Of a stretch of DNA of 64,000 nucleotides, positions 1 to 64,000 are shown piece after piece (positions within the stretch are counted from its first letter, which is position 1; every line of letters starts with the position of its first letter). Made by a program: the position numbers and the translations under genes. Under the pieces are notes generated by a model, which was not told the DNA's origin, made no database searches, and saw nothing but the letters and a program-made list of their open reading frames with translations. Source of the DNA: a virus. Its lineage: Duplodnaviria > Caudoviricetes. The stretch spans positions 32,001 to 96,000 of the IMG/VR virus record IMGVR_UViG_3300033074_001909; one strand, 5' to 3'.

Positions 1-1
1 A

Positions 2-268
2 TCTCGGCGCGCCGAGGAGTCGGTGCTGATCGGCGGAGACATTAGCGTTAAGGTGCTGGAGGCCCGCGAGGGCCGCGTGCGGCTGGGAATCAGTGCCCCG
101 CCATATCTGTCGGTCAATCGACCGGAAATCCATCAAGCCAAGGTGTCGGAGGGGCAGGCCATTTTGTCTGTCGGCGGCCTGCTGGCTGAGAACGAGTCCC
201 TGCGGCGCGAGGTACAACGGCTCCGCGGGAAACTCGATTCCGCGCTGATCACGGAGTTTTTTGGGTAG
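2..268 (+). CDS. csrA: CsrA/RsmA-family translational regulator with C-terminal coiled coil (5'-truncated)
   Basis: Frame open from base 2: SRRAEESVLIGGDISVKVLEAREGRVRLGISAPPYLSVNRPEI follows the CsrA pattern (SRR-xE-xxIGxDI-V-V...VRLGI-AP-xxxV-R-E). Confidence 0.85.
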   Translation, partial: SRRAEESVLIGGDISVKVLEAREGRVRLGISAPPYLSVNRPEIHQAKVSEGQAILSVGGLLAENESLRREVQRLRGKLDSALITEFFG

Positions 269-1595
269 ACTCATGTGGATTCTCCCATCCTCACTATCGG
301 GTCATTCTGTACCGGGGTCGGCTGGCTCGACATCGCCGCCAGACTCGCCCTGCAGTACCACGGCATCCGCACCCGCCCTGCCTTTGCATGTGAGTGGGAC
401 AGTTACGCCGCGACTGTTCTCCGATCGCGCATGGAAGACCAGGCCCTGGAGTCGTGCCCTATTTGGTGCGGCGATCTGCGATCCTTTCCAGCAGCGAATT
501 TTCGAGGAGTCGTGGGTGCGGTCGCTGCGGGCTTCCCGTGCCAAGATATTTCCTGCGCCGGAAGAGGCGACGGCATTTACGGCGCACGCAGCGGCATGTT
601 CTTCGACATCCTCGCCGCCGTTCGCGACATGGGATGCGGGCTCCTGTTTCTGGAGAACGTCGGAGCGATCACTGTTCGGGGGCTGGATGCCGTTCTCGGA
701 TCGTTGGCCGAGGGCGGGTTCTCTGCGGAGTGGACGTGTCTATCGGCGTCCGAAGTTGGCGCTCCGCACAAGCGAGAGCGGTGGTTCTGTGTCGCCGTGG
801 CCGACACCGCGAGGGCACGAAGTTGGTGGCTATCAAAACCAGACGGACGGATCTCGCCTGATGACTCTTACTGGAGCGGCCGACAATTGGCCAACGATCA
901 AAGCCACGGACGAGGCGAAGGGCGGACCGAATCAGCGGGACAGCAGCGGCGCGCCGTCACTGGAGATGGCAGCGGGGAACTGGAGCACGCCCAGCGCGAG
1001 CGACGAGAGCAGAATGACCGGCAAGTCGCTGGCGCAGCACACGGCGATCTGGACGACTCCGCAGTCGCACGACGTAAAAAAACGATCCAGAGGCCAGACC
1101 AGCGGACGCTTGAACAACAAGGCCGGGAACGCGTGTCTGGCGACGGATGCGGAGGTATGGCCGACGCCAGCGGCGCGAGACCACAAGAGCGGACAGGCAA
1201 GCGACGAGACGTTCGGCAGCAACGCGAGGCCACTGAACGAAGTGGCTTGCCGATTTTCCCTCCGGGACCAACGGGAGATTGGAGCGGAATCCCAGAATGG
1301 CTCTGGCCAACGATCCGTCCTCCGCTGGATCGTGGCGAACTTGAAACCGCGCTCCGGAGAACTCTCCGATTGGCTGTCCCTGGCAGAAACCGTCGGGAGC
1401 GACGAAGGAACGCTCGACGCGTTGCTGAGCGTCTTGCCACGGCGGCGGAGGCTCAATCCCGCGTTCGTGAATTGGCTGATGGGCACCCCGTCGCCGCTGT
1501 GGACGCGTCCCGAGCCGATCAACTTCGGTGCGCCGGAAATGGCGTCGTGGTGCTCCAGGCAGCTACGGCGTATGCAGCACTTCTTGGCAGACTAG
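261..1595 (+). CDS. Overlapping-frame partner of the C5 MTase (WxTP repeats and motif IX-like segment); true start uncertain
   Basis: 444-codon open frame with WPTP/WPTI/WSTP/WTTP/WPTP repeats and RRLNPAFVNWLMGTP..WT, resembling phage MTase TRD repeats and motif IX. Confidence 0.65.
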   Translation: MGRLMWILPSSLSGHSVPGSAGSTSPPDSPCSTTASAPALPLHVSGTVTPRLFSDRAWKTRPWSRALFGAAICDPFQQRIFEESWVRSLRASRAKIFPAPEEATAFTAHAAACSSTSSPPFATWDAGSCFWRTSERSLFGGWMPFSDRWPRAGSLRSGRVYRRPKLALRTSESGGSVSPWPTPRGHEVGGYQNQTDGSRLMTLTGAADNWPTIKATDEAKGGPNQRDSSGAPSLEMAAGNWSTPSASDESRMTGKSLAQHTAIWTTPQSHDVKKRSRGQTSGRLNNKAGNACLATDAEVWPTPAARDHKSGQASDETFGSNARPLNEVACRFSLRDQREIGAESQNGSGQRSVLRWIVANLKPRSGELSDWLSLAETVGSDEGTLDALLSVLPRRRRLNPAFVNWLMGTPSPLWTRPEPINFGAPEMASWCSRQLRRMQHFLAD

Positions 1596-1609
1596 GAGTA
1601 ACTGGATGA
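275..1609 (+). CDS. C5-cytosine DNA methyltransferase, catalytic chain
   Basis: Motif I FCTGVG, IV GFPCQDIS, VI ENV, VIII PHKRERWF, X QLRCAGNGVV. Confidence 0.92.
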   Translation: MDSPILTIGSFCTGVGWLDIAARLALQYHGIRTRPAFACEWDSYAATVLRSRMEDQALESCPIWCGDLRSFPAANFRGVVGAVAAGFPCQDISCAGRGDGIYGARSGMFFDILAAVRDMGCGLLFLENVGAITVRGLDAVLGSLAEGGFSAEWTCLSASEVGAPHKRERWFCVAVADTARARSWWLSKPDGRISPDDSYWSGRQLANDQSHGRGEGRTESAGQQRRAVTGDGSGELEHAQRERREQNDRQVAGAAHGDLDDSAVARRKKTIQRPDQRTLEQQGRERVSGDGCGGMADASGARPQERTGKRRDVRQQREATERSGLPIFPPGPTGDWSGIPEWLWPTIRPPLDRGELETALRRTLRLAVPGRNRRERRRNARRVAERLATAAEAQSRVRELADGHPVAAVDASRADQLRCAGNGVVVLQAATAYAALLGRLGVTG

Positions 1610-1818
1610 GCAAGTCCACAACGTTACGAGAGCGAATCTTGATGGCGGCTGCGGATCGCTTCCGACGGTCGAAGGTGTCGGTGCCCGTGGCCCAGCGGAT
1701 GGCCCTCGTGCGGGCCGCGCAAGAGCAATTGCAAAGACTGCGCGACAGTAAGGACAAGGGCGCGCGCCTGAAACGCATGAAACTACGGGCTATCGTCGAC
1801 ACGTTAAAAGCGTCGTAG
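1606..1818 (+). CDS. hypothetical basic protein
   Basis: ATG overlaps the MTase stop; AGGAG upstream. Confidence 0.55.
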   Translation: MSKSTTLRERILMAAADRFRRSKVSVPVAQRMALVRAAQEQLQRLRDSKDKGARLKRMKLRAIVDTLKAS

Positions 1819-1856
1819 GACGACGGAAGTGGTGTGATTTACCAAAGGACGGAAAC

Positions 1857-2258
1857 ATGGGACTGGAACGCTTAACGCTGGAAAATCTGGGGCTGCTCGA
1901 CGACGGGGCCGCCGTGAAACAGTTTTTGCGCCTGCTGGATCAGGCCCAGAACGACATCGCCTCACGGCCGGGCGAAAAGCGGCCGCGCAAGATCCAGATC
2001 ATCCTCTCGCTCAAGCCGAAGTCGATCGTCGAACGCGACGAGGATACTGGTCGCTCCGAGACGATCTTGACGGGTGTCGACCTGGGCATCCTGCTCGACG
2101 TGAAACTGCCGAATCGGCGGACGCTCGAGTACGACTTGGGCATCACCGCCGACGGGGGATTGTACTTCAACAAGGACAGTCCCTTCGATCATCGCCAGCG
2201 CACGCTGCCCTTCACCATGACGGCGCAGGCGACGCCAGTGTCCGAAGTTCAAGAGTGA
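1857..2258 (+). CDS. conserved phage hypothetical protein
   Basis: AAGGA SD, 133 aa, in operon. Confidence 0.7.
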   Translation: MGLERLTLENLGLLDDGAAVKQFLRLLDQAQNDIASRPGEKRPRKIQIILSLKPKSIVERDEDTGRSETILTGVDLGILLDVKLPNRRTLEYDLGITADGGLYFNKDSPFDHRQRTLPFTMTAQATPVSEVQE

Positions 2259-2287
2259 GTTCATTTACCAGCAAAGGAATCGTAGTC

Positions 2288-2620
2288 ATGTCCATGTTGC
2301 GGGAGTTGGTCGAGTATCTATTCACGGAAGGCAAAAAGAGCGCCGAGTACAAACTGCTCGAGCATCCCACCGACCGGGATCAGCGAGTGGTCATTGGGCC
2401 GAATGGTGTCCAAACGATGGAGATGGCGCGGCGCGCCCCGACTGAAGTCATCGAGGTTGTGACGCACGACGATTTTGGGGTGTGCGTCGAATCCCGGAGC
2501 GCCTTGGCCCCGGAAGTCTGGTACGACGACAGCAAAGCGGAAGTCTATTCCGACGACCCGCACCGCGACCTGACGATCCGAGTGCGGTTCCAGCATCAAG
2601 CCCTGAAAGAGGCGGCGTAG
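2288..2620 (+). CDS. hypothetical protein
   Basis: AAGGA SD before ATG 2288; tight operon spacing. Confidence 0.6.
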   Translation: MSMLRELVEYLFTEGKKSAEYKLLEHPTDRDQRVVIGPNGVQTMEMARRAPTEVIEVVTHDDFGVCVESRSALAPEVWYDDSKAEVYSDDPHRDLTIRVRFQHQALKEAA

Positions 2621-2621
2621 T

Positions 2622-3047
2622 ATGTCCCTCGGCGTATCACAGCAGCGGGCCTACAAACTGATCCTGGTGGAGTACCCCTACTGCATGGCTTGCGGCCGGG
2701 ACGCCACGGAGCGGCCCGCTAAGTGGGGCGCGCCGTGGCGGCTCGAGCGGGCCCATTTGGCGGCCGGTCGGTCGAAAATGTGCCGGCACGAGGATCGGCG
2801 GGCGGTGGTGTCGCTGTGTGGCCGGTGTCACCTGCTGCACTCGACGCATGGACGCGGGGTAGCCCGGATTAACGGCCTGGAACTACCGCGGCTGTCGAAC
2901 GCGCATGTGCTGTGGATCAAGCGGGAGCGAGATCCCGAATGGTGGGATCTCGCTTGGATACAAGAGCGGTGGCTGGACGTGGTGCCCGACCCGGAATCGC
3001 CGCCCGAGTGGTTTTTAGCCGAGTTCGAGAGTCGAGGGAGGATTTAG
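2622..3047 (+). CDS. HNH-like Zn-binding nuclease
   Basis: CMAC...LERAH...LCGRCH(LLH) pattern. Confidence 0.6.
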   Translation: MSLGVSQQRAYKLILVEYPYCMACGRDATERPAKWGAPWRLERAHLAAGRSKMCRHEDRRAVVSLCGRCHLLHSTHGRGVARINGLELPRLSNAHVLWIKRERDPEWWDLAWIQERWLDVVPDPESPPEWFLAEFESRGRI

Positions 3048-3050
3048 ACT

Positions 3051-3254
3051 ATGATCGTAATGAGCCGACGACGTGATGAGCAGATTGTGATCGGGGATGA
3101 CATCATCGTGACGGTGGCCGATATCCGTGGTGATCGAGTACGGCTGTGCATCGAATCGCCGAGCGGCGCCACGGTGCATCGCGCCGAAGTGTGGCAGGCG
3201 ATCCAGCGGAATCAGGACCAGCAGACGAGCCCCGAGCCACCTCCGACCAAGTGA
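3051..3254 (+). CDS. csrA: CsrA/RsmA-family regulator (second copy)
   Basis: MIVMSRRRDEQIVIGDDIIVTVADIRGDRVRLCIESPSGATVHRAEV. Confidence 0.9.
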   Translation: MIVMSRRRDEQIVIGDDIIVTVADIRGDRVRLCIESPSGATVHRAEVWQAIQRNQDQQTSPEPPPTK

Positions 3255-3266
3255 AGGGAATGGGCG

Positions 3267-3638
3267 ATGTACTACTTCGGCTGCATCGGCAAACCAGGCC
3301 ATTACCTGTGGGATCAAAGGTTACGACGTCAGTGGCAGACTCCGCGCCATTTTCCGCTGTCGCATTACGAAATTCTCGACGGTGGGTTCCTGCCTCCTGG
3401 CGAGCAGGAACAGGGCCGGGTGGTGATTTGGCGGACGTCGGGCTGGGCGATTGCTTCATTCTGGGATCGCAGTGTCGATGCGCGACCCGGATGCAGTTCG
3501 TCGTTCGTGCTGGAGTGCGAGAACGGCTTGAGTGATACGGCGATTATGGACAGGTGTCGCGCAGCGTTCCCTACGATTTTTGCACGTTTTCAGTTTGCGG
3601 TGAGCATCCCCGATTACAAAGCAGCCAGCGCCCCGTAG
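3267..3638 (+). CDS. conserved phage hypothetical protein
   Basis: MYYFGCIGKPGHYLW...SFWDRSVDARPGCSSSF; SD upstream. Confidence 0.7.
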   Translation: MYYFGCIGKPGHYLWDQRLRRQWQTPRHFPLSHYEILDGGFLPPGEQEQGRVVIWRTSGWAIASFWDRSVDARPGCSSSFVLECENGLSDTAIMDRCRAAFPTIFARFQFAVSIPDYKAASAP

Positions 3639-3656
3639 GTGCTGGGTTAGCACGGC

Positions 3657-3695
3657 GGGGGCCTGGGTTCTGTCTTCTCTCCCAGGCCCCCTTTT
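3657..3695 (+). terminator. intrinsic terminator
   Basis: GGGGGCCTGGG...CCCAGGCCCCC stem followed by TTTT. Confidence 0.7.
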
Positions 3696-4041
3696 GAAAC
3701 TTTGTGCAAGGAATCATGCGGCCCAGCGGGGCAACCCGCCACACACTGCAACGTCGTGGGCATAAGAGACGTTGCCCTGGAGCCTCGCCGTCAGGTTGAC
3801 ACGTTCGCTAACGCAGATGCGAGTGGAAACAGAGGCAAACTTGCGTGACAGCCGGGAGAGACCGGCGCTTTTTTGAAACTTTGTGTGTGGTGCCAACGAG
3901 GAATGGCGGTCCTCGTGAAACCTGGGACGGATAACACGCCCTCCTGGACGCATCCAGGGTGCGGTCCGCCGGAAAAACCGAGCCGGCCAACAACCCAGTC
4001 GTAGATCCAGGTAAGTTCGATGGCCCGTCCCGCCTTTTGAA

Positions 4042-4311
4042 TTGAAAGCGATGATTAAATTTCTGGGAACAGTAGGCGACCGCGAAGTGCTTGGGCTGGG
4101 GTTATCTCGCTATAACTGCGACAAACTGCTGGAAGGCAAGTCGATCCAAATCGACTTGGAAAAGATGCTGGCCGAAACGGATCAGTCATACGATTTGAAC
4201 AAGGCGATCGTGCTGATTTTCGGCGGCGAGACCGAGGCTGACATGCAGTTGGATCTTTACAGAATCACGGGATCGCTTCCGACGCCACGAACGCACCGCG
4301 AGGAGAATTGA
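4042..4311 (+). CDS. hypothetical protein
   Basis: ORF in operon; start uncertain (4042 or 4051). Confidence 0.6.
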   Translation: MKAMIKFLGTVGDREVLGLGLSRYNCDKLLEGKSIQIDLEKMLAETDQSYDLNKAIVLIFGGETEADMQLDLYRITGSLPTPRTHREEN

Positions 4312-4315
4312 GAAT

Positions 4316-4618
4316 ATGCAGGCCGACCAATTCGAGCGACTGATCAACCAAGAGGGCTCCCATCTAGCGTCGCAGGTCAAGATGCTCCGAGAGAAGGCGG
4401 AACATTTGATCGCGGAACACGTCGAGTCGCTCAAGGAACGCGGCGAGGCGTTTGAACTAAGCGAGGACGAATCGCGGTTGCTGATGGCTTACCGCGCTTT
4501 CAAGTCCCGCTCGCCGTCCGGCGCCGTGTTCTCCTGGAAAACGCCCGAGGAAAATGGCATTGTTCTTCCAATATCGCCCTCGTTGATCGTCGACCCCCGG
4601 GAGGTTGTGAATCCATGA
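4316..4618 (+). CDS. hypothetical protein
   Basis: ORF, tight spacing. Confidence 0.65.
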   Translation: MQADQFERLINQEGSHLASQVKMLREKAEHLIAEHVESLKERGEAFELSEDESRLLMAYRAFKSRSPSGAVFSWKTPEENGIVLPISPSLIVDPREVVNP

Positions 4619-4929
4619 TGCTTCTTCCGCCGGCCAAAGGCGTGTGTCCGATTTGTGCGGTCGACCATCCGCCGGAGAATCCGCACAACGCGCAGTCGCT
4701 GTATTACCAGTACCGCTTTTTCGGCATCCGCGGTCGTTGGCCCACCTGGGCAGATGCATTAGCCCACTGCACGCCGGAAATGCAGGCAGCGTGGCGAGAA
4801 GCCTTGGAAAAGTACGGGGAGTGGACCGAACCGGACGATGGCGGGCCGATCGCCGATCCGCCAGCCGAGTCATTCACGCAGCCGATCGGCGATATCAATT
4901 CACGAGGCTTTGGACCGGATGCATCATGA
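4615..4929 (+). CDS. hypothetical protein (CxxC, WPTW)
   Basis: ATGA overlap; CPICAVDH. Confidence 0.65.
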   Translation: MMLLPPAKGVCPICAVDHPPENPHNAQSLYYQYRFFGIRGRWPTWADALAHCTPEMQAAWREALEKYGEWTEPDDGGPIADPPAESFTQPIGDINSRGFGPDAS

Positions 4930-4989
4930 ACAACCAAGTCAGGCTGAATTCCAGTTTCTGAAGATGGCCAGAGCGATGGGATTGAGAAC

Positions 4990-5424
4990 ATGATGGCGCT
5001 AACTATCAGCCAGCCTTTCGCCTCGCTGATCGCGTCCGGCGAGAAGTGGATCGAGAACCGTACGTGGTACACGCCGTATCGCGGGCCGTTGGCGATTCAC
5101 GCCGGCAAGGGGACGCAGTACCTGACTGCGAAGGAACTGCGGCAGTATCCGTCCGGCTGCATCGTCGCGGTCGCGAGGCTCGTTGCTTGCGTGCGTATAG
5201 GCGCAATTCAGTTTAACGATGCCATGCCAGCCCACCGCAAGTGTATTGTGCCTGGCACCACGAAAAACTGGTCCGAGGTCGCGCGCCACAAGCATGTCGA
5301 GGGACCGTGGTGCTGGATTCTCGAAGATGTCGTGAAGTTGGAAACGCCGGTGCCGCTGCGCGGGGCGATGGGGTTGTTCTCCGTGTCGAGTTCGATCGAA
5401 GCATTGTTACGGGAGCATGCGTGA
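4990..5424 (+). CDS. ASCH-domain protein
   Basis: ALTISQPFASLIASGEKWIENRTW..YRGPLAIHAG, RGAMGLF. Confidence 0.9.
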   Translation: MMALTISQPFASLIASGEKWIENRTWYTPYRGPLAIHAGKGTQYLTAKELRQYPSGCIVAVARLVACVRIGAIQFNDAMPAHRKCIVPGTTKNWSEVARHKHVEGPWCWILEDVVKLETPVPLRGAMGLFSVSSSIEALLREHA

Positions 5425-5607
5425 TGGGAGTGGCTTGATCGCGGAAGGCTCAGCTACTGCAAGTTGTGATGTGAGGAATGTCCTGGCCGGCTCCACCCCT
5501 GCGAGCGTGAACGAGTTCCCAAGGCCATCGAGGCTAGAGTATGCCAAGGTGGCGGACCGAGTGCCGTGGCTTGATTTAGGTTGGGCTGGACCAGGACGCA
5601 TTTGTGT

Positions 5608-6561
5608 ATGGGCGCTAACACACTGATTCAATGGGCATCACACACGTTCAATCCATGGCGAGGCTGCACGAAGGTCGCCACCGGCTGCCAGAACTGCTAC
5701 GCCGAATCGCAGTCAAAGCGCAATTCCAAGGTGCTCGGGATCTGGGGACCGAACGGGACGCGAGTGGTGGCGTCCGAAGATATGTGGAGCCAGCCGAAGA
5801 AATGGAACAGCGATGCGGAACGCGATGGCGTGCGGCGACGCGTGTTCTGCGCGTCTCTTGCTGATGTGTTCGAGGACTGGAACGGTCAGATGGTTGACTC
5901 TGCTGGACGCAGGTTGACCGCCAATGCGTGGTATCCAAGTCTAGGTCGCGGCGCATATGACGAGTTGACAATGAGTCACGTGCGCGAGCGGCTGGGGGAA
6001 TTGATCCGCGACACTGAGTGGCTTGACTGGTTGGTGTTAACCAAGAGACCAGAGAATATCCCCCGGATGTTTGAGGATCATATGTTCGGGATTCCGGTCG
6101 ATGGCAGGAAAATTAAAATACCAAATTTGTGGCTCGGCACGTCCATCGCCTGCCAGGAGGACGCCGATCGCAACGTGTCGCCGCTGCTGAAGTGCCGCGA
6201 TCTGGCGCCGGTGTTGTGGCTGTCGGTGGAACCGCTGGTTGAGCGTGTAATGCTTCACCCTTGGATTGAGGACGACACGTTTCATCATGCACAGGGCGTG
6301 GACACAGACTGGGTGGTCGTCGGCGGCGAGAGCGGACCGAATGCCAGGCCGTGCAACGTAGAGTGGATTCGCAGTGTCGTCGAGCAGTGCCAGGACACTG
6401 GCGTACCCGTATTCGTGAAACAGCTCGGATCGCAGCCTACAGAACCGGACGGTGCTGGATTCGTTCGTCACGTCATGCTGCGAGACAAGAAAGGTGGAGA
6501 TCCGAGCGAGTGGCCCAAGGATCTGCGCGTGCGTGAATTCCCAGGAGTCGCGTCGCGATGA
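5608..6561 (+). CDS. DUF5131 / phage Gp37Gp68 family (radical-SAM-like) protein
   Basis: IQWASHTFNPWRGCTKVATGCQNCYA, VFCASLADVFE, LTKRPEN, SVEPL, WVVVGGESG, FVKQLG. Confidence 0.92.
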   Translation: MGANTLIQWASHTFNPWRGCTKVATGCQNCYAESQSKRNSKVLGIWGPNGTRVVASEDMWSQPKKWNSDAERDGVRRRVFCASLADVFEDWNGQMVDSAGRRLTANAWYPSLGRGAYDELTMSHVRERLGELIRDTEWLDWLVLTKRPENIPRMFEDHMFGIPVDGRKIKIPNLWLGTSIACQEDADRNVSPLLKCRDLAPVLWLSVEPLVERVMLHPWIEDDTFHHAQGVDTDWVVVGGESGPNARPCNVEWIRSVVEQCQDTGVPVFVKQLGSQPTEPDGAGFVRHVMLRDKKGGDPSEWPKDLRVREFPGVASR

Positions 6562-6720
6562 CCGCCTGCCGCTGGTGCGGCCGCCACCTGAAAACCAAGG
6601 CGTCCCGCCGACGCGGCTACGGACCGGTCTGCTACCGGAAATACGTCCAACGGAAAGGAAAACCAGACAGGCAGTTACGATTACCGCTCACCTACGATTA
6701 AATTCTGGCCGATAAAGGCA

Positions 6721-6749
6721 TTGACAATATGCAAGAGTAATTGCATATT
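6721..6749 (+). promoter_or_regulatory. sigma70-like promoter overlapped by a palindromic operator
   Basis: TTGACA-17-CATATT; AATATGCAA-N6-TTGCATATT perfect inverted repeat. Confidence 0.7.
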
Positions 6750-6847
6750 TAACCTTTAGCGTGGCTGGTAGCTCGCGTCAAAACGGGCTGTCGGTCGAAG
6801 TGCCCAGGGATGCCGTCTTTTTCCGGGTTTTGCCCGCGAGGTGCGCC

Positions 6848-8314
6848 ATGTCCGTGATTGAATTGAGTAATGTTGGTCCCGTGTCGAAACTCACCATTCC
6901 GATCCCCGAGGATGGTGGCGTGTGTGTCCTTCGCGCCCGCAATGGGCGCGGGAAGACGAAGACACTGGAGGCGATTGAGTCCGTGGTCTCCGGCCGCGGC
7001 AAAGTCGAGGTGCGCGACGGTCAGTTGCGGGGAGAAATCGACGCGTTCGGTGTGAGCATGAAAGTCGGGCGGAGTACCCGCCGCACGGGCGAACTCGAGG
7101 TGAGCAGCCTCGAGGGGCGGCTGTCGGTCGCCGAACTGGTCGACCCCAATCTCAAAAGTCCCGAAGCGGCCGATGCCCGCCGCATCAAGGCCCTCGTGCA
7201 ACTGTCGGGAGTCAATCCATCGGCCGAGTTGTTTTATCGGCTGGTGGGTGGCCGTGAGCGGTTCGAGTCGCTGGTGTCGACGGCGACCATCGAGAGCGAC
7301 GATCTTGTCGTCATGGCCGAGCGGATCAAGCGGGATCTGGAGTCGGCAGCCCGCAAAGAGGAATCGCAGGCGGATCACGCCGACGGGCGGGCGAAGGGGG
7401 CGGCCGAGTCCTTGACCGGCATCGACCTGAAGGCCCCCAGCGACACCGCAGCATTGCAGGCCGAATTGGAAGACGCCATCCGCCAGGAATCCGCCCTGCA
7501 GGCCCAGGCGGAAGCGGAAAGTCGGGTAGCGCACGCCGTCGGCAAGACCCGCGCGCAGCTAGCCGAGGCCGAGAAGTCTTACACCGGCCCCACCTTGGTC
7601 GACACCATCGAGCACGAGCGGTCGGCAGCAACGGCCGCGATCGAGGCGGACGAGGATGTTACCCGTCTGCGCGAACAACTGGCGGCGGCCGAGCGACAAG
7701 CCGAGAAAGCCCATGCCAGCCTGACCGCAGCCCGCAAGGCGCGAGTGCAAGCCGAGCGGCACGAATCCCTGGTGGCGGAATGGCGCCAGCAACTCGCCAC
7801 GACGATTCCGCGCGGGCCGGTGGAAGCCGACCTGGTGGCCGCTCGCGCCAAGATCGTTGCCGCCCGCGAGGCGGTGGAACGCGGGGCGGTAATCCGGCGG
7901 GCTCAGCAGAAAGCCGACGAAGCCCAGCGGTTTTTGGATGAGGCTACCGCGCATCGCAAGGCGAGCGAGGCGCTGCGAGAGGCCGCCAAGGGCACGGACG
8001 AGGTGCTATCGGAGGTGGTCGGCAAGTTGGGCGGTCGCCTGCGGGTGGAGGCTGGGCGGCTCGTCCTGGACACGGCGCGGGGCGCGACCTACTTCGCCGA
8101 GTTGTCTCACGGTGAGCGGTGGAAACTGGCCCTGGACATCGCGATCGACGCGGTGGGACCGCGTGGCGTGCTGACCGTGCCGCAAGAGGCGTGGGAATCG
8201 TGCGACGACTTCGCCCGCGAGGCGATCGTCGAGCACGTGCGGGGAACGGGCGTGGTCTTACTCACGGCCGAATGCAGCCGCGACGAAGAAGTCGTGGCGG
8301 AGGTGCTGCAGTAA
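6848..8314 (+). CDS. SMC/SbcC-like ABC ATPase with central coiled coil
   Basis: IELSNVGPV, Walker A ARNGRGKT, long coiled coil, signature-like LSHGE. Confidence 0.8.
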   Translation: MSVIELSNVGPVSKLTIPIPEDGGVCVLRARNGRGKTKTLEAIESVVSGRGKVEVRDGQLRGEIDAFGVSMKVGRSTRRTGELEVSSLEGRLSVAELVDPNLKSPEAADARRIKALVQLSGVNPSAELFYRLVGGRERFESLVSTATIESDDLVVMAERIKRDLESAARKEESQADHADGRAKGAAESLTGIDLKAPSDTAALQAELEDAIRQESALQAQAEAESRVAHAVGKTRAQLAEAEKSYTGPTLVDTIEHERSAATAAIEADEDVTRLREQLAAAERQAEKAHASLTAARKARVQAERHESLVAEWRQQLATTIPRGPVEADLVAARAKIVAAREAVERGAVIRRAQQKADEAQRFLDEATAHRKASEALREAAKGTDEVLSEVVGKLGGRLRVEAGRLVLDTARGATYFAELSHGERWKLALDIAIDAVGPRGVLTVPQEAWESCDDFAREAIVEHVRGTGVVLLTAECSRDEEVVAEVLQ

Positions 8315-8595
8315 TGGCTCTGTTTCACATTCAAGACGCGGATCGACCCGCGTATGTCGTGGCGAAGACCTATGCCGAAGCCGAAAGAAAATGGAGGGCG
8401 GCTGTGGCGGCCGAGAACGACGGAGATGACGGCGGACCGCCGGCTGGCATTTACCTCGTATGTGACGATCGCGATGTGGCGGCCGAGAACGACGGAGATG
8501 ACGGCGGACCGCCGGCTGGCATTTACCTCGTATGTGACGATCGCGAATTGATTGTCGATCACGACTGGTATGAAGCGAAAGGCGGTGGCGCATGA
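8314..8595 (+). CDS. hypothetical protein with internal 24-aa duplication
   Basis: TAATG overlap; VAAENDGDDGGPPAGIYLVCDDR twice. Confidence 0.65.
   Translation: MALFHIQDADRPAYVVAKTYAEAERKWRAAVAAENDGDDGGPPAGIYLVCDDRDVAAENDGDDGGPPAGIYLVCDDRELIVDHDWYEAKGGGA
8403..8546. repeat. perfect 72-bp tandem duplication
   Basis: 8403-8474 equals 8475-8546. Confidence 0.95.
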
Positions 8596-9497
8596 CCATC
8601 GTTTGTGAACGCTATGAGACCCGCGAAGAATGGCTGCAAGCCCGCTCCACGTTCCTGGGAGCCAGCGAGATCGCGGCGATTTTGGGGATGGGCTACGCCG
8701 ACCAATCGCCGATCACGATCTGGGCTGAGAAGGTCCACGGCACGGTGGACGAGCACGAGAAGAAGCGGCTGCGGATCGGCACCATGATGGAGCCGGTCCT
8801 CCGTCAGATGTTCACGGAGGAAACTGGCCTGCCCTGCCAGTCGGTGCAGCATGAAGTCCGCCGGCATCCGGTCTATCCGTTCCTCGGCGCCACCCTGGAC
8901 GGACTGACCACGGACGAGCGGGATGAGTTCTCGATTCCGGTCGAATTGAAGAACGTCGGCCAGTTCAATCTCAAAGACTGGCTCGACGAACCGCCGCTCA
9001 AGTTCCAGTTGCAGGTACAGCAGCAGATGGCCGTGACGGGCGCACCGTACTGCTACCTGTTCGCCTTGATCGGCGGCATGACGCCCAGCGTGGTCCGGCT
9101 CGAGCGGCATGAGCGGCTAATTGCCGGGCTGGTCCGCGAGGCGGAACGCTTCTGGGGCTACGTCGAGCGGCGAGAACTGCCGCCGGTCGACGACTCGGAA
9201 GCCACGGCCAAAGCCCTGTCGCGAATCTGGCGCGAGGATGAGGGCAAGGCCATCTTGTTACCCAGTGAGTCCCAGGAGTGGGCCGAGCGACTAGAGGCGG
9301 CGAAGGAAGCCAAGAAGTCGGCCGAAGCCGAGGAGCGCAAATTCGCCAACCTGCTGAAAGGCGCGATCGCGGATGCCACGTTTGGCGACGTGCCGGGGTT
9401 TGGTCGGTTTTCTTATAAGACACAAACGACGGCGGCGCACGAAGTCAAGGAAAGCACGTTTCGCGTGCTGCGCCGAGTCAAAGTAAAAGGGTATTGA
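8592..9497 (+). CDS. YqaJ-like viral recombinase exonuclease
   Basis: REEWLQARSTFLGASEIAAILG, GTMMEP, ATLDG, ELKN, QVQQQMAVTG. Confidence 0.92.
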   Translation: MTIVCERYETREEWLQARSTFLGASEIAAILGMGYADQSPITIWAEKVHGTVDEHEKKRLRIGTMMEPVLRQMFTEETGLPCQSVQHEVRRHPVYPFLGATLDGLTTDERDEFSIPVELKNVGQFNLKDWLDEPPLKFQLQVQQQMAVTGAPYCYLFALIGGMTPSVVRLERHERLIAGLVREAERFWGYVERRELPPVDDSEATAKALSRIWREDEGKAILLPSESQEWAERLEAAKEAKKSAEAEERKFANLLKGAIADATFGDVPGFGRFSYKTQTTAAHEVKESTFRVLRRVKVKGY

Positions 9498-9500
9498 GCC

Positions 9501-10475
9501 ATGGCCACAGTCCAATCCGAACGACGTACGAACCATGTCGACCAGGTCGAACGCCAGTCGCTGGAAACCGTGATCCGGGAAACCGAGGAGCGGCGCCGCA
9601 GCGTGATCATGGAAGCGGCCTCCATCCTGATGGTGCCGCCCAACAAAGTCCTGACGCTGCTGCGCAATGTGTGGAAAGTGAGCAAGGGGCAGCCCGAGTT
9701 CACCGACGAAGAACTGTTCACGGGCTTGTCGCTGATCGGCAGGTATCACCTGGACCCGATTGCCAAAGAGGTCTACGTCACGCGCGATAAGAACGGTCGG
9801 CTGTTGAACATCGTGGGTATTGACGGCTGGATCAAGATCCTCGACCGCACGGATCATTACGACGGTCTGGAGCAGGTGTATCACGAGGAAAAGGGGGAAG
9901 TGGTCTGGCTCGAAACGCGGATCTACTCGACGAAGCGGACCCGCCCCACCGTGTACCGCGCCTTCATGCGGGAGTATCGGGCCCTGGGTGGCTTCGTGGC
10001 GGAGAAGGCCCCGATTCACATGCTGGGCATCTTCTCGCTGCGGCATGCGGCGCGACGGTTTGTGCCGCTGGGCGGACACGTCGTTACCGAGGATGAGGCC
10101 TTATTCATGGGGGCGCCGGTCGGCGAGGATGAAGTGACCGCGAATGAGACCAAGGACGCGCCCCGGCAATCACGCGCGGACGCCTTGGCCGACTCCCTGG
10201 CGGAAGCCGTGAGCAAGTCGAACGTCACGGAGGCGCCAGGCATGCTTGGCGTGCCGAAGCCGGCCGACGTGTTTGCCGCCTATGAGCGGGAACTGGCCGG
10301 CTGCGAAGAAGAACGTCACGTCATGGCCGCCTACGACCAGTATTTCGGGCCGGACGGTCCGGAGTGGTCGGCCGAAAATGCCGCCATGGGCGTCAAGGCG
10401 CGCGATTATCGATTAGCGGCCATTAAGGCAGTCAGGCGGCCAGCCAAGCGGAATACGCTGCTGGAAGCGGAGTAA
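9501..10475 (+). CDS. RecT/Bet-like ssDNA annealing protein
   Basis: YHLDPIAKEVY...IVGIDGWIKI, P.HML....RHAAR; adjacent to YqaJ. Confidence 0.8.
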   Translation: MATVQSERRTNHVDQVERQSLETVIRETEERRRSVIMEAASILMVPPNKVLTLLRNVWKVSKGQPEFTDEELFTGLSLIGRYHLDPIAKEVYVTRDKNGRLLNIVGIDGWIKILDRTDHYDGLEQVYHEEKGEVVWLETRIYSTKRTRPTVYRAFMREYRALGGFVAEKAPIHMLGIFSLRHAARRFVPLGGHVVTEDEALFMGAPVGEDEVTANETKDAPRQSRADALADSLAEAVSKSNVTEAPGMLGVPKPADVFAAYERELAGCEEERHVMAAYDQYFGPDGPEWSAENAAMGVKARDYRLAAIKAVRRPAKRNTLLEAE

Positions 10476-10635
10476 GCACGGCGGAGTGGAAGCAACGGAG
10501 TCACACAGGATGGGTACGAACCATGGATTGGATCTGGATTATGGATTGGACGGTGATAGCGCGGTGTTGGGGCGGCGGGGCCTGTCTCGCGGTCTGCATG
10601 TGGGCCGCGAGCTGCTTCGTGCTGCGCGACCGGTG

Positions 10636-10878
10636 ATGGCCCGCTTGCGACGGATTGGCCGCGGCGGACTCGGCTATGCCGTGGATGTCATGGCTCACGC
10701 CCGCTGCGCGCAGCTACGACGACTCGAGCATCAACTGCAGCAGCTACGCCGTCGCGAGCGGCACCTGACCGCTTACATCCAGCATGAGCACAGCGATGGG
10801 TTGGATCTCGTGCTGGCCGTGCACGAGTTGCACCGCGTGCAGTGGGAACAGCGGCAACTCCGGGAGCGGTGGCTATGA
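10636..10878 (+). CDS. hypothetical coiled-coil protein
   Basis: C-terminal part of ORF 10486..10878; start uncertain. Confidence 0.45.
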   Translation: MARLRRIGRGGLGYAVDVMAHARCAQLRRLEHQLQQLRRRERHLTAYIQHEHSDGLDLVLAVHELHRVQWEQRQLRERWL

Positions 10879-11237
10879 CGACCGGTTCCGAAGTTTGGCA
10901 ACGCGCCCACGAACTGCATCGCCAGCGGGTGACCTGGGCCATCTACTACCGCGAGATCCTCGGCCCGGCGGGGCTGCTGGCCAAACTGCCGGCTGCTGAC
11001 CGGCGGGAGTTTGTGCAATCCAGCGATTACCGCCAGTTACGGCGCTGGCTGGCAGAACTGATGGAGGGCCGCTACCACGCCGACGAAGTGCGGCTGCGCA
11101 TGATCACCATTCGTGTTCCGGAAGCGATTCACGAACTCTTGAAAGAGGAGGCTCACGACCACCGCACCAGTTTGAATCAACTGGCGATCAGCAAATTGCT
11201 GCAGCCGATCGCCCAAGACTACGTACCACGCAAGTAG
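10875..11237 (+). CDS. ribbon-helix-helix (HicB-antitoxin-like) DNA-binding protein
   Basis: RMITIRVPEAIHELLKEEAHDHRTSLNQLAISKLLQ. Confidence 0.75.
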   Translation: MTTGSEVWQRAHELHRQRVTWAIYYREILGPAGLLAKLPAADRREFVQSSDYRQLRRWLAELMEGRYHADEVRLRMITIRVPEAIHELLKEEAHDHRTSLNQLAISKLLQPIAQDYVPRK

Positions 11238-11296
11238 CCGCTCCGCAGTGAACTGAATCAGCGCGCGAGCGGCCGAGTCACCACCGAAAACTTGGC

Positions 11297-12595
11297 ATGA
11301 CGGAGCATCCCACCATGGTCGCCGACCTGACGATCGACGCGCGATTAAAGTCCGTGCTTCCCCCGCTGACCAGTGACGAAAAGGAACAACTAGAGGCCAA
11401 TATCGTGCGGGCCGGGCGTGTCATCGACCCCATCCTGTACTGGCACGATCCGGAAACGGAGAAGGACTGCATCGTGGAGGGCATGCACCGCTACGAGATT
11501 GCCACCAGACTGGGCATTCCGTTCAAGCGCGAACCGCTCGTGCTGGAAAGCATCCAGCATGCCAAGTTATGGATTTTGGAGCATCAGGCCGGCCGGCGGC
11601 ATTACGCCGACCGGATGCAGGCCCGACTCCTCCGCGGCCAACTCTACAACGAAAGTAAACGTCCCGACGGGGGTCATGGTCATCAACCCCCCTCAAAGAA
11701 GGGCGGGGACCAAAATGAACCCCCGCTCGATTCCGAGTCGGCACGAGATACCGGGCGTGCGGCGGAACGCATCGCGGCCAAGCACGGCGGCAGCGCGTCG
11801 GGCGTCAAGCGCGATGGCAAACTGGTGGCCAGCCTGAAGCAGATTAACCAGCGGATGCGCGAGAAAATCGAGTCTGGCGACTTGCGTGTGCCGGATGCCA
11901 TCGTCCATGCGCTGGCCACGGTCGACCACGCCACGCAGATGACAATCTGGCGCGACGTGCGGGTCCATCAGATGACATGGGCCGAGGCCTGCGCGCATCG
12001 CGGCGCCAAGGCTCCGCAGCCAGTTAAGACCAATCCACCGAAAGCGACAGGTAAGACACCGACGCAGGGAAAATCGGCGGACCGCAGCGGGGACAAAGGA
12101 CAGCGAATGGATTCCCCCGCTGCCGGCTTTTCTACACCACCACAGCCCCCGCAACTCATCAATGAGGCGCGGGAGTTATTCCATCGCATGACCCCAGCGC
12201 AGCGGCAGCAGGTGTACGTGTTATGGGGTGAGTGGCTGGAAGACAGCCAAGCCGATCAACAGGTGGTGAGCAGAGAGGAAACGAGGGCTGAACAACCCGA
12301 GAAAGTCGAGTCGACGCCGAAAACCAAAAAGCAGAAACGTACCACTTTTCAAAAGCCGACGATCGAGGAAATTCAGGCCTACTGTTACGAGCGGAACAAC
12401 GGCATCAGCGGGCAGGATTTCTTTGACTTCTACGAGGCGCGAGGCTGGAAGCTAACTAAGGGTGTGGCCATGGTGGATTGGAAAGCGGCCGTCCACACAT
12501 GGGAAAAGAATCAACGGTTAGACACGTCGCGTCGTCGCGATCCACGCGGCACGCGCTCGGCGGCGGAGGAGTTTCTGTCCTCTCAGGCGAACTGA
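11297..12595 (+). CDS. ParB-N-like domain fused to a phage replication-initiator C-terminal domain
   Basis: N-term LPPLTSDEKEQLEANI..DPI..IVEGMHRY; C-term FQKPTIEEIQAYC..FFDFYEARGWK..MVDWKAAVHTWE. Confidence 0.75.
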   Translation: MTEHPTMVADLTIDARLKSVLPPLTSDEKEQLEANIVRAGRVIDPILYWHDPETEKDCIVEGMHRYEIATRLGIPFKREPLVLESIQHAKLWILEHQAGRRHYADRMQARLLRGQLYNESKRPDGGHGHQPPSKKGGDQNEPPLDSESARDTGRAAERIAAKHGGSASGVKRDGKLVASLKQINQRMREKIESGDLRVPDAIVHALATVDHATQMTIWRDVRVHQMTWAEACAHRGAKAPQPVKTNPPKATGKTPTQGKSADRSGDKGQRMDSPAAGFSTPPQPPQLINEARELFHRMTPAQRQQVYVLWGEWLEDSQADQQVVSREETRAEQPEKVESTPKTKKQKRTTFQKPTIEEIQAYCYERNNGISGQDFFDFYEARGWKLTKGVAMVDWKAAVHTWEKNQRLDTSRRRDPRGTRSAAEEFLSSQAN

Positions 12596-12598
12596 CAT

Positions 12599-13213
12599 AT
12601 GACTCCCGCAGAGAAGCGTCGTTTGGTGGAATTGGTGGCTGGGCTGTGCGAAGCGTTTAATCGCACGCCCACAAAAGCCACGTTTGAGGGCTACACGATC
12701 GGCCTCGAGGACATCCCTTTGCCAGCGATCGAAGGCGCGGTCCGCCGCGCTCTGCGGGAATTGCGGTTTATGCCTACGGCGGCTGAACTGCGGGAACTAG
12801 CCGGTGATCTATCTAGCAGCGATCGAGCGGTGATTGCGTGGGATTGCGTGCTGAAGCACTTGCACCTCGGCCCGTACAAGCATGTGTCTTTCGTGGATGA
12901 CCGCATTATCAATGCCACCATTCGCAACATGGGCGGCTGGCCGACGTTTACCTCACGCTTTACAGACGCCGAGTCGGAAAAGTGGCTTCGCAAGGAGTTT
13001 CTCGACACCTATCGCTCTTTACATCGCGCTGGCGTGACAGGCGATATGTGCGCGCCGCTGCCTGGTTTGGCTGGCGGATCGTATCCAGATGGCCGCGCCT
13101 ACATTCCTCGGCTTGAGCAGGTCCGCACGGAGGGCGTACCGGCCTTGCCTGCGCCTGTGTCGCGCCAGTCGCGCGCGGCAGCATTACCACACGTCGAACT
13201 GAAGAGGCCGTGA
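12599..13213 (+). CDS. replication-associated protein (DUF6475-like, helicase-loader position)
   Basis: FMPTAAELRE..AW..V..GPY..V.F.D.II..IRNMGGW; follows the initiator. Confidence 0.7.
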   Translation: MTPAEKRRLVELVAGLCEAFNRTPTKATFEGYTIGLEDIPLPAIEGAVRRALRELRFMPTAAELRELAGDLSSSDRAVIAWDCVLKHLHLGPYKHVSFVDDRIINATIRNMGGWPTFTSRFTDAESEKWLRKEFLDTYRSLHRAGVTGDMCAPLPGLAGGSYPDGRAYIPRLEQVRTEGVPALPAPVSRQSRAAALPHVELKRP

Positions 13214-13330
13214 TTAAATGAAGCGAAAACCATGCAAGCGATTGACGGGTTGGCGGTATTGGGTGGAACGGCTGCTAGGCCTGCGGGCGCAGCGGCTAGC
13301 GGAGTTACTGGCGCAGAGGAGGCAGGTGCT

Positions 13331-13579
13331 ATGACTGTTATGCGCGCCGAGGAGCTACAGCGGATTGCCACGCGATTGGCGAACTCATGTTTCGTTCGTT
13401 ACTGGCTACATTGGAATCATCCTCACGAGCCGCACTACATGGCGATTGAGTGTCGCGATTTTAGAATGCAGCCGATGCAAATACGCGACATGGAACAGTA
13501 CGGCTTTGAGTGGGATGAAGTTGACAGGCGATATTACATCGAGCGGGATTTGGTGGCGGATGGCCTGAAGTCCACATAA
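13331..13579 (+). CDS. hypothetical protein
   Basis: ORF; start uncertain (13232 or 13331). Confidence 0.5.
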   Translation: MTVMRAEELQRIATRLANSCFVRYWLHWNHPHEPHYMAIECRDFRMQPMQIRDMEQYGFEWDEVDRRYYIERDLVADGLKST

Positions 13580-13609
13580 TCCGCTGGTCGAACCACAAAG
13601 GTATCGAAG

Positions 13610-13792
13610 ATGCGATGCGAACTGATTATCTACTCGCACTCCGAGAATGGCTTGTCGCTGTTCGTCGTGCCGGAAACAGATACCGAGAGGCAGTTGCTGC
13701 GCGGGCTATGGACGCACGGCGAACTGAAAACCTGTAATGGCGTCGCAGACAGGAATAGCAGATCCGCAGGGCGTGGCAGAGGCGTGATATGA
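13610..13792 (+). CDS. small hypothetical protein
   Basis: ORF overlapping the next start. Confidence 0.45.
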   Translation: MRCELIIYSHSENGLSLFVVPETDTERQLLRGLWTHGELKTCNGVADRNSRSAGRGRGVI

Positions 13793-14505
13793 AGCCGCTA
13801 GGACGCAAAGCGTACGGTTCTATTGGACACCTGCCGAACAGCAGACTCGGCCCTGCAGATCACTGCGTGTCGCCGGGGCAAGCTCGTATTTGCTGCGAAC
13901 GGCCTCGCGATAAATCCGACAAGATCATCGTGCAGGAAAAGTACGACGGAAGTTGCTGCGCCGTAGCTCGACTTAAAAACGAGATACATGCTTTAGGCCG
14001 CGCCGGCTATTTGGCGCGCACGTCGAAATACGAGCAGCATCATCTGTTTGCAGACTGGGTCAGCAAGCACGAGGACACATTTCGAGCGATCTTGCTGGAG
14101 GGCGAAAGAGTGGTCGGGGAGTGGCTGGCGCAGGCGCATGGCACCCGCTACGACATCAATTGCTTATTTCCGCCGTTTGTGGCATTCGACATTATGGTTG
14201 ATGACAAGCGGATGGAATTCGATGCGTTCATTGACAGGATAGTGTGCGGCACTGGTGACGACACGCCTCCTGAATGCCTGTCGACTCCGCAAGTAGTGGG
14301 TTATGGATCAATGCCAGTCGCGGAAGCGATGCAGCAGGTATGCAATCCATTTGCAAAAGACCCTGTTGAAGGAGTGGTCTACCGCGTCGAGCGGCAAGGA
14401 AAGGTTGACTTCCTCGCGAAATACGTGCGGCCTGACAAGGTCGATGGTTGTTATCTGCCAGAAATCAGCGGGCAGGAAGCGGTGTGGAATTGGAAGCCTG
14501 AATAA
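13789..14505 (+). CDS. RNA ligase family nucleotidyltransferase
   Basis: Motif I EKYDGS, GEW, FVAFDI, EGVVYR, AKYV. Confidence 0.8.
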   Translation: MKPLGRKAYGSIGHLPNSRLGPADHCVSPGQARICCERPRDKSDKIIVQEKYDGSCCAVARLKNEIHALGRAGYLARTSKYEQHHLFADWVSKHEDTFRAILLEGERVVGEWLAQAHGTRYDINCLFPPFVAFDIMVDDKRMEFDAFIDRIVCGTGDDTPPECLSTPQVVGYGSMPVAEAMQQVCNPFAKDPVEGVVYRVERQGKVDFLAKYVRPDKVDGCYLPEISGQEAVWNWKPE

Positions 14506-14765
14506 TGCACACGCACAGAGTAACCGAAACGCACTCCGACTCCCGCCAGCGACGGTTCAAAGTAGACTGCCGTTGCGACATGGATGTCATCCTGAGCGAC
14601 TGGCGAATACCGCCTTACTTAGAACGGCCGAAAGATGGACCTTGGGCGGGATTGTGCGTGCTCGAGGTTGAGGCCACGCATAGCAAAGGCGGTTGGGTGG
14701 TACTGGTGCGATATGGGAAACCACCGCAGGCGATGACGCGAAAACGCGATCGACTGGCGACATAG
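14505..14765 (+). CDS. hypothetical protein
   Basis: TAATG overlap. Confidence 0.5.
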   Translation: MHTHRVTETHSDSRQRRFKVDCRCDMDVILSDWRIPPYLERPKDGPWAGLCVLEVEATHSKGGWVVLVRYGKPPQAMTRKRDRLAT

Positions 14766-14777
14766 CAGGGATACGAC

Positions 14778-15140
14778 ATGAGTTACAACTGTACTACCTG
14801 GAAAACGACAACACTCGACAAGTTTCGTTTGCCGATTGCGAGCCTGTACAAACATCCTCGCAGCGATTGGCATCCCGAGCGACGTGACGTTACTGGGCTG
14901 ACCATGTTCGCAGTGTGCGAAGCCGGAGTGTCAGGGCACGTGAACGGTGATTGGCTAGAGGTCACGAGCGTCGACATTGCTGGCGAGGGCAGCGGCACGG
15001 CACTGAACTGGATATTCGAGCCAGCCTTTGAGCACAGCACGGGAACGCTCGTAGCCACCTTGATCTGGGAGGGAGGCGATTCCATTCAGCGACTGTCGGT
15101 GGTAGACGGCCAGATCACGACAGAAGAGATCGATATCTGA
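14778..15140 (+). CDS. hypothetical protein
   Basis: ORF with SD; ends WEGGDSIQRLSVVDGQITTEEIDI. Confidence 0.65.
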   Translation: MSYNCTTWKTTTLDKFRLPIASLYKHPRSDWHPERRDVTGLTMFAVCEAGVSGHVNGDWLEVTSVDIAGEGSGTALNWIFEPAFEHSTGTLVATLIWEGGDSIQRLSVVDGQITTEEIDI

Positions 15141-15153
15141 CACAGGACACAAA

Positions 15154-15226
15154 GCGACCGTAGCCTAATGGATCAGGCATCCGCCTTCTAAGCGGAGATA
15201 TGAAGGTTCGATTCCTTCCGGTCGTG
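15154..15226 (+). tRNA. tRNA-Arg(TCT)
   Basis: Acceptor GCGACCG/CGGTCGT, D arm, anticodon stem TCCGC-CTTCTAA-GCGGA, T arm GAAGG-TTCGATT-CCTTC; no encoded CCA. Confidence 0.92.
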
Positions 15227-15241
15227 TTGCATGGATAGTCG

Positions 15242-15294
15242 AGCGATTGTCGGTGGTGGACGGCCAGATTACGACGGAAGAGATTGATATCTAA
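15242..15294 (+). repeat. diverged copy of the last ~53 nt of ORF 14778..15140
   Basis: AGCGATTGTCGGTGGTGGACGGCCAGATTACGACGGAAGAGATTGATATCTAA versus 15088-15140. Confidence 0.85.
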
Positions 15295-15298
15295 AACA

Positions 15299-15405
15299 GG
15301 CTCTGTAGTGTATTGGCCACACGCCGCTGTCACCTTCCGGCCGAGTGCATGCTAGGTTGGATAACAAGCGCAGCGAAATAGCAGGTTCGATTCCTGCCGG
15401 AGTCT
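15299..15405 (+). tRNA. tRNA-like RNA with a 41-nt insertion in the anticodon loop
   Basis: Acceptor GGCTCTG/CGGAGTC, D arm GTGT/ACAC, stem CGCTG/CAGCG enclosing 15330-15370, T arm GCAGG-TTCGATT-CCTGC. Confidence 0.7.
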
Positions 15406-15407
15406 CT

Positions 15408-15795
15408 GGATTGCGAGAAGGCTGAGAGGCCCTAACACGGCCGGGTTATGTCGCGTCGGCACTTTATCCCGCAGAAAAAAGAGCCGAGTCAGAAATAGAG
15501 CAGCGGTTTTAATCTCCCGCTGTGATCGCAGGGGAGCGCGAGCCCCGAACGAAATCGGTCAAAGAGTGTCTCCTTATGGAGTTTCCCAGGCAACGGGTTG
15601 GTGGTCGATCCAACATGCACGCTCCGCCCTGGTCCACACGCGAGAACTAAGAAAACGCTCGTTAGTAAGCCGATTGCGACGATCCGCCAAGTCTCGAAAA
15701 CTCTCAGTCAACGCCTACAAGCACGCCTAACTCGGAGAAGCAGGCTTTCTCGCGAGGGAAGCGTGCTTTAGGTGGAATTGATGACCACCTGGGTA
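15408..15795 (+). ncRNA. candidate large structured ncRNA
   Basis: No credible ORF; long-range pair GGCTGAGAG/CTCTCAGTC and many nested stems. Confidence 0.55.
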
Positions 15796-15800
15796 TCCGC

Positions 15801-16229
15801 ATGGATGAAGACCTCGTACGAGCCCGCGTAGCCGGCCGACTGGCAGCGAACGAATTAGCTGACCTGTACATCACCGAGTCCGCGCGCCTGAAAGAGCAGC
15901 ACGGACTGGAGGCCTCGATCACGTTTTTGGAAACGCTGCGAGACAATCTGCTGGCCATTCGACCTTTGGCGCCCGTCACACCGGTAACGCCGCCCGTAAT
16001 GCCCGAGCCTGCCTATCGGCGGTCCGGATTCAGCGCCGACGAGTGCCCGGACGATTACGTCGTGGTCGAGTTTCACGAGGAAATTGAGGCCGAAACGGAC
16101 CGGGCCATCCTGATCGGGCAGCACTGGATTCCCAAGAGCCAAATTTGGGAGTGTCCGGACCGTGGCGAGTACGTGGAATCGTTGGCCATTCGCGAATGGT
16201 TCGTCGACAAGGAGGGGCTGGCGACTTGA
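15801..16229 (+). CDS. hypothetical protein
   Basis: C-term ETDRAILI..HWIPKSQI..IREWFVDKEGL, a common small phage domain. Confidence 0.7.
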   Translation: MDEDLVRARVAGRLAANELADLYITESARLKEQHGLEASITFLETLRDNLLAIRPLAPVTPVTPPVMPEPAYRRSGFSADECPDDYVVVEFHEEIEAETDRAILIGQHWIPKSQIWECPDRGEYVESLAIREWFVDKEGLAT

Positions 16230-16316
16230 CGAAATTTCGCCGTTGTTCTAAACAAAGTGGACTACCAATAGCGGCACTTCGATCAGAAGCCCGTCGAGCA
16301 ATCGGCGGGCTTTTTT
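16226..16316 (+). promoter_or_regulatory. promoter-leader-terminator element, copy 1
   Basis: TTGACGAAATTTCGCCGTT...TTCTAAA, then AAGCCCGTCGA-GCAA-TCGGCGGGCTTTTTT; near-identical to 60514-60610. Confidence 0.75.
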
Positions 16317-16334
16317 CGTTTCTTGAGGGAGCGT

Positions 16335-16826
16335 ATGGACGCCGACACGATTCGACGCCTCGTCCTGGCAGACGCAGAGTTGAAGGCCTGGGCTTTGGCC
16401 GGACGCGACGGCGATATCGCCCGGGATGCGCGGCTGGCGGAATCGGTGGGCGTCGAGTTCCGGCTCACCTCCCGCGGAGTAAATGACATTTTCGGGCTCG
16501 TGCGGGGCGCCGCCATCATGGCCGCCCTCCGCGCCAAGGCGACCGAGGGGACTCCCGAAGGCGCTATCATCGCCGAAATGCTCTCCATGATGGACATCAA
16601 GACGATCGGCGAGAACCAAGGCGTCGATTTGAATCATGCCGACGCGCCCACGCTGATGGGCCTGCTGGTCTCGGTCAGCATTGTCACGGCCGACGAAGCC
16701 GCTGTGGTGCTGTCCAAGGCCAGAAAGTCCGTCCAGCCCAGCGTGCAGGACGTGTCGCTGGCCCTGCGCGTCTACCGGCCGGAGGGCAAGATCGGCAAAT
16801 ACTCATCGTCCGAACTTCAATCCTGA
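16335..16826 (+). CDS. hypothetical (putative virion-associated) protein
   Basis: GAGGGAG SD; first gene of operon. Confidence 0.7.
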   Translation: MDADTIRRLVLADAELKAWALAGRDGDIARDARLAESVGVEFRLTSRGVNDIFGLVRGAAIMAALRAKATEGTPEGAIIAEMLSMMDIKTIGENQGVDLNHADAPTLMGLLVSVSIVTADEAAVVLSKARKSVQPSVQDVSLALRVYRPEGKIGKYSSSELQS

Positions 16827-16840
16827 GAGGGGCATGACAC

Positions 16841-17056
16841 ATGGCGAACAATCTCACGATCAACCTGAACGATACCGGCTGCGCCGACACGCCGTGCACG
16901 GCCGGGACGTTCAACGTGCGGGCGTTCTACACCGAGGTGGACGCGGGGCACGTGTTCGGATCGTTCAAGAGCCGGGAAGCGGCGGAAAAGTGCGTGTTGG
17001 TCTTGGCTGGCCGCGAGGACGTGGTCAAGGCCGTGATCGAACCCGTGGTGACCTAA
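16841..17056 (+). CDS. hypothetical protein
   Basis: SD and ORF. Confidence 0.65.
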   Translation: MANNLTINLNDTGCADTPCTAGTFNVRAFYTEVDAGHVFGSFKSREAAEKCVLVLAGREDVVKAVIEPVVT

Positions 17057-17073
17057 TCGAAAGGGGGCGGACC

Positions 17074-17373
17074 GTGGCGACTTTGTCAGAACTTCATTCC
17101 TTGCTGTCCGACGATAGCCTGCAGAACAAAGTCCGCGGGGCGGTCTTGAAGATGGCCATCGCGGTGGTGTTCGAGGATGCCGGCACGGCCAATCACGCCA
17201 ATCGGCTGGCCTACGCGAAGGCGGCGTTGAACGACGTGAATGGCGCGGCCGACGACATCGTCAAATATGTCATTGGCGCCAACGCTTCCTCGACGGCGGC
17301 GGAAATCCTCGCGCTGAGCGACAGCACCATCCAAGATCACGTGAACGCTTCTTTGGCGATCTTCGCGAGTTAA
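17074..17373 (+). CDS. hypothetical protein
   Basis: GTG start after AAGGGGG; ATLSELHSLL..TANHANRLAYAK. Confidence 0.65.
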   Translation: MATLSELHSLLSDDSLQNKVRGAVLKMAIAVVFEDAGTANHANRLAYAKAALNDVNGAADDIVKYVIGANASSTAAEILALSDSTIQDHVNASLAIFAS

Positions 17374-17376
17374 CCC

Positions 17377-17922
17377 ATGCCACTGCCCGATTTCAAGTTC
17401 ACGTTCGAGCACGGCACCGCGGTGATCTGGGGTGAATCCGGCGCCAGCGGCGTTACCAAGACGCTGTCCTTCGATGGGCTCGCGGCGGGCTCGGCGCGGA
17501 TGGGCGCGGCGGCGGACCTGGGGGAGGACTGGGACCAGTGGTATTACGTGCAGCTTGTGATTGAAAGCGGCACCGCGCCCACGGCCGCCGGCACGGTCGA
17601 TTTGTTTTTGCCCTGCTCCTACGACAACAGCACGTGGCCGGCTGGTGTCAGTGGCAGCGATGGAGCCTGGCCGAGCGATGGCAACGAGGACGAATGGGCC
17701 AAGCAACTGGACAGCGCGTACGTCTGCTCACTGAAGGCGACCAATGACGCTACCACGGTCCAGCGTCAGGCGCCAGTGTTGTGGCGTCCGAGTGGTCGTT
17801 ATGTCGTGCCGGTCGTCGACAACAACATGGATCAGGCGGTGCGCGACGAGACGACAGCGACCGATAACGACAGCCGGGTGATTCTAGTGCCGGTCCGCTC
17901 ATTGGTGCAGCAGGCAGCATGA
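17377..17922 (+). CDS. putative virion structural protein
   Basis: beta-rich, Ala/Thr/Asp-rich; precedes the LamG gene. Confidence 0.65.
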   Translation: MPLPDFKFTFEHGTAVIWGESGASGVTKTLSFDGLAAGSARMGAAADLGEDWDQWYYVQLVIESGTAPTAAGTVDLFLPCSYDNSTWPAGVSGSDGAWPSDGNEDEWAKQLDSAYVCSLKATNDATTVQRQAPVLWRPSGRYVVPVVDNNMDQAVRDETTATDNDSRVILVPVRSLVQQAA

Positions 17923-18767
17923 GAAACCACGTGCTACAACCGCCGTTTGCCACGGGCGTCCACGACGCGGAGTATCCGCAGTTGTGGAGCGGCATGATGT
18001 TTGGATGGTCTGCCAATCTGGGCATCACGGGTGGCATGATTCGCGACCGGTCTGGCAGGGCGAATCACGGCACGCTGACGAACGCGGACCTGGATACGTA
18101 TTGGGGACGATCGTACGGTTACGCACGCTTGGCATTCTTCACTTCCTATGTGACGATACCTCGAAATGGTCGCTTTGATTTTTCAAGCACAAATCTGTTT
18201 TGGTCCGCATGGGTTAGTGATTTAACAACAAATGGAATTATCTGTAGCACTATATTAAATTCATCGCCGTACTCAGGTTGGGAGATTGCATGTGGGACTA
18301 TTTCAGCTAATAAGCTCCAATTGTGGAATAGTAGTGCCTGGGTAGCGAGTACGTCAAATGTAACAGGGACTGGTATTCGTCATTTATGCGTTTTTAACGA
18401 TGGCGTAAATACTCAATTTTTCATCAACGGACAATTAGACGCTACTGTTTCTCATATAAGATCTGCTACTCCAGGTGACTCAAATTTGGTTATTGGTGCA
18501 AGAGTGTCTGGATGGAATGCCATGAATTGCCGTGTTCATGATTTTTACATAGGCACAGCACAAACATCTACAGTTCAATCGCTTGTAACCATGCTGTACT
18601 TTCTCGGCCCCGGCGGCTGGGCTCGCCGCAAGTCGCCCGCGTCGGTGTGCGTGCCGCTCCAGACGCGACCGCCCCTGCGCCGTACCCGCTCGATCACGCC
18701 GAATCAATGTGTTGATATCCAGTTTCGGCATCGCAACATTGGTCATGGAAGGCTGAAAGCCGGATGA
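17919..18767 (+). CDS. LamG/concanavalin A-like domain protein
   Basis: DRSGRANHGTLTN, FWSAWV, HLCVFNDG...FFINGQLD, LVIGA. Confidence 0.8.
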   Translation: MRNHVLQPPFATGVHDAEYPQLWSGMMFGWSANLGITGGMIRDRSGRANHGTLTNADLDTYWGRSYGYARLAFFTSYVTIPRNGRFDFSSTNLFWSAWVSDLTTNGIICSTILNSSPYSGWEIACGTISANKLQLWNSSAWVASTSNVTGTGIRHLCVFNDGVNTQFFINGQLDATVSHIRSATPGDSNLVIGARVSGWNAMNCRVHDFYIGTAQTSTVQSLVTMLYFLGPGGWARRKSPASVCVPLQTRPPLRRTRSITPNQCVDIQFRHRNIGHGRLKAG

Positions 18768-19315
18768 GTTTCAACCTTGCCATTTACGGTGTTGAATTTG
18801 TGTTCTATCACGCTTTGGAGTCCCAAAGCTCACCGGGGAATTTCCAGACCAACCCCACGCTGGCCAGCGGAGACGTCACGATCAGCAAAGACGGCGGATC
18901 GGCCAGTAATCTGAACACCACGCCCGCAGCGACGCCGGCTGGCGGCAAGCGCATTAAAGTGACCGTGTCGGCCACCGAAATGCAGGCGGACGACATCTCG
19001 CTGGTGTTCTCGGATGCTGCCGGCGATGAGTGGTACGACTCGCACGTGCATATTCAGCCGCTACGGCTGCCGGCCAGCACGATCGACGACGCGGGCGGAT
19101 CTCCCAGCACCACGGCGTTCGGAACGGATTTGACCGAATCATCGGACGACTATTACGTCAATCAGTACATCTACTTTCTGTCGGGGACGAACACGGGACT
19201 GTCGCGGAAAATATCGGATTACAACGGCACGTCCAAGCAGATTACGATCGCGGTCGCGCTCCCCGATGCTCCAGCCGACGGAGACAAGTTTCTCATCCTT
19301 GGCAGGAGTGAATAA
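18764..19315 (+). CDS. putative virion protein
   Basis: GDVTISKDGG..NL; DDYY..F.SG...SRKISDYNG...PADGDKFLI. Confidence 0.7.
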   Translation: MSFNLAIYGVEFVFYHALESQSSPGNFQTNPTLASGDVTISKDGGSASNLNTTPAATPAGGKRIKVTVSATEMQADDISLVFSDAAGDEWYDSHVHIQPLRLPASTIDDAGGSPSTTAFGTDLTESSDDYYVNQYIYFLSGTNTGLSRKISDYNGTSKQITIAVALPDAPADGDKFLILGRSE

Positions 19316-19780
19316 ATGCCGTGGATGTGGGAACTGCTGCAATGGTGGTGGTACGAAGAAGATGAGGAAAGCTCGTCGTCGTCCTCGTCCTCTGCCAGTA
19401 GTCTGAGTAGTTCCTCCAGTAGCAGTCTGTCTTCGTCGAGTCTGTCTTCGTCGAGTCTGTCTTCGTCGAGTCTGTCCTCGCTGTCGAGCCTGTCTTCTTC
19501 TTCGTCGTTATCCAGCAGCTCGTCACTTTCCAGCCAGTCTTCCTCTAGCAGTAGCCAGTCCTCGTCATCCTCTAGCAGTAGCCAGTCGTCGTCATCCAGC
19601 AGCCAATCTTCGTCATCGGTAAGTAGCTCGTCGCTGTCGAGCCAGTCTTCCTCCAGCAGCTCTTCGTCTTCGAGTTCCAGTAGTTCCACGAGTTCCAGTT
19701 CGCGGATCTTTGGCTCGCTGACCGGCACACTGTCGATCACGCCGTCGCTACAGGGCGTCTTATTCATCAATGGTCAGTAG
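19316..19780 (+). CDS. poly-serine protein
   Basis: MPWMWELLQWWWYEEDEE followed by ~110 mostly Ser residues in mixed codons. Confidence 0.7.
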   Translation: MPWMWELLQWWWYEEDEESSSSSSSSASSLSSSSSSSLSSSSLSSSSLSSSSLSSLSSLSSSSSLSSSSSLSSQSSSSSSQSSSSSSSSQSSSSSSQSSSSVSSSSLSSQSSSSSSSSSSSSSSTSSSSRIFGSLTGTLSITPSLQGVLFINGQ

Positions 19781-19789
19781 GAGCGTGCG

Positions 19790-20302
19790 ATGCCTCTTTA
19801 CATTGGCTCCGACAACTCGGTGATCCTCGACAAACTCGCAGACGACGCCAACGGCCAATACATCAACGACGCGGATCTGTCCTTCACGCTGTACCGCCAG
19901 CGGGCTCAAGATGGCGTGATGACTGTCGGTTCGGCGTCACTGTCCTCGGATACAGCGGCCTTCGTGGCTGGCGACGTGGGCAAGTCGATCATCGTGCCGG
20001 GCGCCGGACCTTACGGCAGCGATTTGCAGACGACGATCTCCGCCGTGGTATCCGCCACGCAAGCGACGCTGGCCGCTGCCGCTTCCACGGCGGTGACCTA
20101 CGCGCACTTTCTGGTGTCGATACCCGACGCGAAGGATATCACGATGGATTACGTGGCCAGCAGCAACGGCCGCTACATCGGCATCTTGCAATCGACGGTC
20201 ACACTGGGGCTCGACACGTACACGTTGGTAGTGGATATCGACGGCGGCATTGGGCGCATCGATCAACGGCAAGTGCAGTTGCCCGCTGTGTATCGTGGTT
20301 GA
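19790..20302 (+). CDS. putative virion protein
   Basis: AGGAG SD; AAFVAGDVGKSIIVPGAG...TTISAVVSATQATL. Confidence 0.7.
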   Translation: MPLYIGSDNSVILDKLADDANGQYINDADLSFTLYRQRAQDGVMTVGSASLSSDTAAFVAGDVGKSIIVPGAGPYGSDLQTTISAVVSATQATLAAAASTAVTYAHFLVSIPDAKDITMDYVASSNGRYIGILQSTVTLGLDTYTLVVDIDGGIGRIDQRQVQLPAVYRG

Positions 20303-20400
20303 CGAATTTGCGGTGCGGAGTAGACTGGCTGGCGAAACGGGCTCCTCGACCAGAGGCCCCGTCAGGATCAGGCAGTACCTGATTTGGACGGGGCTTTTTT
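20299..20400 (+). promoter_or_regulatory. promoter followed by leader terminator
   Basis: TTGACG-16-TAGACT; stem GCCCCGTC...GACGGGGC then TTTTTT. Confidence 0.65.
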
Positions 20401-20419
20401 CATGCGCGGTGACAGAATT

Positions 20420-20758
20420 ATGTCCATGACGGAAGCCTCGGGACCGGTCAAGCACGTCAATATTTCTGCATCCGCCTCCGGCGTGACGTCGCTCGTCAGC
20501 GCGGTCGCGAGTCATAAAATCCGCGTCCTGGGGATGGTGCTCAATAACACCGATGCCAGTACGGCCGTGAACGCGACCATCGAGGACGAGGACGGTGGCA
20601 ATCTGATTGGCCCGCTGCGGCTGGCGTCGGGAGCCACGGTCACGCTGCCAGCCAGCGGACTGGGATATGGAGACACGCCCACCGGCAAAGGTCTGGCCAT
20701 CCTCTTAGGAGGAGCCCAAGCCGTCGGTGGATCACTCACTTATCAGGTAATCAAATAA
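20420..20758 (+). CDS. putative structural protein
   Basis: beta-rich ORF. Confidence 0.65.
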   Translation: MSMTEASGPVKHVNISASASGVTSLVSAVASHKIRVLGMVLNNTDASTAVNATIEDEDGGNLIGPLRLASGATVTLPASGLGYGDTPTGKGLAILLGGAQAVGGSLTYQVIK

Positions 20759-21064
20759 ATGGCGGAACAACTATCGCAAGCGCTGATTCTGGCTCGAATC
20801 GACGACACGGTTGGCGCGGCGCCGCAAGATGCGTGGTCGCTCGGTCGCTCGCTCGTGACGGCCGTCGCGGACATCCTCCGGGACGCCCATATCACGGTCC
20901 AGCTCGACGACCTGATCGCGGCCGCCAAGTCGGCGTATGACCGGCAAGTGGCGCCGATCGACATCCCGTGGGTGCCGAATTTGATCGAACCGATGGTCGA
21001 TCAACTGATCTGGCAGTCAATTGAATCCATGATCCGCGCCTTACATTCGCGGTTAGGCCAATGA
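20759..21064 (+). CDS. hypothetical protein
   Basis: PIDIPWVPNLIEPMVD motif. Confidence 0.65.
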   Translation: MAEQLSQALILARIDDTVGAAPQDAWSLGRSLVTAVADILRDAHITVQLDDLIAAAKSAYDRQVAPIDIPWVPNLIEPMVDQLIWQSIESMIRALHSRLGQ

Positions 21065-21699
21065 ACTACGACGGCATCCAACTCTGTGGGGTCGAAGACA
21101 CGCTGGGCGTGGGGCAGATGTGCCGCTGGCCCATGATCGACGTGTCGTGGTCGATTCGCGCCTCGCTGCCGCAGTTTGCCGTCGAAGCCTTCCGCGAAGC
21201 CTGTGAACTGGCCTGGTCCTATTGGTCGAGCGTATGTGGCATCCGGCCGCGTTACACGCCGAATAATCTGACTGCCAATCTGGTGATCGGGCTGCAAACG
21301 ATCGGGCCCGGGGGCGTGCTGGCCGATTGCGAACTGCCGTGCGGCGCCTCCCAGGCCTCGAGCCTGCGGATGCGCATCGACACGCAAGAGTCCTGGGTCA
21401 TCGCCGAAAATCCTCCGAACAACAAAATCGACTTGGTGCGGGTGGTGTGCCATGAACTGGGGCACGGGATCGGCATTCCGCACATCGGCGGCGCCAACCT
21501 GATGGCGCCGACCTACAACGCCCGTCTCCGCCGGCCGCAGGTAGGCGACATCGCCGAGGCGGTCGCGCGTTACGGTACGCCCGTGGCCGTACCACCGCCG
21601 CCAGTGCCACCATCCGACGAGTACGAGGAAGTGACGGCGATCCTGCGCAAGGGCGGCAAAATCTTCGTGCGGACCAAAGGGGTGGTCACCGAATTATGA
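21061..21699 (+). CDS. matrixin/M10-family metzincin peptidase
   Basis: HELGHGIGIPH plus Met-turn ANLMAP, GGVLA. Confidence 0.88.
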   Translation: MNYDGIQLCGVEDTLGVGQMCRWPMIDVSWSIRASLPQFAVEAFREACELAWSYWSSVCGIRPRYTPNNLTANLVIGLQTIGPGGVLADCELPCGASQASSLRMRIDTQESWVIAENPPNNKIDLVRVVCHELGHGIGIPHIGGANLMAPTYNARLRRPQVGDIAEAVARYGTPVAVPPPPVPPSDEYEEVTAILRKGGKIFVRTKGVVTEL

Positions 21700-23426
21700 G
21701 TCTTGATCGACACGCCGCGGCCATCGCCCGCTGGCTGAAGTGGCTGGCCATCGCCGTATTTGCGCTGGCCGTGGTCCTGGCCGCCGCCACGCTCCGCGCT
21801 GCTGAGGAAGAATTGCCCGGCAAGCCTGTCGCCACGGCGGCCGAAGCGGTCGGGTGGGCGCTGGCGGATATCGCCACACTGGGCGAAGCCGATCGGCCAT
21901 TCGCGCGGTACGTGTGGATTCCACCCTGGGGCGATGAACTGTGGGTGGCCGGCCTCAATTTCTCGCTCAACACGGCGGCCTCCCACGCGACCACCTTGCA
22001 ACTTGGGACGCCCATCGCCAACGGCTGGATGGTACGCTACGACTTGCGTCGGCTGGCCCCTGTGGAAAAGCAACTCGAACGGCTACGTGCCGTGTGGGAC
22101 GGACTCGCCACACAAGACCCCTACTTTCACGTGCCGGCCACGAACACCGGGTTGCAAGCCGCGGTGATCGCGCCGCACCTGAAGGAAGAACAGGCGGTGG
22201 CGCTGGCGGGACTGTCCCTGTCCACGGGCGCGATCTATCGTGCGGACTTCCTAGTGGTGAAGATGCTCAGCACGCTCGAGGGGGGCAAGTATTACGACTT
22301 CCTCCAGGTCGACCGGCAGGTGAGTGAGGAGGAAAAGACACGTGGCGTGACGCCTCAGGATAAGTGGCTGGCGACGCTGGGAGTCTTCGAGCAAACGACC
22401 CGCAACCTGTCGGGCGATCAGCGGTCCGCAATTTTCCGGTCGGCCGTCACGGGCAAGCCACGACGAATTGACGTGTTTTACGGGCTCGGGAGAGGCGGGA
22501 ATCTCTGCACGATTACGCACGACATCTCCGATGAGGACGTGGGAGCCGGCCAGCACCCCATTCGCAACCTACTGGAATTCCGCGACTCGGCCCGAGAAAT
22601 CATCGTCGAGCGGCCCAACGGCACGCACGCCTTCGCGCTCACGAACGCCCAAGGCGAATTCCAGGATGCCGCGCCGGACAACGTGGCCCGTGACCATACG
22701 GTGCCCGCGCCCCATACGAGTCGTCTGCAGCCCGCTATTTCCTGCATCCGCTGCCATGGTCCACACGATGGCCTGCAGCCGTTCGGTAACGACGTGAAAA
22801 CGATTTTGAAATCACGACTGGATGTCTTTGCCGACTTGGGTGCCAGCGAGCAGAATACGCGTGAACAAGTGGTGGATCGATTGGCCGGACTCTATGCGGG
22901 CCAACTCGACGCTCCGGACGGTCCGATCGGCCGTGGCCGGCGGGATTACGGCACCACACTGTACCGAATCGCACTCGATTCTGTGTTTGGCGTCGATGAT
23001 GCGCGGATTGTGGCCGAACTGAGTCACGCCGTGAGTGATATTTTTTCGAGTTACCGCTACGACGTGGTAAGCCCAGAGCGGGCCTGCCTGGAACTCGGAC
23101 TCGAAGTGGGCGATGGCGAGGGCATAGCGGGCTTGGATCGCCTGCTGGGCGACCCCTCGCTGGCGATTGTGGTCGATCCCGTGGTGGGCAGTCTCCGCGC
23201 TGGAATCTCGATCAATCGCACGGAGTTTGAGCAGGTGTTTGTCGACCTGTCGCTCCAGGCGGAATCGATCCGCACGGGCAAGACCATGTCGGAACTTCGC
23301 CCTGTGGGAAAGCCCATCGAAGCCGCACCCGTCGTGGATCAACCCACGCCTCCCGCACAGCCCACGGAACCGCCGCCGGCACAACCGCCACCAGCGCGAC
23401 CCAATTCAACTAACCGACGAGGATGA
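21696..23426 (+). CDS. secreted/membrane-anchored CxxCH (c-type heme motif) protein
   Basis: N-terminal hydrophobic signal; SCIRCH. Confidence 0.7.
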   Translation: MSLDRHAAAIARWLKWLAIAVFALAVVLAAATLRAAEEELPGKPVATAAEAVGWALADIATLGEADRPFARYVWIPPWGDELWVAGLNFSLNTAASHATTLQLGTPIANGWMVRYDLRRLAPVEKQLERLRAVWDGLATQDPYFHVPATNTGLQAAVIAPHLKEEQAVALAGLSLSTGAIYRADFLVVKMLSTLEGGKYYDFLQVDRQVSEEEKTRGVTPQDKWLATLGVFEQTTRNLSGDQRSAIFRSAVTGKPRRIDVFYGLGRGGNLCTITHDISDEDVGAGQHPIRNLLEFRDSAREIIVERPNGTHAFALTNAQGEFQDAAPDNVARDHTVPAPHTSRLQPAISCIRCHGPHDGLQPFGNDVKTILKSRLDVFADLGASEQNTREQVVDRLAGLYAGQLDAPDGPIGRGRRDYGTTLYRIALDSVFGVDDARIVAELSHAVSDIFSSYRYDVVSPERACLELGLEVGDGEGIAGLDRLLGDPSLAIVVDPVVGSLRAGISINRTEFEQVFVDLSLQAESIRTGKTMSELRPVGKPIEAAPVVDQPTPPAQPTEPPPAQPPPARPNSTNRRG

Positions 23427-23427
23427 C

Positions 23428-24279
23428 ATGCGTTATTTCGCGTTACTGCTGCTCTTGTTTGCTCACGAAGCCCACGCCTGCCAGCGGTGTGGTCTGTTTG
23501 GGAATCGCTGCCGTTTTGTCTCGAGGCCTGTCGTGCAACAGCATGTGGTGTCACAACCAGTCGCTGTGGCGCCGGTCGCGACGTATCAATCGCCAGACGT
23601 ATTCGTTGTGCAGAATAACTACCCGCAGCCGAACGGTACGATCGGACTCCTGGCCCAGCAGGGCACGAGCGTGTACGGATATCAGGCCGCGGCCGCAGCG
23701 TACTTCGTAAATCCGGCCGAGACTTTGCGGCAAGCGGCAGAACTCGCCAAGGCGGCCAGTGCGACCGCCTCGATTGGCCTCACGGGCTACAACGAGACGG
23801 CACGCACGCAACTGACGCTGCAGGCGGCCATCGCGGAGCCGCTCGCGAAGGGGCAAGCGGCCGCGCAGGTCTTGGGCGCCGCGGGACTGTCGGCGCCATC
23901 CTCGCAGTCGCAATCATTCGCCCTGCGAATCTCGCAGGACTCCGCCGGACGCTGGCAGGTGACGCAAGCCGACCCCGCGCAAGTGTCCGCGACGGTCCAC
24001 GCCGAGATCAACGAGCATTCGACGCCGACAGTTCCTGCGAGGCCCGTCAACGGCGCCTCGGTGCTGGCCGCGAAGTGCGCCCGGTGTCACGGGCTGAATC
24101 TCACCGAGCCCAAGGGCGGCATGTTCCTCGATGCGGGTCATCCGTTGGACTGCGCTACCGTGGTCAAAGCGATCAAGCAGGTGAAGAGCAATAAGATGCC
24201 ACCCGACGGTGGGCTGACGGATCAGGAAAAGGGGTTACTTCTCGACGAACTGCTTTCTCTCGAAAGGGACGGGTCATGA
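23428..24279 (+). CDS. secreted protein with C-terminal cytochrome c-like domain
   Basis: Signal MRYFALLLLLFAHEAHA; KCARCHG...KMPP..GLTDQEKGLL. Confidence 0.75.
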   Translation: MRYFALLLLLFAHEAHACQRCGLFGNRCRFVSRPVVQQHVVSQPVAVAPVATYQSPDVFVVQNNYPQPNGTIGLLAQQGTSVYGYQAAAAAYFVNPAETLRQAAELAKAASATASIGLTGYNETARTQLTLQAAIAEPLAKGQAAAQVLGAAGLSAPSSQSQSFALRISQDSAGRWQVTQADPAQVSATVHAEINEHSTPTVPARPVNGASVLAAKCARCHGLNLTEPKGGMFLDAGHPLDCATVVKAIKQVKSNKMPPDGGLTDQEKGLLLDELLSLERDGS

Positions 24280-24575
24280 AAGGTGTGTTAGCGTGTGTGT
24301 GCTTCTTGCTGTGCTGCGCGGACGTGTCGGCGCATGGCCGCGTGGTGGTTCAGCGGCAGGTAATTCGCCAGCCGCTGTTCCAGCGACAACGGGTGGTAGT
24401 GCGGCAGCAAGTCGTGGTGCCGCAGGCCGTGGTCGCTCCCCAAGCCGTGGTGGTGCAGCCGTTCGTTCAGTCGTATGCCGCGCCGTTGGTAGTGCCGCAA
24501 GCGTTCGTGGTGCCGCAGGCCTTCACGGCGCCATCGTGCGGGGCATGTGGTTCGGCCGCATTGTTCCTGCGGTAG
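24276..24575 (+). CDS. small secreted Val/Gln-rich protein
   Basis: signal peptide, VVPQA repeats. Confidence 0.65.
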   Translation: MKGVLACVCFLLCCADVSAHGRVVVQRQVIRQPLFQRQRVVVRQQVVVPQAVVAPQAVVVQPFVQSYAAPLVVPQAFVVPQAFTAPSCGACGSAALFLR

Positions 24576-24578
24576 GTC

Positions 24579-25022
24579 ATGTCACTTTTCAGTGATCGCG
24601 ACCTGATCGCGTGCATCGACCGGAACACGGCGCGGCTGGTCGGTGCTTTGATGCAAATCGCACGGGCGTTGCGTCGCCCCGCGATGCCGCGTCCGGTGTC
24701 GTTACACGTGGTTTCGCAAGGAGAGAATGGAATGTTGCACTTTCGCATTGTGCTGCCGCCGCCAGGTGCCAGTGATGTCACTGCGCGGGAACTGGCGTAC
24801 CAGATCGGGGACGGCGAACAGGTGATTGAGACGCTGGAAGCCAGCGCTACGGAACTGGCAGGCCTGTCGGGGAATGATAACGATCAGGTCGTGGTATCGC
24901 TGACCGATATCGACGATGCCGGCAACCGCAGTGAACCGCGCGAGCAGACCTTCACGCTGACCGACACCATCGCTCCGCCGCAGCCTGGCGAAATGGGGCT
25001 GATCGTCGACAGCGAATCGTAA
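24579..25022 (+). CDS. hypothetical protein (Ig/FN3-like C-terminus)
   Basis: DDAGNRSEP..FTLTDTIAPPQPG. Confidence 0.65.
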   Translation: MSLFSDRDLIACIDRNTARLVGALMQIARALRRPAMPRPVSLHVVSQGENGMLHFRIVLPPPGASDVTARELAYQIGDGEQVIETLEASATELAGLSGNDNDQVVVSLTDIDDAGNRSEPREQTFTLTDTIAPPQPGEMGLIVDSES

Positions 25023-25133
25023 CCAGGACGGACCCTGGGGCTGTCCGTGCGGCGATGTCAGGAAGGCATCGCCGCACGGTAGCTATAAAAAGCGAGCGGT
25101 GTGGCGTGAGATTCGCAACCGAAAGGGCAGGTG

Positions 25134-25529
25134 ATGGAACTATGGGGCTCATGGGAGCAAATCGCAGCCACGATTGCTGCCTTTTTGGGAGGAGGTGGAC
25201 TCGTGGCCATCGCACGCATTGTTGCCGATTATTTGAAGGATCGCGGCAAGCGACAGGGCGACCGAGATGCCGCGACCGATCACATCATCGAATCTCTGTT
25301 AGCGGATTATAAGGCCGAGTTACATGCCCTCCGGGCACGGCTCGACGCCAGTCATGAGGACCATCAGGATTGCCAGCGCCAAAATGCGGAACTGCGCGAG
25401 AAAATCGGCGCGTTGGCCGAGAAAGTCGCGCGGAACGACGAGGAAATCAAACAGCTCAAACTGTTCTCCTGTTCGGTAGCCGGGTGCCAACTGCGAAAAG
25501 AGATTGAACTGCGACAGAATCAAGGGTAA
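25134..25529 (+). CDS. single-TM coiled-coil protein (holin-like)
   Basis: IAATIAAFLGGGGLVAIA followed by a coiled coil. Confidence 0.6.
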   Translation: MELWGSWEQIAATIAAFLGGGGLVAIARIVADYLKDRGKRQGDRDAATDHIIESLLADYKAELHALRARLDASHEDHQDCQRQNAELREKIGALAEKVARNDEEIKQLKLFSCSVAGCQLRKEIELRQNQG

Positions 25530-25588
25530 GGGTGAGGTGGCAGCCTCCCGTCACGCACGTCAACAATCCTCCCCGGGTAGATTGGACC

Positions 25589-27109
25589 ATGATGAGACAA
25601 GTCTGGTTGGCGGTCCTGTGTCTGGTTGCCGGCTGGTTGCCGGCTCAAGATCAGCCTTTGCAGTACTCGACTCGCCTGCGGACGGTGGAGCCAGGTGGCA
25701 AGTGCCATGTGTGGTTTCCGCAGAACGTGGCTGGCCCGAGTGGTCGGGGATACATCCCCAAGCTGCCGGTCGGCTGGACGTACGCGTATCCGGGCACTTA
25801 CGGACGTGGTTGGTCCGAGTGGCATCGCGGATGGGCCTGGGAAATTCAGGTCGCGCGGGACGCGCAGCCAGGTGCGTATGCGCTCGATTTCATGGACCAG
25901 GGTCAACCAGTTCCCGGGCTGACGCCGATTGTCGTGACGGTCTGTGCGCCGGCTCCCAAACGGCGCCTGAAGCGGCTGATGTCCGCCACGACGGCCGACC
26001 TGCAGTTTTACTTGGACCAGGGTTACGATCTGGAACTGGGTCCCTTTGAGTTTGTGATTACTACGCCGCTACAAGTGCCGGACGGGGCCCGGATTTGTTC
26101 GACCGGTGCGGCTCGCCTAGTGCGGACCGCCGACCGCCATCCCGAGAACCATCCTCACCATGAAATGTTCATTCCGGAGGGGCGCTTCACGCTCGAGCGC
26201 GTGATACTCACTCACGACGGCACCATGCCGGCGGAGCCGTTGTACCTGCACAAGTGGCCTCGTGATACCTCACCCACCTGCCCCAATGTGACGGTGACCC
26301 AATGCGTGATCGAGCGCGGTTACTTGGGCAAGGCCACGGAGTCGAACATGGCCGTGGAGCGGTGCCGGTTCGCCGGCGGCGGGACGGGCATCACGCCCCT
26401 GAACGGTCGGTACGACTACTGTGAGTTCACTGGTACTTCCCCGGATCAGAGCCACAGATTCCTGTGCTGGGGAGCCAATGGCTTGCTGCTCACGAATAAC
26501 CGGTTCGCCGGCACCTCGCGGGGATTTGTGTTCCAAACGGGGGACGTCGTCGGAGCCGCGTTGCTCGACAACTATTGCACCGGGATCCGCGGGGGTAGCG
26601 GCAACGCGAATGAGTGCCTCCTGTTTGAAGCGGGCACTGGATCGCCCATTGCCTGCGACGACGCACATGGTTGCCGAAATAACCTGGTCGTCGACCTGTG
26701 GATCAACGATTGTGCCGGGCCCGGCGTCTCGCTGTACGGATCCGGGATGCACGACAACCAGTTTTGGGGCGTGGACGCGCACACGGATAACAGCAGCCTG
26801 TACGTGATCGCGATCGGCGACGGACAAATCACACGTAACCAGTTTCACAATTGGCAATGCACGGGAGGAGTCGTGTTCCACGGTGATGTGGGACAGGTCA
26901 CTTTCGGTAATATGCAGCTGCTCGAGTCACAGCAACGGCGGGGCAACCAAGGGCCGTTTGCACCTGTGATTCGGCACTTCAACGAGCATTATCCGTTCGA
27001 CCTGGATGAAGAGGCGCGACAAACTGGCGTATTCACGCTCTCGGGCGTCGGGCTTCTAATGCCCAACCGGACGTACGTGCCAATCGATGAGCTGACCGGG
27101 AAAAAATGA
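25589..27109 (+). CDS. secreted right-handed beta-helix (pectin-lyase-like) protein
   Basis: signal peptide; repeated xxNxF / CxF stacks. Confidence 0.6.
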   Translation: MMRQVWLAVLCLVAGWLPAQDQPLQYSTRLRTVEPGGKCHVWFPQNVAGPSGRGYIPKLPVGWTYAYPGTYGRGWSEWHRGWAWEIQVARDAQPGAYALDFMDQGQPVPGLTPIVVTVCAPAPKRRLKRLMSATTADLQFYLDQGYDLELGPFEFVITTPLQVPDGARICSTGAARLVRTADRHPENHPHHEMFIPEGRFTLERVILTHDGTMPAEPLYLHKWPRDTSPTCPNVTVTQCVIERGYLGKATESNMAVERCRFAGGGTGITPLNGRYDYCEFTGTSPDQSHRFLCWGANGLLLTNNRFAGTSRGFVFQTGDVVGAALLDNYCTGIRGGSGNANECLLFEAGTGSPIACDDAHGCRNNLVVDLWINDCAGPGVSLYGSGMHDNQFWGVDAHTDNSSLYVIAIGDGQITRNQFHNWQCTGGVVFHGDVGQVTFGNMQLLESQQRRGNQGPFAPVIRHFNEHYPFDLDEEARQTGVFTLSGVGLLMPNRTYVPIDELTGKK

Positions 27110-27121
27110 ACGGGTCCTTCC

Positions 27122-27249
27122 TCATGAGGACCATCAGGAGTGCCAGCGCCCGCAACGACGAGGAGATTCGCCAACTCAAACTATTTTCCTGCTCTGTAGC
27201 AGGGTGCAACCTGCGGCGGGAAATTGAAGAACGCAACGGCAAAGCATAA
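27122..27249 (+). pseudogene. remnant diverged copy of the 3' end of gene 25134..25529
   Basis: HEDHQECQR..RNDEEIRQLKLFSCSVAGCNLRREIE versus HEDHQDCQR...RNDEEIKQLKLFSCSVAGCQLRKEIE. Confidence 0.8.
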
Positions 27250-27261
27250 GAGACCGGAAGC

Positions 27262-28326
27262 ATGACCACGACACGGAGCGAACAACTGTTCGCCATCGTC
27301 GACCGATTCAACCAAATCCATCGCGACTGGGCGGAGTTCGACACGAACAATCCCGAGCCCACGGAGTTGTACTGGCGCGCGCTGCAGGCCGTGCTGGATA
27401 CGTTCGAAGGGGGCGACCTGCCAGCGGACTGCCGCCCCATGGCCGCCGCCGTCTACAAACTGGCCCAAGAGCGGGCCCGTTACGATGCCTCCGGGATGAC
27501 CACGGTGCCGCAGTCGCTGTTTGCCGCGCGCGAGGAACTGGAGCGGGTAGCCCGGGCCGCACGCTCGCCGCTTGAGCGTCCCCATCGGGAAACTATTCAG
27601 GAACTGGCCAAGCAGAACGTCCCCCATGAGCAGATTGCCCGTATTTGGGGCCTGCGCCGCCCGGACGGTACGGGCCGGGCCGACCTCGTCCAGCAGGAAC
27701 TGAATCAGCCCGGTTCGGTGATCGGGCCCAACTATGTGCATCCCGAGGACCGCATGGCGCATGACCAAGTGCTGGTCGAGCGCCGCAACTGGCAGGCTTT
27801 GGAGGTGCTCAGCCAGAAGGAGCAGGAACGGATCGAGGCGGATCAGAAGCCCTGTCCCGAGACGCCGCGGGAACTGTGGCTGATTGGGGTCAGCACGGCG
27901 CAGGCGGCGAGGATGTTGCGGCAGCCGCAAGAGCAGGTGGCCCGCCTGTGGGACGAGTTCGAACGGGAAAAGGTCGCGATTCAGACGGCGCAGGAGCGCC
28001 CGGCGCCCGTAGCGCCGCCCGCACCGGCGGTGGTAACTCCGCCGCCGGTGGCCGAAGCGGCCACGGCCGATCCGCTGGACGACATGCTGGGCGCAGCCGG
28101 CGACAGTCCCTACGCGCAGTTTGACGGCTGGAGCGAGCAGGAACTGCGGATCGAAGCCAAACGCCTGGGAATTCGCCTGCGAGGCCGCTTCACGCGTGAA
28201 ACGCTGATGGATCGCATTTTGGCCGCGGATCCCACGGCAGAATTGGTGGATGACGACAGCGTCGCGGGCGTCGATGAGTTCGACCACGAGGGCGTGACGG
28301 TCGGCGAGACGGAGGAACCAACGTAA
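27262..28326 (+). CDS. hypothetical protein (possible HTH; C-terminal Rho-N/HeH-like domain)
   Basis: WSEQELRIEAKRLGI...TRETLMDRIL. Confidence 0.7.
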   Translation: MTTTRSEQLFAIVDRFNQIHRDWAEFDTNNPEPTELYWRALQAVLDTFEGGDLPADCRPMAAAVYKLAQERARYDASGMTTVPQSLFAAREELERVARAARSPLERPHRETIQELAKQNVPHEQIARIWGLRRPDGTGRADLVQQELNQPGSVIGPNYVHPEDRMAHDQVLVERRNWQALEVLSQKEQERIEADQKPCPETPRELWLIGVSTAQAARMLRQPQEQVARLWDEFEREKVAIQTAQERPAPVAPPAPAVVTPPPVAEAATADPLDDMLGAAGDSPYAQFDGWSEQELRIEAKRLGIRLRGRFTRETLMDRILAADPTAELVDDDSVAGVDEFDHEGVTVGETEEPT

Positions 28327-28328
28327 GC

Positions 28329-28625
28329 ATGGCCAAGAAAAGCAAGTTTGATTTTTCGCACGTCGAAGACGCCGCGCTGCGCGACAAGCTGGAGCGGACG
28401 GTGGCGGAACATGACCCCGCCGTGCCGCCCGAGGTGAACGCGCACCCGCGGTATGTGTTTGGCCGGGCCACCCCGCACCGTGACGTGGGTGGCAGCGTGA
28501 TCGTCCGCAATGGACTCGACGAGGATCGGGCGGGTACGCTGCTTGGTCCGTTGGGTCGCGCGTGGCGCGTCGACGTCAACGGCACGGTGTTGATTGTGCA
28601 TGATCCGGAAGACTCGTGGGGATAA
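28329..28625 (+). CDS. hypothetical protein
   Basis: ORF in operon. Confidence 0.6.
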   Translation: MAKKSKFDFSHVEDAALRDKLERTVAEHDPAVPPEVNAHPRYVFGRATPHRDVGGSVIVRNGLDEDRAGTLLGPLGRAWRVDVNGTVLIVHDPEDSWG

Positions 28626-28733
28626 ACGACATGGCTTTGAAGCGTTTCGGCAATCTGATGCTGGATCCGGCTGAAGTGGCATTCGAGGACGCCAAGCGAC
28701 TGATGGACTATCTGGAAGGTAACGCAGCAGCCC

Positions 28734-29336
28734 ATGGGCAAACGCCGGATCAAACCGAGTGAACGCAAGCCGGTCGAGCCACCGCGCAAGCGGCGACGCG
28801 GCGTGGTGGACGAACCACCGGACCAAACGCCGCCCGATCCCGAGCAGACCAGCCCGTTCGAACACCTGCGGAACCCCAACCAGCGAATATTCCTGCGGGT
28901 GTACTGTCAGTGCTGGAGCATTACGCAGGCGGCCGAGGCGTCGGGCCTGTCGATATGGGCGCATTACTACTGGAAACGCACGGATGCGCTGTACCGGCGC
29001 GCGTTTGTCCTAGCCTGGAAAATCGCTGGGGACCGGTGCGAGGAAGAGGCGTATCGCCGGGCGGTGACGGGTCTTCGCCGCTTGAAGTTTGGGCCGAAAG
29101 GCAAGCCGCTGATTGATCCCGCCACGCGCCAGCCCTACGTGGAGCACGAATTTTCGGATCGGCTGCTCGAGCGGCTGCTGAAAGCCTTCAAACCACATCG
29201 CTATTGCGACCGGCAGGAGACGCAGCACAACGTGTCGGTGGATAGTCCCGCGCAGGGCAGTGGGGGCATGACGGATCTCTTAAAGACCTTCTGTGATACA
29301 CCACCAGAGTCCCCCGAATCTGCCGCTGCACCATGA
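28734..29336 (+). CDS. terS: terminase small subunit
   Basis: QRIFL..SITQAAEASG..YYW; EEEAYRRAVTG; FSDRLLERLLKA..P..Y; directly upstream of TerL. Confidence 0.8.
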   Translation: MGKRRIKPSERKPVEPPRKRRRGVVDEPPDQTPPDPEQTSPFEHLRNPNQRIFLRVYCQCWSITQAAEASGLSIWAHYYWKRTDALYRRAFVLAWKIAGDRCEEEAYRRAVTGLRRLKFGPKGKPLIDPATRQPYVEHEFSDRLLERLLKAFKPHRYCDRQETQHNVSVDSPAQGSGGMTDLLKTFCDTPPESPESAAAP

Positions 29337-31956
29337 GTCGATCCGCGACTGGCTGCACGCGGCGGCCACGATTCCGATTCAGTGGCGACGTCGGAAGTAT
29401 CTGCGCGACTGCCTGCGGGCCTCGTCCGAGTTGCGGGCCAAGTTGATCGAGAAGAACGACAGCCGGTTGACCACCCATATCCAACGGCTGTTCACGCATC
29501 CCTATTTCGCGTTCGAGCCCCGGCCCGATAATCCCGCCGCCGGCGATCAGCAGACCGGGTTTCTGGAGTCGCAGGCCTTCACGACAGTGGCTCTGGGAGG
29601 CACGGGTAGCGGCAAGAGCTACATCGGCTCACAACGGGCCATCAAGTTCCTCTGCGAGGATCAGCGACCGCCAATCAAGGACACGCCCTTCTTCGTGATC
29701 GCCGACAACCTGGAGGAATCCTCCAAGGCTTGCTGGGCGCAGAAACTCCACGATCTGTTGCCGCGGGAGTGGGTCGACTGGGACCGCATTACCTGGCGCA
29801 GCGCGAAGATGAATTTTCCGCGCATCGTGCCGCTGCGGCCCTGGCAGGACGACCCCAAGACGAACTGGGCGATTTACTTCTGCGGCTACACCCAGGACCG
29901 CAAGGCCTTCCAGGCCATCGCGGCCGGCGGCGCGTGGTTCACGGAACAATTCCCGTACGACATCTACGAGGAAGTCGTCGGGCGTATGCGACAATGGATG
30001 TTCAACGGCGCTCTGTGGCTGGAATTCACGCCGCTGGATCCGACCGACAGCGTCAAAGTCCAGGAGCTGTACGAGAAGTGGACGCGGGGCGAGCTCGACG
30101 AGGATCAATGGTCGTTCTACCGCCTCAACACCGAAGAAGCGGCGAAGAAGGGACACGTCAAGCAGGAGTTTGTCGACACGCTCAAGGCGACGATCTCACC
30201 CGAGATGCTCGCTACCCGCTTGCGCGGGGATTTCGGCTCCTACGAGGGTGTGATCTATCAGAGTCTCAACCCGCTAGTGCATTTCGTGCCCGGGACGCAA
30301 TACGACAAGTGTCCGCGCGATATTAACCTGACGTACAAGCGAGGCATCGACTGGGGCGCCGGCCCATCGAATGCGTTTGTCGTCTTGTGGGGCGCCAAGG
30401 ATTCCATGGGCCGCTGGTTCATTTTCGACGAGTATTACACCACGGATCAGCTCATGACCTGGGAAGATCACGTGCGGGAGATTCACAAGAAGGATGGGTG
30501 GAAACTCATTGGCCAGATAGACCGCGGTCTGACGACGTACCGCCTGGAGCCGATCCCAGGCGTGCCGCAGCGGTGGATTTACGAGCGCTCGAATTTTGGC
30601 CAGACCTACGCGCCACCCGAGCAGCCGGACTTATTCCGTGAGTTCGCGAAATACTGCCTGCCCGTGACGCCAGCCCGGAATGCCTTTCACCCCGGCGTGG
30701 ATTGCGTGCGGCGGCATTTGAAATTCGACGACTTCACGCTCGAGCAGCGGACCGAGCCGCAACTGTTCATCGATCGGCGCGCGTGCCCAAATCTGGCAAG
30801 AGAACTGCCAGCGCTGCAGTGGAAAGACCCGCCCAAGGCAGGCGTGAATCCTTCAAGCGCCAAGATGGAACAGAAAAAAATACATGACCACTCCTGCACG
30901 ATTTCTTCGACGCTCGTGTTGACGGAATCGGGATGGAAGCCAATTATCGAGATCCAGCGAGGCGAGATGGTGGCCTCGCTCGACGGCTGGACTCGGGTGG
31001 AATGCGGAGCGGTCAAGACGGGCGTAAATCGCCCATTGGTGCGAATCACGTTGGACAATGGGGCCGAGGTGGTGTGTACTCCCTGCCATCGGTTCCCGAC
31101 GGAGGATGGATCATGGATCGCGGCGGAACACCTGCTGGGCCGACGTTTGGCGAAGTGGTGCGATACACCACCAGGAGTGGGCAGATGGCGGAATCCATCG
31201 AGTACGGCGGAATGGTGTGGCGACGATACCCCAACTCGCGATTCCCGGCTGCTCGCTACTTCGTCAAGCGAGTTGGTAAGCGGCCTGATGCCATTCTTCT
31301 CCATCGCAGGATCTACGAAGATTTTGTGGGACCAATTCCAAAGGGAATGGCCATCCATCACAAAGACGGGTGCATTACCAACAACCACCCATCCAACCTG
31401 GAACTTTGCACGTTCCGGGATCATTCACAAAAGCATGTGTCCGACAATGTCAACATGCGACAAGGCTTACGCGAGTGGCGACAGAAGCAGCCAGGACAAC
31501 TTCGTCAAATCGCGAAAAATGCCAGCGACGCCTACTGGAGTGATCCACGCGTGGTCAGCCTTACTTGCTCGCATTGCGGCATCGCGTTTTCGTCAAAGGA
31601 CGTGCGCACTAACCGAAAGCGATACTGCTCTGGTGCATGCAATCGGCAGGCGTTGCGAACCGAAAAGCGGCTATGCAAACATTGTGGCCAGGAGTTCTTG
31701 GCGGCATCCTTCGAGCCAAACGTCTTTTGTAGCAAGCGGTGCTCTGCGTGTTATGGAGGTATCCTCCTGCGGAACCGCCGACACGTACTGCATCGCGACT
31801 GAGTCGGGTTCGATGGTGTGGGGAGGCGGAGTCGTGGCGTCAAACTGTGATGCATTGCGCTACCTGCTATACTCCGACTGGATGGGCAACACGGGTGGCA
31901 TCGAAGCCTTCCAGGCCCCGCAGCCGCATCGTCCGCAAGTGCGATTAAGGAAATGA
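29293..31956 (+). CDS. terL: terminase large subunit, intein-containing (start uncertain)
   Basis: Walker A GGTGSGKS, FTPL, RLRGDF, GIDWG, FDEYY, DHS/CDALRY. Confidence 0.9.
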   Translation: MIHHQSPPNLPLHHESIRDWLHAAATIPIQWRRRKYLRDCLRASSELRAKLIEKNDSRLTTHIQRLFTHPYFAFEPRPDNPAAGDQQTGFLESQAFTTVALGGTGSGKSYIGSQRAIKFLCEDQRPPIKDTPFFVIADNLEESSKACWAQKLHDLLPREWVDWDRITWRSAKMNFPRIVPLRPWQDDPKTNWAIYFCGYTQDRKAFQAIAAGGAWFTEQFPYDIYEEVVGRMRQWMFNGALWLEFTPLDPTDSVKVQELYEKWTRGELDEDQWSFYRLNTEEAAKKGHVKQEFVDTLKATISPEMLATRLRGDFGSYEGVIYQSLNPLVHFVPGTQYDKCPRDINLTYKRGIDWGAGPSNAFVVLWGAKDSMGRWFIFDEYYTTDQLMTWEDHVREIHKKDGWKLIGQIDRGLTTYRLEPIPGVPQRWIYERSNFGQTYAPPEQPDLFREFAKYCLPVTPARNAFHPGVDCVRRHLKFDDFTLEQRTEPQLFIDRRACPNLARELPALQWKDPPKAGVNPSSAKMEQKKIHDHSCTISSTLVLTESGWKPIIEIQRGEMVASLDGWTRVECGAVKTGVNRPLVRITLDNGAEVVCTPCHRFPTEDGSWIAAEHLLGRRLAKWCDTPPGVGRWRNPSSTAEWCGDDTPTRDSRLLATSSSELVSGLMPFFSIAGSTKILWDQFQREWPSITKTGALPTTTHPTWNFARSGIIHKSMCPTMSTCDKAYASGDRSSQDNFVKSRKMPATPTGVIHAWSALLARIAASRFRQRTCALTESDTALVHAIGRRCEPKSGYANIVARSSWRHPSSQTSFVASGALRVMEVSSCGTADTYCIATESGSMVWGGGVVASNCDALRYLLYSDWMGNTGGIEAFQAPQPHRPQVRLRK
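30895..31845 (+). mobile_element. intein in TerL (317 aa)
   Basis: C1 CTISSTLVLTESGWKPI, block B CTPCHRF, end TYCI..GVVASN|C; removal restores DHSCDALRY. Confidence 0.88.
31185..31802 (+). CDS. HNH homing endonuclease with Zn fingers, nested out of frame inside the intein
   Basis: AGGAG SD; LLHRRIYEDFVGPIPKGMAIHHKDGCITNNHPSNLE; CSHC/CSGAC/CKHC/CSKRC. Confidence 0.85.
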   Translation: MAESIEYGGMVWRRYPNSRFPAARYFVKRVGKRPDAILLHRRIYEDFVGPIPKGMAIHHKDGCITNNHPSNLELCTFRDHSQKHVSDNVNMRQGLREWRQKQPGQLRQIAKNASDAYWSDPRVVSLTCSHCGIAFSSKDVRTNRKRYCSGACNRQALRTEKRLCKHCGQEFLAASFEPNVFCSKRCSACYGGILLRNRRHVLHRD

Positions 31957-32891
31957 CCATGGCACGACTGAATGCCTCCCAGCGTCGGCAGGTCATCCGG
32001 AACGCGACCCGCGAACTGCGCCGCTCGGGCGGACGTCGCAGCGGATCGGGAGAGCCTGGCCCGTTGGGCGGCCTATTCCGCACGCTGGGGGCCCGCTTCG
32101 GGCCGCTGGGCGAGGTCATCGGCATGCTCGGGGATATCCTGTCCGGCGGACGGCGGGTGACCCGGCGCAATATCGAAGACGCGGTGCGGATCCTGACCGA
32201 AGAGGGATTTGAAGTCGCGCCAGCGCCACCGGAGGCGCCCCCGGTAATTGTGCAGCCTCCGCCGGTGGTGCCGCGTGGGGTACGCCCGGCCCCCGCGGTG
32301 CCGCCGGCATCGATTCCGCCGCTGCCGCCACAGGAACCGGCCGATCCGTGGCCCGCCGAACATTCGGTCCGGATTCTGCCGCGCCGTGTGCGAGGCGTCT
32401 ACGACAGTATCCCGGCCGACATCGACACCTTCCAGGGCTGGATCCTCACGCCCCAGAGCTCCAACGTGCATGCGGTCGCGTACCACGAGGGTATCCTCTA
32501 CGTGTGGTATCGGGCCGCTGGCAAGCCGACCGGGTACAAGGACGGGATCTCGTTATGCACCGGGAAGGCCTATAAGATCGGGATCCGGCCCGACGTGCCG
32601 GGCCCGATCTACTCGTATGGTGGCGCAGGCCGTCCGGTGCCACAGTCGGTGTTTGACGCGATTGCCACGTCGCGTTCGCCAGGCAAGCAGGTCTGGGACA
32701 AGTTGCGCGTGTGCGGATCGCAGTGGCAGCATCAGTACGTGTACACGCTGACCGATGTGCCCATGGGTCAGGCGGTGCCCCGCAAGGCGACGCGTCGCGG
32801 GTTGGCGGTGCGCAATGTCCCCAATGTCGGTCTGGGGCCACGTGGATCTCGCCGTAGCACGCTGCCCGCACGTGTGGCGGGGATCCGGTAA
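31953..32891 (+). CDS. KTSC-like domain protein
   Basis: SSNVHAVAY..LYVWY...YSY..VPQSVFDAI..SRSPGKQVWDKLR. Confidence 0.65.
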   Translation: MTMARLNASQRRQVIRNATRELRRSGGRRSGSGEPGPLGGLFRTLGARFGPLGEVIGMLGDILSGGRRVTRRNIEDAVRILTEEGFEVAPAPPEAPPVIVQPPPVVPRGVRPAPAVPPASIPPLPPQEPADPWPAEHSVRILPRRVRGVYDSIPADIDTFQGWILTPQSSNVHAVAYHEGILYVWYRAAGKPTGYKDGISLCTGKAYKIGIRPDVPGPIYSYGGAGRPVPQSVFDAIATSRSPGKQVWDKLRVCGSQWQHQYVYTLTDVPMGQAVPRKATRRGLAVRNVPNVGLGPRGSRRSTLPARVAGIR

Positions 32892-32905
32892 TTGGCTCCG
32901 CATTC

Positions 32906-32940
32906 GTTGAATGCCCGCGCAGTGGCTTCGTTGCTGCGAG
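32906..32940 (-). repeat. inverted solitary copy of the CRISPR repeat (anti-repeat)
   Basis: Reverse complement CTCGCAGCAACGAAGCCACTGCGCGGGCATTCAAC. Confidence 0.8.
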
Positions 32941-32960
32941 TACAGGTCGACCCACGCCTT

Positions 32961-33140
32961 TGGGCAAGAGCCAAGCCTCTGCGCGGGCACTTCGACCGGT
33001 TGGGACGAGTTCTGCGCAGCCCAAATCCGGAACGCTCGCAGAAACAAAGCCCCTGCGCGGGCACTTCGACTTGTCGACAACCTGGATCCGGTCGAGCACC
33101 GGCTCTCGCAGGAACAAAGCCCCTACGCGGGCATCATCGC
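32961..33140 (+). CRISPR. CRISPR mini-array: three 36-nt repeats, two spacers (38 and 34 nt)
   Basis: Central repeat CTCGCAGAAACAAAGCCCCTGCGCGGGCACTTCGAC (33035-33070); repeat 1 (32961-32996) has a degenerate 5' half, repeat 3 (33105-33140) a degenerate 3' end. Confidence 0.8.
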
Positions 33141-33340
33141 TCTAACCTGGGCCGGCCTTCGCTCCGCGGTCGACTGAGTCCCCCGCGAATCGACTTCGGT
33201 AGTTTCGCCGCGCCCGCATCACGCAGCCATTCCGACAGCGATTTACCTTCCTTCGCGGCCGCCGCCAGAAAGGCCGTCCACCAATCCTGCGGCGCCGTGA
33301 TGTTGCGGCGGATCGTATCGTCTCCATGGGGCTCTGTCAT
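33134..33340 (-). CDS. ribbon-helix-helix DNA-binding protein
   Basis: RRNITAPQDWWTAFLAAAAKEGKSLSEWLRDA. Confidence 0.75.
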   Translation of the reverse strand: MTEPHGDDTIRRNITAPQDWWTAFLAAAAKEGKSLSEWLRDAGAAKLPKSIRGGLSRPRSEGRPRLER

Positions 33341-33353
33341 GCCGGTGATCCTA

Positions 33354-33584
33354 TCACGTCGTGACCGTTATCTGCAGGGTGGCTTTCTCGCGAGTCCAGC
33401 CATGCTGCCGCAGCATCCGCGCCTCGAGCAGTTCCACGCGGTCAAGGCACTGCTGGAGAAATCCCTGTGGCAGATCATAGTCGAGCCCCCAGAACCACTT
33501 CACAACCAGCCAGGTTTGGCGGTCGGTGATTGGTTTCGCGAGTTCCCGCTCCAGGCGGGTAGAAATAGCTTGCGTGGTGGTCAT
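33354..33584 (-). CDS. small hypothetical protein
   Basis: GGAG SD, operon spacing. Confidence 0.6.
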   Translation of the reverse strand: MTTTQAISTRLERELAKPITDRQTWLVVKWFWGLDYDLPQGFLQQCLDRVELLEARMLRQHGWTREKATLQITVTT

Positions 33585-33808
33585 GGTTTGGACGCTCCAT
33601 TGATTCGGAGTAGGTGCAGCTCGAATCGGTCCTTCTCTTCCTGCGTCGCTGGCCGAATCTCAACCGTTTCGCCCGCCTGCAAGGCTGCTTGCACATTAGA
33701 CCAGTCCGACCGAATGCCTCCTGCGGTGTACAAGCACGACATGAGCGTTGCGCTGTCGTGGTAAAAATGCTCGCCGATGTAAATCAGTTTCATGGTCTTC
33801 ATGGTCAT
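33581..33808 (-). CDS. small hypothetical protein
   Basis: AAGGAG SD; MTMKTMKLIYIGEHFY. Confidence 0.65.
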   Translation of the reverse strand: MTMKTMKLIYIGEHFYHDSATLMSCLYTAGGIRSDWSNVQAALQAGETVEIRPATQEEKDRFELHLLRINGASKP

Positions 33809-33988
33809 GCTCCTTGTGAAGAAAATATCGACCGTTGGCCGCGAATGGCCGGCGTCAGCATGCGGGCCGCTCCCCTCGCGGGTCGCGGAAACCACCGGCG
33901 ACGGTCGTCGCGCCGGATCGACGCCGCAGCCCACCTGCCGGACCGCATGACCGGGTGGCCGTCAGGATTGCGGGCTGCGGCGGTTTAG

Positions 33989-34297
33989 TCAGGTATGCTG
34001 GCGGCATCCGCGTACCGGAACGCAAACCCCGGCCCAGTGGCATCGACGAGATACCGGATGCCGGAATCTCCACGATAATTCCGAGAGCCCATCGACCGGG
34101 GCACCGGCGTTGAGCCCGGTGACGTGGTGTCCCGTGGGCATACACTCGATCAGCATCCGCTCGAACTCATCCGTCGGAAGGATACGTGCCACGTCGCGTC
34201 GTGGCACATCGGTGCGCCGCGAGCCGAAGCCAATATTCCGGCGCCCGGTGATGATGAGTTCGTCGCCAATACGCTCGATGGTGTCACTGATTTTCAT
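33989..34297 (-). CDS. small hypothetical protein
   Basis: GGAGAG SD; MKISDTIERIG. Confidence 0.55.
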   Translation of the reverse strand: MKISDTIERIGDELIITGRRNIGFGSRRTDVPRRDVARILPTDEFERMLIECMPTGHHVTGLNAGAPVDGLSELSWRFRHPVSRRCHWAGVCVPVRGCRQHT

Positions 34298-34391
34298 GAT
34301 TCTCTCCGTGATCGAATGCCGCCTTGGGACGGCCGCCGGGCTCACCAGAGCCCGGCGGGGCATTAGGCCGCGAAAGCGGCCCCCTCTGCAT

Positions 34392-34568
34392 CTACCCGTC
34401 GTACTTGACGCGCACAACGCAATGCCAGCCGGCCGCACCGTGCCAGGACATGGGCTCCTCGTCCTCCTGGCCGTCGACGTCCGGCGACGTGTCAGCCATG
34501 CCGCACTCGCCGCAAAACGTCAGGCCGCAGCCGTCCGGTGCCTCGTAGACTCGATATCGCGTGGCCAT
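34392..34568 (-). CDS. small hypothetical protein (58 aa, CxxC)
   Basis: AAGGAGACGACCATG start; MATRYRVYEAPDGCGLTFCGECG. Confidence 0.55.
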   Translation of the reverse strand: MATRYRVYEAPDGCGLTFCGECGMADTSPDVDGQEDEEPMSWHGAAGWHCVVRVKYDG

Positions 34569-34589
34569 GGTCGTCTCCTTGTGTCTCTG

Positions 34590-34931
34590 CTACTCAGCCG
34601 CCTGGATGATTTTGGCGACATCCAGATCGCCGTTGCACGCCGCGTAAATCGGATCGCCATCCGTGTATTCTTCGCCTGGATCGTCCAGGCTGTCTACCAT
34701 TCGCTCGGCAGCAGCGGTTACCTGCTCGGGCGTCAGCTTGGCCGCCACAAACGCATTGGCGGTGGCGGCATCCCAAACGCCAATTTCACACCACGGACGC
34801 GCCGTAGCGGCGGTGAAACCGTAATCGATCCAGTTCTCGGCCTCGTCCTTCGGGTGATTGCCAGTAAACATGCCGCCGTGGTTGCTGAGCATTTCCATCA
34901 TGTCTTGAAGATCCCGATCGATGGTCGTCAT
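34590..34931 (-). CDS. hypothetical protein
   Basis: GAGGAG SD; W..GF....A..W...GVW. Confidence 0.7.
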   Translation of the reverse strand: MTTIDRDLQDMMEMLSNHGGMFTGNHPKDEAENWIDYGFTAATARPWCEIGVWDAATANAFVAAKLTPEQVTAAAERMVDSLDDPGEEYTDGDPIYAACNGDLDVAKIIQAAE

Positions 34932-34981
34932 GGTCGTGTCTCCTCGTGAAAGAAAATCTGGTCGCCGAGCCGCCCCATCGG

Positions 34982-35194
34982 CTACACAATGTTCGTCGCC
35001 TCAGGAATCACTCCGTAGCGATTCAGCAGCCCCACACGCCGTCGCGCGGCTGCTTCTGCCTGCTCTTGCGATGGATAGCCGCCGTTGCACCACGTGGCGT
35101 CGCCGATGTCGATGCGGTAGCCAAAACATCCAGCACTGTAGCCTTCCGGATTCTCGATGATCGTGATGTTGGCTTGCGGGCGTCGTTCGGTCAT
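34982..35194 (-). CDS. small hypothetical protein
   Basis: GAGGA SD. Confidence 0.6.
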   Translation of the reverse strand: MTERRPQANITIIENPEGYSAGCFGYRIDIGDATWCNGGYPSQEQAEAAARRRVGLLNRYGVIPEATNIV

Positions 35195-35259
35195 GGTCGT
35201 GTCCTCGTCTTCGTGTTGGATAAAACCGGGGCGGCCCGAAGGCCGCCCCTCCGTGGGCG

Positions 35260-35730
35260 TCAGAGCGACTCTACCGCAGCGAAACGGCTGCGGTAGTCCG
35301 CCGGGGTCATTCGCTCGGCTGTTACTGCCCCGGCTGCGTCCAGCCGGAGCAGCGTGTACAGCCAGTCCCTCCGGCCGCGATAGCCGGAGGTGACGATGAT
35401 GATGCCCGTCGAGGGCACCCGAAAGACAGCGGCGGCGAAATCGTTGCCGCCGCTCGACGAGGTGGCTACGACCCCGGTCGGTTCGACCGGTGGCAGTTCT
35501 TTCGTGGCAACTGTCTTCGCCTGCTCGGGGCAGGCGAAGCCGTGGAACGTTCCCGCGTCATCTGCGTGCCACAGCACGCAGATGCCTGGGGACAGGCCAA
35601 TCTTACGGTCGCCGATCGTGGCGACCTGGCCGTCGGCGTCGACTGCCAGCGACACACGCCGGCAGTTCGCGCCGGCTTGGCCGGACACGCTTTGCCCCGC
35701 CTTAATTCCGAGCAACATATTCGTGGACAT
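35260..35730 (-). CDS. hypothetical protein, first gene of the minus-strand operon
   Basis: GGAG SD; downstream of promoter. Confidence 0.65.
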   Translation of the reverse strand: MSTNMLLGIKAGQSVSGQAGANCRRVSLAVDADGQVATIGDRKIGLSPGICVLWHADDAGTFHGFACPEQAKTVATKELPPVEPTGVVATSSSGGNDFAAAVFRVPSTGIIIVTSGYRGRRDWLYTLLRLDAAGAVTAERMTPADYRSRFAAVESL

Positions 35731-35772
35731 GAGAATCTCCGTTCGTGGAAGTGGCTTGGTTGTGATGCGTAT

Positions 35773-35802
35773 ACTCTACACACTGTAAACGGCAGAAGTC
35801 AA
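35773..35802 (-). promoter_or_regulatory. sigma70-like promoter of the small-gene operon
   Basis: TTGACT-18-TAGAGT on the minus strand; TACACACT direct repeats in and beside it. Confidence 0.65.
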
Positions 35803-35905
35803 TAACAGTACACACTATTTTTTATCGAAATCCGGAAATAGTCGCAGTAGTCGATAGGGCATGGATTTAGGTATCATGCCCACAACAGGACGGCACCTCG
35901 TTCCG

Positions 35906-35936
35906 AGGCCCGGGAGTCACTCCTTGGGCCTTTTTT
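35906..35936 (+). terminator. leader terminator upstream of the portal gene
   Basis: AGGCCCGGGAG-TCA-CTCCTTGGGCCTTTTTT. Confidence 0.65.
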
Positions 35937-35946
35937 GTTGGGAAAG

Positions 35947-38900
35947 ATGAGCATGACCACCACGCAACCAGGCGGGCAGCGGATCGGCGGACAGACCTAC
36001 ATGCCCGGGCAGATGCTGCCCGAACGCTATCGCCGCGTGCTGGAGCCGTCCGACCGGCCCCGCGATCCCGCCGTCCGTGATCCGGATCTGGCTCCCAACT
36101 TAGGCCGCCATACCGTCCCGCACATCATCACCTTCCAGGGGCTGGTCACCTCCCTAGCCCGGGCCTATCGCAATCCAGACGAGGCCTTCCGACACAGCGT
36201 CGAAAACGCCCACATGATGCTGACGGACCCGACAGTGAGCGGGCCCTTGCACGCGCGGCAGATGATGACGGCGCTGCTCCAGTGGTCGGTGGAAAGCGAG
36301 GACGACAAAGATTCACAGCTCAAAGAAGCGGCCAGCCAACTCCAGAAAGTCCTGGAACGGACGCCGCGGTTCGCTGAACTGCGCCGGTGGCTGCTGGAAG
36401 CTATCTGGTATGGTCGCGCGGCCAGCCAGCACGCGATCGGATTCCACCGCGATCGCTTCGGCGTGCGACGCAGGGTGATCAAGAAATGGCTGCCGATCTC
36501 TGGCGACAAGCTTCTCTTCCGCTACGACGACGGGAGCGGGGAGTTCGACCCGGATCAGATTGGCGTGCGGGTCAGCCCGGGACTCGGCCGCGAGGATATC
36601 ATCGCCGGGCGGCGCAAACTCGAGGCCACAACCGACGGCATGGGCTACTTCCTGGAGCCCTGGGAGCGTCGGCACTGGGCGGTCCACAAGCACATGATCC
36701 GCGACGGGGAATTCGAGGATCCACTCAGCGCAGGGCAGGTGCATGGCGTCGGCCTGCGGCACTTTCTCTATTGGGTCTGGTATCAGAAGCAGGAGGCTAT
36801 GGCGCAGCTCGCCGAGGTGCTCGACCGTACTGGCGCGGGGATCACCATCTACTATTACCCCGTCGGGAATCAGGAAGCGAAAACCCAGGTGGAAAAGGTG
36901 GCCCGCGAGCAGGCGCACACCAACGTGCTGGTGATGCCGTTCGACCCGGCCAGCACAGGCGGCGACCCGTATTCGATTCAACAAATCCCGCCCAACGTAG
37001 CCGGCCTGCAGGCCCTCCAGGACATCGTGGACGGTTATTTCGGCGACATGATCACGCGGGCCATTCTGGGTCAGACGCTGTCCAGCAAACCCTCCGCAGC
37101 GGGCATGAATACGGGCGTCTCGGATCTTCAGAAAGACTCCCTGTTCCATATCGTGCGATACGACGCGGTCAATCTCCAGGAAACCATCACGCGGGAGATC
37201 CTGTTGCCGCTGCGGGACTTCAACCTACCGAAGTTCCGCAACGTGGATTTCTTCTTCAAAATCTCGACCAAAGTCAGCGCGCCGCAGGAAGAACTGGCCG
37301 CCATTTATCAGGCCTGGCAGATGGGCACCAAAATCCGCGTCCAGGATCTCTTCCAGAAGCTCGACATGGCCATGCCGGACAAAGACGACAAGGTCGTGTT
37401 TAACCCGCAGATTGTGTCAGCCATTCAGCAGGTCGAGAGCGCCCCGATGGGTGGTCTCGCCCCGCCCGGTGGCGCCGGGCCTCAGCCTCCCGGCGCCACC
37501 CCATTTCCACCCGGTGCTGCGGAAGGCACCCCTACAAGTGAGGGCGGGGGCCAAAATGAACCCCCGCCCATAGATAGAGGGGGTGCCAGCGGCCAACCGG
37601 AGCAACTGGATAAGGCCGAAAGCCCCGAGCAGGAACGCCGGAAGTTGTTTGGCCCGATCCTGTACGGTAAGCGCGAGGAGTATCTGGAGCGGATCAGGGA
37701 AGCGGTCGAGAACACCGAGCCCAACCCCACCGAGGCCCAGCGCGAGGCCGGCAATTATCGCAAGGGCGTGGTGCATTGGCGGGGTTTAGAAGTGGTGATC
37801 GAGACGCCCAAGGGTCAGCGGCGGCGCCCGGAATGGCCAGCTCTGCGGGCGCATTACGGCTACATCCGCCGGCATTACCACACGGGCGAGCAACGGCTAG
37901 TCACCAGCGAGCCGTGCGCCGACGGCGACCATCTGGATATCTTCTTGGGGCCACAGCCCGAAAGCGACATCGTGTTCGTGATCGACCAAGTGACGGCCGA
38001 CGGAAAGTTCGACGAGCACAAGTGTATCCTGGGCACGACCAACAAGCGGGACGCCCGGGCGCTGTACCTGTCGAACTATGCGGACGGGTGGAAGTGCGGT
38101 CCGATCCGGGGCATGACGATCGAGACGTTCAAGCACTGGCTCGAGCACGGAGACCTGACGAAGCCGGTGGCGCGCCAGAAACTCAGGTACGCGCGGCAAT
38201 TGTCGCTGTTTGACGATACGTTCTCGCTGGTGCGCAAGCCGAGATCACTCTTTGACGAAGGATCGCATCCCCGGGCAAAAGAGCATGTGGAGATCCAGGG
38301 CAAGGAATACGAAGGCGGGCAATGGATCCCGAAAGACGCGGCGGTGGAAGCCACGCCAGCGGCCCAAGAGAAAATCGAGGTAGTGGACAAGTCCACGGGC
38401 GAAACCGAACCACTTGAGCAAACGCTGAAACCTGGGGATAATGCCACCGCATCGCCACCGAGTCCCGAGGACGACTCCCATGACCAACCACGATCCGACG
38501 CAGAATTCGCACCTGGAGAGCCAGATTCCACCGGAGGAGATGGAGATCGAGGACGACCTGACGACGGAGAATCTGGCGGCGCAGGCGATTTGGGAGCAAA
38601 TCCAGTTGGACCGTCAGAAGAACGGATCGTCACCTCACGCCAACAGCACACGCGCCCAGCGGATCGATCCCTCGTTCCAGAGCGACTTCGACAACATCTA
38701 GACGACCACCAGCAGGAAGGCGTCGCCAAGGCGATTGCCTCTCTTCGGGATGTTGGTGGCTTCCTTAACTCCGACGGGACTGGCGTCGGTAAGGCGCAGC
38801 CGCTCGACGAACCGATTTTGACTCCCACCGGATGGAAGCGGATGGGCGATCTGCAAATCGGCGATGAAGTCATTTCAGCCGACGGATTTCCCACCAAAAT

Positions 38901-41900
38901 CAGTGGCGTCTATCCGCAAGGGCACCTGGAAGTCTATCGCGTCACATTCAGCGATGGATCGTGGACCGAATGCTGTGCAGAGCATTTATGGCAAACCCAC
39001 ACATGGTCTGATCGCCGGAATTTATCTCGCGGTTTGCGTCGCCAGGGCAATGTCCGCTCTCTACGTGAAATTGCGAGTAGTTTGGTAGCTAACGGAGGTC
39101 AATCCAACCATTCAATTCCCATGACAGCCCCCGTCGCATTTCAGCCGCGACAAATCTTGCTTGACCCGTATGTTTTGGGCGTGCTGTTGGGTGACGGAGG
39201 AATGTCCCGACAAGCATCGTTGACAGTAACCAGCGTTGACCAGGAAATTCTAGATAGCGTAGGGCATACCTTGCCTACTGGAGTGCGATTGCGACGCATT
39301 GGAAATAGTCCTAGCTACTCGATCACCACGGATCGTCGCGCAACGAAGTCAGGCAATCCAATGGTGACGGAATTACGCCGTTTGGGACTTCATGGACCAG
39401 GAAAAACATCGGATACAAAATTCATCCCGGAAGACTACAAATTCAATTCCGTTGACGTTCGATTGTCCGTCTTGCAGGGACTAATGGATACAGACGGGAC
39501 AATTGATAAGCGTGGCACAAGTTGCGTTTACACGACAACTTCACGGAAATTGGCTGATGACATTGTGTTTCTTGTGCAGTCGTTGGGGGGAACCGCAAGA
39601 ATCCAAAGCAAGCAACCAACGTATTGTTACAACGGTGATAAACGAGACGGCAAGCAAGCGTACAACGTCACCTTGTGTCTTCCTCCTGAATTCAAGCCAT
39701 TCCGGTTGTCAAGGAAGTCAGGACGAGTAGTTCCTAAGTCTAAGTACGCACCTAGGCGATACATCAAGACGGTGGAGCAAATCGGCAGTAAACCTTGTCA
39801 GTGCATTGCAGTTGAAAATAAGTCGCATTTGTATCTGACACGCGGATTCATTGTCACGCACAATACCCGGCAGCTTCTCGCCACCGCGCAGCACTATCTA
39901 GATCAGGGTAAGAAGGTCATTGTCATCGCGCCTAAGGGCGTGACCAAAGCCGACTGGAAGAAAAAGACCGTCACCGGTTCCTGGCAGAATGACAGCCAGG
40001 CCATGGGTGTGCCGATCCACGTGACGCGGGACGAGATCGACCCCAAGGCGGTCAATATCTCGAGCTACGAGAATCTCGCGAAGCTCAAACGGCAGGTCGA
40101 CGACAACACGATCGTGATGTTCGACGAGGCGCACTCGCTGAAGAATCGCGATTCCGCCCGCTCCAAGCACGGCGTGGAAATGGCCAATACCGCGGCGGCG
40201 GTACTCTTTGCCACGGCCACTCCCGTCGACAAGGTCGAGCACCTGCACTACCTGGACCGAGCCGGTGCCTTTGGCGGGCGATATTACGGCCAGACCTACG
40301 AGCAATTGGGACTGGAGCAAGTCGAGCAGAGCATTGGCGGCGGCCAGACGGTCAAGAAGTGGCAGATTCGTCCTGGCGTCAAGGCATCCGAGGTCATGCG
40401 TCGCCTGTCGGGGCTATTCACGCGATTGACGGCCGATGGCCGGATGGTCAAGCGTGAAATCAGCATGAAGGACGTGCCGGTATCGGTACGGCAGGTGAAA
40501 CTGCCTCCCGAGGCCCACGAAGTCCTGGATCGCATTGAGGAGGAACTGACTGGCACCTCGGCCAATGAGGGCCTGGAACGAGCTCGCATCCTGATGCACC
40601 AGCGGCGACAGCAGGAACCGTATAAAGTCGCCCCCGCAGTCGACGAAGCGCTGCAGGCGCTCGACGCGGGCCGGCAGGTGGTGATTTTCGCGTCACGGGT
40701 CAATGAATCGCAGGTTGGCGGAGAGGATGACGACGACGAAAACGCCATCAAGTCCGAAGGAACCATGAAACTCCTGCGGGAAGAGCTCGAGCGGCGTGGC
40801 ATCAAGCCGGCCGACATCGCGGAGATTCACGGCGGGGTCTCCAAGACGAAGATTCCGAAAGAAATGGACCGCTTCCAAGCTGGTCAGGCTCGCGTCGTGA
40901 TCGCCACGGTGGAGAGTGGCGGCACGGGCATTAACCTGGACGACACGCGAGGAGACCGGCCGCGGACGCTGATCATGATGACGGCGCCATTTTCGGCGGT
41001 GGAAAACGTCCAGGCGGCTGGCCGAGTGTGGCGGCTCAAGACGAAGAGCATTCCCGAGATCAAGTATCTGTTCGGGGATACGGAAGTAGACGATTGGAAT
41101 TCGGCGCTGATCAGCAAGAAGATGCGGACGCTGGGCGCGTCGGTAAGCGGCCAGATTGGCAAACTCGACGTGAACAATCTGAACGAGTCGGACGCGATCG
41201 ATTTCGAGTCCGAAGAGCCGTACGAGTGGCAATATCCCGGGGAGGGTGAACCGCCCTCGGCGTCGTTCACTAAACTGGATAGCGGCGAGTGGGGAATGCG
41301 AGTGGATGGCCGGGTGCGACCGGGCGAAACGGTCGAGATCGCGAAGCGGGACGGATCGAAAACGCGGCGGGTAGTCGGGAAGATCGTCAAGGCGGGCGCC
41401 GGATTCACGATCGCGACGTTGAGCGATGCGGCGCCAGCCCGCGAGCAATTGCCGCCGCCTCCACCACCGCCGCCGTCGCCGCCTCCCCCCAAAGCGCCCA
41501 CGGCGAAGCCCAGTCATCCGTTCGAGGCACTGGCGGCGTGGTCGCAGCCGAAAAAGGTGAACACGGCGCAAGGGCCACGGATGGTGCGCAGCGCGCGCCC
41601 GACGGACAAATTCTGGAAAGAGTGGGGCAAGGACAAGGAGCGATTGAAGCGTCAGGGGATCAGCGTCTCGAAGTACCAAGGAGAATGGCAGATTTCCTGG
41701 TGGCAGGAGGCACCTGATCGCAACGCGAAACGCTACGCCAAGGACATCCTGCCCGGCGGACTCGCCGACGACGCGCCACCGGTGGATGCCGCAGCCTTAG
41801 CCCGCGGCATCGCCATCGAGATGGAGCACACAGACGATCCGGCGATCGCCAAGGAAATCGCGGCCGACCATCTGGCGGAATTCCCGGACTACTACGACGC

Positions 41901-42390
41901 CTTGGAACAAATGGAAGCGTCGCTCCGGTCGCGTGCGTCGAAACTGGGAGATCGCCTGCGCTACGCCAAGGACTTAGCAGACCTGTCGGCCGAACCGCTC
42001 ACCTACGCCTGCGCCTGCCGGCAGCGGTACGCGAAGGGTGACGAGTCGAGTCACGATCACGAACTGGGGCATGTAAGCGACCTGGAATTCGGGCAGGTGA
42101 GCGAGACGCCGGCATGGCGTGAGGCGTGGCAGCAAGAACTCGCCAGCGGCGAACTGAACGAGGAATCCAGCGAGAATCCAGCCGAGGGGCTGGCCGAGTA
42201 TGTGGCGCTGGTGCTGCAGTCCCCGAAGCAGGCTCGCGACGAGTACCCGGTTTGCTGGGAATCGCTCGAGATGGCCGGCATGATCGAAGACGTGGCAAGC
42301 GACGGTCCAGCCCGTTATGCTTACGACGAAAGCCAGCACCCTCGTGACGATGATGGCATGGTTCAAGAATACTCCAAATTAACAGGTTGA
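35947..42390 (+). CDS. portal (DUF935/Mu gp29-like) fused to polyvalent cargo: PPase-like domain, SF2/strawberry-notch-like helicase (with intein), DUF5661-like domain
   Basis: LLEAIWYG, GVGL..LYW, ITRAILGQTLS (portal); NYRKG..IETPKG..HYGYI..DGDHLDIFLGP..FDEHK; DGTGVGK/T, FDEAH, GGTGINL, QAAGRVWR; GIAIEMEHTDDP..AKEIAADHL.E.PDYY. Confidence 0.85.
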   Translation: MSMTTTQPGGQRIGGQTYMPGQMLPERYRRVLEPSDRPRDPAVRDPDLAPNLGRHTVPHIITFQGLVTSLARAYRNPDEAFRHSVENAHMMLTDPTVSGPLHARQMMTALLQWSVESEDDKDSQLKEAASQLQKVLERTPRFAELRRWLLEAIWYGRAASQHAIGFHRDRFGVRRRVIKKWLPISGDKLLFRYDDGSGEFDPDQIGVRVSPGLGREDIIAGRRKLEATTDGMGYFLEPWERRHWAVHKHMIRDGEFEDPLSAGQVHGVGLRHFLYWVWYQKQEAMAQLAEVLDRTGAGITIYYYPVGNQEAKTQVEKVAREQAHTNVLVMPFDPASTGGDPYSIQQIPPNVAGLQALQDIVDGYFGDMITRAILGQTLSSKPSAAGMNTGVSDLQKDSLFHIVRYDAVNLQETITREILLPLRDFNLPKFRNVDFFFKISTKVSAPQEELAAIYQAWQMGTKIRVQDLFQKLDMAMPDKDDKVVFNPQIVSAIQQVESAPMGGLAPPGGAGPQPPGATPFPPGAAEGTPTSEGGGQNEPPPIDRGGASGQPEQLDKAESPEQERRKLFGPILYGKREEYLERIREAVENTEPNPTEAQREAGNYRKGVVHWRGLEVVIETPKGQRRRPEWPALRAHYGYIRRHYHTGEQRLVTSEPCADGDHLDIFLGPQPESDIVFVIDQVTADGKFDEHKCILGTTNKRDARALYLSNYADGWKCGPIRGMTIETFKHWLEHGDLTKPVARQKLRYARQLSLFDDTFSLVRKPRSLFDEGSHPRAKEHVEIQGKEYEGGQWIPKDAAVEATPAAQEKIEVVDKSTGETEPLEQTLKPGDNATASPPSPEDDSHDQPRSDAEFAPGEPDSTGGDGDRGRPDDGESGGAGDLGANPVGPSEERIVTSRQQHTRPADRSLVPERLRQHLDDHQQEGVAKAIASLRDVGGFLNSDGTGVGKAQPLDEPILTPTGWKRMGDLQIGDEVISADGFPTKISGVYPQGHLEVYRVTFSDGSWTECCAEHLWQTHTWSDRRNLSRGLRRQGNVRSLREIASSLVANGGQSNHSIPMTAPVAFQPRQILLDPYVLGVLLGDGGMSRQASLTVTSVDQEILDSVGHTLPTGVRLRRIGNSPSYSITTDRRATKSGNPMVTELRRLGLHGPGKTSDTKFIPEDYKFNSVDVRLSVLQGLMDTDGTIDKRGTSCVYTTTSRKLADDIVFLVQSLGGTARIQSKQPTYCYNGDKRDGKQAYNVTLCLPPEFKPFRLSRKSGRVVPKSKYAPRRYIKTVEQIGSKPCQCIAVENKSHLYLTRGFIVTHNTRQLLATAQHYLDQGKKVIVIAPKGVTKADWKKKTVTGSWQNDSQAMGVPIHVTRDEIDPKAVNISSYENLAKLKRQVDDNTIVMFDEAHSLKNRDSARSKHGVEMANTAAAVLFATATPVDKVEHLHYLDRAGAFGGRYYGQTYEQLGLEQVEQSIGGGQTVKKWQIRPGVKASEVMRRLSGLFTRLTADGRMVKREISMKDVPVSVRQVKLPPEAHEVLDRIEEELTGTSANEGLERARILMHQRRQQEPYKVAPAVDEALQALDAGRQVVIFASRVNESQVGGEDDDDENAIKSEGTMKLLREELERRGIKPADIAEIHGGVSKTKIPKEMDRFQAGQARVVIATVESGGTGINLDDTRGDRPRTLIMMTAPFSAVENVQAAGRVWRLKTKSIPEIKYLFGDTEVDDWNSALISKKMRTLGASVSGQIGKLDVNNLNESDAIDFESEEPYEWQYPGEGEPPSASFTKLDSGEWGMRVDGRVRPGETVEIAKRDGSKTRRVVGKIVKAGAGFTIATLSDAAPAREQLPPPPPPPPSPPPPKAPTAKPSHPFEALAAWSQPKKVNTAQGPRMVRSARPTDKFWKEWGKDKERLKRQGISVSKYQGEWQISWWQEAPDRNAKRYAKDILPGGLADDAPPVDAAALARGIAIEMEHTDDPAIAKEIAADHLAEFPDYYDALEQMEASLRSRASKLGDRLRYAKDLADLSAEPLTYACACRQRYAKGDESSHDHELGHVSDLEFGQVSETPAWREAWQQELASGELNEESSENPAEGLAEYVALVLQSPKQARDEYPVCWESLEMAGMIEDVASDGPARYAYDESQHPRDDDGMVQEYSKLTG
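38794..39864 (+). mobile_element. class 3 (Ala-1, WCT) LAGLIDADG intein in the helicase Walker A
   Basis: GK|AQPLDEPILTPTGW; HLW, CQCI, VTHN|T; LGVLLGDG and LQGLMDTDG; lower GC. Confidence 0.92.
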
Positions 42391-43626
42391 TTATGCCCAG
42401 TTTCTCTGTATTTCCTGGTCGAAGATAGTCTTGTGGTGCCACGTCGGTCCGAACGACAGGCTGGATACGCCAGCCGCGTGAGTCCGGAAGCAATGCTCGA
42501 TCCACTCCAGAAACTCGGTTATCGAAGAGGCAACGGATAAACTGGCAGTCGGCGGCAATTCCGACAGCAGGTAGTCGGCTCGGCGCCCGTCATTCGGTAG
42601 CTCTTCTAACTGATAGAAATCGTGATGAACGATCACGGGCGACAGGTAGTCCAGCCAAGTGACGGCCAGGGAGTGCAGAGGTCCGCCGCAGTGTCGCGAG
42701 GCATATTCCAGGAGGTCGCAACAGTGGTAGCCGACCCGCAGCGGGCCTTGCCAGGGATTGGTCACGTTGTGGTCTGACAAAAGTCGCATGTCAGGGCGCC
42801 AGCCCGGGAACGGCCCGGCGCCGTGCCGTGTGGCCAGGGACCGCAGAATGCCCATGTGATGGACATCACGGATCCCCATCGCCTCGAGCGGCTCCCGGGC
42901 AGCATCAAGCGTCACAGTCGACCATGTGGTGTAAGGGTGGAAGCCCACGTGCTCGTCCAATAGGACGCCTTGGGCGCCCTCGAAGATGGCGCAATCCAAC
43001 TTGCCGCTAAGGCCGGTGGCGGACAATTGCAGGTGAAGTTCTTGTGCCACTTCCTGGTACTTGTCGGCATACTCCAGGAACGCCGGCAGGGTGACGCTGA
43101 GGCCATAGTGCTCGGCCTGGGCCTGCAGTTTGTCTCGGCAGACGGTCCGCGACGACAGATCCTTGGCGAAGATAGTCAGGTCGAGGTGGCACCGGGCCAT
43201 GTGCCGGCATTCGCCGATCCCCAGTCCGCAGGAACCGTGCCGCTGGTCCCCGCGAGCGCGCTCCCGTTCGCGATTGATGAAGCGATGCGCCACGGTCGCC
43301 ACGGGGCACTCCGGATGGACACGCAGCAGCGACCACGGGTCGGAGATACCCAGTTCTTGGAGGTGTCGAGCCTCATTACGCATGGCCAGGGGGTCGATGA
43401 TCATGTCCCGCCAGAGCCACGTGGGGACGCCGTGCAGGGTGCCCGCTCCCCATTGGCTGAAGCAATGGGATCGCCCATCCGGCAAAACCACATGATGGGC
43501 GGCCTGGTATCCGCCGCTGTAGCGTACGACCAGGTCCGCCCGCCAGCGTTGGCAGAGGGCATCGACCATGGTGCCTTTCCCCTCGTCACCAAACCCGAGC
43601 CCCACGGTCACAATCGCCCTCGCCAT
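42391..43626 (-). CDS. divergent adenylosuccinate-synthetase (PurA)-like protein
   Basis: GLGFGDEGKG, RYSGGYQAAHHV, HGSCGLGIGE, FEGAQGVLLD, TRHGAGPF. Confidence 0.88.
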   Translation of the reverse strand: MARAIVTVGLGFGDEGKGTMVDALCQRWRADLVVRYSGGYQAAHHVVLPDGRSHCFSQWGAGTLHGVPTWLWRDMIIDPLAMRNEARHLQELGISDPWSLLRVHPECPVATVAHRFINRERERARGDQRHGSCGLGIGECRHMARCHLDLTIFAKDLSSRTVCRDKLQAQAEHYGLSVTLPAFLEYADKYQEVAQELHLQLSATGLSGKLDCAIFEGAQGVLLDEHVGFHPYTTWSTVTLDAAREPLEAMGIRDVHHMGILRSLATRHGAGPFPGWRPDMRLLSDHNVTNPWQGPLRVGYHCCDLLEYASRHCGGPLHSLAVTWLDYLSPVIVHHDFYQLEELPNDGRRADYLLSELPPTASLSVASSITEFLEWIEHCFRTHAAGVSSLSFGPTWHHKTIFDQEIQRNWA

Positions 43627-43640
43627 ATACCCTCGACTCC

Positions 43641-44603
43641 TTACAACGTTGTTAAGCCGGTGCCTTTGGTGACATTAGCCACGGCCCCCGGGCCATCCCG
43701 CAGCACGACGGCCTTGGTGACCGTATCGGCAGAGCGGCCCGCCTCGCCCAGATCCTGTGCCAACCCGGACAGGTCTACGGCGCCTTCACAGACGCCGATT
43801 TGGGCCGCGATGAAGTCGCTGATGGCGGCCGGATCCTCGAGACGGAGCGCCTGCTGTCCCAAGTGTTGCTTCCAGAATTCCAGGATGCGCGGCTCGTTGT
43901 AGTAGGACGTCAGGTTCGGCAGGATGTAAAACACTTCCCACCGCTCCTGGGCCTCTTTCACGATTTGCTCCAGGGGAATGCTAGCTTCGAGTTTGTCGCC
44001 GAAGATGTTCTCCACCTGGTGACGATCGACGCGGGGATAGGCCATTTCATCGCCGATCAGGAAGGCATAGCCCTTCTTCTGACGCTTCTCCCAGGCGTCG
44101 CAGACCGTCTTGCGGGCCAGGAAATACAACGCCAGCTCGTAGGATTCGGTTCGTTGGCCACCCCCTCCGCCCTCGAGGAACAGGTTGGTCAGGTCGTTCT
44201 CGATCTCAATTCCAGACTCGAATTGCCCGACTTGGAGCGGCGCCCGGTCGCACGTGGCATCCCCGACGCCGGCCACGCAAATAGCGGCATCCGCCAAATA
44301 GGACTTGCGCAGCAGCAGGCCCATCAGGGAGCAGAGATTCGCTTGCAAGATGCCCGGGACGGTGTTCATCGAACCGGTGACGTCGAAGCCGACGAACACG
44401 GGCACGGATTCGGGATGCTGCGCGCTGTCGCGGCACTCGCGGATGCCGGCCTTGAGTTTGGCGGGATCGAGCGAGTGATGAGCCGCCGCAGCGGTTTTTC
44501 CTTTGCGGATCGCGTCGTCGTGCGCAAACGTCGGCGCGTTCGTGGCCGACCGATGCAGAGCACGCGAACTGTAATGTTCATCTGACCAACTTGTGCCACC
44601 CAT
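43641..44603 (-). CDS. vWA-domain protein
   Basis: MIDAS DVTGSM, GVGDA, LQVGQFES, EGGGGG..ESYELA, IGDE. Confidence 0.88.
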   Translation of the reverse strand: MGGTSWSDEHYSSRALHRSATNAPTFAHDDAIRKGKTAAAAHHSLDPAKLKAGIRECRDSAQHPESVPVFVGFDVTGSMNTVPGILQANLCSLMGLLLRKSYLADAAICVAGVGDATCDRAPLQVGQFESGIEIENDLTNLFLEGGGGGQRTESYELALYFLARKTVCDAWEKRQKKGYAFLIGDEMAYPRVDRHQVENIFGDKLEASIPLEQIVKEAQERWEVFYILPNLTSYYNEPRILEFWKQHLGQQALRLEDPAAISDFIAAQIGVCEGAVDLSGLAQDLGEAGRSADTVTKAVVLRDGPGAVANVTKGTGLTTL

Positions 44604-44618
44604 GGTGAAAACCCCTTG

Positions 44619-45584
44619 CTACATGTCCAACGGAACAAACACCGGAGGTCCGAAAAGCTGATCCAGCAAGTCGGTAAACTCCGCACACAACTGCCACGCA
44701 TCGGAGGGCGCTAATCGCCCCGGCAGGCAGCAACTACGCATAAAGCCGCGCATCAGCGGCGGCAGAGCCTCCTCGCCGCCGGCCATCTGTACCAGCGTGC
44801 GGGCGGCCAAGTGAATATCCAGCGCGGGCGTCGCCTCCTTGCCGGGATACCACGCCTTGTGGCTGCTGGGCACGACAGGGACTGGACTGCCCAGTTTGGC
44901 GGCATGGATCCAGTCGCACAGCACCAGCCCGTGATTGGCAGCCGACCAGAGGCAGTGCTGGGGCAGGACGGCACAGTGCGCCCAGCCGTAGCGATGGGCA
45001 AAGCCCAGGACGGTGAGCATCCGCTTGAACATCCACGCCAGGTGCCGGCTGTCGAGCGGGGCATGCTTTGTCAACACGTCGGCCGTGGTGAACAGCCCGG
45101 GACGCCGGTGGAACACGTTCACCCGGACTTTTCCCACCAGGAACGATTCCACGGGGAGGGGCAGGTAATGCGAGTAGGTCGACGTGCCCGCCGCCTGTTC
45201 ATGCAAGTGCTCGAGCACTTCCCGCTCTTTGGCGAGGAGGTTATTCGCGGCCGGCAGCGTGACATAAGGCGTTTTGAGGAGGTAGGCCTGTCCGTCACTG
45301 GTCGCATACTGCACGTCGCACAGATCGCCGCGGCCCAGCGTGGAGCGCACGGAATACTCGCGGGTCGGCGAGGTCACCACCTGGAGCGGGGCCTGACTGG
45401 CGGCCGCTTTGAGTGCCCCGAGCTCGCGAAACAGCCGGGCCGCCCGATCGCGGTCCCGTTCGGGGAAACGGTCCGGATGCAGCCGCACCGCGTACCAGCG
45501 ATAGAGCGTGTCGGGGTCGGGACCGAAGAACGCCACTGGATCCAGTCGAGCCGAGGACAGTTCGCGCTCCAGGTCAGCCAGCAT
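44619..45584 (-). CDS. J-domain-like (HPD) fused to a Ser/Thr kinase-like fold
   Basis: YRWYAVRLHPDR; LGRGDLCDV, LLK, AKE..L, AHCAVLPQH, LCDW. Confidence 0.78.
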   Translation of the reverse strand: MLADLERELSSARLDPVAFFGPDPDTLYRWYAVRLHPDRFPERDRDRAARLFRELGALKAAASQAPLQVVTSPTREYSVRSTLGRGDLCDVQYATSDGQAYLLKTPYVTLPAANNLLAKEREVLEHLHEQAAGTSTYSHYLPLPVESFLVGKVRVNVFHRRPGLFTTADVLTKHAPLDSRHLAWMFKRMLTVLGFAHRYGWAHCAVLPQHCLWSAANHGLVLCDWIHAAKLGSPVPVVPSSHKAWYPGKEATPALDIHLAARTLVQMAGGEEALPPLMRGFMRSCCLPGRLAPSDAWQLCAEFTDLLDQLFGPPVFVPLDM

Positions 45585-45621
45585 TTTGCATCTCCTTGCG
45601 AAACAGACTCACCAACGGGTA

Positions 45622-45653
45622 TTGCATTATGCGACTTATATTTCATAATGCAA
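45622..45653. promoter_or_regulatory. palindromic bidirectional promoter/operator
   Basis: TTGCATTATG-N12-CATAATGCAA reads TTGCAT-16-CATAAT on both strands between divergent genes. Confidence 0.65.
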
Positions 45654-45725
45654 CCCGGTGTGTGGTGATACCTGAAATGGACCGCATGGTATCCTGGGGC
45701 CTTTCCCAATTAGGAGGGGGTCGAC

Positions 45726-46922
45726 ATGGCAAGCGAGTGGGTGCCGTACACAGGGCCGCGCGGCGGCAAGGGCTGGCAGCACATGACGTCGGGGCAGGTG
45801 GTGTACGGTGATAAGCCAGGCGAGCAAGCCAAGCCCGAACAGTCGCCGCAGGCCGAGAAGCCCGTCCCCAGACCCGAGCAGGAAACCACGGCCTGGCATC
45901 CGGTAGGCGAGGGGCTGTGGCAACACCCCAAGACGGGCGAACTGGTGAAAGGGAAATCCGCTCCCTCTGCCAGCGAGACCGCCAGCGTGCTGGAGCAGGC
46001 CCGCCAGCGGACGCGACACCCGAGCCAAGAGCCAAAGCCTGCTGCGGCACCCCCTCCGCAGCCTGCCGCGCCTCGATCGGCCTCACCTGAAGGAAGGGCG
46101 GGGGCCAAAATGAACCCCCGCTCGGTCGACGAGTTGGTGAAGGAACTGGATGCCCTGCCGGACGGGGTGGAAATCCTGGGCTGGAAGAAGGAAACGCCCA
46201 TGGGCTTCGGCATGCCGCTGTGGACGCGTAAGGACGAGGCCAAGACGACGGCAGGCATGGTCAAGGCCCATGGCGTGATGGGGATTCGAGGGGCCATGCC
46301 AGACCCGCAGGCAGCCGCCCCTGAGCCAGCCAAAGGGGATCGAGCGTTCTCGCCCGAGGAACTCGACGACGTGGGCGCGGTGTCAGCCATGTTCGGGATT
46401 GCGCCCGGAGACGTGGGCAACGAGCAGCAATTGCGGCTCTTTTTGCGTCGGACAGCGCGGCATGTGGGCTTCGATCCGGACAAGGTGCCAGGAGACAAGA
46501 CCGACAAGGCGGTGGCGGCAGCGCAATTCCTGCGGCAGCGGCGGGGACATCTCGAGGGGCTGGTGAAGATGGCGCAGGGCTATGGCTGGGGCGGAGGGTC
46601 TGGCCGCGAGCTGGCCCAGCGGGCCCGGCATGCGGGGCTGTATCTGGTCAAGAAGGCAGTGCAGGAGGGCTACGAAGTGAGCGGAGACACGGAACAAGAG
46701 CATTTAGCCGGAGCGCTGGACTACCTGCATCACCGGGAGCAGGAGCGGCGGCCGGGTCACGACGTGGGCGGGGTGATTGGGCAGGCTCTGCAGCGGATGC
46801 TGGCGGGCAGCCGGTCAGGCCGGATCAGTTGGTGGGACGTGGCGATGGCGGCGGTTGGTTTTTATGTGGGTTACCAGTTGATGCGGCGTCTGCGCCGCAA
46901 AGGGAGGGACCGATCTTTATAA
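45726..46922 (+). CDS. hypothetical protein (N-terminal GPRGG motif, C-terminal TM)
   Basis: AGGAGG SD; WVPYTGPRGGKGW; WWDVAMAAVGFYVGY. Confidence 0.7.
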   Translation: MASEWVPYTGPRGGKGWQHMTSGQVVYGDKPGEQAKPEQSPQAEKPVPRPEQETTAWHPVGEGLWQHPKTGELVKGKSAPSASETASVLEQARQRTRHPSQEPKPAAAPPPQPAAPRSASPEGRAGAKMNPRSVDELVKELDALPDGVEILGWKKETPMGFGMPLWTRKDEAKTTAGMVKAHGVMGIRGAMPDPQAAAPEPAKGDRAFSPEELDDVGAVSAMFGIAPGDVGNEQQLRLFLRRTARHVGFDPDKVPGDKTDKAVAAAQFLRQRRGHLEGLVKMAQGYGWGGGSGRELAQRARHAGLYLVKKAVQEGYEVSGDTEQEHLAGALDYLHHREQERRPGHDVGGVIGQALQRMLAGSRSGRISWWDVAMAAVGFYVGYQLMRRLRRKGRDRSL

Positions 46923-46937
46923 GATCGGGATAATGGA

Positions 46938-48245
<1,308 letters not shown>

Positions 48246-48259
48246 TAGGAGTTTCAAAG

Positions 48260-48715
48260 ATGACCACTGCCATTGACCGAGTAGTTAGCCATGCGGAAGA
48301 AATCGCCAGCGGAAAGATTCACGCCGTGCAGCCTGGGTTGCCAGTGCGGTTTCCCGCAGCAGCGTCGGAAGGCGATGAGGGATGGCAAGGCGATCTCGGG
48401 CTGCGCGTCGTGCGTCAGGTTCCGGATGATTTGGTGCGCCTAGCTGCTCCGTGCGAGGCAGATCGGCAACTCGTGCCAGGTAACACGCAAGGCGCTCGTC
48501 ACTGCCTTGATTCGCTGGATGGAGTGGAGATTTACCGGCCCAAGGACTGGGGACCAGAATCGCTACTCGGCCCCTGCCTCGTGTTCTCACAAGAACGGAC
48601 AATCCTGCATCCGACGCATGGCGCGGTGACCGTGCCAGCCGGGTTTACGATCCAGTGTCGCTACCAGCGTGAGTTTGATTCCGAGCTGCGACGGGAGCGA
48701 CGCAACGCGGATTGA
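48260..48715 (+). CDS. conserved partner of DUF6745 proteins
   Basis: QGDL..QLVPGNTQGARH..ILHPTHG..YQREF. Confidence 0.7.
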   Translation: MTTAIDRVVSHAEEIASGKIHAVQPGLPVRFPAAASEGDEGWQGDLGLRVVRQVPDDLVRLAAPCEADRQLVPGNTQGARHCLDSLDGVEIYRPKDWGPESLLGPCLVFSQERTILHPTHGAVTVPAGFTIQCRYQREFDSELRRERRNAD

Positions 48716-48779
48716 ACTGCAGGGAGATGGTGTCCTCCGCGATCTACGAGTTGTACAAGCGCCGGGAAGGTGAACAGCC

Positions 48780-49034
48780 ATGAGGAAGAAATTCCGCGTG
48801 CTGAGTAAGCAGCGTAAAGCGGCCCTCCGTCGTCGATTGTCGCACTGGATCAACCGGGCCGTGGCCCGTTGCTACGAGGCCCATCGACGGGACGACGTGG
48901 TCCGCCGCAGCATGTACGGCCGCGAGGCCAAGGGCTGGGCGGAGATTGCCAAGTTCCTCGAACCCGTCCACGTGACCGCGTACCGCAAGCCGGACGGCGG
49001 CATGGCCTTTCTGGGGCCAGGAGAAGAACCGTGA
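48780..49034 (+). CDS. small basic hypothetical protein
   Basis: ORF in operon. Confidence 0.5.
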   Translation: MRKKFRVLSKQRKAALRRRLSHWINRAVARCYEAHRRDDVVRRSMYGREAKGWAEIAKFLEPVHVTAYRKPDGGMAFLGPGEEP

Positions 49035-49540
49035 GCGACATCGACTTGAGCCCGCATGCCATGGAACGATTTTCGTCCCACTTGCCCGAGGTGCTGACGC
49101 AGCAAGTCGAGCAGGGTATTCCGGTGGGCGCACAGCGAGGGGCCGATACGCTGCTGCAATTGCCATGCGGGCTGGTGGCGGTCGTCCGCAGGTCATCGGA
49201 GTCCGGCCGGCGGACGGTGGTGACGGTGCTGCCCAGGGACTATGCCATCGTGAACATGCAGGTCGTGGGGATTCAGCCGCTGGCTACTCCTCGGGGGGCG
49301 GATCTCAGTCAATTGCGGGTCGCGGGCGAAGCGGAAAATCTCCAGAAACTGGCCGAAGAGCATGCCCAGTCCTGCTTGAGTAAGAAGGAGCGGAACGCGA
49401 TCCTGCGCGGGCTGGGTTATGACGTGCAGGGCGCAGCAGGTGGGCTATATCGAGAGTATTATCTGGCCGCGATGGACCGGAAGTTTGCGGATATGAGAGC
49501 GGCCTACAAACGTCAGATGAAAGGATTGCAAGATGGTTAA
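49031..49540 (+). CDS. hypothetical protein (possible BECR-fold RNase-like N-terminus)
   Basis: LSPHAMERF...VVTVLP. Confidence 0.55.
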   Translation: MSDIDLSPHAMERFSSHLPEVLTQQVEQGIPVGAQRGADTLLQLPCGLVAVVRRSSESGRRTVVTVLPRDYAIVNMQVVGIQPLATPRGADLSQLRVAGEAENLQKLAEEHAQSCLSKKERNAILRGLGYDVQGAAGGLYREYYLAAMDRKFADMRAAYKRQMKGLQDG

Positions 49541-49979
49541 GGTCTACGTGGTGGAAGATGGCTGGTACTCCAGCAGACACGTGGTTGGTGTGTTCTCGGA
49601 AGAGCGCAAAGCGGATGCGGAGACTTTGGCTAACTCATGCAAGTGCCAGTGTGAATGCACGGAATTCGAGTTGGATCACCTGCGATTCGTTGATCCAGGC
49701 AAATCATTCTGGCACGTTGAAATGAAGCGTGACGGTCGGGTGGTGTCGCTTTGTGAATATGACTTGCTAAATCTAGACGACATTGGCGAAGATGGTGTCG
49801 TGCCTCCCAACGAACCGGATGCGGAGTGCCGACTGAAAACCGTGGGCACTCGGAAATGGCGGCTGCACTGGACAGGGCAAGCCGACAGCGACGAGCACGC
49901 CGTCAAGATCGTGAATGAGATTCGAGCGGAACTGCTGGCTGGGCATGTGCGTCCTGGCGTGGTGGTCGAGGCCAAGTGA
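49533..49979 (+). CDS. hypothetical protein
   Basis: KVYVVEDGWYSSRHVVGVFS, a common phage motif. Confidence 0.7.
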   Translation: MVKVYVVEDGWYSSRHVVGVFSEERKADAETLANSCKCQCECTEFELDHLRFVDPGKSFWHVEMKRDGRVVSLCEYDLLNLDDIGEDGVVPPNEPDAECRLKTVGTRKWRLHWTGQADSDEHAVKIVNEIRAELLAGHVRPGVVVEAK

Positions 49980-50048
49980 ACACAAGGCTGGGAGAACCGA
50001 CGGTGATTGCGATTGTCCGTGCCGAAATCGACTAGCCGAGGAGAATCA

Positions 50049-50300
50049 ATGACCCCGCTCTACTCGGTAGGCACGTGGGATCCGGAGCTCGAGGCGTACA
50101 CGCCGCAAGTCGGCGTTCCATCCTTCAATCTGACGCTCTGGCAGCTTCGCGATTCACTGAGGATGCTACGTGAAATGGGCTACACAGCGCACCGCACGAG
50201 GTGTCCAGACGGCACTCATGAAGACAACGACTGGAGCGTGTTGGTCGAAAGGACCGACGGAAAACCAGAGTCCGAGATCATGAAAGAATGGGAGCGGTAA
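50049..50300 (+). CDS. hypothetical protein
   Basis: GAGGAG SD. Confidence 0.65.
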   Translation: MTPLYSVGTWDPELEAYTPQVGVPSFNLTLWQLRDSLRMLREMGYTAHRTRCPDGTHEDNDWSVLVERTDGKPESEIMKEWER

Positions 50301-50303
50301 GCC

Positions 50304-50618
50304 ATGGCCACCGAGTGCCAGGACAATCGCTTGAAGGATCTCTTGTTCAAGTGGGTGCATGGCCGCACGGACATTGTGAGCGCGCACCTGAATAAGTCGT
50401 ATGGCTCTTACTTGTTTGTCGTGGTACGCAATGCTGTCAGATATGACCCGATGTTTGATGACGAACTTACCGATCTGGACCTAGCGATCGCCGAAGATCC
50501 AGAACTGCAACACGTGCGATTCAACACCATAGGGCTGCCGCCTGTGTCAGATGCAGCGCTGGCGTCGTTTGTGGACCAGAATACCAGCACGGTCATCTAC
50601 GCAAAGGAGAACGAATGA
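50304..50618 (+). CDS. hypothetical protein
   Basis: ORF in operon. Confidence 0.6.
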   Translation: MATECQDNRLKDLLFKWVHGRTDIVSAHLNKSYGSYLFVVVRNAVRYDPMFDDELTDLDLAIAEDPELQHVRFNTIGLPPVSDAALASFVDQNTSTVIYAKENE

Positions 50619-51166
50619 CCCCCGACCGCCTGAATGAACTCGGTTTGACAATCCTGCATCACCAGGCACTCTCGACCGAGGAGGCTGCCGACCTGTGGCA
50701 AGCGCTAGTCGGACAGCGTCCGCGCACGCCGCAGCGGTGTCATTTTTGCAATGGCGAGGGCTACAAGGCATCGTCAGTGGCGGCTAATCTCGACGCCCAG
50801 AAGATGCCCTGTGGCTGCTGCAAAGCGACTGGATACAAGGACTGCTGGACGTGGAAGAAGGCAGAGCAGGCTGTGCGAGATGCCGTCGAGGCTACGCGAC
50901 TGGATGTCCATCGGCTTCATGTCGACCAGGACGCACCGTCCGTGTCCGTCCGCATAACCAGAGTGCCAGTGGAACCGATGGCGGTCAGCGAGTTAGCAAA
51001 TCACGAGGCCCAGCATATGTCCCACGTAGCAGCAGATTTCGTGGAGGACTGGCTGGTGAATCACGTCGCCATCCAGTCTGATCCCGAGCGATGTAAACTC
51101 GCTTTAGCAGCCGTGTCATCACTCAACGCCCTGTACCAACTGATCGGCCGGCAAGCGGCTAAGTGA
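50615..51166 (+). CDS. hypothetical protein with CxxCxGxG Zn-finger motifs
   Basis: CHFCNGEG, CGCCKATG. Confidence 0.6.
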   Translation: MTPDRLNELGLTILHHQALSTEEAADLWQALVGQRPRTPQRCHFCNGEGYKASSVAANLDAQKMPCGCCKATGYKDCWTWKKAEQAVRDAVEATRLDVHRLHVDQDAPSVSVRITRVPVEPMAVSELANHEAQHMSHVAADFVEDWLVNHVAIQSDPERCKLALAAVSSLNALYQLIGRQAAK

Positions 51167-51306
51167 AATGAATCGAATGATCCACAATGACGGCACGCTT
51201 GAAGTTGCGGCGAAAAGTGCTGTCGGTGATCGGTCGCTAGAAGTCTCGGCGCCCGTTGGCAATATTGCCCGTTCGGGTAGGATGGCCAGCACGGAGGAAC
51301 CGGACC

Positions 51307-54300
51307 ATGGCGACAGGATTCGCTGATCGGTATGCGGCGGAATTTGAAGAGGACAAGCATCCTCGCGACGAAGACGGCCAGTTCACGTTGAAAGTCTCGA
51401 AGATCCACGGCCCCAAGGGGGAAAAGTTCGAGAATCTGGGCGGCAAGCAGCAAGACCTGTTTGCTTTCCGTGGCGAAAAGGGGCAGATGAACCTCTTTTC
51501 CGATGCTGGCGTACCGGATGAATTGCTGCCGAAGCACATCCGCAAGGGCAAGCCGGACACCTACGCCAAGGACGAAGATCCACCCGACTCAGGCCCGCAG
51601 TGGATGACCCTGGGCGGCGGCGCGCGGGCCCTGGTCGCCGAGGACGGCACGATCCTGCAAGGCTGCGAAGGCGTCAAAGGCTACGACCTCGACGAACTGG
51701 ACGAGACCCGAGACGAGCGGGCCGCCAAGCAAGAGCAGGCCGAGGACGCGGGCTGGACGAGCGCCAAAAGCGACCGGGCCCGCGAGACATGGGAAGCCTT
51801 CAAGAACAGCGACCCGACGCACCCACACTTCATCGGCTTGGTCCGGCACGGTGGTAAGTTCCACGCCTTCGACGAGAGCGCTGGGAAACTGCAGGAGCAG
51901 CTCGGCATCGGCGATGGGCAGACGGCCGAGTTCGACGAGGACAAATTGCCGCATCACATGGAGCGGCTGATTGAGAATGGGCATCGGGTAGCCGTGATCG
52001 ACCGGGCCGAGGACGGGACGCCGGATTTGGACAGCGACGCGGACCCCGAGGCCCAGCAGGCGGTGGCAGAGGCCCACGAGGATGTGGCGGAGCAACAGGA
52101 GACCAAACCGGCTGCGGCCGGCTTCGGCATTGAGCCCGTCCATCCCGAGCGACTGAAATTGACCCAAGACGGCCGCGAGATCGGTTACATGAACTTGCGC
52201 GTCATGGGGGACCGGGGCTACATCGACGATACGTCGATTCACGCCGCATCGCGCGGGCAAGGCGTCATGCGGCAGCTATGGCCGCAGATCGAGCAGCACT
52301 TCCGTGATCAGGGAGCCACGTCCATTCGCGCGGACGTGGTCGATCCAGCGGTAGGGGAAAAGGTCTGGGGACCGCTGGGCTTCCAGAAGGAAGGCATGTC
52401 GGGGCCGGTGGAGGTGTATCGCAAGCACCTGGACAGTCCGGCAGCCGATTCGGAACAGGCGACCGACAAGCCACCTAGCACCAAGCGTGGTCGACTGCCA
52501 AGCACGGACGACCCTGCGCATCACGCCGTGGCGCAGCGGTTCGGTATCCCTCCGGAAACCGTCAAGGAGATCCTCGAGACGCATCCGGATGAATTATCCC
52601 GCCGCGATAACTACTTCCCGCCGAACAGTCAGCGAGATGAAGTGGTCGGCCCGACACTGGACTACGAGCCCCATCCTCTGGGATCGGCCAAAATCGATTC
52701 GAGTCAGCACAAGGCCGGCGAGACCGACAATGCCTACGTGGATTTCCTGACGGAGTTCGACCCGCAGCAACTGAAACTCAGTGAGCCTGAAGACGGCATG
52801 AGCAAGAGCCAGTCCGTAGCTGCCTATGCGGACTGGATTAAGGCGGGCATGGAACCGCCGCCTATCAGTGTGTTCGACAGTGCGAACGGAAATGGGAATC
52901 TCGTGTCGACAAACCGCCGTCGCGTGCTGGCTGCGCAGCAAGCTGGCGCCGACAAAATCGTAGGCTGGCACGGGAAGAATAATCCCGAGACGGGATTGCC
53001 GCTCAAGCTGGGCGATATCAAGCGAGCTTATGAAGAAGCCAAGGGGCAGGGCGCGGCAGCATCGGAATCCGACCAGCAGGAGCAGACGCCGGCCGACACG
53101 GCCGGCGAAGCGGACGACTGGAACGCCGCCACCCAGTCCCCGGCCGAGGCCACCGATGACCAATTGGCCCGGGCCATCGAATTCGCCAGCCACCTGCACG
53201 GCCACCATCAGCGTAACGCCCAGAGCGGCCAGATCACTCCCGAGCAACTCACCTCCCTGCACGACATGATCGACGGCCACGTGGCCACGATGCAGGCCGA
53301 ACTGGAAAGGAGAAAGCATGCACAAGACCAGCCCGCAGACCGAGGAAACGCAGCCGCCAGTCCAGGCGGAACCGATGACGCATCAGCAACTGGCGCAGAA
53401 ACTCGACCGACAAGCGGAACTGCTGCAGCAGATCCTGGCCCGACTGGATCACTTGGAACGCGGCACCATGATGCGGGCCAGCGCATCGCCCAGGCCCCCG
53501 GCCCCGTCCGCAGCCTCTTAGAGTCGCTCCATCGACTGCGGGACACCCGCAAGACGGGGCAAGTCGAGACGAAGGAACTGGGGCACGAGTACGCCCGGGA
53601 AATGTACGATCACTTGAAGTCCCTCCGGCACGCCGGGGACGACTTTGGCGAGGTGCATGACCTGTCGCAGGAACTGGGCCACGGGGCGATCGGGTACGCG
53701 TCCCCCGCCGGCAATGTGGCGATGGTCCCGCCGAAATTCAAGGGACAGGACTGGCAAGTGCGGTACACGCTGCCGCATGAGTCGCAGCAGGCCCCGGCTG
53801 CAACTCCCGCCGACGCGCCCAGTGAGCCAGCCGGCCAGGGCGACGAACTCGAACTGCTCGACGACGTGATGGAAGGCGACGCCTACGAAGGCGATCTCCC
53901 CGCCAGCGACGCCGGAGGCGGCTTCCCGTGGGAAGATGCCGGGCAGGATGAACCGCCGACCGCCCCGTCGCAGCAGCCAGCGTACTCCGACGCATGGCGC
54001 GACCTGCACGCGCAGCATCAGGACTTGGTCTACCGCACCATCCCGCATCGGGAGCAGCAGTATCGGCAGGCAGTATCCCAGGCCCAACGCGACCAACAGC
54101 GGTTTGCGGCGAAGGCCGCCGAGTACCAGTCACAGGCGGATCAACTCGAGAGCGTCACGCCCCGCGATCCGGCTCACGCCGTGCGCATGAAGTCGGACCG
54201 GCCTTACGCTGAGGCCCGCCGGCGGATCGACAAGCTTCGCAAGATGAGCGCCGACTTGGATCGCAAGGCCGACGAAGCGAAACTCCATCCCCGGATTGAG

Positions 54301-56376
54301 TTCGCGCGGCAGCAACTTGCCGCCTCTCAGTCGGCCGCCGAGCAGTTAGCGCAGCAGAAGGCCGAGGCCGGTGGCGCCTTGGCGCCCGAAGTCGACCCGG
54401 ACACGGGAAAATCGATCAGCCGTCGCGCCTACCTGGCCAAGCAGCGCGCGGCCGGCCGGGCCGTCCAGCAGGGGAAGGGGGTCAGTCCCCGCACGCCGCT
54501 GGGGCGCGCCATCATTGCGGCGGTGGGCGATGACCCGGTCGAACAGCAGCATTTCGGTGAAGTCCTGAAAGAGATCCACGCCAACGACATCGACGCCGTG
54601 CGGAACCGGAACGACGCCATCAAGGAAACGCTGGCGAATTTTGGGTTCATGGGCCGGGATGCCGGAAAATTCCTGCAGGCGATCCGCAAGTACGAAGATG
54701 CGGACCAGTTCCTGCGCAAGAGTCCGCTGGGTAACAAATTCGACCAGATGACAGAGTACGCCCTGACGCACTTTGGCGAAGTATTGGACGTGGCGCACAC
54801 TCGCACTCACGACGACCCGGAAAGCGCGTTCTTCGAGACGCTTCAGCGAGGCCTGAAACGCGTGCCCGAGCCGCACGATGACGAGGTGGTGTCGAAAGCC
54901 CTGGAGTATTACCTGTCCAGTCTGGAGTCATCGCGCGCCCACGAAGAGCGATTGAAAACCGATCCCGCGTACCGAGAAGAAATGGCCGCGATTGAGCGAG
55001 GCGATTACACATTCTCGCGGCAGGGCGCTAAGATCCGGTACGCCCGCTGGGCGCGGCAGAGACTCAGCCGGTGGTATCGGTATGCCCGTCAGTTGTCGCT
55101 GTTTGATGATCCGGGCGGACTGCAGTCCGCAACCAAGCCGAAGCCGAAAGGCAAGCAGAAAGGCCTGTTCGACGAAGACGACCACCCACGGGCCACGGAA
55201 CACGTCGAGATCAAGGGGAAATCCTACGAGGGCGGTCAGTGGATTCCCAAGGACGAAGCGGCGCAGGCCAGCCCCGCAGCGGCGGAGAAAATTGAAGTCG
55301 TCGACCAGGACACGGGTCAAGCCCAGCCGCTGGACGAAGTGGAAGAACAGCCGTCGGAATCGCCCGGCGCAGAGCCGGCCTCGGCAGATCCAGAACCTTT
55401 CGAGTTCAAGACAGCCGCCCAAGCGGCGCAGGAGGGAATGTCTTTCGCATCATGGCAGCAGCCGATTACAGACGCCTATCGTCATGAGCGGATCGACGAG
55501 GATCATCCAGCCTGGCAAGCAGTCTTAAACGCCCCCAATGTGTCGGACTACAACGACGCCAGGCACGTGTTTGGCAAGCATGTCCTCGCGCATGCCGGCC
55601 AGCAGGAGGTCTTTGGCACGGTCACGGCGCTATCCGACGACCTGCAATCCGGCACGATCACGATGCCCGACGGCAGAGAGGCCAAGCACTTCATTTCCAA
55701 CATGAACGACCTGGGGCCGTTCCTGCAGGATCGCTTGAAGCGGTACATTGCTACGAAGGGGCTCGACGAAACGCGCGAGGCGCTGGCCCGTAGCGAAGCA
55801 GCCAAGTATTTGGCGGGTGTGATGGCCCAAGAGGCATTCCAGAAGCAGACCAACATCGGCGAGGTGATCAAGGCGCACGGGTTCGGCCTGAAGGAAGGTA
55901 TGGCGATCCGGAGCATGGTCGCGGATGAGTTCATGAAGTTGCAAGAGGCAGCCAAGCCCCAAGCGAGCGACGCGCGCAAGCGAGCTCAAGAGAAGCGGCG
56001 GCAAACCGACGAAGCGGCGGAGAAGAAGCCAGACGACACCGCGACATCCGCCGGCAACTACGAGGGCATCCTGCAGGAATCCGCCCCCTACGAAGAGTAC
56101 GGCGACAACTACAATCGGAACATCGCAGCCTCAGCTAATCGGCTGCGCGACGCGATGGAGCGAGGGCACGATGCCAAGATGCTGGATCACTTGGCATCCG
56201 AACTGCGCACCCGGATCGACGTGCATGGGAAGAAGCCACAAGGTGGCGGTGAGGCCGAACGAGGCGACAAGCCAGACGCAGCAGGAGCAGCAGCCGAAGT
56301 CCAGGATCCAGAGCAGCCAGCCGCCGAGGCCGTCGCCAGCGATCAAGAATCCAAGATGGTGATCATCGACAAGTAG
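51307..56376 (+). CDS. large polyvalent protein (MutS-I-like, GNAT and ParB-like domains, HPR motifs)
   Basis: GGAGG SD; FEEDKHPRDEDGQF; LVRHGGKFHAFDESA..LIENGHRVAV; SRGQGVMRQL..WGPLGF; PPPISV..NRRRVLAA. Confidence 0.8.
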   Translation: MATGFADRYAAEFEEDKHPRDEDGQFTLKVSKIHGPKGEKFENLGGKQQDLFAFRGEKGQMNLFSDAGVPDELLPKHIRKGKPDTYAKDEDPPDSGPQWMTLGGGARALVAEDGTILQGCEGVKGYDLDELDETRDERAAKQEQAEDAGWTSAKSDRARETWEAFKNSDPTHPHFIGLVRHGGKFHAFDESAGKLQEQLGIGDGQTAEFDEDKLPHHMERLIENGHRVAVIDRAEDGTPDLDSDADPEAQQAVAEAHEDVAEQQETKPAAAGFGIEPVHPERLKLTQDGREIGYMNLRVMGDRGYIDDTSIHAASRGQGVMRQLWPQIEQHFRDQGATSIRADVVDPAVGEKVWGPLGFQKEGMSGPVEVYRKHLDSPAADSEQATDKPPSTKRGRLPSTDDPAHHAVAQRFGIPPETVKEILETHPDELSRRDNYFPPNSQRDEVVGPTLDYEPHPLGSAKIDSSQHKAGETDNAYVDFLTEFDPQQLKLSEPEDGMSKSQSVAAYADWIKAGMEPPPISVFDSANGNGNLVSTNRRRVLAAQQAGADKIVGWHGKNNPETGLPLKLGDIKRAYEEAKGQGAAASESDQQEQTPADTAGEADDWNAATQSPAEATDDQLARAIEFASHLHGHHQRNAQSGQITPEQLTSLHDMIDGHVATMQAELERRKHAQDQPADRGNAAASPGGTDDASATGAETRPTSGTAAADPGPTGSLGTRHHDAGQRIAQAPGPVRSLLESLHRLRDTRKTGQVETKELGHEYAREMYDHLKSLRHAGDDFGEVHDLSQELGHGAIGYASPAGNVAMVPPKFKGQDWQVRYTLPHESQQAPAATPADAPSEPAGQGDELELLDDVMEGDAYEGDLPASDAGGGFPWEDAGQDEPPTAPSQQPAYSDAWRDLHAQHQDLVYRTIPHREQQYRQAVSQAQRDQQRFAAKAAEYQSQADQLESVTPRDPAHAVRMKSDRPYAEARRRIDKLRKMSADLDRKADEAKLHPRIEFARQQLAASQSAAEQLAQQKAEAGGALAPEVDPDTGKSISRRAYLAKQRAAGRAVQQGKGVSPRTPLGRAIIAAVGDDPVEQQHFGEVLKEIHANDIDAVRNRNDAIKETLANFGFMGRDAGKFLQAIRKYEDADQFLRKSPLGNKFDQMTEYALTHFGEVLDVAHTRTHDDPESAFFETLQRGLKRVPEPHDDEVVSKALEYYLSSLESSRAHEERLKTDPAYREEMAAIERGDYTFSRQGAKIRYARWARQRLSRWYRYARQLSLFDDPGGLQSATKPKPKGKQKGLFDEDDHPRATEHVEIKGKSYEGGQWIPKDEAAQASPAAAEKIEVVDQDTGQAQPLDEVEEQPSESPGAEPASADPEPFEFKTAAQAAQEGMSFASWQQPITDAYRHERIDEDHPAWQAVLNAPNVSDYNDARHVFGKHVLAHAGQQEVFGTVTALSDDLQSGTITMPDGREAKHFISNMNDLGPFLQDRLKRYIATKGLDETREALARSEAAKYLAGVMAQEAFQKQTNIGEVIKAHGFGLKEGMAIRSMVADEFMKLQEAAKPQASDARKRAQEKRRQTDEAAEKKPDDTATSAGNYEGILQESAPYEEYGDNYNRNIAASANRLRDAMERGHDAKMLDHLASELRTRIDVHGKKPQGGGEAERGDKPDAAGAAAEVQDPEQPAAEAVASDQESKMVIIDK

Positions 56377-56451
56377 TAGACGGTTTATCCGGGATGTGCG
56401 ACACTTTCCACGCCCGCCAGTATCGCGGCCAGCCCTTGAACGGAATCATTC

Positions 56452-56853
56452 ATGCCACGTGCCAGCGCTCCCAGTCTTGCCCAGGCCCAGGTGGTGACCG
56501 CCGATCTGGTGACCACCTTGCGTGACTTGCTCCCCGTGTTGCTCCAGAGCCCCCGCGCCTGGGCCATCCGCTATCAGGTGAGAATCCGTAACGGCACCGT
56601 GGACCGCCGCAATTCCAAAATCTGGGACGATTCCCTGGATGATGTACCTTTTCGCGACGGCGAAGACGTGGACGTGGCCATGCAGCGCATCGAGGGCATG
56701 TTTCTCAAATTCCTGCCGCGGTATCTGGGCAATGGCACCAACGGGGAAGCAGAGATCCTTGTGACGATCAAGGACAAGCGGGTAGCGTTTGCCACGGCCC
56801 TGGAGCGGCAACGGCTGTTCACGTGGAAGGCGGACGGCACGAGTGCCACGTAG
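56452..56853 (+). CDS. hypothetical protein immediately upstream of csf1
   Basis: ORF ending 8 nt before csf1. Confidence 0.6.
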   Translation: MPRASAPSLAQAQVVTADLVTTLRDLLPVLLQSPRAWAIRYQVRIRNGTVDRRNSKIWDDSLDDVPFRDGEDVDVAMQRIEGMFLKFLPRYLGNGTNGEAEILVTIKDKRVAFATALERQRLFTWKADGTSAT

Positions 56854-56861
56854 GACGTTAA

Positions 56862-57611
56862 ATGACCGCCCCGCAATTATTTGCCAGCTACTGGCCCGAG
56901 GGACCGCATCGCTGCTACTACTGCGGCGGGCGATGCGACGAGACGCATCGAGCTGCTGATCTGGTCCAGTCGTCGTTTACCGCACGTGATACCGTGGCTG
57001 GCGGTGAGTACGTGTGCCCTGGCTGCATCGCTGCGATGGACGAGAGGGCCACGATTACGCTGGCCGACGGCGAAGTGCGCGAAGGCCAGCGGGTCCGCTG
57101 CTACTCCTGGGTCATCACTGCCGAAGCGGCGATCGCTGCCACCAAAGCTCATCGCGCGTGGCTGACAGGAGCGTGCCTGTCGCCTCCAGAACCGCCCTAC
57201 GTCATCTCGATCAGCGACAGCGGGCAACGGCACCTGCTGTATCGTGCCGTCGTATGCCATTCTCGCGAGATCATTACCGCCACTCTGGAGGGCGAGCGGG
57301 TAACATTCACACCCTATGAGCTTGACGAGCGGTTGACGCTGTGTCGCAAACTGATCGCGGCAACCGGCAAGCCGGCTCTGTCCGAAGCACCGACTGCACG
57401 ATTCGGCATGTCGGTAGTCTCGCATCACGACGACGAATCACTGATCTCCACGTGGCTGGAATGTCGCGAGCAACCGCTGTCTCGCCTGGCGGCGTGGCTC
57501 TCGCCTCCCAAGGAGGAATGCTTACTTGAGTTCCCAGCACCAGCAGCTCCCGCCCCCACTGCCTGTGCTCGACACCGAGCAGTTCAGGCAACGTTTAGCT
57601 GGCTTGATTGA
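56862..57611 (+). CDS. csf1: type IV CRISPR Csf1 (Cas8-like)
   Basis: CYYCG, VCPGC Zn finger; PPEPPYVISISDSGQRHLLYRAVV. Confidence 0.8.
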   Translation: MTAPQLFASYWPEGPHRCYYCGGRCDETHRAADLVQSSFTARDTVAGGEYVCPGCIAAMDERATITLADGEVREGQRVRCYSWVITAEAAIAATKAHRAWLTGACLSPPEPPYVISISDSGQRHLLYRAVVCHSREIITATLEGERVTFTPYELDERLTLCRKLIAATGKPALSEAPTARFGMSVVSHHDDESLISTWLECREQPLSRLAAWLSPPKEECLLEFPAPAAPAPTACARHRAVQATFSWLD

Positions 57612-57999
57612 CCAGCGATCCGAAGTGGACGCCGAAGATTTCGCCAGCGTGGCGGCGTGCGCTATCCATTTTGTCTCGTCGCTGCCGATTGTGTTCGGCG
57701 AGCAGCTCGAGCGCACCACACTGTGGGATAAGATCGGCGCCGCCCTGGATACCGCTTACGCCAAGACCGCCGCCGATGATTGCGACTTCTTTATCAGTCG
57801 CGTGCTGGAGTCGATCCTGGCTTCTCCGGCGGCCGTCGCTCGCTGTGAGGCCATCGGCCAGGTGATAACGTGGCTCTCCGCTGCGCCGACTGAGATGCGG
57901 CACGCGTGGCTGCAGTACATCGCCACGCACCGCTATGCCGTGCTCGTACGCGCTCGCATGGCCTGGGAGCAGCAGAAGGAGGCTCGCGCCAATGCCTGA
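57526..57999 (+). CDS. type IV-B small subunit (Cas11-like), alpha-helical
   Basis: position between csf1 and csf2; helical composition. Confidence 0.65.
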   Translation: MSSQHQQLPPPLPVLDTEQFRQRLAGLIDQRSEVDAEDFASVAACAIHFVSSLPIVFGEQLERTTLWDKIGAALDTAYAKTAADDCDFFISRVLESILASPAAVARCEAIGQVITWLSAAPTEMRHAWLQYIATHRYAVLVRARMAWEQQKEARANA

Positions 58000-58876
58000 G
58001 ACCTATACGATCCTCTGCGTGAGTGAAGCCGCCTCGCCAATCACGCACATGAGCGGCAGCGCCGGCAATGAGGCGATTATCGCTCGTGCGCCCGTGATGA
58101 CGGATCGCGGGAAACTGTGGATACCATACCTCTCAGGTAATGCCCTGCGCCACCGTTGCGTGCGAGATCCAGGCGTGGATTTCCTTTTGGATCTTTACGA
58201 ACTGCGAGGCAAACTTACACTGCCGCAGCTCAATTTCCTGCGGCACGGCGGAAATCTCACGGAGTCCACCGCACACGAGAACACGGCCCGCATCGCCGAG
58301 ATGAAACGCACTTGGCCGCTACTGCGATTGCTGGGTGGCTCGTTGCCAAACCAGATCCTGGCCGGCAGCCTGCAAGTCTGGCGTGGTGAACTGGTGTGCG
58401 AGGAAAACCGCCAATACCTGGCCACGCTCGGAGACTGGCTGCCCACGCGGCGACTCAAGGCTGCCGAGGAGTTCATCGGGAACTACCAGTACACGCGCGG
58501 CGATGCCGCGAAGTCCGGCGAGGCTCAGGCGGAGGAGGATCGCGAGAGCAATCTGATGATCTTCGCTGGCCAGCAGGTCAATCGTGGCTCGCTGTTTGTG
58601 CATGGCTTCGTGGCGCCTCACGCGTCGCGCGTCGAACTGGGCGCGCTGCTGCTGTCGCTCCGACTCTGGCAGTCCCGCGGCGGGACGATCGGCGGACAAG
58701 CGGCGCGCGGCCACGGCCGGCTGGCGATGTCCCTGGTCGGTGCGATCGACCAGTCGTGTGTGGACGAGTACGTCGAGTACGCGATCAGCGTGCGAGATGC
58801 GGCGATCGCGTGGCTTGAGGACTGCTTTGCGAAGCGAGCCGACAAGCCAGCGAAGACAAAGAAGGTGAAGGCATGA
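57992..58876 (+). CDS. csf2: type IV Csf2 (Cas7-family RAMP)
   Basis: SPITH, IPYLSGNALRH, L.HGG.L, PLLRLLGG, G-loop IGGQAARGHG. Confidence 0.88.
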   Translation: MPETYTILCVSEAASPITHMSGSAGNEAIIARAPVMTDRGKLWIPYLSGNALRHRCVRDPGVDFLLDLYELRGKLTLPQLNFLRHGGNLTESTAHENTARIAEMKRTWPLLRLLGGSLPNQILAGSLQVWRGELVCEENRQYLATLGDWLPTRRLKAAEEFIGNYQYTRGDAAKSGEAQAEEDRESNLMIFAGQQVNRGSLFVHGFVAPHASRVELGALLLSLRLWQSRGGTIGGQAARGHGRLAMSLVGAIDQSCVDEYVEYAISVRDAAIAWLEDCFAKRADKPAKTKKVKA

Positions 58877-59538
58877 GCCTGCTCGTGATCGCGCACCTAT
58901 CGTCGCCGCTGGCCGGTGATGCGCCGATGCTGGACGGACTGCTCGAGTTCGAGATGTCGCAGAGACTCGGTGCGGCGTATAAGGTCCGCCGCGATCAGCC
59001 TGCACCGCCCGCCGGAGCGATCCATATTCCGATGCTGCGGCGCGGTATCGGCGGTTGGAGTGTTCCGCTCTGCTCGTCACCGATCTACACCGCCGAGAGT
59101 GATCGGCATGAGTACATCGGCAAGCGGCTGGCGGTCGAGCACGCCAGTGATTTACGCGAGGATGCACGGCTGGTCGTGGCGATGGGCAACGCGACCTACA
59201 AGTCATATCGCCTACCGCTGCGAGTGAGGAATGTGTCACGCGTGGCGTGGTTCTGCGAGGGGCATCGATCGCCGATTTTGAAGCTGCTCAAATCGGTACA
59301 CGCGATCGGCCGGAAGCGGTCAGATGGATACGGTCGCGTGGCGCGATGGACTGGCGAGAACGTGGATGGCAATCATCACTGGTACGGCGAGAGCGAGCAC
59401 GGCCCGGTGCTCATGCGACCGCTGCCGTTTGGCGACTGGCTGCCGCGCAGCCTGCTCGGCGCGAAGCGAGATTTCGGTGCGGTCGTCGCGCCGTACTGGC
59501 ATCCTGATCGCTATGCGGAGATTGTGGTGCCATGCTGA
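58873..59538 (+). CDS. csf3: type IV Csf3 (Cas5-family RAMP)
   Basis: LSSPL..LDGLL, YKSYRLPL, IGRKRSDGYGRV, MRPLP, PYWH. Confidence 0.85.
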   Translation: MSLLVIAHLSSPLAGDAPMLDGLLEFEMSQRLGAAYKVRRDQPAPPAGAIHIPMLRRGIGGWSVPLCSSPIYTAESDRHEYIGKRLAVEHASDLREDARLVVAMGNATYKSYRLPLRVRNVSRVAWFCEGHRSPILKLLKSVHAIGRKRSDGYGRVARWTGENVDGNHHWYGESEHGPVLMRPLPFGDWLPRSLLGAKRDFGAVVAPYWHPDRYAEIVVPC

Positions 59539-60263
59539 TTCGCACTGCTCGCCACACGGCCGCAGACCTGGCATTGTGGGAGTCGCTCGAGGACGCCGAC
59601 ATTCTGAGGCAGGACGTGGCCGCCTATCGCGCACGGTACGCTGAGGCGCTGCACGCGATCGCCGCGTTTACATCCGCAGGCGAGTGCTACGCCGGCATCA
59701 GTTGGGGGAAGGACTCTACCGTGCTGGCTCATCTGATCCAGTGCGTCGCGCCTGACACGCCACTAGCCTGGACGCGAGTAGAACCGATCGCCAATCCAGA
59801 CTGTGTGCTCGTGCGAGATGCGTTCCTGCGATTGCATCCGCACGCGAACTATCACGAGATCACGGAGTGGTGTGAGTGGCGCGATGGAGAGTGGCACGCC
59901 ACTGGCACGCTCGAAAGCGGCATCGCCAAGTGCCGAGAACGATGGGGAGAGCGGACGATACTCGGTATTCGAGCCGAGGAGAGCACCCAGCGTGGGTTCC
60001 GCATTTGGCGCCACGGACTATCGACGGATCGGTCGTGTGATCCACTGGGACGCTGGCGCATCGAGGACGTGATGACCTGCCTGGCAATCGAGGGACTGCC
60101 GGTGCATCCGGCTTACGCCATGCTGGGAGGCGGGCGCTGGCCGCGAGAGCAACTGCGGGTCTCGTCGCTCGGCGGTCGTCGCGGCGATGGCCTCGGGCGA
60201 GCAGAGTGGGAGCGCGAGTATTACGGCGATGTGGTGCGACGGCTGGCCATGACGGACACCTGA
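59532..60263 (+). CDS. CysH/PAPS-reductase-family protein associated with type IV-B
   Basis: PP-loop SWGKDS, LGIRAEES, PLGRW..DV. Confidence 0.85.
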   Translation: MLIRTARHTAADLALWESLEDADILRQDVAAYRARYAEALHAIAAFTSAGECYAGISWGKDSTVLAHLIQCVAPDTPLAWTRVEPIANPDCVLVRDAFLRLHPHANYHEITEWCEWRDGEWHATGTLESGIAKCRERWGERTILGIRAEESTQRGFRIWRHGLSTDRSCDPLGRWRIEDVMTCLAIEGLPVHPAYAMLGGGRWPREQLRVSSLGGRRGDGLGRAEWEREYYGDVVRRLAMTDT

Positions 60264-60268
60264 ACGTA

Positions 60269-60493
60269 TTAATTGCGGCGATACTGCGTGGATTCGCGCG
60301 ACGCTTCCACCAGGTCGATCAGGTGATTGACCAGTTCGGTGAGCATCTCATTCCGCCGCAAATCCGCAATCCGCTCCATGCGTTTATCGGCCGGCAAGGC
60401 CAGCAGCCCGTCCAGGCAGGACTGGCAGAGCGGAATCGGCGAGGCCGACGGAGCCAGTTCACACAGACACGATTGGCAGAGGTGACTTAGCAT
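60269..60493 (-). CDS. small Zn-finger protein
   Basis: two CQSC motifs. Confidence 0.55.
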   Translation of the reverse strand: MLSHLCQSCLCELAPSASPIPLCQSCLDGLLALPADKRMERIADLRRNEMLTELVNHLIDLVEASRESTQYRRN

Positions 60494-60513
60494 GGATTTG
60501 CGTCGGCGGTGTC

Positions 60514-60610
60514 TTGACGAAATTTCGCCGTTATTCTAAATAACATACTCGCGACCAGAAATTGCGGTACTTCGAACAGAAGCCCGTCGGGAAACCGGCG
60601 GGCTTTTTTT
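60514..60610 (+). promoter_or_regulatory. promoter-leader-terminator element, copy 2
   Basis: TTGACGAAATTTCGCCGTT...AAGCCCGTCGG-GAAA-CCGGCGGGCTTTTTTT. Confidence 0.75.
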
Positions 60611-60632
60611 GTTTCTTGAGGGAGTATTGGTT

Positions 60633-60908
60633 ATGGCTGACCCGGTAGTTCGAGACGGATTCGAAATCTCCGGCTCCACCGCGCGGCGCAACCAGCAATC
60701 CAACGCTCCCGTCGGATTTGAATATTACGACACGACCGTCCGCAAGCTGTTCGTGATGGGCCCGCGCGGCTGGGAGCACGTCGGAACCGAAGAGGAGCAG
60801 TCCAGTAGTTCCTCCTCGTCGTCGTCCTCGTCGTCGCTGTCCAGCCAATCCAGTAGCTCCCTCAGTTCGCAGAGTTCTTCTTCGAGTAGCTCGAGTTCCC
60901 AAAGCTAA
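60633..60908 (+). CDS. small protein with poly-Ser tail, paralog 1
   Basis: VVRDGFEISGSTARRN..YYDT..VMGP.GWE then EEEQ-poly-Ser. Confidence 0.7.
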   Translation: MADPVVRDGFEISGSTARRNQQSNAPVGFEYYDTTVRKLFVMGPRGWEHVGTEEEQSSSSSSSSSSSSLSSQSSSSLSSQSSSSSSSSSQS

Positions 60909-60922
60909 GGCACGGTTGACCC

Positions 60923-61123
60923 ATGGTAGTTCGAGACGGATTCGAAATCTCCGGCTCCACCGCGCGGCGCAACCTAATGTCCAACGCGCCGGTCGGACAC
61001 CGGTATTACGACACCGACCACCGGCACCTGTACGTGATGGGACCAGCCGGTTGGGAACGCGTCGCCGAGGAAGAGCAGTCGAGTTCCAGCAGTTCCAGTT
61101 CGTCCAGCAGTTCGTCGAGTTGA
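60923..61123 (+). CDS. small protein with poly-Ser tail, paralog 2
   Basis: tandem duplicate of 60633..60908. Confidence 0.7.
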   Translation: MVVRDGFEISGSTARRNLMSNAPVGHRYYDTDHRHLYVMGPAGWERVAEEEQSSSSSSSSSSSSSS

Positions 61124-61133
61124 TTTTAGCTGC

Positions 61134-62843
61134 ATGAACACCGTCACGCCAATGCGACCGAAGCGCACGCGGGGGAACCCCACCGAGGACGGCGAGTTCG
61201 TGGTCTTCGAGCACGTGCCGATCTTCGATGAGCACGAGGGTGATGACGGCGTGGTGTACGACGAACGGCTGCTGCGGGCCATTGCCGACAACTGCAACCG
61301 CCGCATCCAGACCACCGGCGACTGGTGCCCGGCCGTGGTAGCGCACACCCGCGACCGCGAGGACAAGGCCACCGTCGATGACGATCCCCAGGTGATCGGG
61401 CTGTGCGGTCCGTTCTACGTGGCGGACTTCACGAATGGCGATGGACGGCAGGTTAAAGCGATTCACTGCCACTTTTGGATCTTCCCCGAGGAAGAGAAGA
61501 CCTTCCTGCGAAACCCGCGCCGCAGCGTGGAAATCTGGCCCGAGGAGCGTCCGGAAGACCGGTATTTCGATCCCATCGCCTTGCTGGGCGCGGAAACGCC
61601 CAAGCGCGACCTGGGCATGATCTACAGCCGCCGGCGACCGGGCCGCGAGCCATCTCGGCGGTGCATGGCGGGGCCGCTGCGATACGCGAAGCGTTCGACG
61701 AAGCCGCTGCGGTACGAGGAAGGCGGCGGGGTCGCCAGCACCCCGGGCGGGAACAATACGTTCATTCCGGGGGCCGTCGAGATCCCCAAGAAGAAGAAAC
61801 CACTTCAGCACGCGAAAGGATCATCGCCCATGGCGCTATCACCGGATGATATCAGCCAAATCGTCGAAGCCCTGCGGCCGACGATTGAATCGATTGTCGA
61901 TGAGCGGATGGGGCCGGCGGACCTGGGCAATGACGCCGATCTTGGCGCAGCCCCCGACTTGGGTGGCGCTCCGGACATGGGTGGCGCGGATCTGGGTGGT
62001 GCCCCGGGCGGCGACATGGACGACGTGCCGAACTACGACGACATGGACGAGGAGTCGAAGCTCTACAGCCGCGGACTGGGCCGCAAATACATGCGGTACA
62101 AGAAGGACGAGGGCTGGGATGAGGACGGCGAGTCGTCGTTCATGGCCACGCTCGACGACGACGACAAGGGGAAACTCGGGTCGTACATGAAGTACATGTG
62201 CGACGACGATGACTCGAAGAAGCGGTATGCCGAGCGGTATGCCAAGAGCCCCATCGGCGGCACGGACCTCACCGAGTCGGGCCCGATGGCCACCGGCGAA
62301 ATGAAAGACGGCGAGCCCACGCGTTACGGGAAGGGGATGCCCATGAATTACCAGAAGTTGCGTCAGGAACGCGACGAAGCCGCGGCCAAGTATTCCAAAC
62401 TGAACCGCGAGCACCAGGAACTGAAGCAGAAGTACGCCAAGCAGGAAGGCGAACTGGCGACCGTCCGCCAGAAGGAACGCTATTCCCGCCGGCTGTCGCA
62501 ACTCAAGGATCTCGAGCCGGAGTACGCGTTCGACGCCGAAGAGGAAATGTCCCTCACCGAGGATTTTTCCGACGACCAGTTCACGCGGCACCTGGATGTG
62601 ATCAAGACGCGGTACGCCAAGGTTAGCGGCCAGACGATGCCCACCGAGCGGGAGCGGCCCTTACCATCGCCCGCCCAGGAAAAGCAGCAGCGGTACGCCA
62701 AGCAGGCCACGGATCTGGTGCAGCGCTACCGCAAGGCAGGCCGCAGCATTGATTACGGCAAGCTGCTGGATCACCTGATCGAGAATCACGGCCAGGTGAA
62801 CGAAGACAAACTGTTCCAGTCCAACGGCCACGCGGCCGCCTGA
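61134..62843 (+). CDS. prohead protease-scaffold fusion (Mu I-like)
   Basis: VPIFDEH, IADNCN, VVAHT, PRRSVEI, IALLGAETP; acidic linker and coiled coil; upstream of the capsid genes. Confidence 0.78.
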   Translation: MNTVTPMRPKRTRGNPTEDGEFVVFEHVPIFDEHEGDDGVVYDERLLRAIADNCNRRIQTTGDWCPAVVAHTRDREDKATVDDDPQVIGLCGPFYVADFTNGDGRQVKAIHCHFWIFPEEEKTFLRNPRRSVEIWPEERPEDRYFDPIALLGAETPKRDLGMIYSRRRPGREPSRRCMAGPLRYAKRSTKPLRYEEGGGVASTPGGNNTFIPGAVEIPKKKKPLQHAKGSSPMALSPDDISQIVEALRPTIESIVDERMGPADLGNDADLGAAPDLGGAPDMGGADLGGAPGGDMDDVPNYDDMDEESKLYSRGLGRKYMRYKKDEGWDEDGESSFMATLDDDDKGKLGSYMKYMCDDDDSKKRYAERYAKSPIGGTDLTESGPMATGEMKDGEPTRYGKGMPMNYQKLRQERDEAAAKYSKLNREHQELKQKYAKQEGELATVRQKERYSRRLSQLKDLEPEYAFDAEEEMSLTEDFSDDQFTRHLDVIKTRYAKVSGQTMPTERERPLPSPAQEKQQRYAKQATDLVQRYRKAGRSIDYGKLLDHLIENHGQVNEDKLFQSNGHAAA

Positions 62844-62912
62844 AAGGAATGACCACCGCCGTGAGGCGGAGTTAGTCCCCACAACCGACGTTTTCACGGC
62901 ACTCTGACATAG

Positions 62913-62957
62913 AGCCCGGCGCATTCCCACCACGGGGGTGTTAGCCGGGCTTTTTTT
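62913..62957 (+). terminator. leader terminator upstream of the decoration/capsid genes
   Basis: AGCCCGGC...GCCGGGCTTTTTTT. Confidence 0.65.
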
Positions 62958-62985
62958 GTTGGACCAAGCAAGAGGAGTAAGGCAC

Positions 62986-63375
62986 ATGGATGGTCCCACG
63001 GTGCGAGCCAGCGGGAATATCAACCCTGCCCGTTTCGTCACGATCGACGGGGTGTTTTCGGTCGCGGAAAGCAACTCGGGCGACACGAAGTTGCTCGGGA
63101 TCACCAACGAGAACACGCGCAACGCGCCTGACGCAAATGGCTCGAGCTACCACGCCATCGCGGGCGAGGCGCCGACGCTCCGCCGGCCTGGGCAGTTCTG
63201 CAAGCTCAAGATCGGCTCGGGCGGCTGCACCGCCGGCGACTTCCTCAAGCCGGATAACTCGGGCCAGGGCGTGACGGCCACCACCGGCGCCGTCGCCGGA
63301 GCACAGGCCATGGAAACCGCTTCGGAAGGCGAGTTGGCGGAAGTGCAAGTCCTGTTTCCGACCTACGTGGCGTAA
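62986..63375 (+). CDS. head decoration / capsid cement protein
   Basis: GAGGAG SD; ASGNINPARFV..G..AGD.LKPDNSGQGV..AGAQAME. Confidence 0.75.
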   Translation: MDGPTVRASGNINPARFVTIDGVFSVAESNSGDTKLLGITNENTRNAPDANGSSYHAIAGEAPTLRRPGQFCKLKIGSGGCTAGDFLKPDNSGQGVTATTGAVAGAQAMETASEGELAEVQVLFPTYVA

Positions 63376-63446
63376 GTCGCACAGCGTTGTGTGCCCTTCG
63401 GTGTAACGGGGCACGAAGTGTTCACAACCATAACGGAGTATGAGAC

Positions 63447-64000
63447 GTGCCTACATCAACACCTGCCGATCGTACCACCTACATCCCGGATCATGCCGCC
63501 AGCGGCAAGCTGGTGGTGGATTTCAGCCGGAACCCCAAGGACTTCAAACTGGCGGAATATTGCCAGTACATCCCCACGAAGAAGACCGAAGGGCGCTACG
63601 TCAAGATGACGGTCGAGCAAGCCGGCCGCATCCGCAACACCAACCTGGCCGACTTCCTGTGGCCGGACAGCGCGGACGCTCCGAAGGGCTTCGGTAACCT
63701 GGAGACGTTCAGTTGGGAATCGTACGTCGCCAAGCGGTACGCGTTTCCCTTCACGGTCGGCGAACTGGGTGTCGAGCAGGCCTCGTGGGACGTGCTGGCC
63801 AAGCATGCTCGGGACATGGCGCAGCTCGCCATCACGGCTCGCACGCAGGCCGTGATCACGCTGGCGACCACCTCGGGCAACTACGACGCAGCCCATACGT
63901 CGGCTGTCTCGTCGATTTCGGGCGTGACCGGCAAGTGGGACGTGTCGACGACAGCGCGCATGGATATCAAGCGGAGTTTTGACTACGCCGCTGAAACGAT
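63447..64000 (+). CDS. major capsid protein (3'-truncated)
   Basis: GTG start after GGAG; frame open to the window end (TYIPDHAASGKLVVDFSRNPKDFKL...); position after protease and decoration genes. Confidence 0.75.
   Translation, partial: MPTSTPADRTTYIPDHAASGKLVVDFSRNPKDFKLAEYCQYIPTKKTEGRYVKMTVEQAGRIRNTNLADFLWPDSADAPKGFGNLETFSWESYVAKRYAFPFTVGELGVEQASWDVLAKHARDMAQLAITARTQAVITLATTSGNYDAAHTSAVSSISGVTGKWDVSTTARMDIKRSFDYAAET

Follow-up and report, generated by a model that had tools for sequence, protein, structure and literature searches.

A divergent PurA-like enzyme, a vWA protein and a J-domain pseudokinase form a conserved cassette in bacteria and large phages

The three-gene cassette described here, from a 64,000-nucleotide stretch of viral DNA (the window), occurs chiefly in bacterial chromosomes, as an operon controlled by an NrtR-type regulator. 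It combines a J-domain pseudokinase, a vWA protein with a MIDAS site and a paralogue of the PurA family in which the aspartate-binding loop of adenylosuccinate synthetase is replaced. We give an even chance to the reading that the trio is a phage version, with no regulator gene, of a widespread and undescribed module linked to NAD/ADP-ribose, whose PurA-like enzyme would be a GTP-dependent ligase with an acceptor other than aspartate. Our literature search returned no paper on the trio, or on a PurA-like enzyme in combination with a vWA, J-domain or NrtR protein.

Results

A compact operon in a large phage genome

The cassette comes from a 106-kb virus record with terminase and portal genes, which bears out the phage carriage proposed in the initial annotation. 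All three genes were called as open reading frames on the minus strand. The gene for the J-domain and Hanks-fold pseudokinase (44619-45584, 321 aa) is followed after 15 nt by that of the vWA/MIDAS protein (43641-44603, 320 aa), and this after a further 14 nt by that of the PurA-family paralogue (42391-43626, 411 aa). With three open reading frames so closely spaced, the proposed minus-strand operon stands.

A divergent intergenic region of 141 bp (45585-45725) lies 5' of the operon and is presumed to hold its promoter and operator. It contains an AAGGAG ribosome-binding site at 45592-45597 and a palindrome, TTGCATTATG-N12-CATAATGCAA, at 45622-45653. A sigma-70 consensus scan of 45585-45725 gave no match. 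Of the operon's supposed own promoter, the divergent region with its palindrome and AAGGAG is thus seen, and the promoter itself is unsupported. In planctomycete cassettes, TTGACTTA and then palindromes of 19-21 bp are located upstream of nrtR. We considered the phage palindrome as an NrtR site and do not claim it as one; the letters of the half-sites are similar, but the 12-nt spacer differs from NrtR-type boxes.

The PurA-like protein belongs to a separate clade

The PurA-like protein (411 aa) matches Pfam PF00709 over residues 6-329 (3e-42, 145 bits against a gathering score of 27), and its family profile aligns with E. coli PurA over the full length (residues 3-425, 3e-60). It does not reach the NCBIfam purA equivalogs PRK01117 (116 vs 402 bits) and TIGR00184 (93 vs 395 bits), nor the PurZ model NF038379 (26.7 vs 300 bits). 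Phylogenetically, the PurA-like proteins form a clade apart from PurA and PurZ with a support of 100/99, in which the window copy clusters with Planctomycetota. The PurZ of phage phiVC8 branches with canonical PurA, on a long branch and away from this clade. Together with the retained Asp13 (phiVC8 PurZ reads GSTGKG), the tree upholds the earlier view that the protein is not PurZ. Each of five cassette-bearing bacterial genomes has two PF00709 genes, scoring ~600 and ~200 bits, and canonical PurA (550-610 bits) is present in all five.

The motifs GDEGKG, FEGAQG and NVTNPWQGPLRVG were verified in the translation. Aligned to E. coli PurA, the aspartate loop GATTGRRRR is replaced by N-x-T-N-x-W-Q-G-x-[FL]-R throughout the family. 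The loop replacement noted in the window is therefore real and general: T300, T301, R303 and R305 are changed family-wide, and neither R143 nor T129 is retained. The P-loop with Asp13, His41, Gln224 (in FEGAQG), Thr239 and the C-terminal GP motif are kept, as is the guanine-specificity residue Asp333, in the form of TWLD. The family consensus reads GD[AE]GKG, QAaHN and tHLD where the window protein has GDEGKG, AAHH and TWLD. Of the ligands of the IMP 5'-phosphate, N38 has become Gln and T129 Cys (RHGSCG), and R143, which the partner subunit provides in PurA, has no aligned Arg; T239 is kept, as is Q224. The family has signatures of its own (RHGSCG, TTWST, TRHG), and the walls of the former IMP pocket have acquired invariant His and Cys residues (RHGSCG, GFHP, TRHG).

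Since the catalytic and GTP residues are kept, the sequence makes a GTP-driven chemistry likely, in which phosphoryl transfer is followed by attack of an amine. The GTP-dependent ligase with a non-aspartate acceptor put forward in the initial annotation agrees with the replaced loop, the retained residues and the distance from ordinary PurA, while the chemistry itself is one that we infer. Databases name the PurA-like proteins 'adenylosuccinate synthase' or '2-aminooxy adenylosuccinate synthetase'. One of them (P0194) is fused to DUF6939, a domain that was found at none of the other cassette loci and in none of the literature.

The vWA protein has a conserved MIDAS site and N-terminus

The vWA protein matches phrog_2971 (5e-71), and no Pfam family at E <= 0.1. 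Its AF2 model (pLDDT 89.7) is matched by Foldseek with a probability of 1.00 to integrin I-domains and to the vWA domains of collagen VI and NorD. Across 40 aligned sequences, the MIDAS residues D74-V-T76-G-S78, GGGGGQxT-E-S and IGD185E vary little or not at all. Some homologues carry an intein four residues ahead of the MIDAS Asp, a position that argues for the importance of the site. The N-terminus, MG[GS][GST]x[WYF][SD], is nearly invariant: 135 of the 149 cluster representatives start with MG, as do 78 of the 79 viral copies. The C-terminal tail is disordered and finishes in a short hydrophobic motif. Overall the family comprises 1002 clusters at 50% identity (E<=1e-30), and it includes natural fusions of an N-terminal vWA part to a C-terminal PurA-like part (P0241-43, P0245, P0250 and P0251), all of which begin with MG.

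The kinase-like protein is a J-domain pseudokinase

The third protein matches phrog_3043, annotated 'kinase' (1e-16). Foldseek aligns its AF2 model (pLDDT 95.1) with AAK1, PknB, YabT, PAK1, STRAD and VRK3, the first three at 1e-9, in keeping with a bilobal Hanks kinase fold. The beta3 Lys K104, the alphaC Glu E120 and the DFG-Asp D224 (CDW) occupy well-conserved columns, K104 and E120 being invariant. In place of the catalytic loop HRDxKxxN, the window protein has HCAVLPQH and the family alignment HGAvLPxH, which makes the protein a pseudokinase. The kinase-like motifs of the initial annotation, HCAVLPQH, CDW (DW for DFG) and LHPDR, were all recovered; HGA/HCA and DW recur family-wide. Because these features and the W-Q-G-x-[FL]-R loop of the PurA-like protein are shared across their families, they do not reflect decay of the window copy.

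H36-P37-D38 lies between a helix at residues 24-35 and one at 42-64 of the model, and HPD is conserved in the family. A search with DnaJ PF00226 gave no match for the window protein, so its J-domain is under the Pfam threshold. The Gizmo homologue matches Pkinase at 9e-9 and DnaJ at 1e-3, the latter with 19 bits against a threshold of 27.8.

The cassette is conserved in bacteria and phages

We sampled 80 IMG/VR viral loci with the vWA gene and 80 bacterial loci. At the viral loci, the vWA gene has the PurA-like gene directly beside it in 76, the kinase-like gene in 60 and an NrtR gene in 9. At the bacterial loci, which belong to Planctomycetota, Actinomycetota and Chloroflexota, the PurA-like gene is directly downstream of vWA in 76/80 and the kinase-like gene upstream in 67/80. 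Bixzunavirus mycobacteriophages show the same gene order in 201 genomes, and Vibrio and Rhizobium phages have the vWA and PurA-like pair. The neighbourhood survey called for in the initial annotation thus finds the trio strongly conserved together, with the pair intact at 76/80 loci in either sample. Combined with the fusions, this keeps alive the idea that the acceptor is a protein presented by the vWA partner.

A kinase HMM run against the open reading frames upstream of vWA found no match at 19 kinase-less viral loci or in the Vibrio and Rhizobium phages. By inspection, these upstream reading frames are mutually unrelated. On the best reading, the obligate core of the module consists of the vWA protein and the PurA-like enzyme. 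When the flanking reading frames of the 80 bacterial loci were clustered, none beyond the four genes recurred across genera. In Micromonospora, 59 of the 81 species carry the cassette, at a shared syntenic location with genes for thiolase, SDR, acyl-CoA dehydrogenase and TetR proteins around it; in a class-wide sample, it occurs in 13 of 301 genomes.

The link to NAD and ADP-ribose is contextual

An NrtR-type gene is adjacent to the cassette and co-directional with it in 65 of the 80 bacterial loci. The regulator has the NUDIX plus NrtR_WHD architecture of the ADP-ribose-sensing type. Regulators of the NrtR family are not always ADP-ribose sensors; AraR responds to arabinose. Genes for Nampt (PF04095 + PF18127) and Nudix proteins are located inside the cassette at 4 or 5 viral loci, including L096, L110, L121 and L128, and Rhizobium phage TM61 has NMNAT/Nudix and PRTase genes a few genes upstream of the pair. 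The genome of the window's phage, searched for NrtR, Nampt and Nudix, gave no match. Nampt was discarded as a constant companion: it is common in phages generally, and the mycobacteriophage matches are genomes of ~75 kb, not the 155-kb Bixzunaviruses. For these reasons the link between the cassette and NAD/ADP-ribose is contextual and partial. We also considered the nrtX-nrtY pair (Rodionov et al. 2008) as the cassette and set it aside; it is a two-gene unit, and no link to the cassette was established.

Discussion

How would such a module work? In the reading to which we give an even chance, the PurA-like protein would still be a GTP-dependent ligase that phosphorylates the carbonyl oxygen of a nucleotide-like substrate, after which an amine would displace the phosphate. 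It would no longer use aspartate, and probably not plain IMP either. The vWA protein may bind the PurA-like enzyme through its MIDAS site or supply the acceptor, for which its own invariant N-terminal glycine would be the simplest candidate; the MG start could have a structural role instead. The pseudokinase would bind a nucleotide without transferring phosphate, and its J-domain may recruit host DnaK to the complex. The bacterial module would be switched on by the breakdown of NAD+. In the phage, the control region would drive expression, so that the same NAD- or nucleotide-linked step is kept running in the infected planctomycete host, and the phage copy possibly acts against NAD+-depleting immunity.

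The cassette resembles several known systems in part. As in NrtR regulons, an NrtR-type Nudix-wHTH gene precedes the bacterial cassettes or comes after them. With the NAD+ reconstitution pathways NARP1-3 the module shares a phage-borne context, and in some huge phages Nampt and Nudix genes stand among those of the cassette. However, the enzymes of NARP1-3 (Adps/Namat, Nampt/NMNAT, PnuC/NadR) do not belong to the three-gene core, and the window's phage yielded none of them; the papers on NARP1-3 make no mention of a PurA-like enzyme. The TerY-P triad of Anantharaman, Iyer and Aravind in 2012 reportedly consists of a vWA protein, a Ser/Thr kinase and a PP2C phosphatase. It, too, couples a vWA protein genomically to a Hanks-fold kinase domain. 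Our cassette differs in that it has no phosphatase and that its constant partner is the PurA-like enzyme, and its kinase, in which the catalytic Asp, Lys and Asn are missing, comes with a J-domain.

Could the PurA-like gene simply be an auxiliary purine gene, an adenylosuccinate synthetase or a PurZ for 2-aminoadenine DNA that boosts nucleotides beside unrelated neighbours? Its database names and its PF00709 match would fit, and the fold of PurA (EC 6.3.4.4; PF00709; E. coli 1ADE/1KJX) appears to be shared over the full length, as judged from the profile match. Yet the residues that bind aspartate, and R143, are replaced family-wide, with W-Q-G-x-[FL]-R standing in for the loop; the scores fall far short of both the purA equivalog and the PurZ model; the clade is separate from PurA and PurZ; and the gene always occurs in addition to a true purA, which the host genomes retain. 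Its neighbours are conserved, and the enzyme is obligately paired with, or even fused to, the vWA protein. PurZ/PurZ0 of the 2-aminoadenine pathway offer a likeness as phage-borne PurA paralogues with altered substrate use. However, PurZ replaces Asp13 and still uses aspartate, whereas the PurA-like family keeps Asp13, loses the aspartate loop and is mostly chromosomal in bacteria. The loop, the scores, the clade and D13 largely refute the plain PurA and PurZ readings, and we regard a purine gene of this kind as very improbable.

Two further explanations, both of which we consider unlikely, take the partners into account. The vWA protein and the J-pseudokinase may form an Hsp70-coupled 'activase' akin to NorQ/NorD and CbbQ/CbbO, which would supply the PurA-like enzyme with a cofactor or free it of a tightly bound inhibitor or product; the acceptor would then be a small-molecule amine such as ammonia or another metabolite, rather than a protein. 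The match of the vWA model to the NorD vWA of NorQD complexes, the conserved HPD, the new His and Cys residues of the former IMP pocket and the natural fusion of the core pair are all in line with this. In the MoxR-vWA pairs (NorQ/NorD, CbbQ/CbbO, RavA/ViaA), too, the gene for a MIDAS vWA protein neighbours those of a client enzyme and of a partner driven by NTP. Here, in contrast, there is no AAA+ ATPase and the partner is a PurA-fold enzyme, so that host DnaK, recruited by the J-domain pseudokinase, would have to couple the energy. Around one quarter of the viral loci are without a detectable J-pseudokinase, and an activase alone leaves the invariant MG N-terminus unexplained. Alternatively, the cassette may be an anti-phage or inter-phage conflict system. 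The vWA protein and the pseudokinase would detect an invader, and the PurA-like enzyme would respond by draining GTP or IMP, by producing a toxic or signalling nucleotide or by modifying a target protein; phages would use the system for superinfection exclusion or counter-defence. This would agree with the patchy distribution in the class-wide sample, the flanks that vary between genera, the presence in many phages and the prediction of Nudix-HTH regulators and vWA 'chaperones' for ADP-ribose-centred conflict systems (PMC9503650). Against it, all three proteins matched no family in PADLOC-DB 2.0 (E <= 0.01), the usual effectors, such as a nuclease or a pore, are missing from the cassette, 201 Bixzunavirus isolates carry it, and in most Micromonospora species the cassette sits in a syntenic metabolic setting that is neither a defence island nor a prophage. 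The phage-specific conflict system of the initial annotation was therefore not borne out, given the mainly chromosomal NrtR-type operon, the metabolic context and the lack of a PADLOC match.

Returning to the NAD/ADP-ribose-linked module, a bolder joint reading is possible, if doubtful. The PurA-like reaction would be new to the fold, and the module would be a fourth, undescribed NAD+/ADP-ribose pathway, switched by NrtR in bacteria and carried by large phages, including all Bxz1-type mycobacteriophages, to withstand NAD+ depletion. In a GTP-driven reaction, the enzyme may link the C6 of a purine nucleotide to its vWA partner at the latter's free N-terminal glycine, which would be a new protein nucleotidylation. 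Its substrate may instead be a nucleotide or dinucleotide related to NAD (pyridine or hypoxanthine), which would undergo a GTP-dependent amination or amidation, or the enzyme may catalyse another reaction of this kind.

Taken together, a module without a described function recurs in many bacteria and large phages. With ~1000 clusters of the vWA partner and a uniform label of plain 'adenylosuccinate synthase', the PurA-like family is a large and systematically mis-annotated enzyme family. The occurrence of the module in Bxz1-type phages on M. smegmatis, Rhodococcus erythropolis and Micromonospora makes the question directly testable. Should it prove to be merely a chaperone-assisted metabolic enzyme, the combination of a J-domain pseudokinase, a MIDAS protein and a SIMIBI-type ligase would be one for which we found no precedent. 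If the NAD/ADP-ribose link is true, the PurA fold would gain a new type of reaction, and the depletion and reconstitution of NAD+ in the conflict between phages and their hosts would gain a new branch.

Genomic organisation of the cassette in the phage

The window covers bases 32001-96000 of a single virus contig of 106,332 bp and includes a large terminase gene (29293-31956). The cassette is located directly downstream of, and convergent with, a giant plus-strand gene (35935-42390) that encodes a portal/minor-head/helicase fusion of 2151 aa with a Hint-type insertion. It consists of three minus-strand ORFs, which encode a kinase-like protein (44619-45584; 321 aa), a vWA protein (43641-44603; 320 aa) and a PurA-like protein (42391-43626; 411 aa). 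With gaps of 15 and 14 nt, the three genes form one operon. The stop codon of the PurA-like gene abuts that of the giant gene with zero intergenic bases.

Upstream of the operon lies a 141-bp divergent intergenic region with an AAGGAG ribosome-binding site. A promoter of its own, as claimed in the initial annotation, is plausible for the operon, but a sigma-70 consensus scan upstream of it returned none. A perfect 10+10-bp inverted repeat, TTGCATTATG-N12-CATAATGCAA, is found at 45622-45653, between the cassette and a plus-strand gene at 45726, and is a possible operator shared by both. Its spacing differs from that of the NrtR-type boxes in planctomycete cassettes.

The 2151-aa ORF combines a portal-like N-terminus, a minor-head/DarB-like segment, a Hint/intein-like insertion at residues ~940-1316 and a SNF2-type helicase; PHROG matches within the insertion are to unrelated intein-bearing families. 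A 435-aa protein (46938-48245, plus strand) contains a long central run of imperfect four-residue repeats, across which no stop codon interrupts any frame of either strand, and has only faint PHROG matches. The sole tRNA gene in the window is tRNA-Arg(TCT) (15154-15226, plus strand).

Conservation in phages and bacteria

Joint conservation of the three genes, the lack of which the initial annotation had named as part of a refutation, is clear in both bacterial and viral loci. Among isolated phage genomes searched with tblastn, 201 Mycobacterium Bixzunavirus records and one Mycolicibacterium phage encode the full trio in an unchanged order (gp267, gp268 and gp270 in Gizmo). The vWA and PurA-like pair also occurs in relatives of Vibrio phage pv27 and in Rhizobium Cuauhnahuacvirus. 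A small extra ORF separates these two genes in Bixzunaviruses (Gizmo gp269, 88 aa, L001 4726-4992) and in pv27 (31 aa, L002 6870-6965); the window's cassette has none.

We sampled 80 bacterial loci from Planctomycetota, Chloroflexota and Actinomycetota, the latter including Micromonospora, Nocardiopsis, Nocardia and Rhodococcus erythropolis. The PurA-like gene directly follows the vWA gene in 76 of these, frequently with stop and start codons that overlap, and the kinase-like gene directly precedes the vWA gene in 67. Likewise, in 80 IMG/VR viral contigs, many of 100-400 kb, the vWA gene is adjoined by the PurA-like gene in 76 and by the kinase-like gene in 60; upstream genes at the kinase-less viral loci are unrelated to the latter. 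Since the PurA-like gene adjoins the vWA gene more often than the kinase-like gene does, vWA and PurA-like proteins are the obligate core of the module. This is further supported by at least six natural fusions with an N-terminal vWA and a C-terminal PurA-like part. In Gemmataceae bacterium CJuql4, the vWA gene (L013) has neither cassette neighbour and the PurA-like paralogue lies on a separately numbered contig (G005:C3), which may represent a rare split arrangement.

A PurA-like protein with an altered aspartate loop

All motifs quoted in the initial annotation are found in the translations. The PurA-like protein matches PF00709 (3e-42), falls far below the NCBI equivalog cut-offs for both purA and PurZ, and is publicly annotated as 'adenylosuccinate synthase'. 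E. coli PurA aligns over its full length with a profile built from 36 family members (3e-60). The family keeps the P-loop with Asp13, His41, FEGAQG (Gln224), Thr239, the guanine-specificity Asp and the C-terminal GP motif. Throughout the family, the aspartate loop GATTGRRRR is replaced by n-x-W-Q-G-x-[FL]-R, GTTG (Thr129) by RHGSCG, Asn38 by Gln and Val273 by His; Arg143 of E. coli PurA has no aligned residue. These are conserved substitutions rather than decay, and the protein is probably a GTP-dependent enzyme with different substrates. A metagenomic member (P0194) carries a C-terminal fusion to DUF6939 (PF22075, 1e-77), a domain of unknown function that turned up in no other locus and nowhere in the literature searched.

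All five cassette-bearing bacterial genomes examined for PF00709 carry two such genes, a canonical purA (550-610 bits) and the cassette copy (~200 bits). In Micromonospora sp. NBC_01638, the two loci are only ~10 kb apart (C1:2438221-2439468 and 2448792-2451800). A maximum-likelihood tree gathers the cassette proteins into a single clade (100/99, stem length 1.3) that excludes canonical PurA as well as phiVC8 PurZ, whose very long branch makes its exact placement unsure. The window protein groups on a long branch with planctomycete copies (100/99), a position compatible with a planctomycete host and host-phage exchange.

The vWA and pseudokinase partners

Pfam gave no match for the middle protein. 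Its AF2 model (pLDDT 89.7) has a vWA fold resembling integrin I-domains and NorD, with a complete MIDAS (DVTGS, GGGGGQxTES, IGDE). At the level of 90% clusters it has 5184 relatives, and 1002 clusters at 50% identity match with E <= 1e-30. An MG start is shared by all 40 aligned sequences, 78/79 viral copies, every fusion protein and 135/149 cluster representatives, the exceptions being mostly fragments; [GS][GST]x[WYF][SD] comes next, and residue 11 is a Tyr. In PurA, the nucleophile is the alpha-amine of aspartate. Because methionine removal would free a glycine amine, we infer that the vWA N-terminus is a candidate acceptor for the PurA-like enzyme. Disorder is predicted for the last 18 residues, whose end is marked by a short, conserved hydrophobic motif (GTGLxxL in the window protein, VDRL or LVEF elsewhere); this looks like a docking tail.

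Some mycobacteriophage and metagenomic vWA homologues (P0249, from phages such as Audrick, Shaqnato and Quasimodo; P0244; P0247) contain a ~250-aa intein (KGY|CNTPDAP...SSN|C) that interrupts the protein four residues ahead of the MIDAS Asp in IGDE. This reading is backed by weak Hint-module matches; the Quasimodo insert is annotated as an HNH endonuclease. Inteins usually reside at strongly constrained functional sites.

In the kinase-like model (pLDDT 95.1), two helices that flank an HPD tripeptide lead into a Hanks kinase fold. An alignment of 67 homologues shows that the beta3 Lys, alphaC Glu and DFG Asp (as DW) are retained, and that HRDxKxxN has become HGAvLPxH, with loss of each of the catalytic Asp, Lys and Asn. 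Together with the HPD between helices, this identifies the protein as a J-domain pseudokinase.

Genomic context and possible function

The cassette may have a role in conflict, and its class-level distribution is patchy (13/301 genomes). However, 59 of 81 Micromonospora species carry it, always as a single copy. In this genus it is syntenic among thiolase, SDR, acyl-CoA dehydrogenase, TetR and DedA-type genes, and PADLOC models matched none of the three proteins; such a setting does not resemble a defence island. The initial annotation is supported in proposing a non-aspartate ligase with conserved partners, but not in proposing a phage-specific conflict system.

A co-directional gene for a NUDIX and NrtR winged-helix protein is located directly before the kinase-like or directly after the PurA-like gene in 65/80 bacterial loci. 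Its Nudix box is intact in some copies and degenerate in others, as in the NrtR family. Members of that family repress NAD metabolism and respond to ADP-ribose (PMC2330246). Planctomycete loci show operator-typical palindromes between a TTGACTTA box and the nrtR start, and actinomycete loci a common TTCTCA...TGAGAA pattern. In huge-phage contigs (L096, L110/L142, L121 and L128), NAD-salvage genes are interleaved with the cassette, in the order NrtR - (Nampt) - vWA - Nudix - (Nampt) - PurA-like - kinase. Rhizobium phage TM61 has PRTase and NMNAT/Nudix genes a few genes upstream of the cassette pair. No further neighbours recur across genera, and this NAD/ADP-ribose context is the sole, partial, functional pointer. 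None of the NrtR, Nampt and Nudix genes is present in the window's own phage, which carries the module without its regulator; the mycobacteriophage Nampt matches belong to other phages of ~75 kb.

The module lacks defining features of PurA, PurZ, the TerY-P triad, MoxR-vWA pairs and PADLOC systems. None of the NARP pathway enzymes belongs to its three-gene core or occurs in this phage, although Nampt genes accompany some huge-phage copies. No description of the module was found in the literature searched. Like PurZ, it includes a phage-borne, re-specified PurA paralogue, but phiVC8 PurZ has GSTGKG where the cassette family retains Asp. Like MoxR-vWA pairs, it joins a MIDAS protein to an NTP-driven machine; whereas those pairs have an AAA+ protein, the cassette has none, and the machine would presumably be host DnaK, recruited by the J-domain. 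Taken together, we see about an even chance that the cassette constitutes an undescribed NAD/ADP-ribose-linked module, in which a GTP-dependent PurA-fold ligase acts with an obligate vWA partner and, frequently, a DnaK-recruiting pseudokinase adaptor.

Follow-up and report, generated by a model that had tools for sequence, protein, structure and literature searches.

Background

That phages can carry type IV-B CRISPR-Cas systems has already been published (PMC10848311, PMC7038947). Here, we compare one such locus, found in the genome of a tailed phage (IMG/VR record IMGVR_UViG_3300033074_001909), with described systems. All coordinates refer to the window, that is, the whole stretch of 64,000 nucleotides of this record that was analysed.

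The system on the megaplasmid of Mycobacterium sp. JS623 (PDB 7JHY; PMC7937560) has, like the phage locus, the genes csf1, cas11, csf2 and csf3 with a neighbour of the cysH family, and likewise no array, Cas6, helicase or adaptation genes. Its Csf2 is detectably homologous to the phage protein, although the two are distant (E 2.4e-4). The carrier is a plasmid there and a tailed phage here, and the phage Csf1 has an additional tail, encoded in overlap with cas11. Virus-borne IV-B systems with a CysH-like neighbour and no adaptation module are also known from the "Fuxiviridae" of Bathyarchaeia and from lytic phages (PMC10848311). However, the Fuxivirus mini-array lies within the locus, whereas here the nearest repeats, which are part of a Cas12m system, are found at a distance of 10-23 kb; moreover, the host here is bacterial and probably Planctomycetota-like.

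A conjugative plasmid from Actinomyces (PMC12669027, Extended Data Fig. 7) combines IV-B and a type V effector with its own array on one element, as our phage does. The partner there is an inactivated Cas12b3, while here it is a Cas12m-like protein encoded 11.5 kb away on a phage, and the pairing of IV-B with type V is not conserved among the relatives of the cassette. Finally, type IV-A, which performs DinG-dependent interference between plasmids, shares the homologous backbone of Csf1, Csf2 and Csf3, and there is no nuclease in either type. It comes with DinG, Csf5/Cas6 and an array but has neither Cas11 nor CysH; the parts specific to IV-A were not found in our phage.

The phage genome is about 106 kb long, and its contig closes on itself through a CRISPR array. 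Its host is probably a member of the Planctomycetota living in wastewater or sludge. The hints are a DUF1559/N-methyl protein encoded by the phage, a Csf2 relative with a Planctomycetes name, and the origin of the public runs that contain the phage, namely wastewater and sludge.

Results

The locus is an ordinary type IV-B operon

A preliminary description, made from the letters of the DNA, had proposed a complete type IV-B operon, and the profile searches agree with it. PADLOC HMMs identify Csf1, Cas11, Csf2 and Csf3, and the fifth protein is recognised as CysH-like by phrog_2302 (Table 1). The reading frames lie exactly where they had been placed. Together they form a 3.4-kb operon in which consecutive genes overlap by 86, 11, 4 and 7 nt (5' to 3'), all five frames are intact and the starts are coupled. 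For csf2 the frame is open from 57935, but 57989 is the likelier start, as the alignment of relatives begins there. Matches of NCBIfam TIGR03114/5/6 to the Csf proteins are weak and under the cut-offs (TIGR03114 against csf1, 1.2e-12).

Table 1. Features of the IV-B locus and its flanks (window coordinates)
Feature	Position	Strand	Evidence or remark
ORF133, backbone gene, 133 aa, outside cassette	56452..56853	+	GC3 0.78; kept in cassette-less variant
csf1 (Cas8-like large subunit, 249 aa, 4-Cys zinc finger)	56862..57611	+	PADLOC typeIV_Cas8, E 1.7e-60
Dual-coding overlap: Csf1 C-terminal tail (end QATFSWLD) and first 28 cas11 codons, different frame	57526..57611	+	
cas11 (small subunit, 157 aa, TTG start)	57526..57999	+	PADLOC typeIV_Cas11, E 5e-29
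csf2 (Cas7 backbone, 295 aa from ATG)	57989..58876	+	PADLOC typeIV_Cas7, E 3.6e-76
csf3 (Cas5, 221 aa)	58873..59538	+	PADLOC typeIV_Cas5, E 1.7e-31
cysH-like PP-loop enzyme (243 aa)	59532..60263	+	phrog_2302 PAPS reductase, 2.1e-23
74-aa convergent backbone gene, two CxxC pairs, right cassette boundary	60269..60493	-	GC by codon position 0.63/0.43/0.73, coding-like
Strong intrinsic terminator (13-bp stem, 8 G-C pairs, T run)	60578..60607	+	ends plus-strand unit containing cassette

The absence of cas1, cas2, cas6 and an adjacent array, also claimed beforehand, was confirmed. The Pfam models Cas_Cas1, CRISPR_Cas2, Cas_Cas6_C and Helicase_C_2 (DinG-type) have no match across the 106-kb genome, and PADLOC finds no helicase, Cas6/Csf5 or Cas1/Cas2 among the six ORFs. 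An HMM of the CRISPR repeat has no copy between 33140 and 70180; the nearest repeats are thus 23 kb upstream and 10 kb downstream of the cassette. We were not able to find any Rfam family over 56000-61200, or any blastn match of the operon in collections of phages and plasmids.

In summary, the locus is a genuine and ordinary member of subtype IV-B, with cysH and without an array. By homology to the solved Mycobacterium IV-B complex (PDB 7JHY; PMC7937560), the phage proteins would be expected to build a Cascade-like RNP. A complex prediction for Csf1, Csf3 and the CysH-like protein, run with alignments, scored 0.00 and is uninformative on binding either way.

The cassette is mobile and varies within one phage population

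A contig from a wastewater run (X3) joins position 56852 directly to 60271, so that exactly csf1 to cysH are missing and the flanking genes are intact; this junction is represented by one contig of one run, with 30 nt on the left side. Both flanking stop codons are preserved, that of the 74-aa gene as TGA. Furthermore, runs X3 and X5 contain an allele of the cassette with 129-144 differences between nearly identical flanks. The cassette is therefore polymorphic, both in presence and in allele, inside a near-clonal phage population. Among the listed differences in csf2, 26 of 37 fall on third codon positions, and the gene is under purifying selection.

Relatives of Csf2 form a large clade (602 at E<=1e-5). 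The same order of five genes occurs in 17 IMG/VR phage loci, and also on contigs of Planctomycetota MAGs (Phycisphaerales, Planctomycetaceae). The relatives that carry IV-B range in GC content from 38 to 65% and have little or nothing in common with this phage beyond the cassette, which has spread among otherwise unrelated phages. We had the impression that the cassette often stands beside the terminase in relatives (L005, L007, L011, L012 and L013), but this is anecdotal, because TerL could be located, via phrog_2, in only 2 of 9 relatives.

Given that some phage genomes of the population lack it, the cassette could be thought of as a functionless remnant in decay. We give almost no credence to this, since the five frames and their coupled starts are intact, the allelic differences sit mostly at third codon positions, and conserved residues are kept: the zinc-finger cysteines of Csf1 (C18, C21, C52 and C55, invariant in 18 relatives), the PP-loop, and many residues of Csf2 and Csf3 that are invariant in the alignments of relatives. 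The cas11 gene is conserved in 20 related loci.

The 133-aa neighbour and the place in the phage genome

ORF133, which ends 8 nt upstream of csf1, had been put forward as a new accessory subunit. Several observations are in favour of such a sixth, lineage-specific subunit or regulator: the gene is on the same strand directly ahead of csf1, its composition is coding-like, and it encodes a genuine protein whose family is rare, with homologues on roughly 15 metagenomic contigs, one of them 110 kb long, and a confident model of two alpha-beta-beta units. We found no match to it in Pfam, NCBIfam, PADLOC or PHROGs, only the protein itself in a word-indexed protein search, and nothing convincing in fold searches (Foldseek against PDB and BFVD, VIA-align wide), where the best hit was a de novo design with Z 6.6. 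On the other hand, the check that had been suggested, conservation next to IV-B, gave a clear answer: an HMM of the family detected no member in 24 related IV-B loci, flanks of 10 kb included, and no homologues were found in IMG/VR. Since ORF133 is absent from these loci and is left behind, with its stop codon, in the cassette-less variant, we conclude that it is not a subunit of IV-B; the contrary is extremely improbable. This disposes of the 133-aa "accessory subunit" as a false lead.

A fused portal gene lies at 35935-42390 and the gene for the major head protein (phrog_1005, 2.9e-10) begins at 63447, which places the operon between the portal and capsid genes. To this extent its assignment to the head module was right; however, it is a swappable add-on and not a component that builds the head. 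Immediate neighbours are less informative. The upstream gene had been called "polyvalent", which is unproven because a GNAT domain is all that was detected in its 1706-aa product. For the downstream 569-aa protein there are Atlas leads only, to the scaffold-proteases Mu-like_Pro, GPO and S78. Because no terminator precedes the operon (none was found between 56376 and 56452), it may be transcribed by read-through from the late plus-strand genes upstream. A candidate promoter with a small RNA at 60514-60612 was rejected: its -10 element is poor and no conservation was found.

Arrays, Cas12m and the source of guides

The same 106-kb genome has a Cas12m gene (PDB 23vw_A, E 1.6e-40), 11.5 kb from the IV-B cassette and followed by an array of 13 repeats (repeat GTTGAAGTGCCCGCGCAGAGGC...). 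Mini-arrays are scattered over the genome. The one at 32905-33140, which the preliminary description had considered as a source of guides for IV-B, is real, but its repeats are of the same family as those of the Cas12m array. Their architecture is that of type V, with the 3' hairpin abutting the spacer. The Cas12m homologue is lacking in all 17 related IV-B virus records, of which 9 reach a completeness of 90% or more, and arrays are absent in 11 of the 12 related genomes scanned. These results speak against the upstream mini-array as the guide source.

The remaining relative, G012, has a mini-array of two repeats 5.6 kb from its cassette. A 612-aa ORF of the same relative, with a weak match to the Cas12 zinc ribbon, turned out to be a RadD-like helicase. 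As a side observation, our phage, unlike its IV-B relatives, carries CRISPR arrays; this, and the mini-array near the cassette of G012, are points against an array-independent reading.

Potentially, the IV-B complex could load crRNAs that Cas12m has processed from the phage's own arrays and mini-arrays, in which case one set of guides would serve two non-cutting effectors. The presence of arrays, Cas12m and IV-B in one genome is consistent with this, as are the IV-B system next to an inactivated Cas12b3 and a mini-array on the Actinomyces plasmid (PMC12669027), the archaeal virus IV-B with a mini-array (PMC10848311), and the mini-array of G012. Nevertheless, we regard sharing of guides as distinctly improbable. 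Besides the lack of Cas12m and arrays in the relatives, the type V repeats come without a Cas6 to produce a class 1 handle, the cassette is gained and lost independently of the backbone, and the solved IV-B complex showed no enrichment for co-expressed crRNAs. If it were true, it would be the first natural crRNA source identified for any IV-B system.

The Csf1 tail and the CysH-like enzyme

The C-terminal tail of Csf1 is encoded in the overlap with cas11, whose TTG start has the Shine-Dalgarno sequence AAGGAGG 9 nt upstream. In 12 of 22 loci the tail ends in LFD, LFG, QLGLF, QLLFDF or similar, which we compared with the QL[SD]LF-type peptide of sliding-clamp-binding proteins. A regular expression for this motif, defined post hoc, matches 8 loci; in 2000 shuffles the mean was 0.36 and the maximum 3. 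The tail of our phage ends in QATFSWLD, where WLD is a weaker, degenerate version of the LF-type motif of the relatives. Judging from these sequences, the complex may be anchored on the sliding clamp of the host through this putative clamp-binding-like tail.

A CysH-like PP-loop gene is coupled to the IV-B module in 19 of 24 loci. The name cysH given in the preliminary description agrees with the fold: the profile of the protein matches CysD and PAPS reductases in PDB, and its AF2 model (pLDDT 86.6) matches structures with the PAPS-reductase fold in Foldseek, even though the Pfam PAPS_reduct score is under the gathering cut-off. Genuine CysH has a conserved C-terminal catalytic cysteine of the ECGLH type. 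In the CysH-like proteins the PP-loop motif SWGKDS is invariant (19 sequences), whereas the alignment of relatives has no invariant or nearly invariant cysteine. An enzyme that has kept the ATP-binding PP-loop and has no conserved catalytic cysteine would probably adenylate or otherwise activate its substrate, with no reduction of sulfate, and this substrate would most plausibly be the nucleic acid held by the RNP. Genes for TGT/DpdA and QueC were not found in the phage genome.

Discussion

The reading that we prefer, with a probability of roughly 0.6, is that of a horizontally mobile, array-less IV-B cassette inserted between convergent backbone genes, with ORF133 outside it, which would be a dispensable accessory in conflicts between phage and host or between phages and would have no role in head assembly. 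By analogy with the solved complex, which assembles on heterogeneous non-CRISPR RNA (PMC7937560), Csf2 and Cas11 would form a filament around an RNA some 55-60 nt long, with Csf3 and Csf1 as its caps, and no crRNA encoded by the phage would be required.

What such a complex would do with its RNA can be imagined in another way. It might act as a sponge or anti-CRISPR that coats the crRNAs or small guide RNAs of the host non-specifically and so blunts RNA-guided defence. The RNA in the solved RNP is heterogeneous but uniform in length, this role has been proposed before (PMC7937560, PMC7038947), and the variability of the cassette, with its presence or absence and mosaic alleles, is like that of many counter-defence genes. 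However, it leaves unexplained why a PP-loop enzyme is nearly always coupled to IV-B and why Csf1 has retained its zinc finger and a tail of the docking type, and a complex Acr was deemed unlikely by Pinilla-Redondo et al. We, too, consider a sponge rather unlikely.

Type IV-B is the CRISPR-Cas subtype with the least understood function, and our locus does not change that. Still, the cassette is naturally present on some copies of one backbone and missing from others, which provides a ready-made isogenic comparison and marks the cassette as dispensable and mobile. Since the IV-B cassette and the Cas12m array are found in one compact, complete genome, the hypothesis of "borrowed" guides is testable in a single construct. 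Finally, the tail motif of Csf1 and the cysteine-less PP-loop enzyme, which recur in unrelated phages, point to a modification of nucleic acids linked to DNA or the replisome, and not to sulfur metabolism.

Results

Gene content of the operon

The six plus-strand ORFs of the preliminary description were present at its coordinates in the window, which covers bases 32001-96000 of a 106,332-bp IMG/VR virus contig. Its main proposal, a complete type IV-B operon with no array, was borne out, and every defining feature of the subtype that can be tested in sequence was found. Csf1, Cas11, Csf2 and Csf3 were matched by PADLOC, and the CysH-like protein by PHROG, a PDB profile and fold (see table). The NCBIfam equivalogs for Csf1, Csf2 and Csf3 gave weak matches only and a Pfam search gave none for the Csf proteins, so that the cassette represents a divergent branch; nevertheless, plain phmmer aligns Csf2 with the solved IV-B Csf2 of Mycobacterium sp. 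JS623 (7JHY, E 2.4e-4). Using Pfam models, whose positive controls gave signal, we detected no Cas1, Cas2, Cas6 or DinG-type helicase C-domain in the phage genome, and an HMM of the phage CRISPR repeat found zero copies from window position 33140 to 70180.

Features of the cassette and its surroundings (window positions)
Feature	Position	Strand	Evidence or remark
Mini-array	32905-33140		degenerate repeats
Mu-type portal fusion	35935-42390		
ORF133 (133 aa)	56452-56853	+	GC3 0.78
csf1 (type IV Cas8)	56862-57611	+	PADLOC HMM, E 1.7e-60
cas11 (type IV)	57526-57999	+	PADLOC HMM, E 5e-29; TTG start
csf2 (type IV Cas7)	ORF 57935-58876, start ATG 57989	+	PADLOC HMM, E 3.6e-76
csf3 (type IV Cas5)	58873-59538	+	PADLOC HMM, E 1.7e-31
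cysH-like gene	59532-60263	+	phrog_2302 'PAPS reductase', 2.1e-23
Convergent 74-aa ORF	60269-60493	-	coding-like composition by codon position
Strong terminator	60578-60607		downstream of cassette
Tandem paralogous small genes	60633-60908, 60923-61123		~91 and 66 aa
Major head protein	from 63447		phrog_1005

Successive cassette genes overlap by 86, 11, 4 and 7 nt, where the start of csf2 was placed by alignment with relatives. The cas11 start is preceded at 9 nt by an AAGGAGG Shine-Dalgarno sequence. The stretch at 57510-57526, AAGGAGGAA, encodes P-x-K-E-E-C of Csf1 and doubles as the Shine-Dalgarno sequence of the overlapping cas11 start; the Csf1 motif and the ribosome-binding site may therefore constrain each other.

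The cysteines C18, C21, C52 and C55 of Csf1 are invariant, which would fit a zinc finger. Csf1 has a tail of 25-70 residues after its conserved PxKEEC motif in 12 of 22 loci; the tail is read in a frame that overlaps the cas11 start, and it ends in LFD, LFG, QLGLF, QLLFDF or similar, resembling sliding-clamp-binding peptides; this phage has a weaker version, the terminal QATFSWLD. A regular expression for the motif gave 8 observed matches against a shuffle mean of 0.36, a significance that is overstated because the expression was written post hoc. It is striking that the motif recurs across very different tail sequences.

The CysH-like protein is barely a match to Pfam PAPS_reduct (E 0.008). 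A profile of 19 orthologues has CysD and several PAPS reductases among its PDB hits, and the AF2 model (pLDDT 86.6) superposes on proteins of the PAPS reductase fold, namely the PAPS domain of FAD synthase, CysH and TtuA. The SWGKDS PP-loop is invariant, and GxRxxES and a C-terminal GGGR...EWExEYY block are kept. True PAPS reductases use a catalytic thiol, which this protein lacks, since its alignment contains zero conserved cysteines. An ATP pyrophosphatase or adenylyltransferase-type enzyme is a better reading of it than a PAPS reductase. A second, more canonical PAPS_reduct-family gene, above the Pfam cut-off and separate from the IV-B one, lies upstream of the window (contig 26125-27234).

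Relatives of the cassette

A search of a large protein collection returned 602 Csf2 relatives (E<=1e-5), nearly all of them unnamed metagenomic proteins. Scans with the Csf2 alignment yielded 17 IMG/VR loci and 5 MAG contigs, and a metagenome scan 2 more. These loci repeat the order csf1-cas11-csf2-csf3, with cysH after it. In some, inserted genes of up to 3.5 kb in total separate csf3 from cysH, either a DNA methylase with an IbrA-like PAPS reductase/DUF3440, or else a radical SAM enzyme. For example, the inserts of three related phages, at L008:11504-14583, L011:11832-15049 and L019:11718-14279, encode a DNA methylase, a 399-aa protein, the IbrA-like protein and a 188-aa protein, which brings the number of PAPS-reductase-family genes in each of these loci to two. 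Four loci have ParB-like genes after the cassette, and radical SAM genes are present in L005 and L018. The GC content of the carrier phages ranges from 38 to 65%, and most have essentially only the five cassette genes in common with this phage, the cassette proteins being the most similar ones.

Genomic context and mobility

The operon lies between the portal fusion and the major head protein, in agreement with its earlier placement in the head module. Its upstream neighbour is a 1706-aa protein with GNAT as the sole recognisable domain; downstream is a 569-aa protein whose N-terminus gives language-model and structure leads only, to the Mu-like_Pro, GPO and S78 scaffold-proteases. Directly 5' of this scaffold/protease-like gene, the tandem paralogues have a common N-terminal VVRDGFEISGSTARRN motif and long poly-serine tails. 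We found no terminator-like hairpin in the 75 nt that follow the 1706-aa gene or in the 8-nt gap 5' of csf1, and the strong terminator comes after the cassette. The simplest reading of this layout is that the cassette would be expressed by read-through with the surrounding late genes.

A DUF1559/N-methyl protein, a Planctomycetes-named Csf2 relative and MAG contigs of Phycisphaerales and Planctomycetaceae point to a Planctomycetota host. DNA of the phage was found in wastewater and sludge metagenomes from three studies.

In one of these metagenomes (X3, wastewater), a contig of 7.3 kb connects position 56852 with 60271, the two being separated by four other letters. The 3,418 nt missing are exactly csf1 through cysH, and both ORF133 (TAA) and the convergent ORF (TGA) keep their stop codons. 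This junction was seen in a single contig of one run, and its left side measures 30 nt, the k-1 overlap that a graph branch would produce. In X3 and a second run, X5, we also see a cassette allele with 129-144 differences over 57038-59733, compared with 0-4 in the flanks and at ORF133-csf1; of the 37 csf2 differences listed, 26 fall on third codon positions. Taken together, the junction, the divergent allele and the third-position bias show that the cassette forms a separate insert flanked by two backbone genes and is under purifying selection; in a phage population that is nearly clonal, it varies both in whether it is present and through recombination. It is mobile and dispensable. A second variable spot lies 5' of it, where, in an X5 contig, 35 other letters stand in for 947 nt (55356-56304) at the 3' end of the gene for the 1706-aa protein.

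ORF133 is a genuine gene. About 15 relatives, 120-139 aa long, were recovered by exhaustive HMMER searching, and the confident AF2 model built from their alignment (pLDDT 91) consists of a duplicated unit of helix and beta-hairpin, with no convincing match to PDB or viral structures. It had been put forward as a new accessory subunit. Among 24 IV-B loci with 10-kb flanks, however, the family HMM matched the window's own copy only, and the cassette-less variant retains the gene; the idea is thus unsupported, and ORF133 is a backbone gene that happens to adjoin the insertion site.

CRISPR arrays and the source of guides

The first and last repeat and spacer of the contig are identical, contig 1-654 and 105961-106332 (window 73961 onward, beyond the window) being the same array. 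A single array, with 13 repeats and 12 spacers, hence closes the assembly on itself; at ~106.25 kb the genome is probably circular and complete, as opposed to the listed completeness of 75%. The array follows a 672-aa gene matching Cas12m structures (23vw_A, E 1.6e-40), and four other sites have small groups of degenerate copies of the array's 36-nt repeat. The mini-array that had been suggested as a guide source does exist, but consists of such degenerate repeats.

That the IV-B complex takes its guides from the phage's own arrays seems to us quite improbable. The phage repeat has a type V architecture, with the hairpin two bases from the spacer, and a Cas6 that could produce a class 1 handle is lacking. 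A Cas12m homologue occurs in none of the 17 related IV-B virus records, 9 of which are at least 90% complete, and a simple array finder saw no array in 11 of 12 relatives fetched in full. The exception is the virus record G012, in which a 37-nt repeat occurs in two identical copies 5.6 kb upstream of csf1. In favour of shared guides are an Actinomyces plasmid, with an inactivated Cas12b3 and a mini-array beside IV-B (PMC12669027), and an archaeal virus whose IV-B locus contains an internal mini-array (PMC10848311). On the other hand, in the only biochemical study the IV-B RNP bound heterogeneous RNA of ~55-60 nt and co-expressed crRNAs were not enriched (PMC7937560). In G012, the mini-CRISPR (L059:1894-2003) has a 3' hairpin in its repeats and a 36-nt spacer, and the record has no recognisable Cas12.

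Between spacer S4 of the main array and the phage's own genome, 26 of 27 positions agree at window 20338-20364, in an intergenic region just 5' of a terminator-like hairpin; there is a further 18-nt exact match at contig 13278-13295. The self-match could reflect self-regulation by a non-cutting Cas12m or a motif common to competitor phages. Upstream of the window, degenerate Cas12m repeat hairpins cluster at contig 15398-15713 and 17651-17839; as the gaps of only ~10-45 nt are too short for normal spacers, these resemble hairpin or decoy clusters more than arrays.

Discussion

On plasmids and prophages, type IV-B systems with cysH are a well-described class (PMC7038947); lytic phages and an archaeal virus are further reported carriers of IV-B (PMC10848311). 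What is worth keeping from the present case are the natural variants with and without the cassette, and the conserved Csf1 tail together with the cysteine-less PP-loop enzyme. Furthermore, the co-resident Cas12m array makes the question of the IV-B guide testable.
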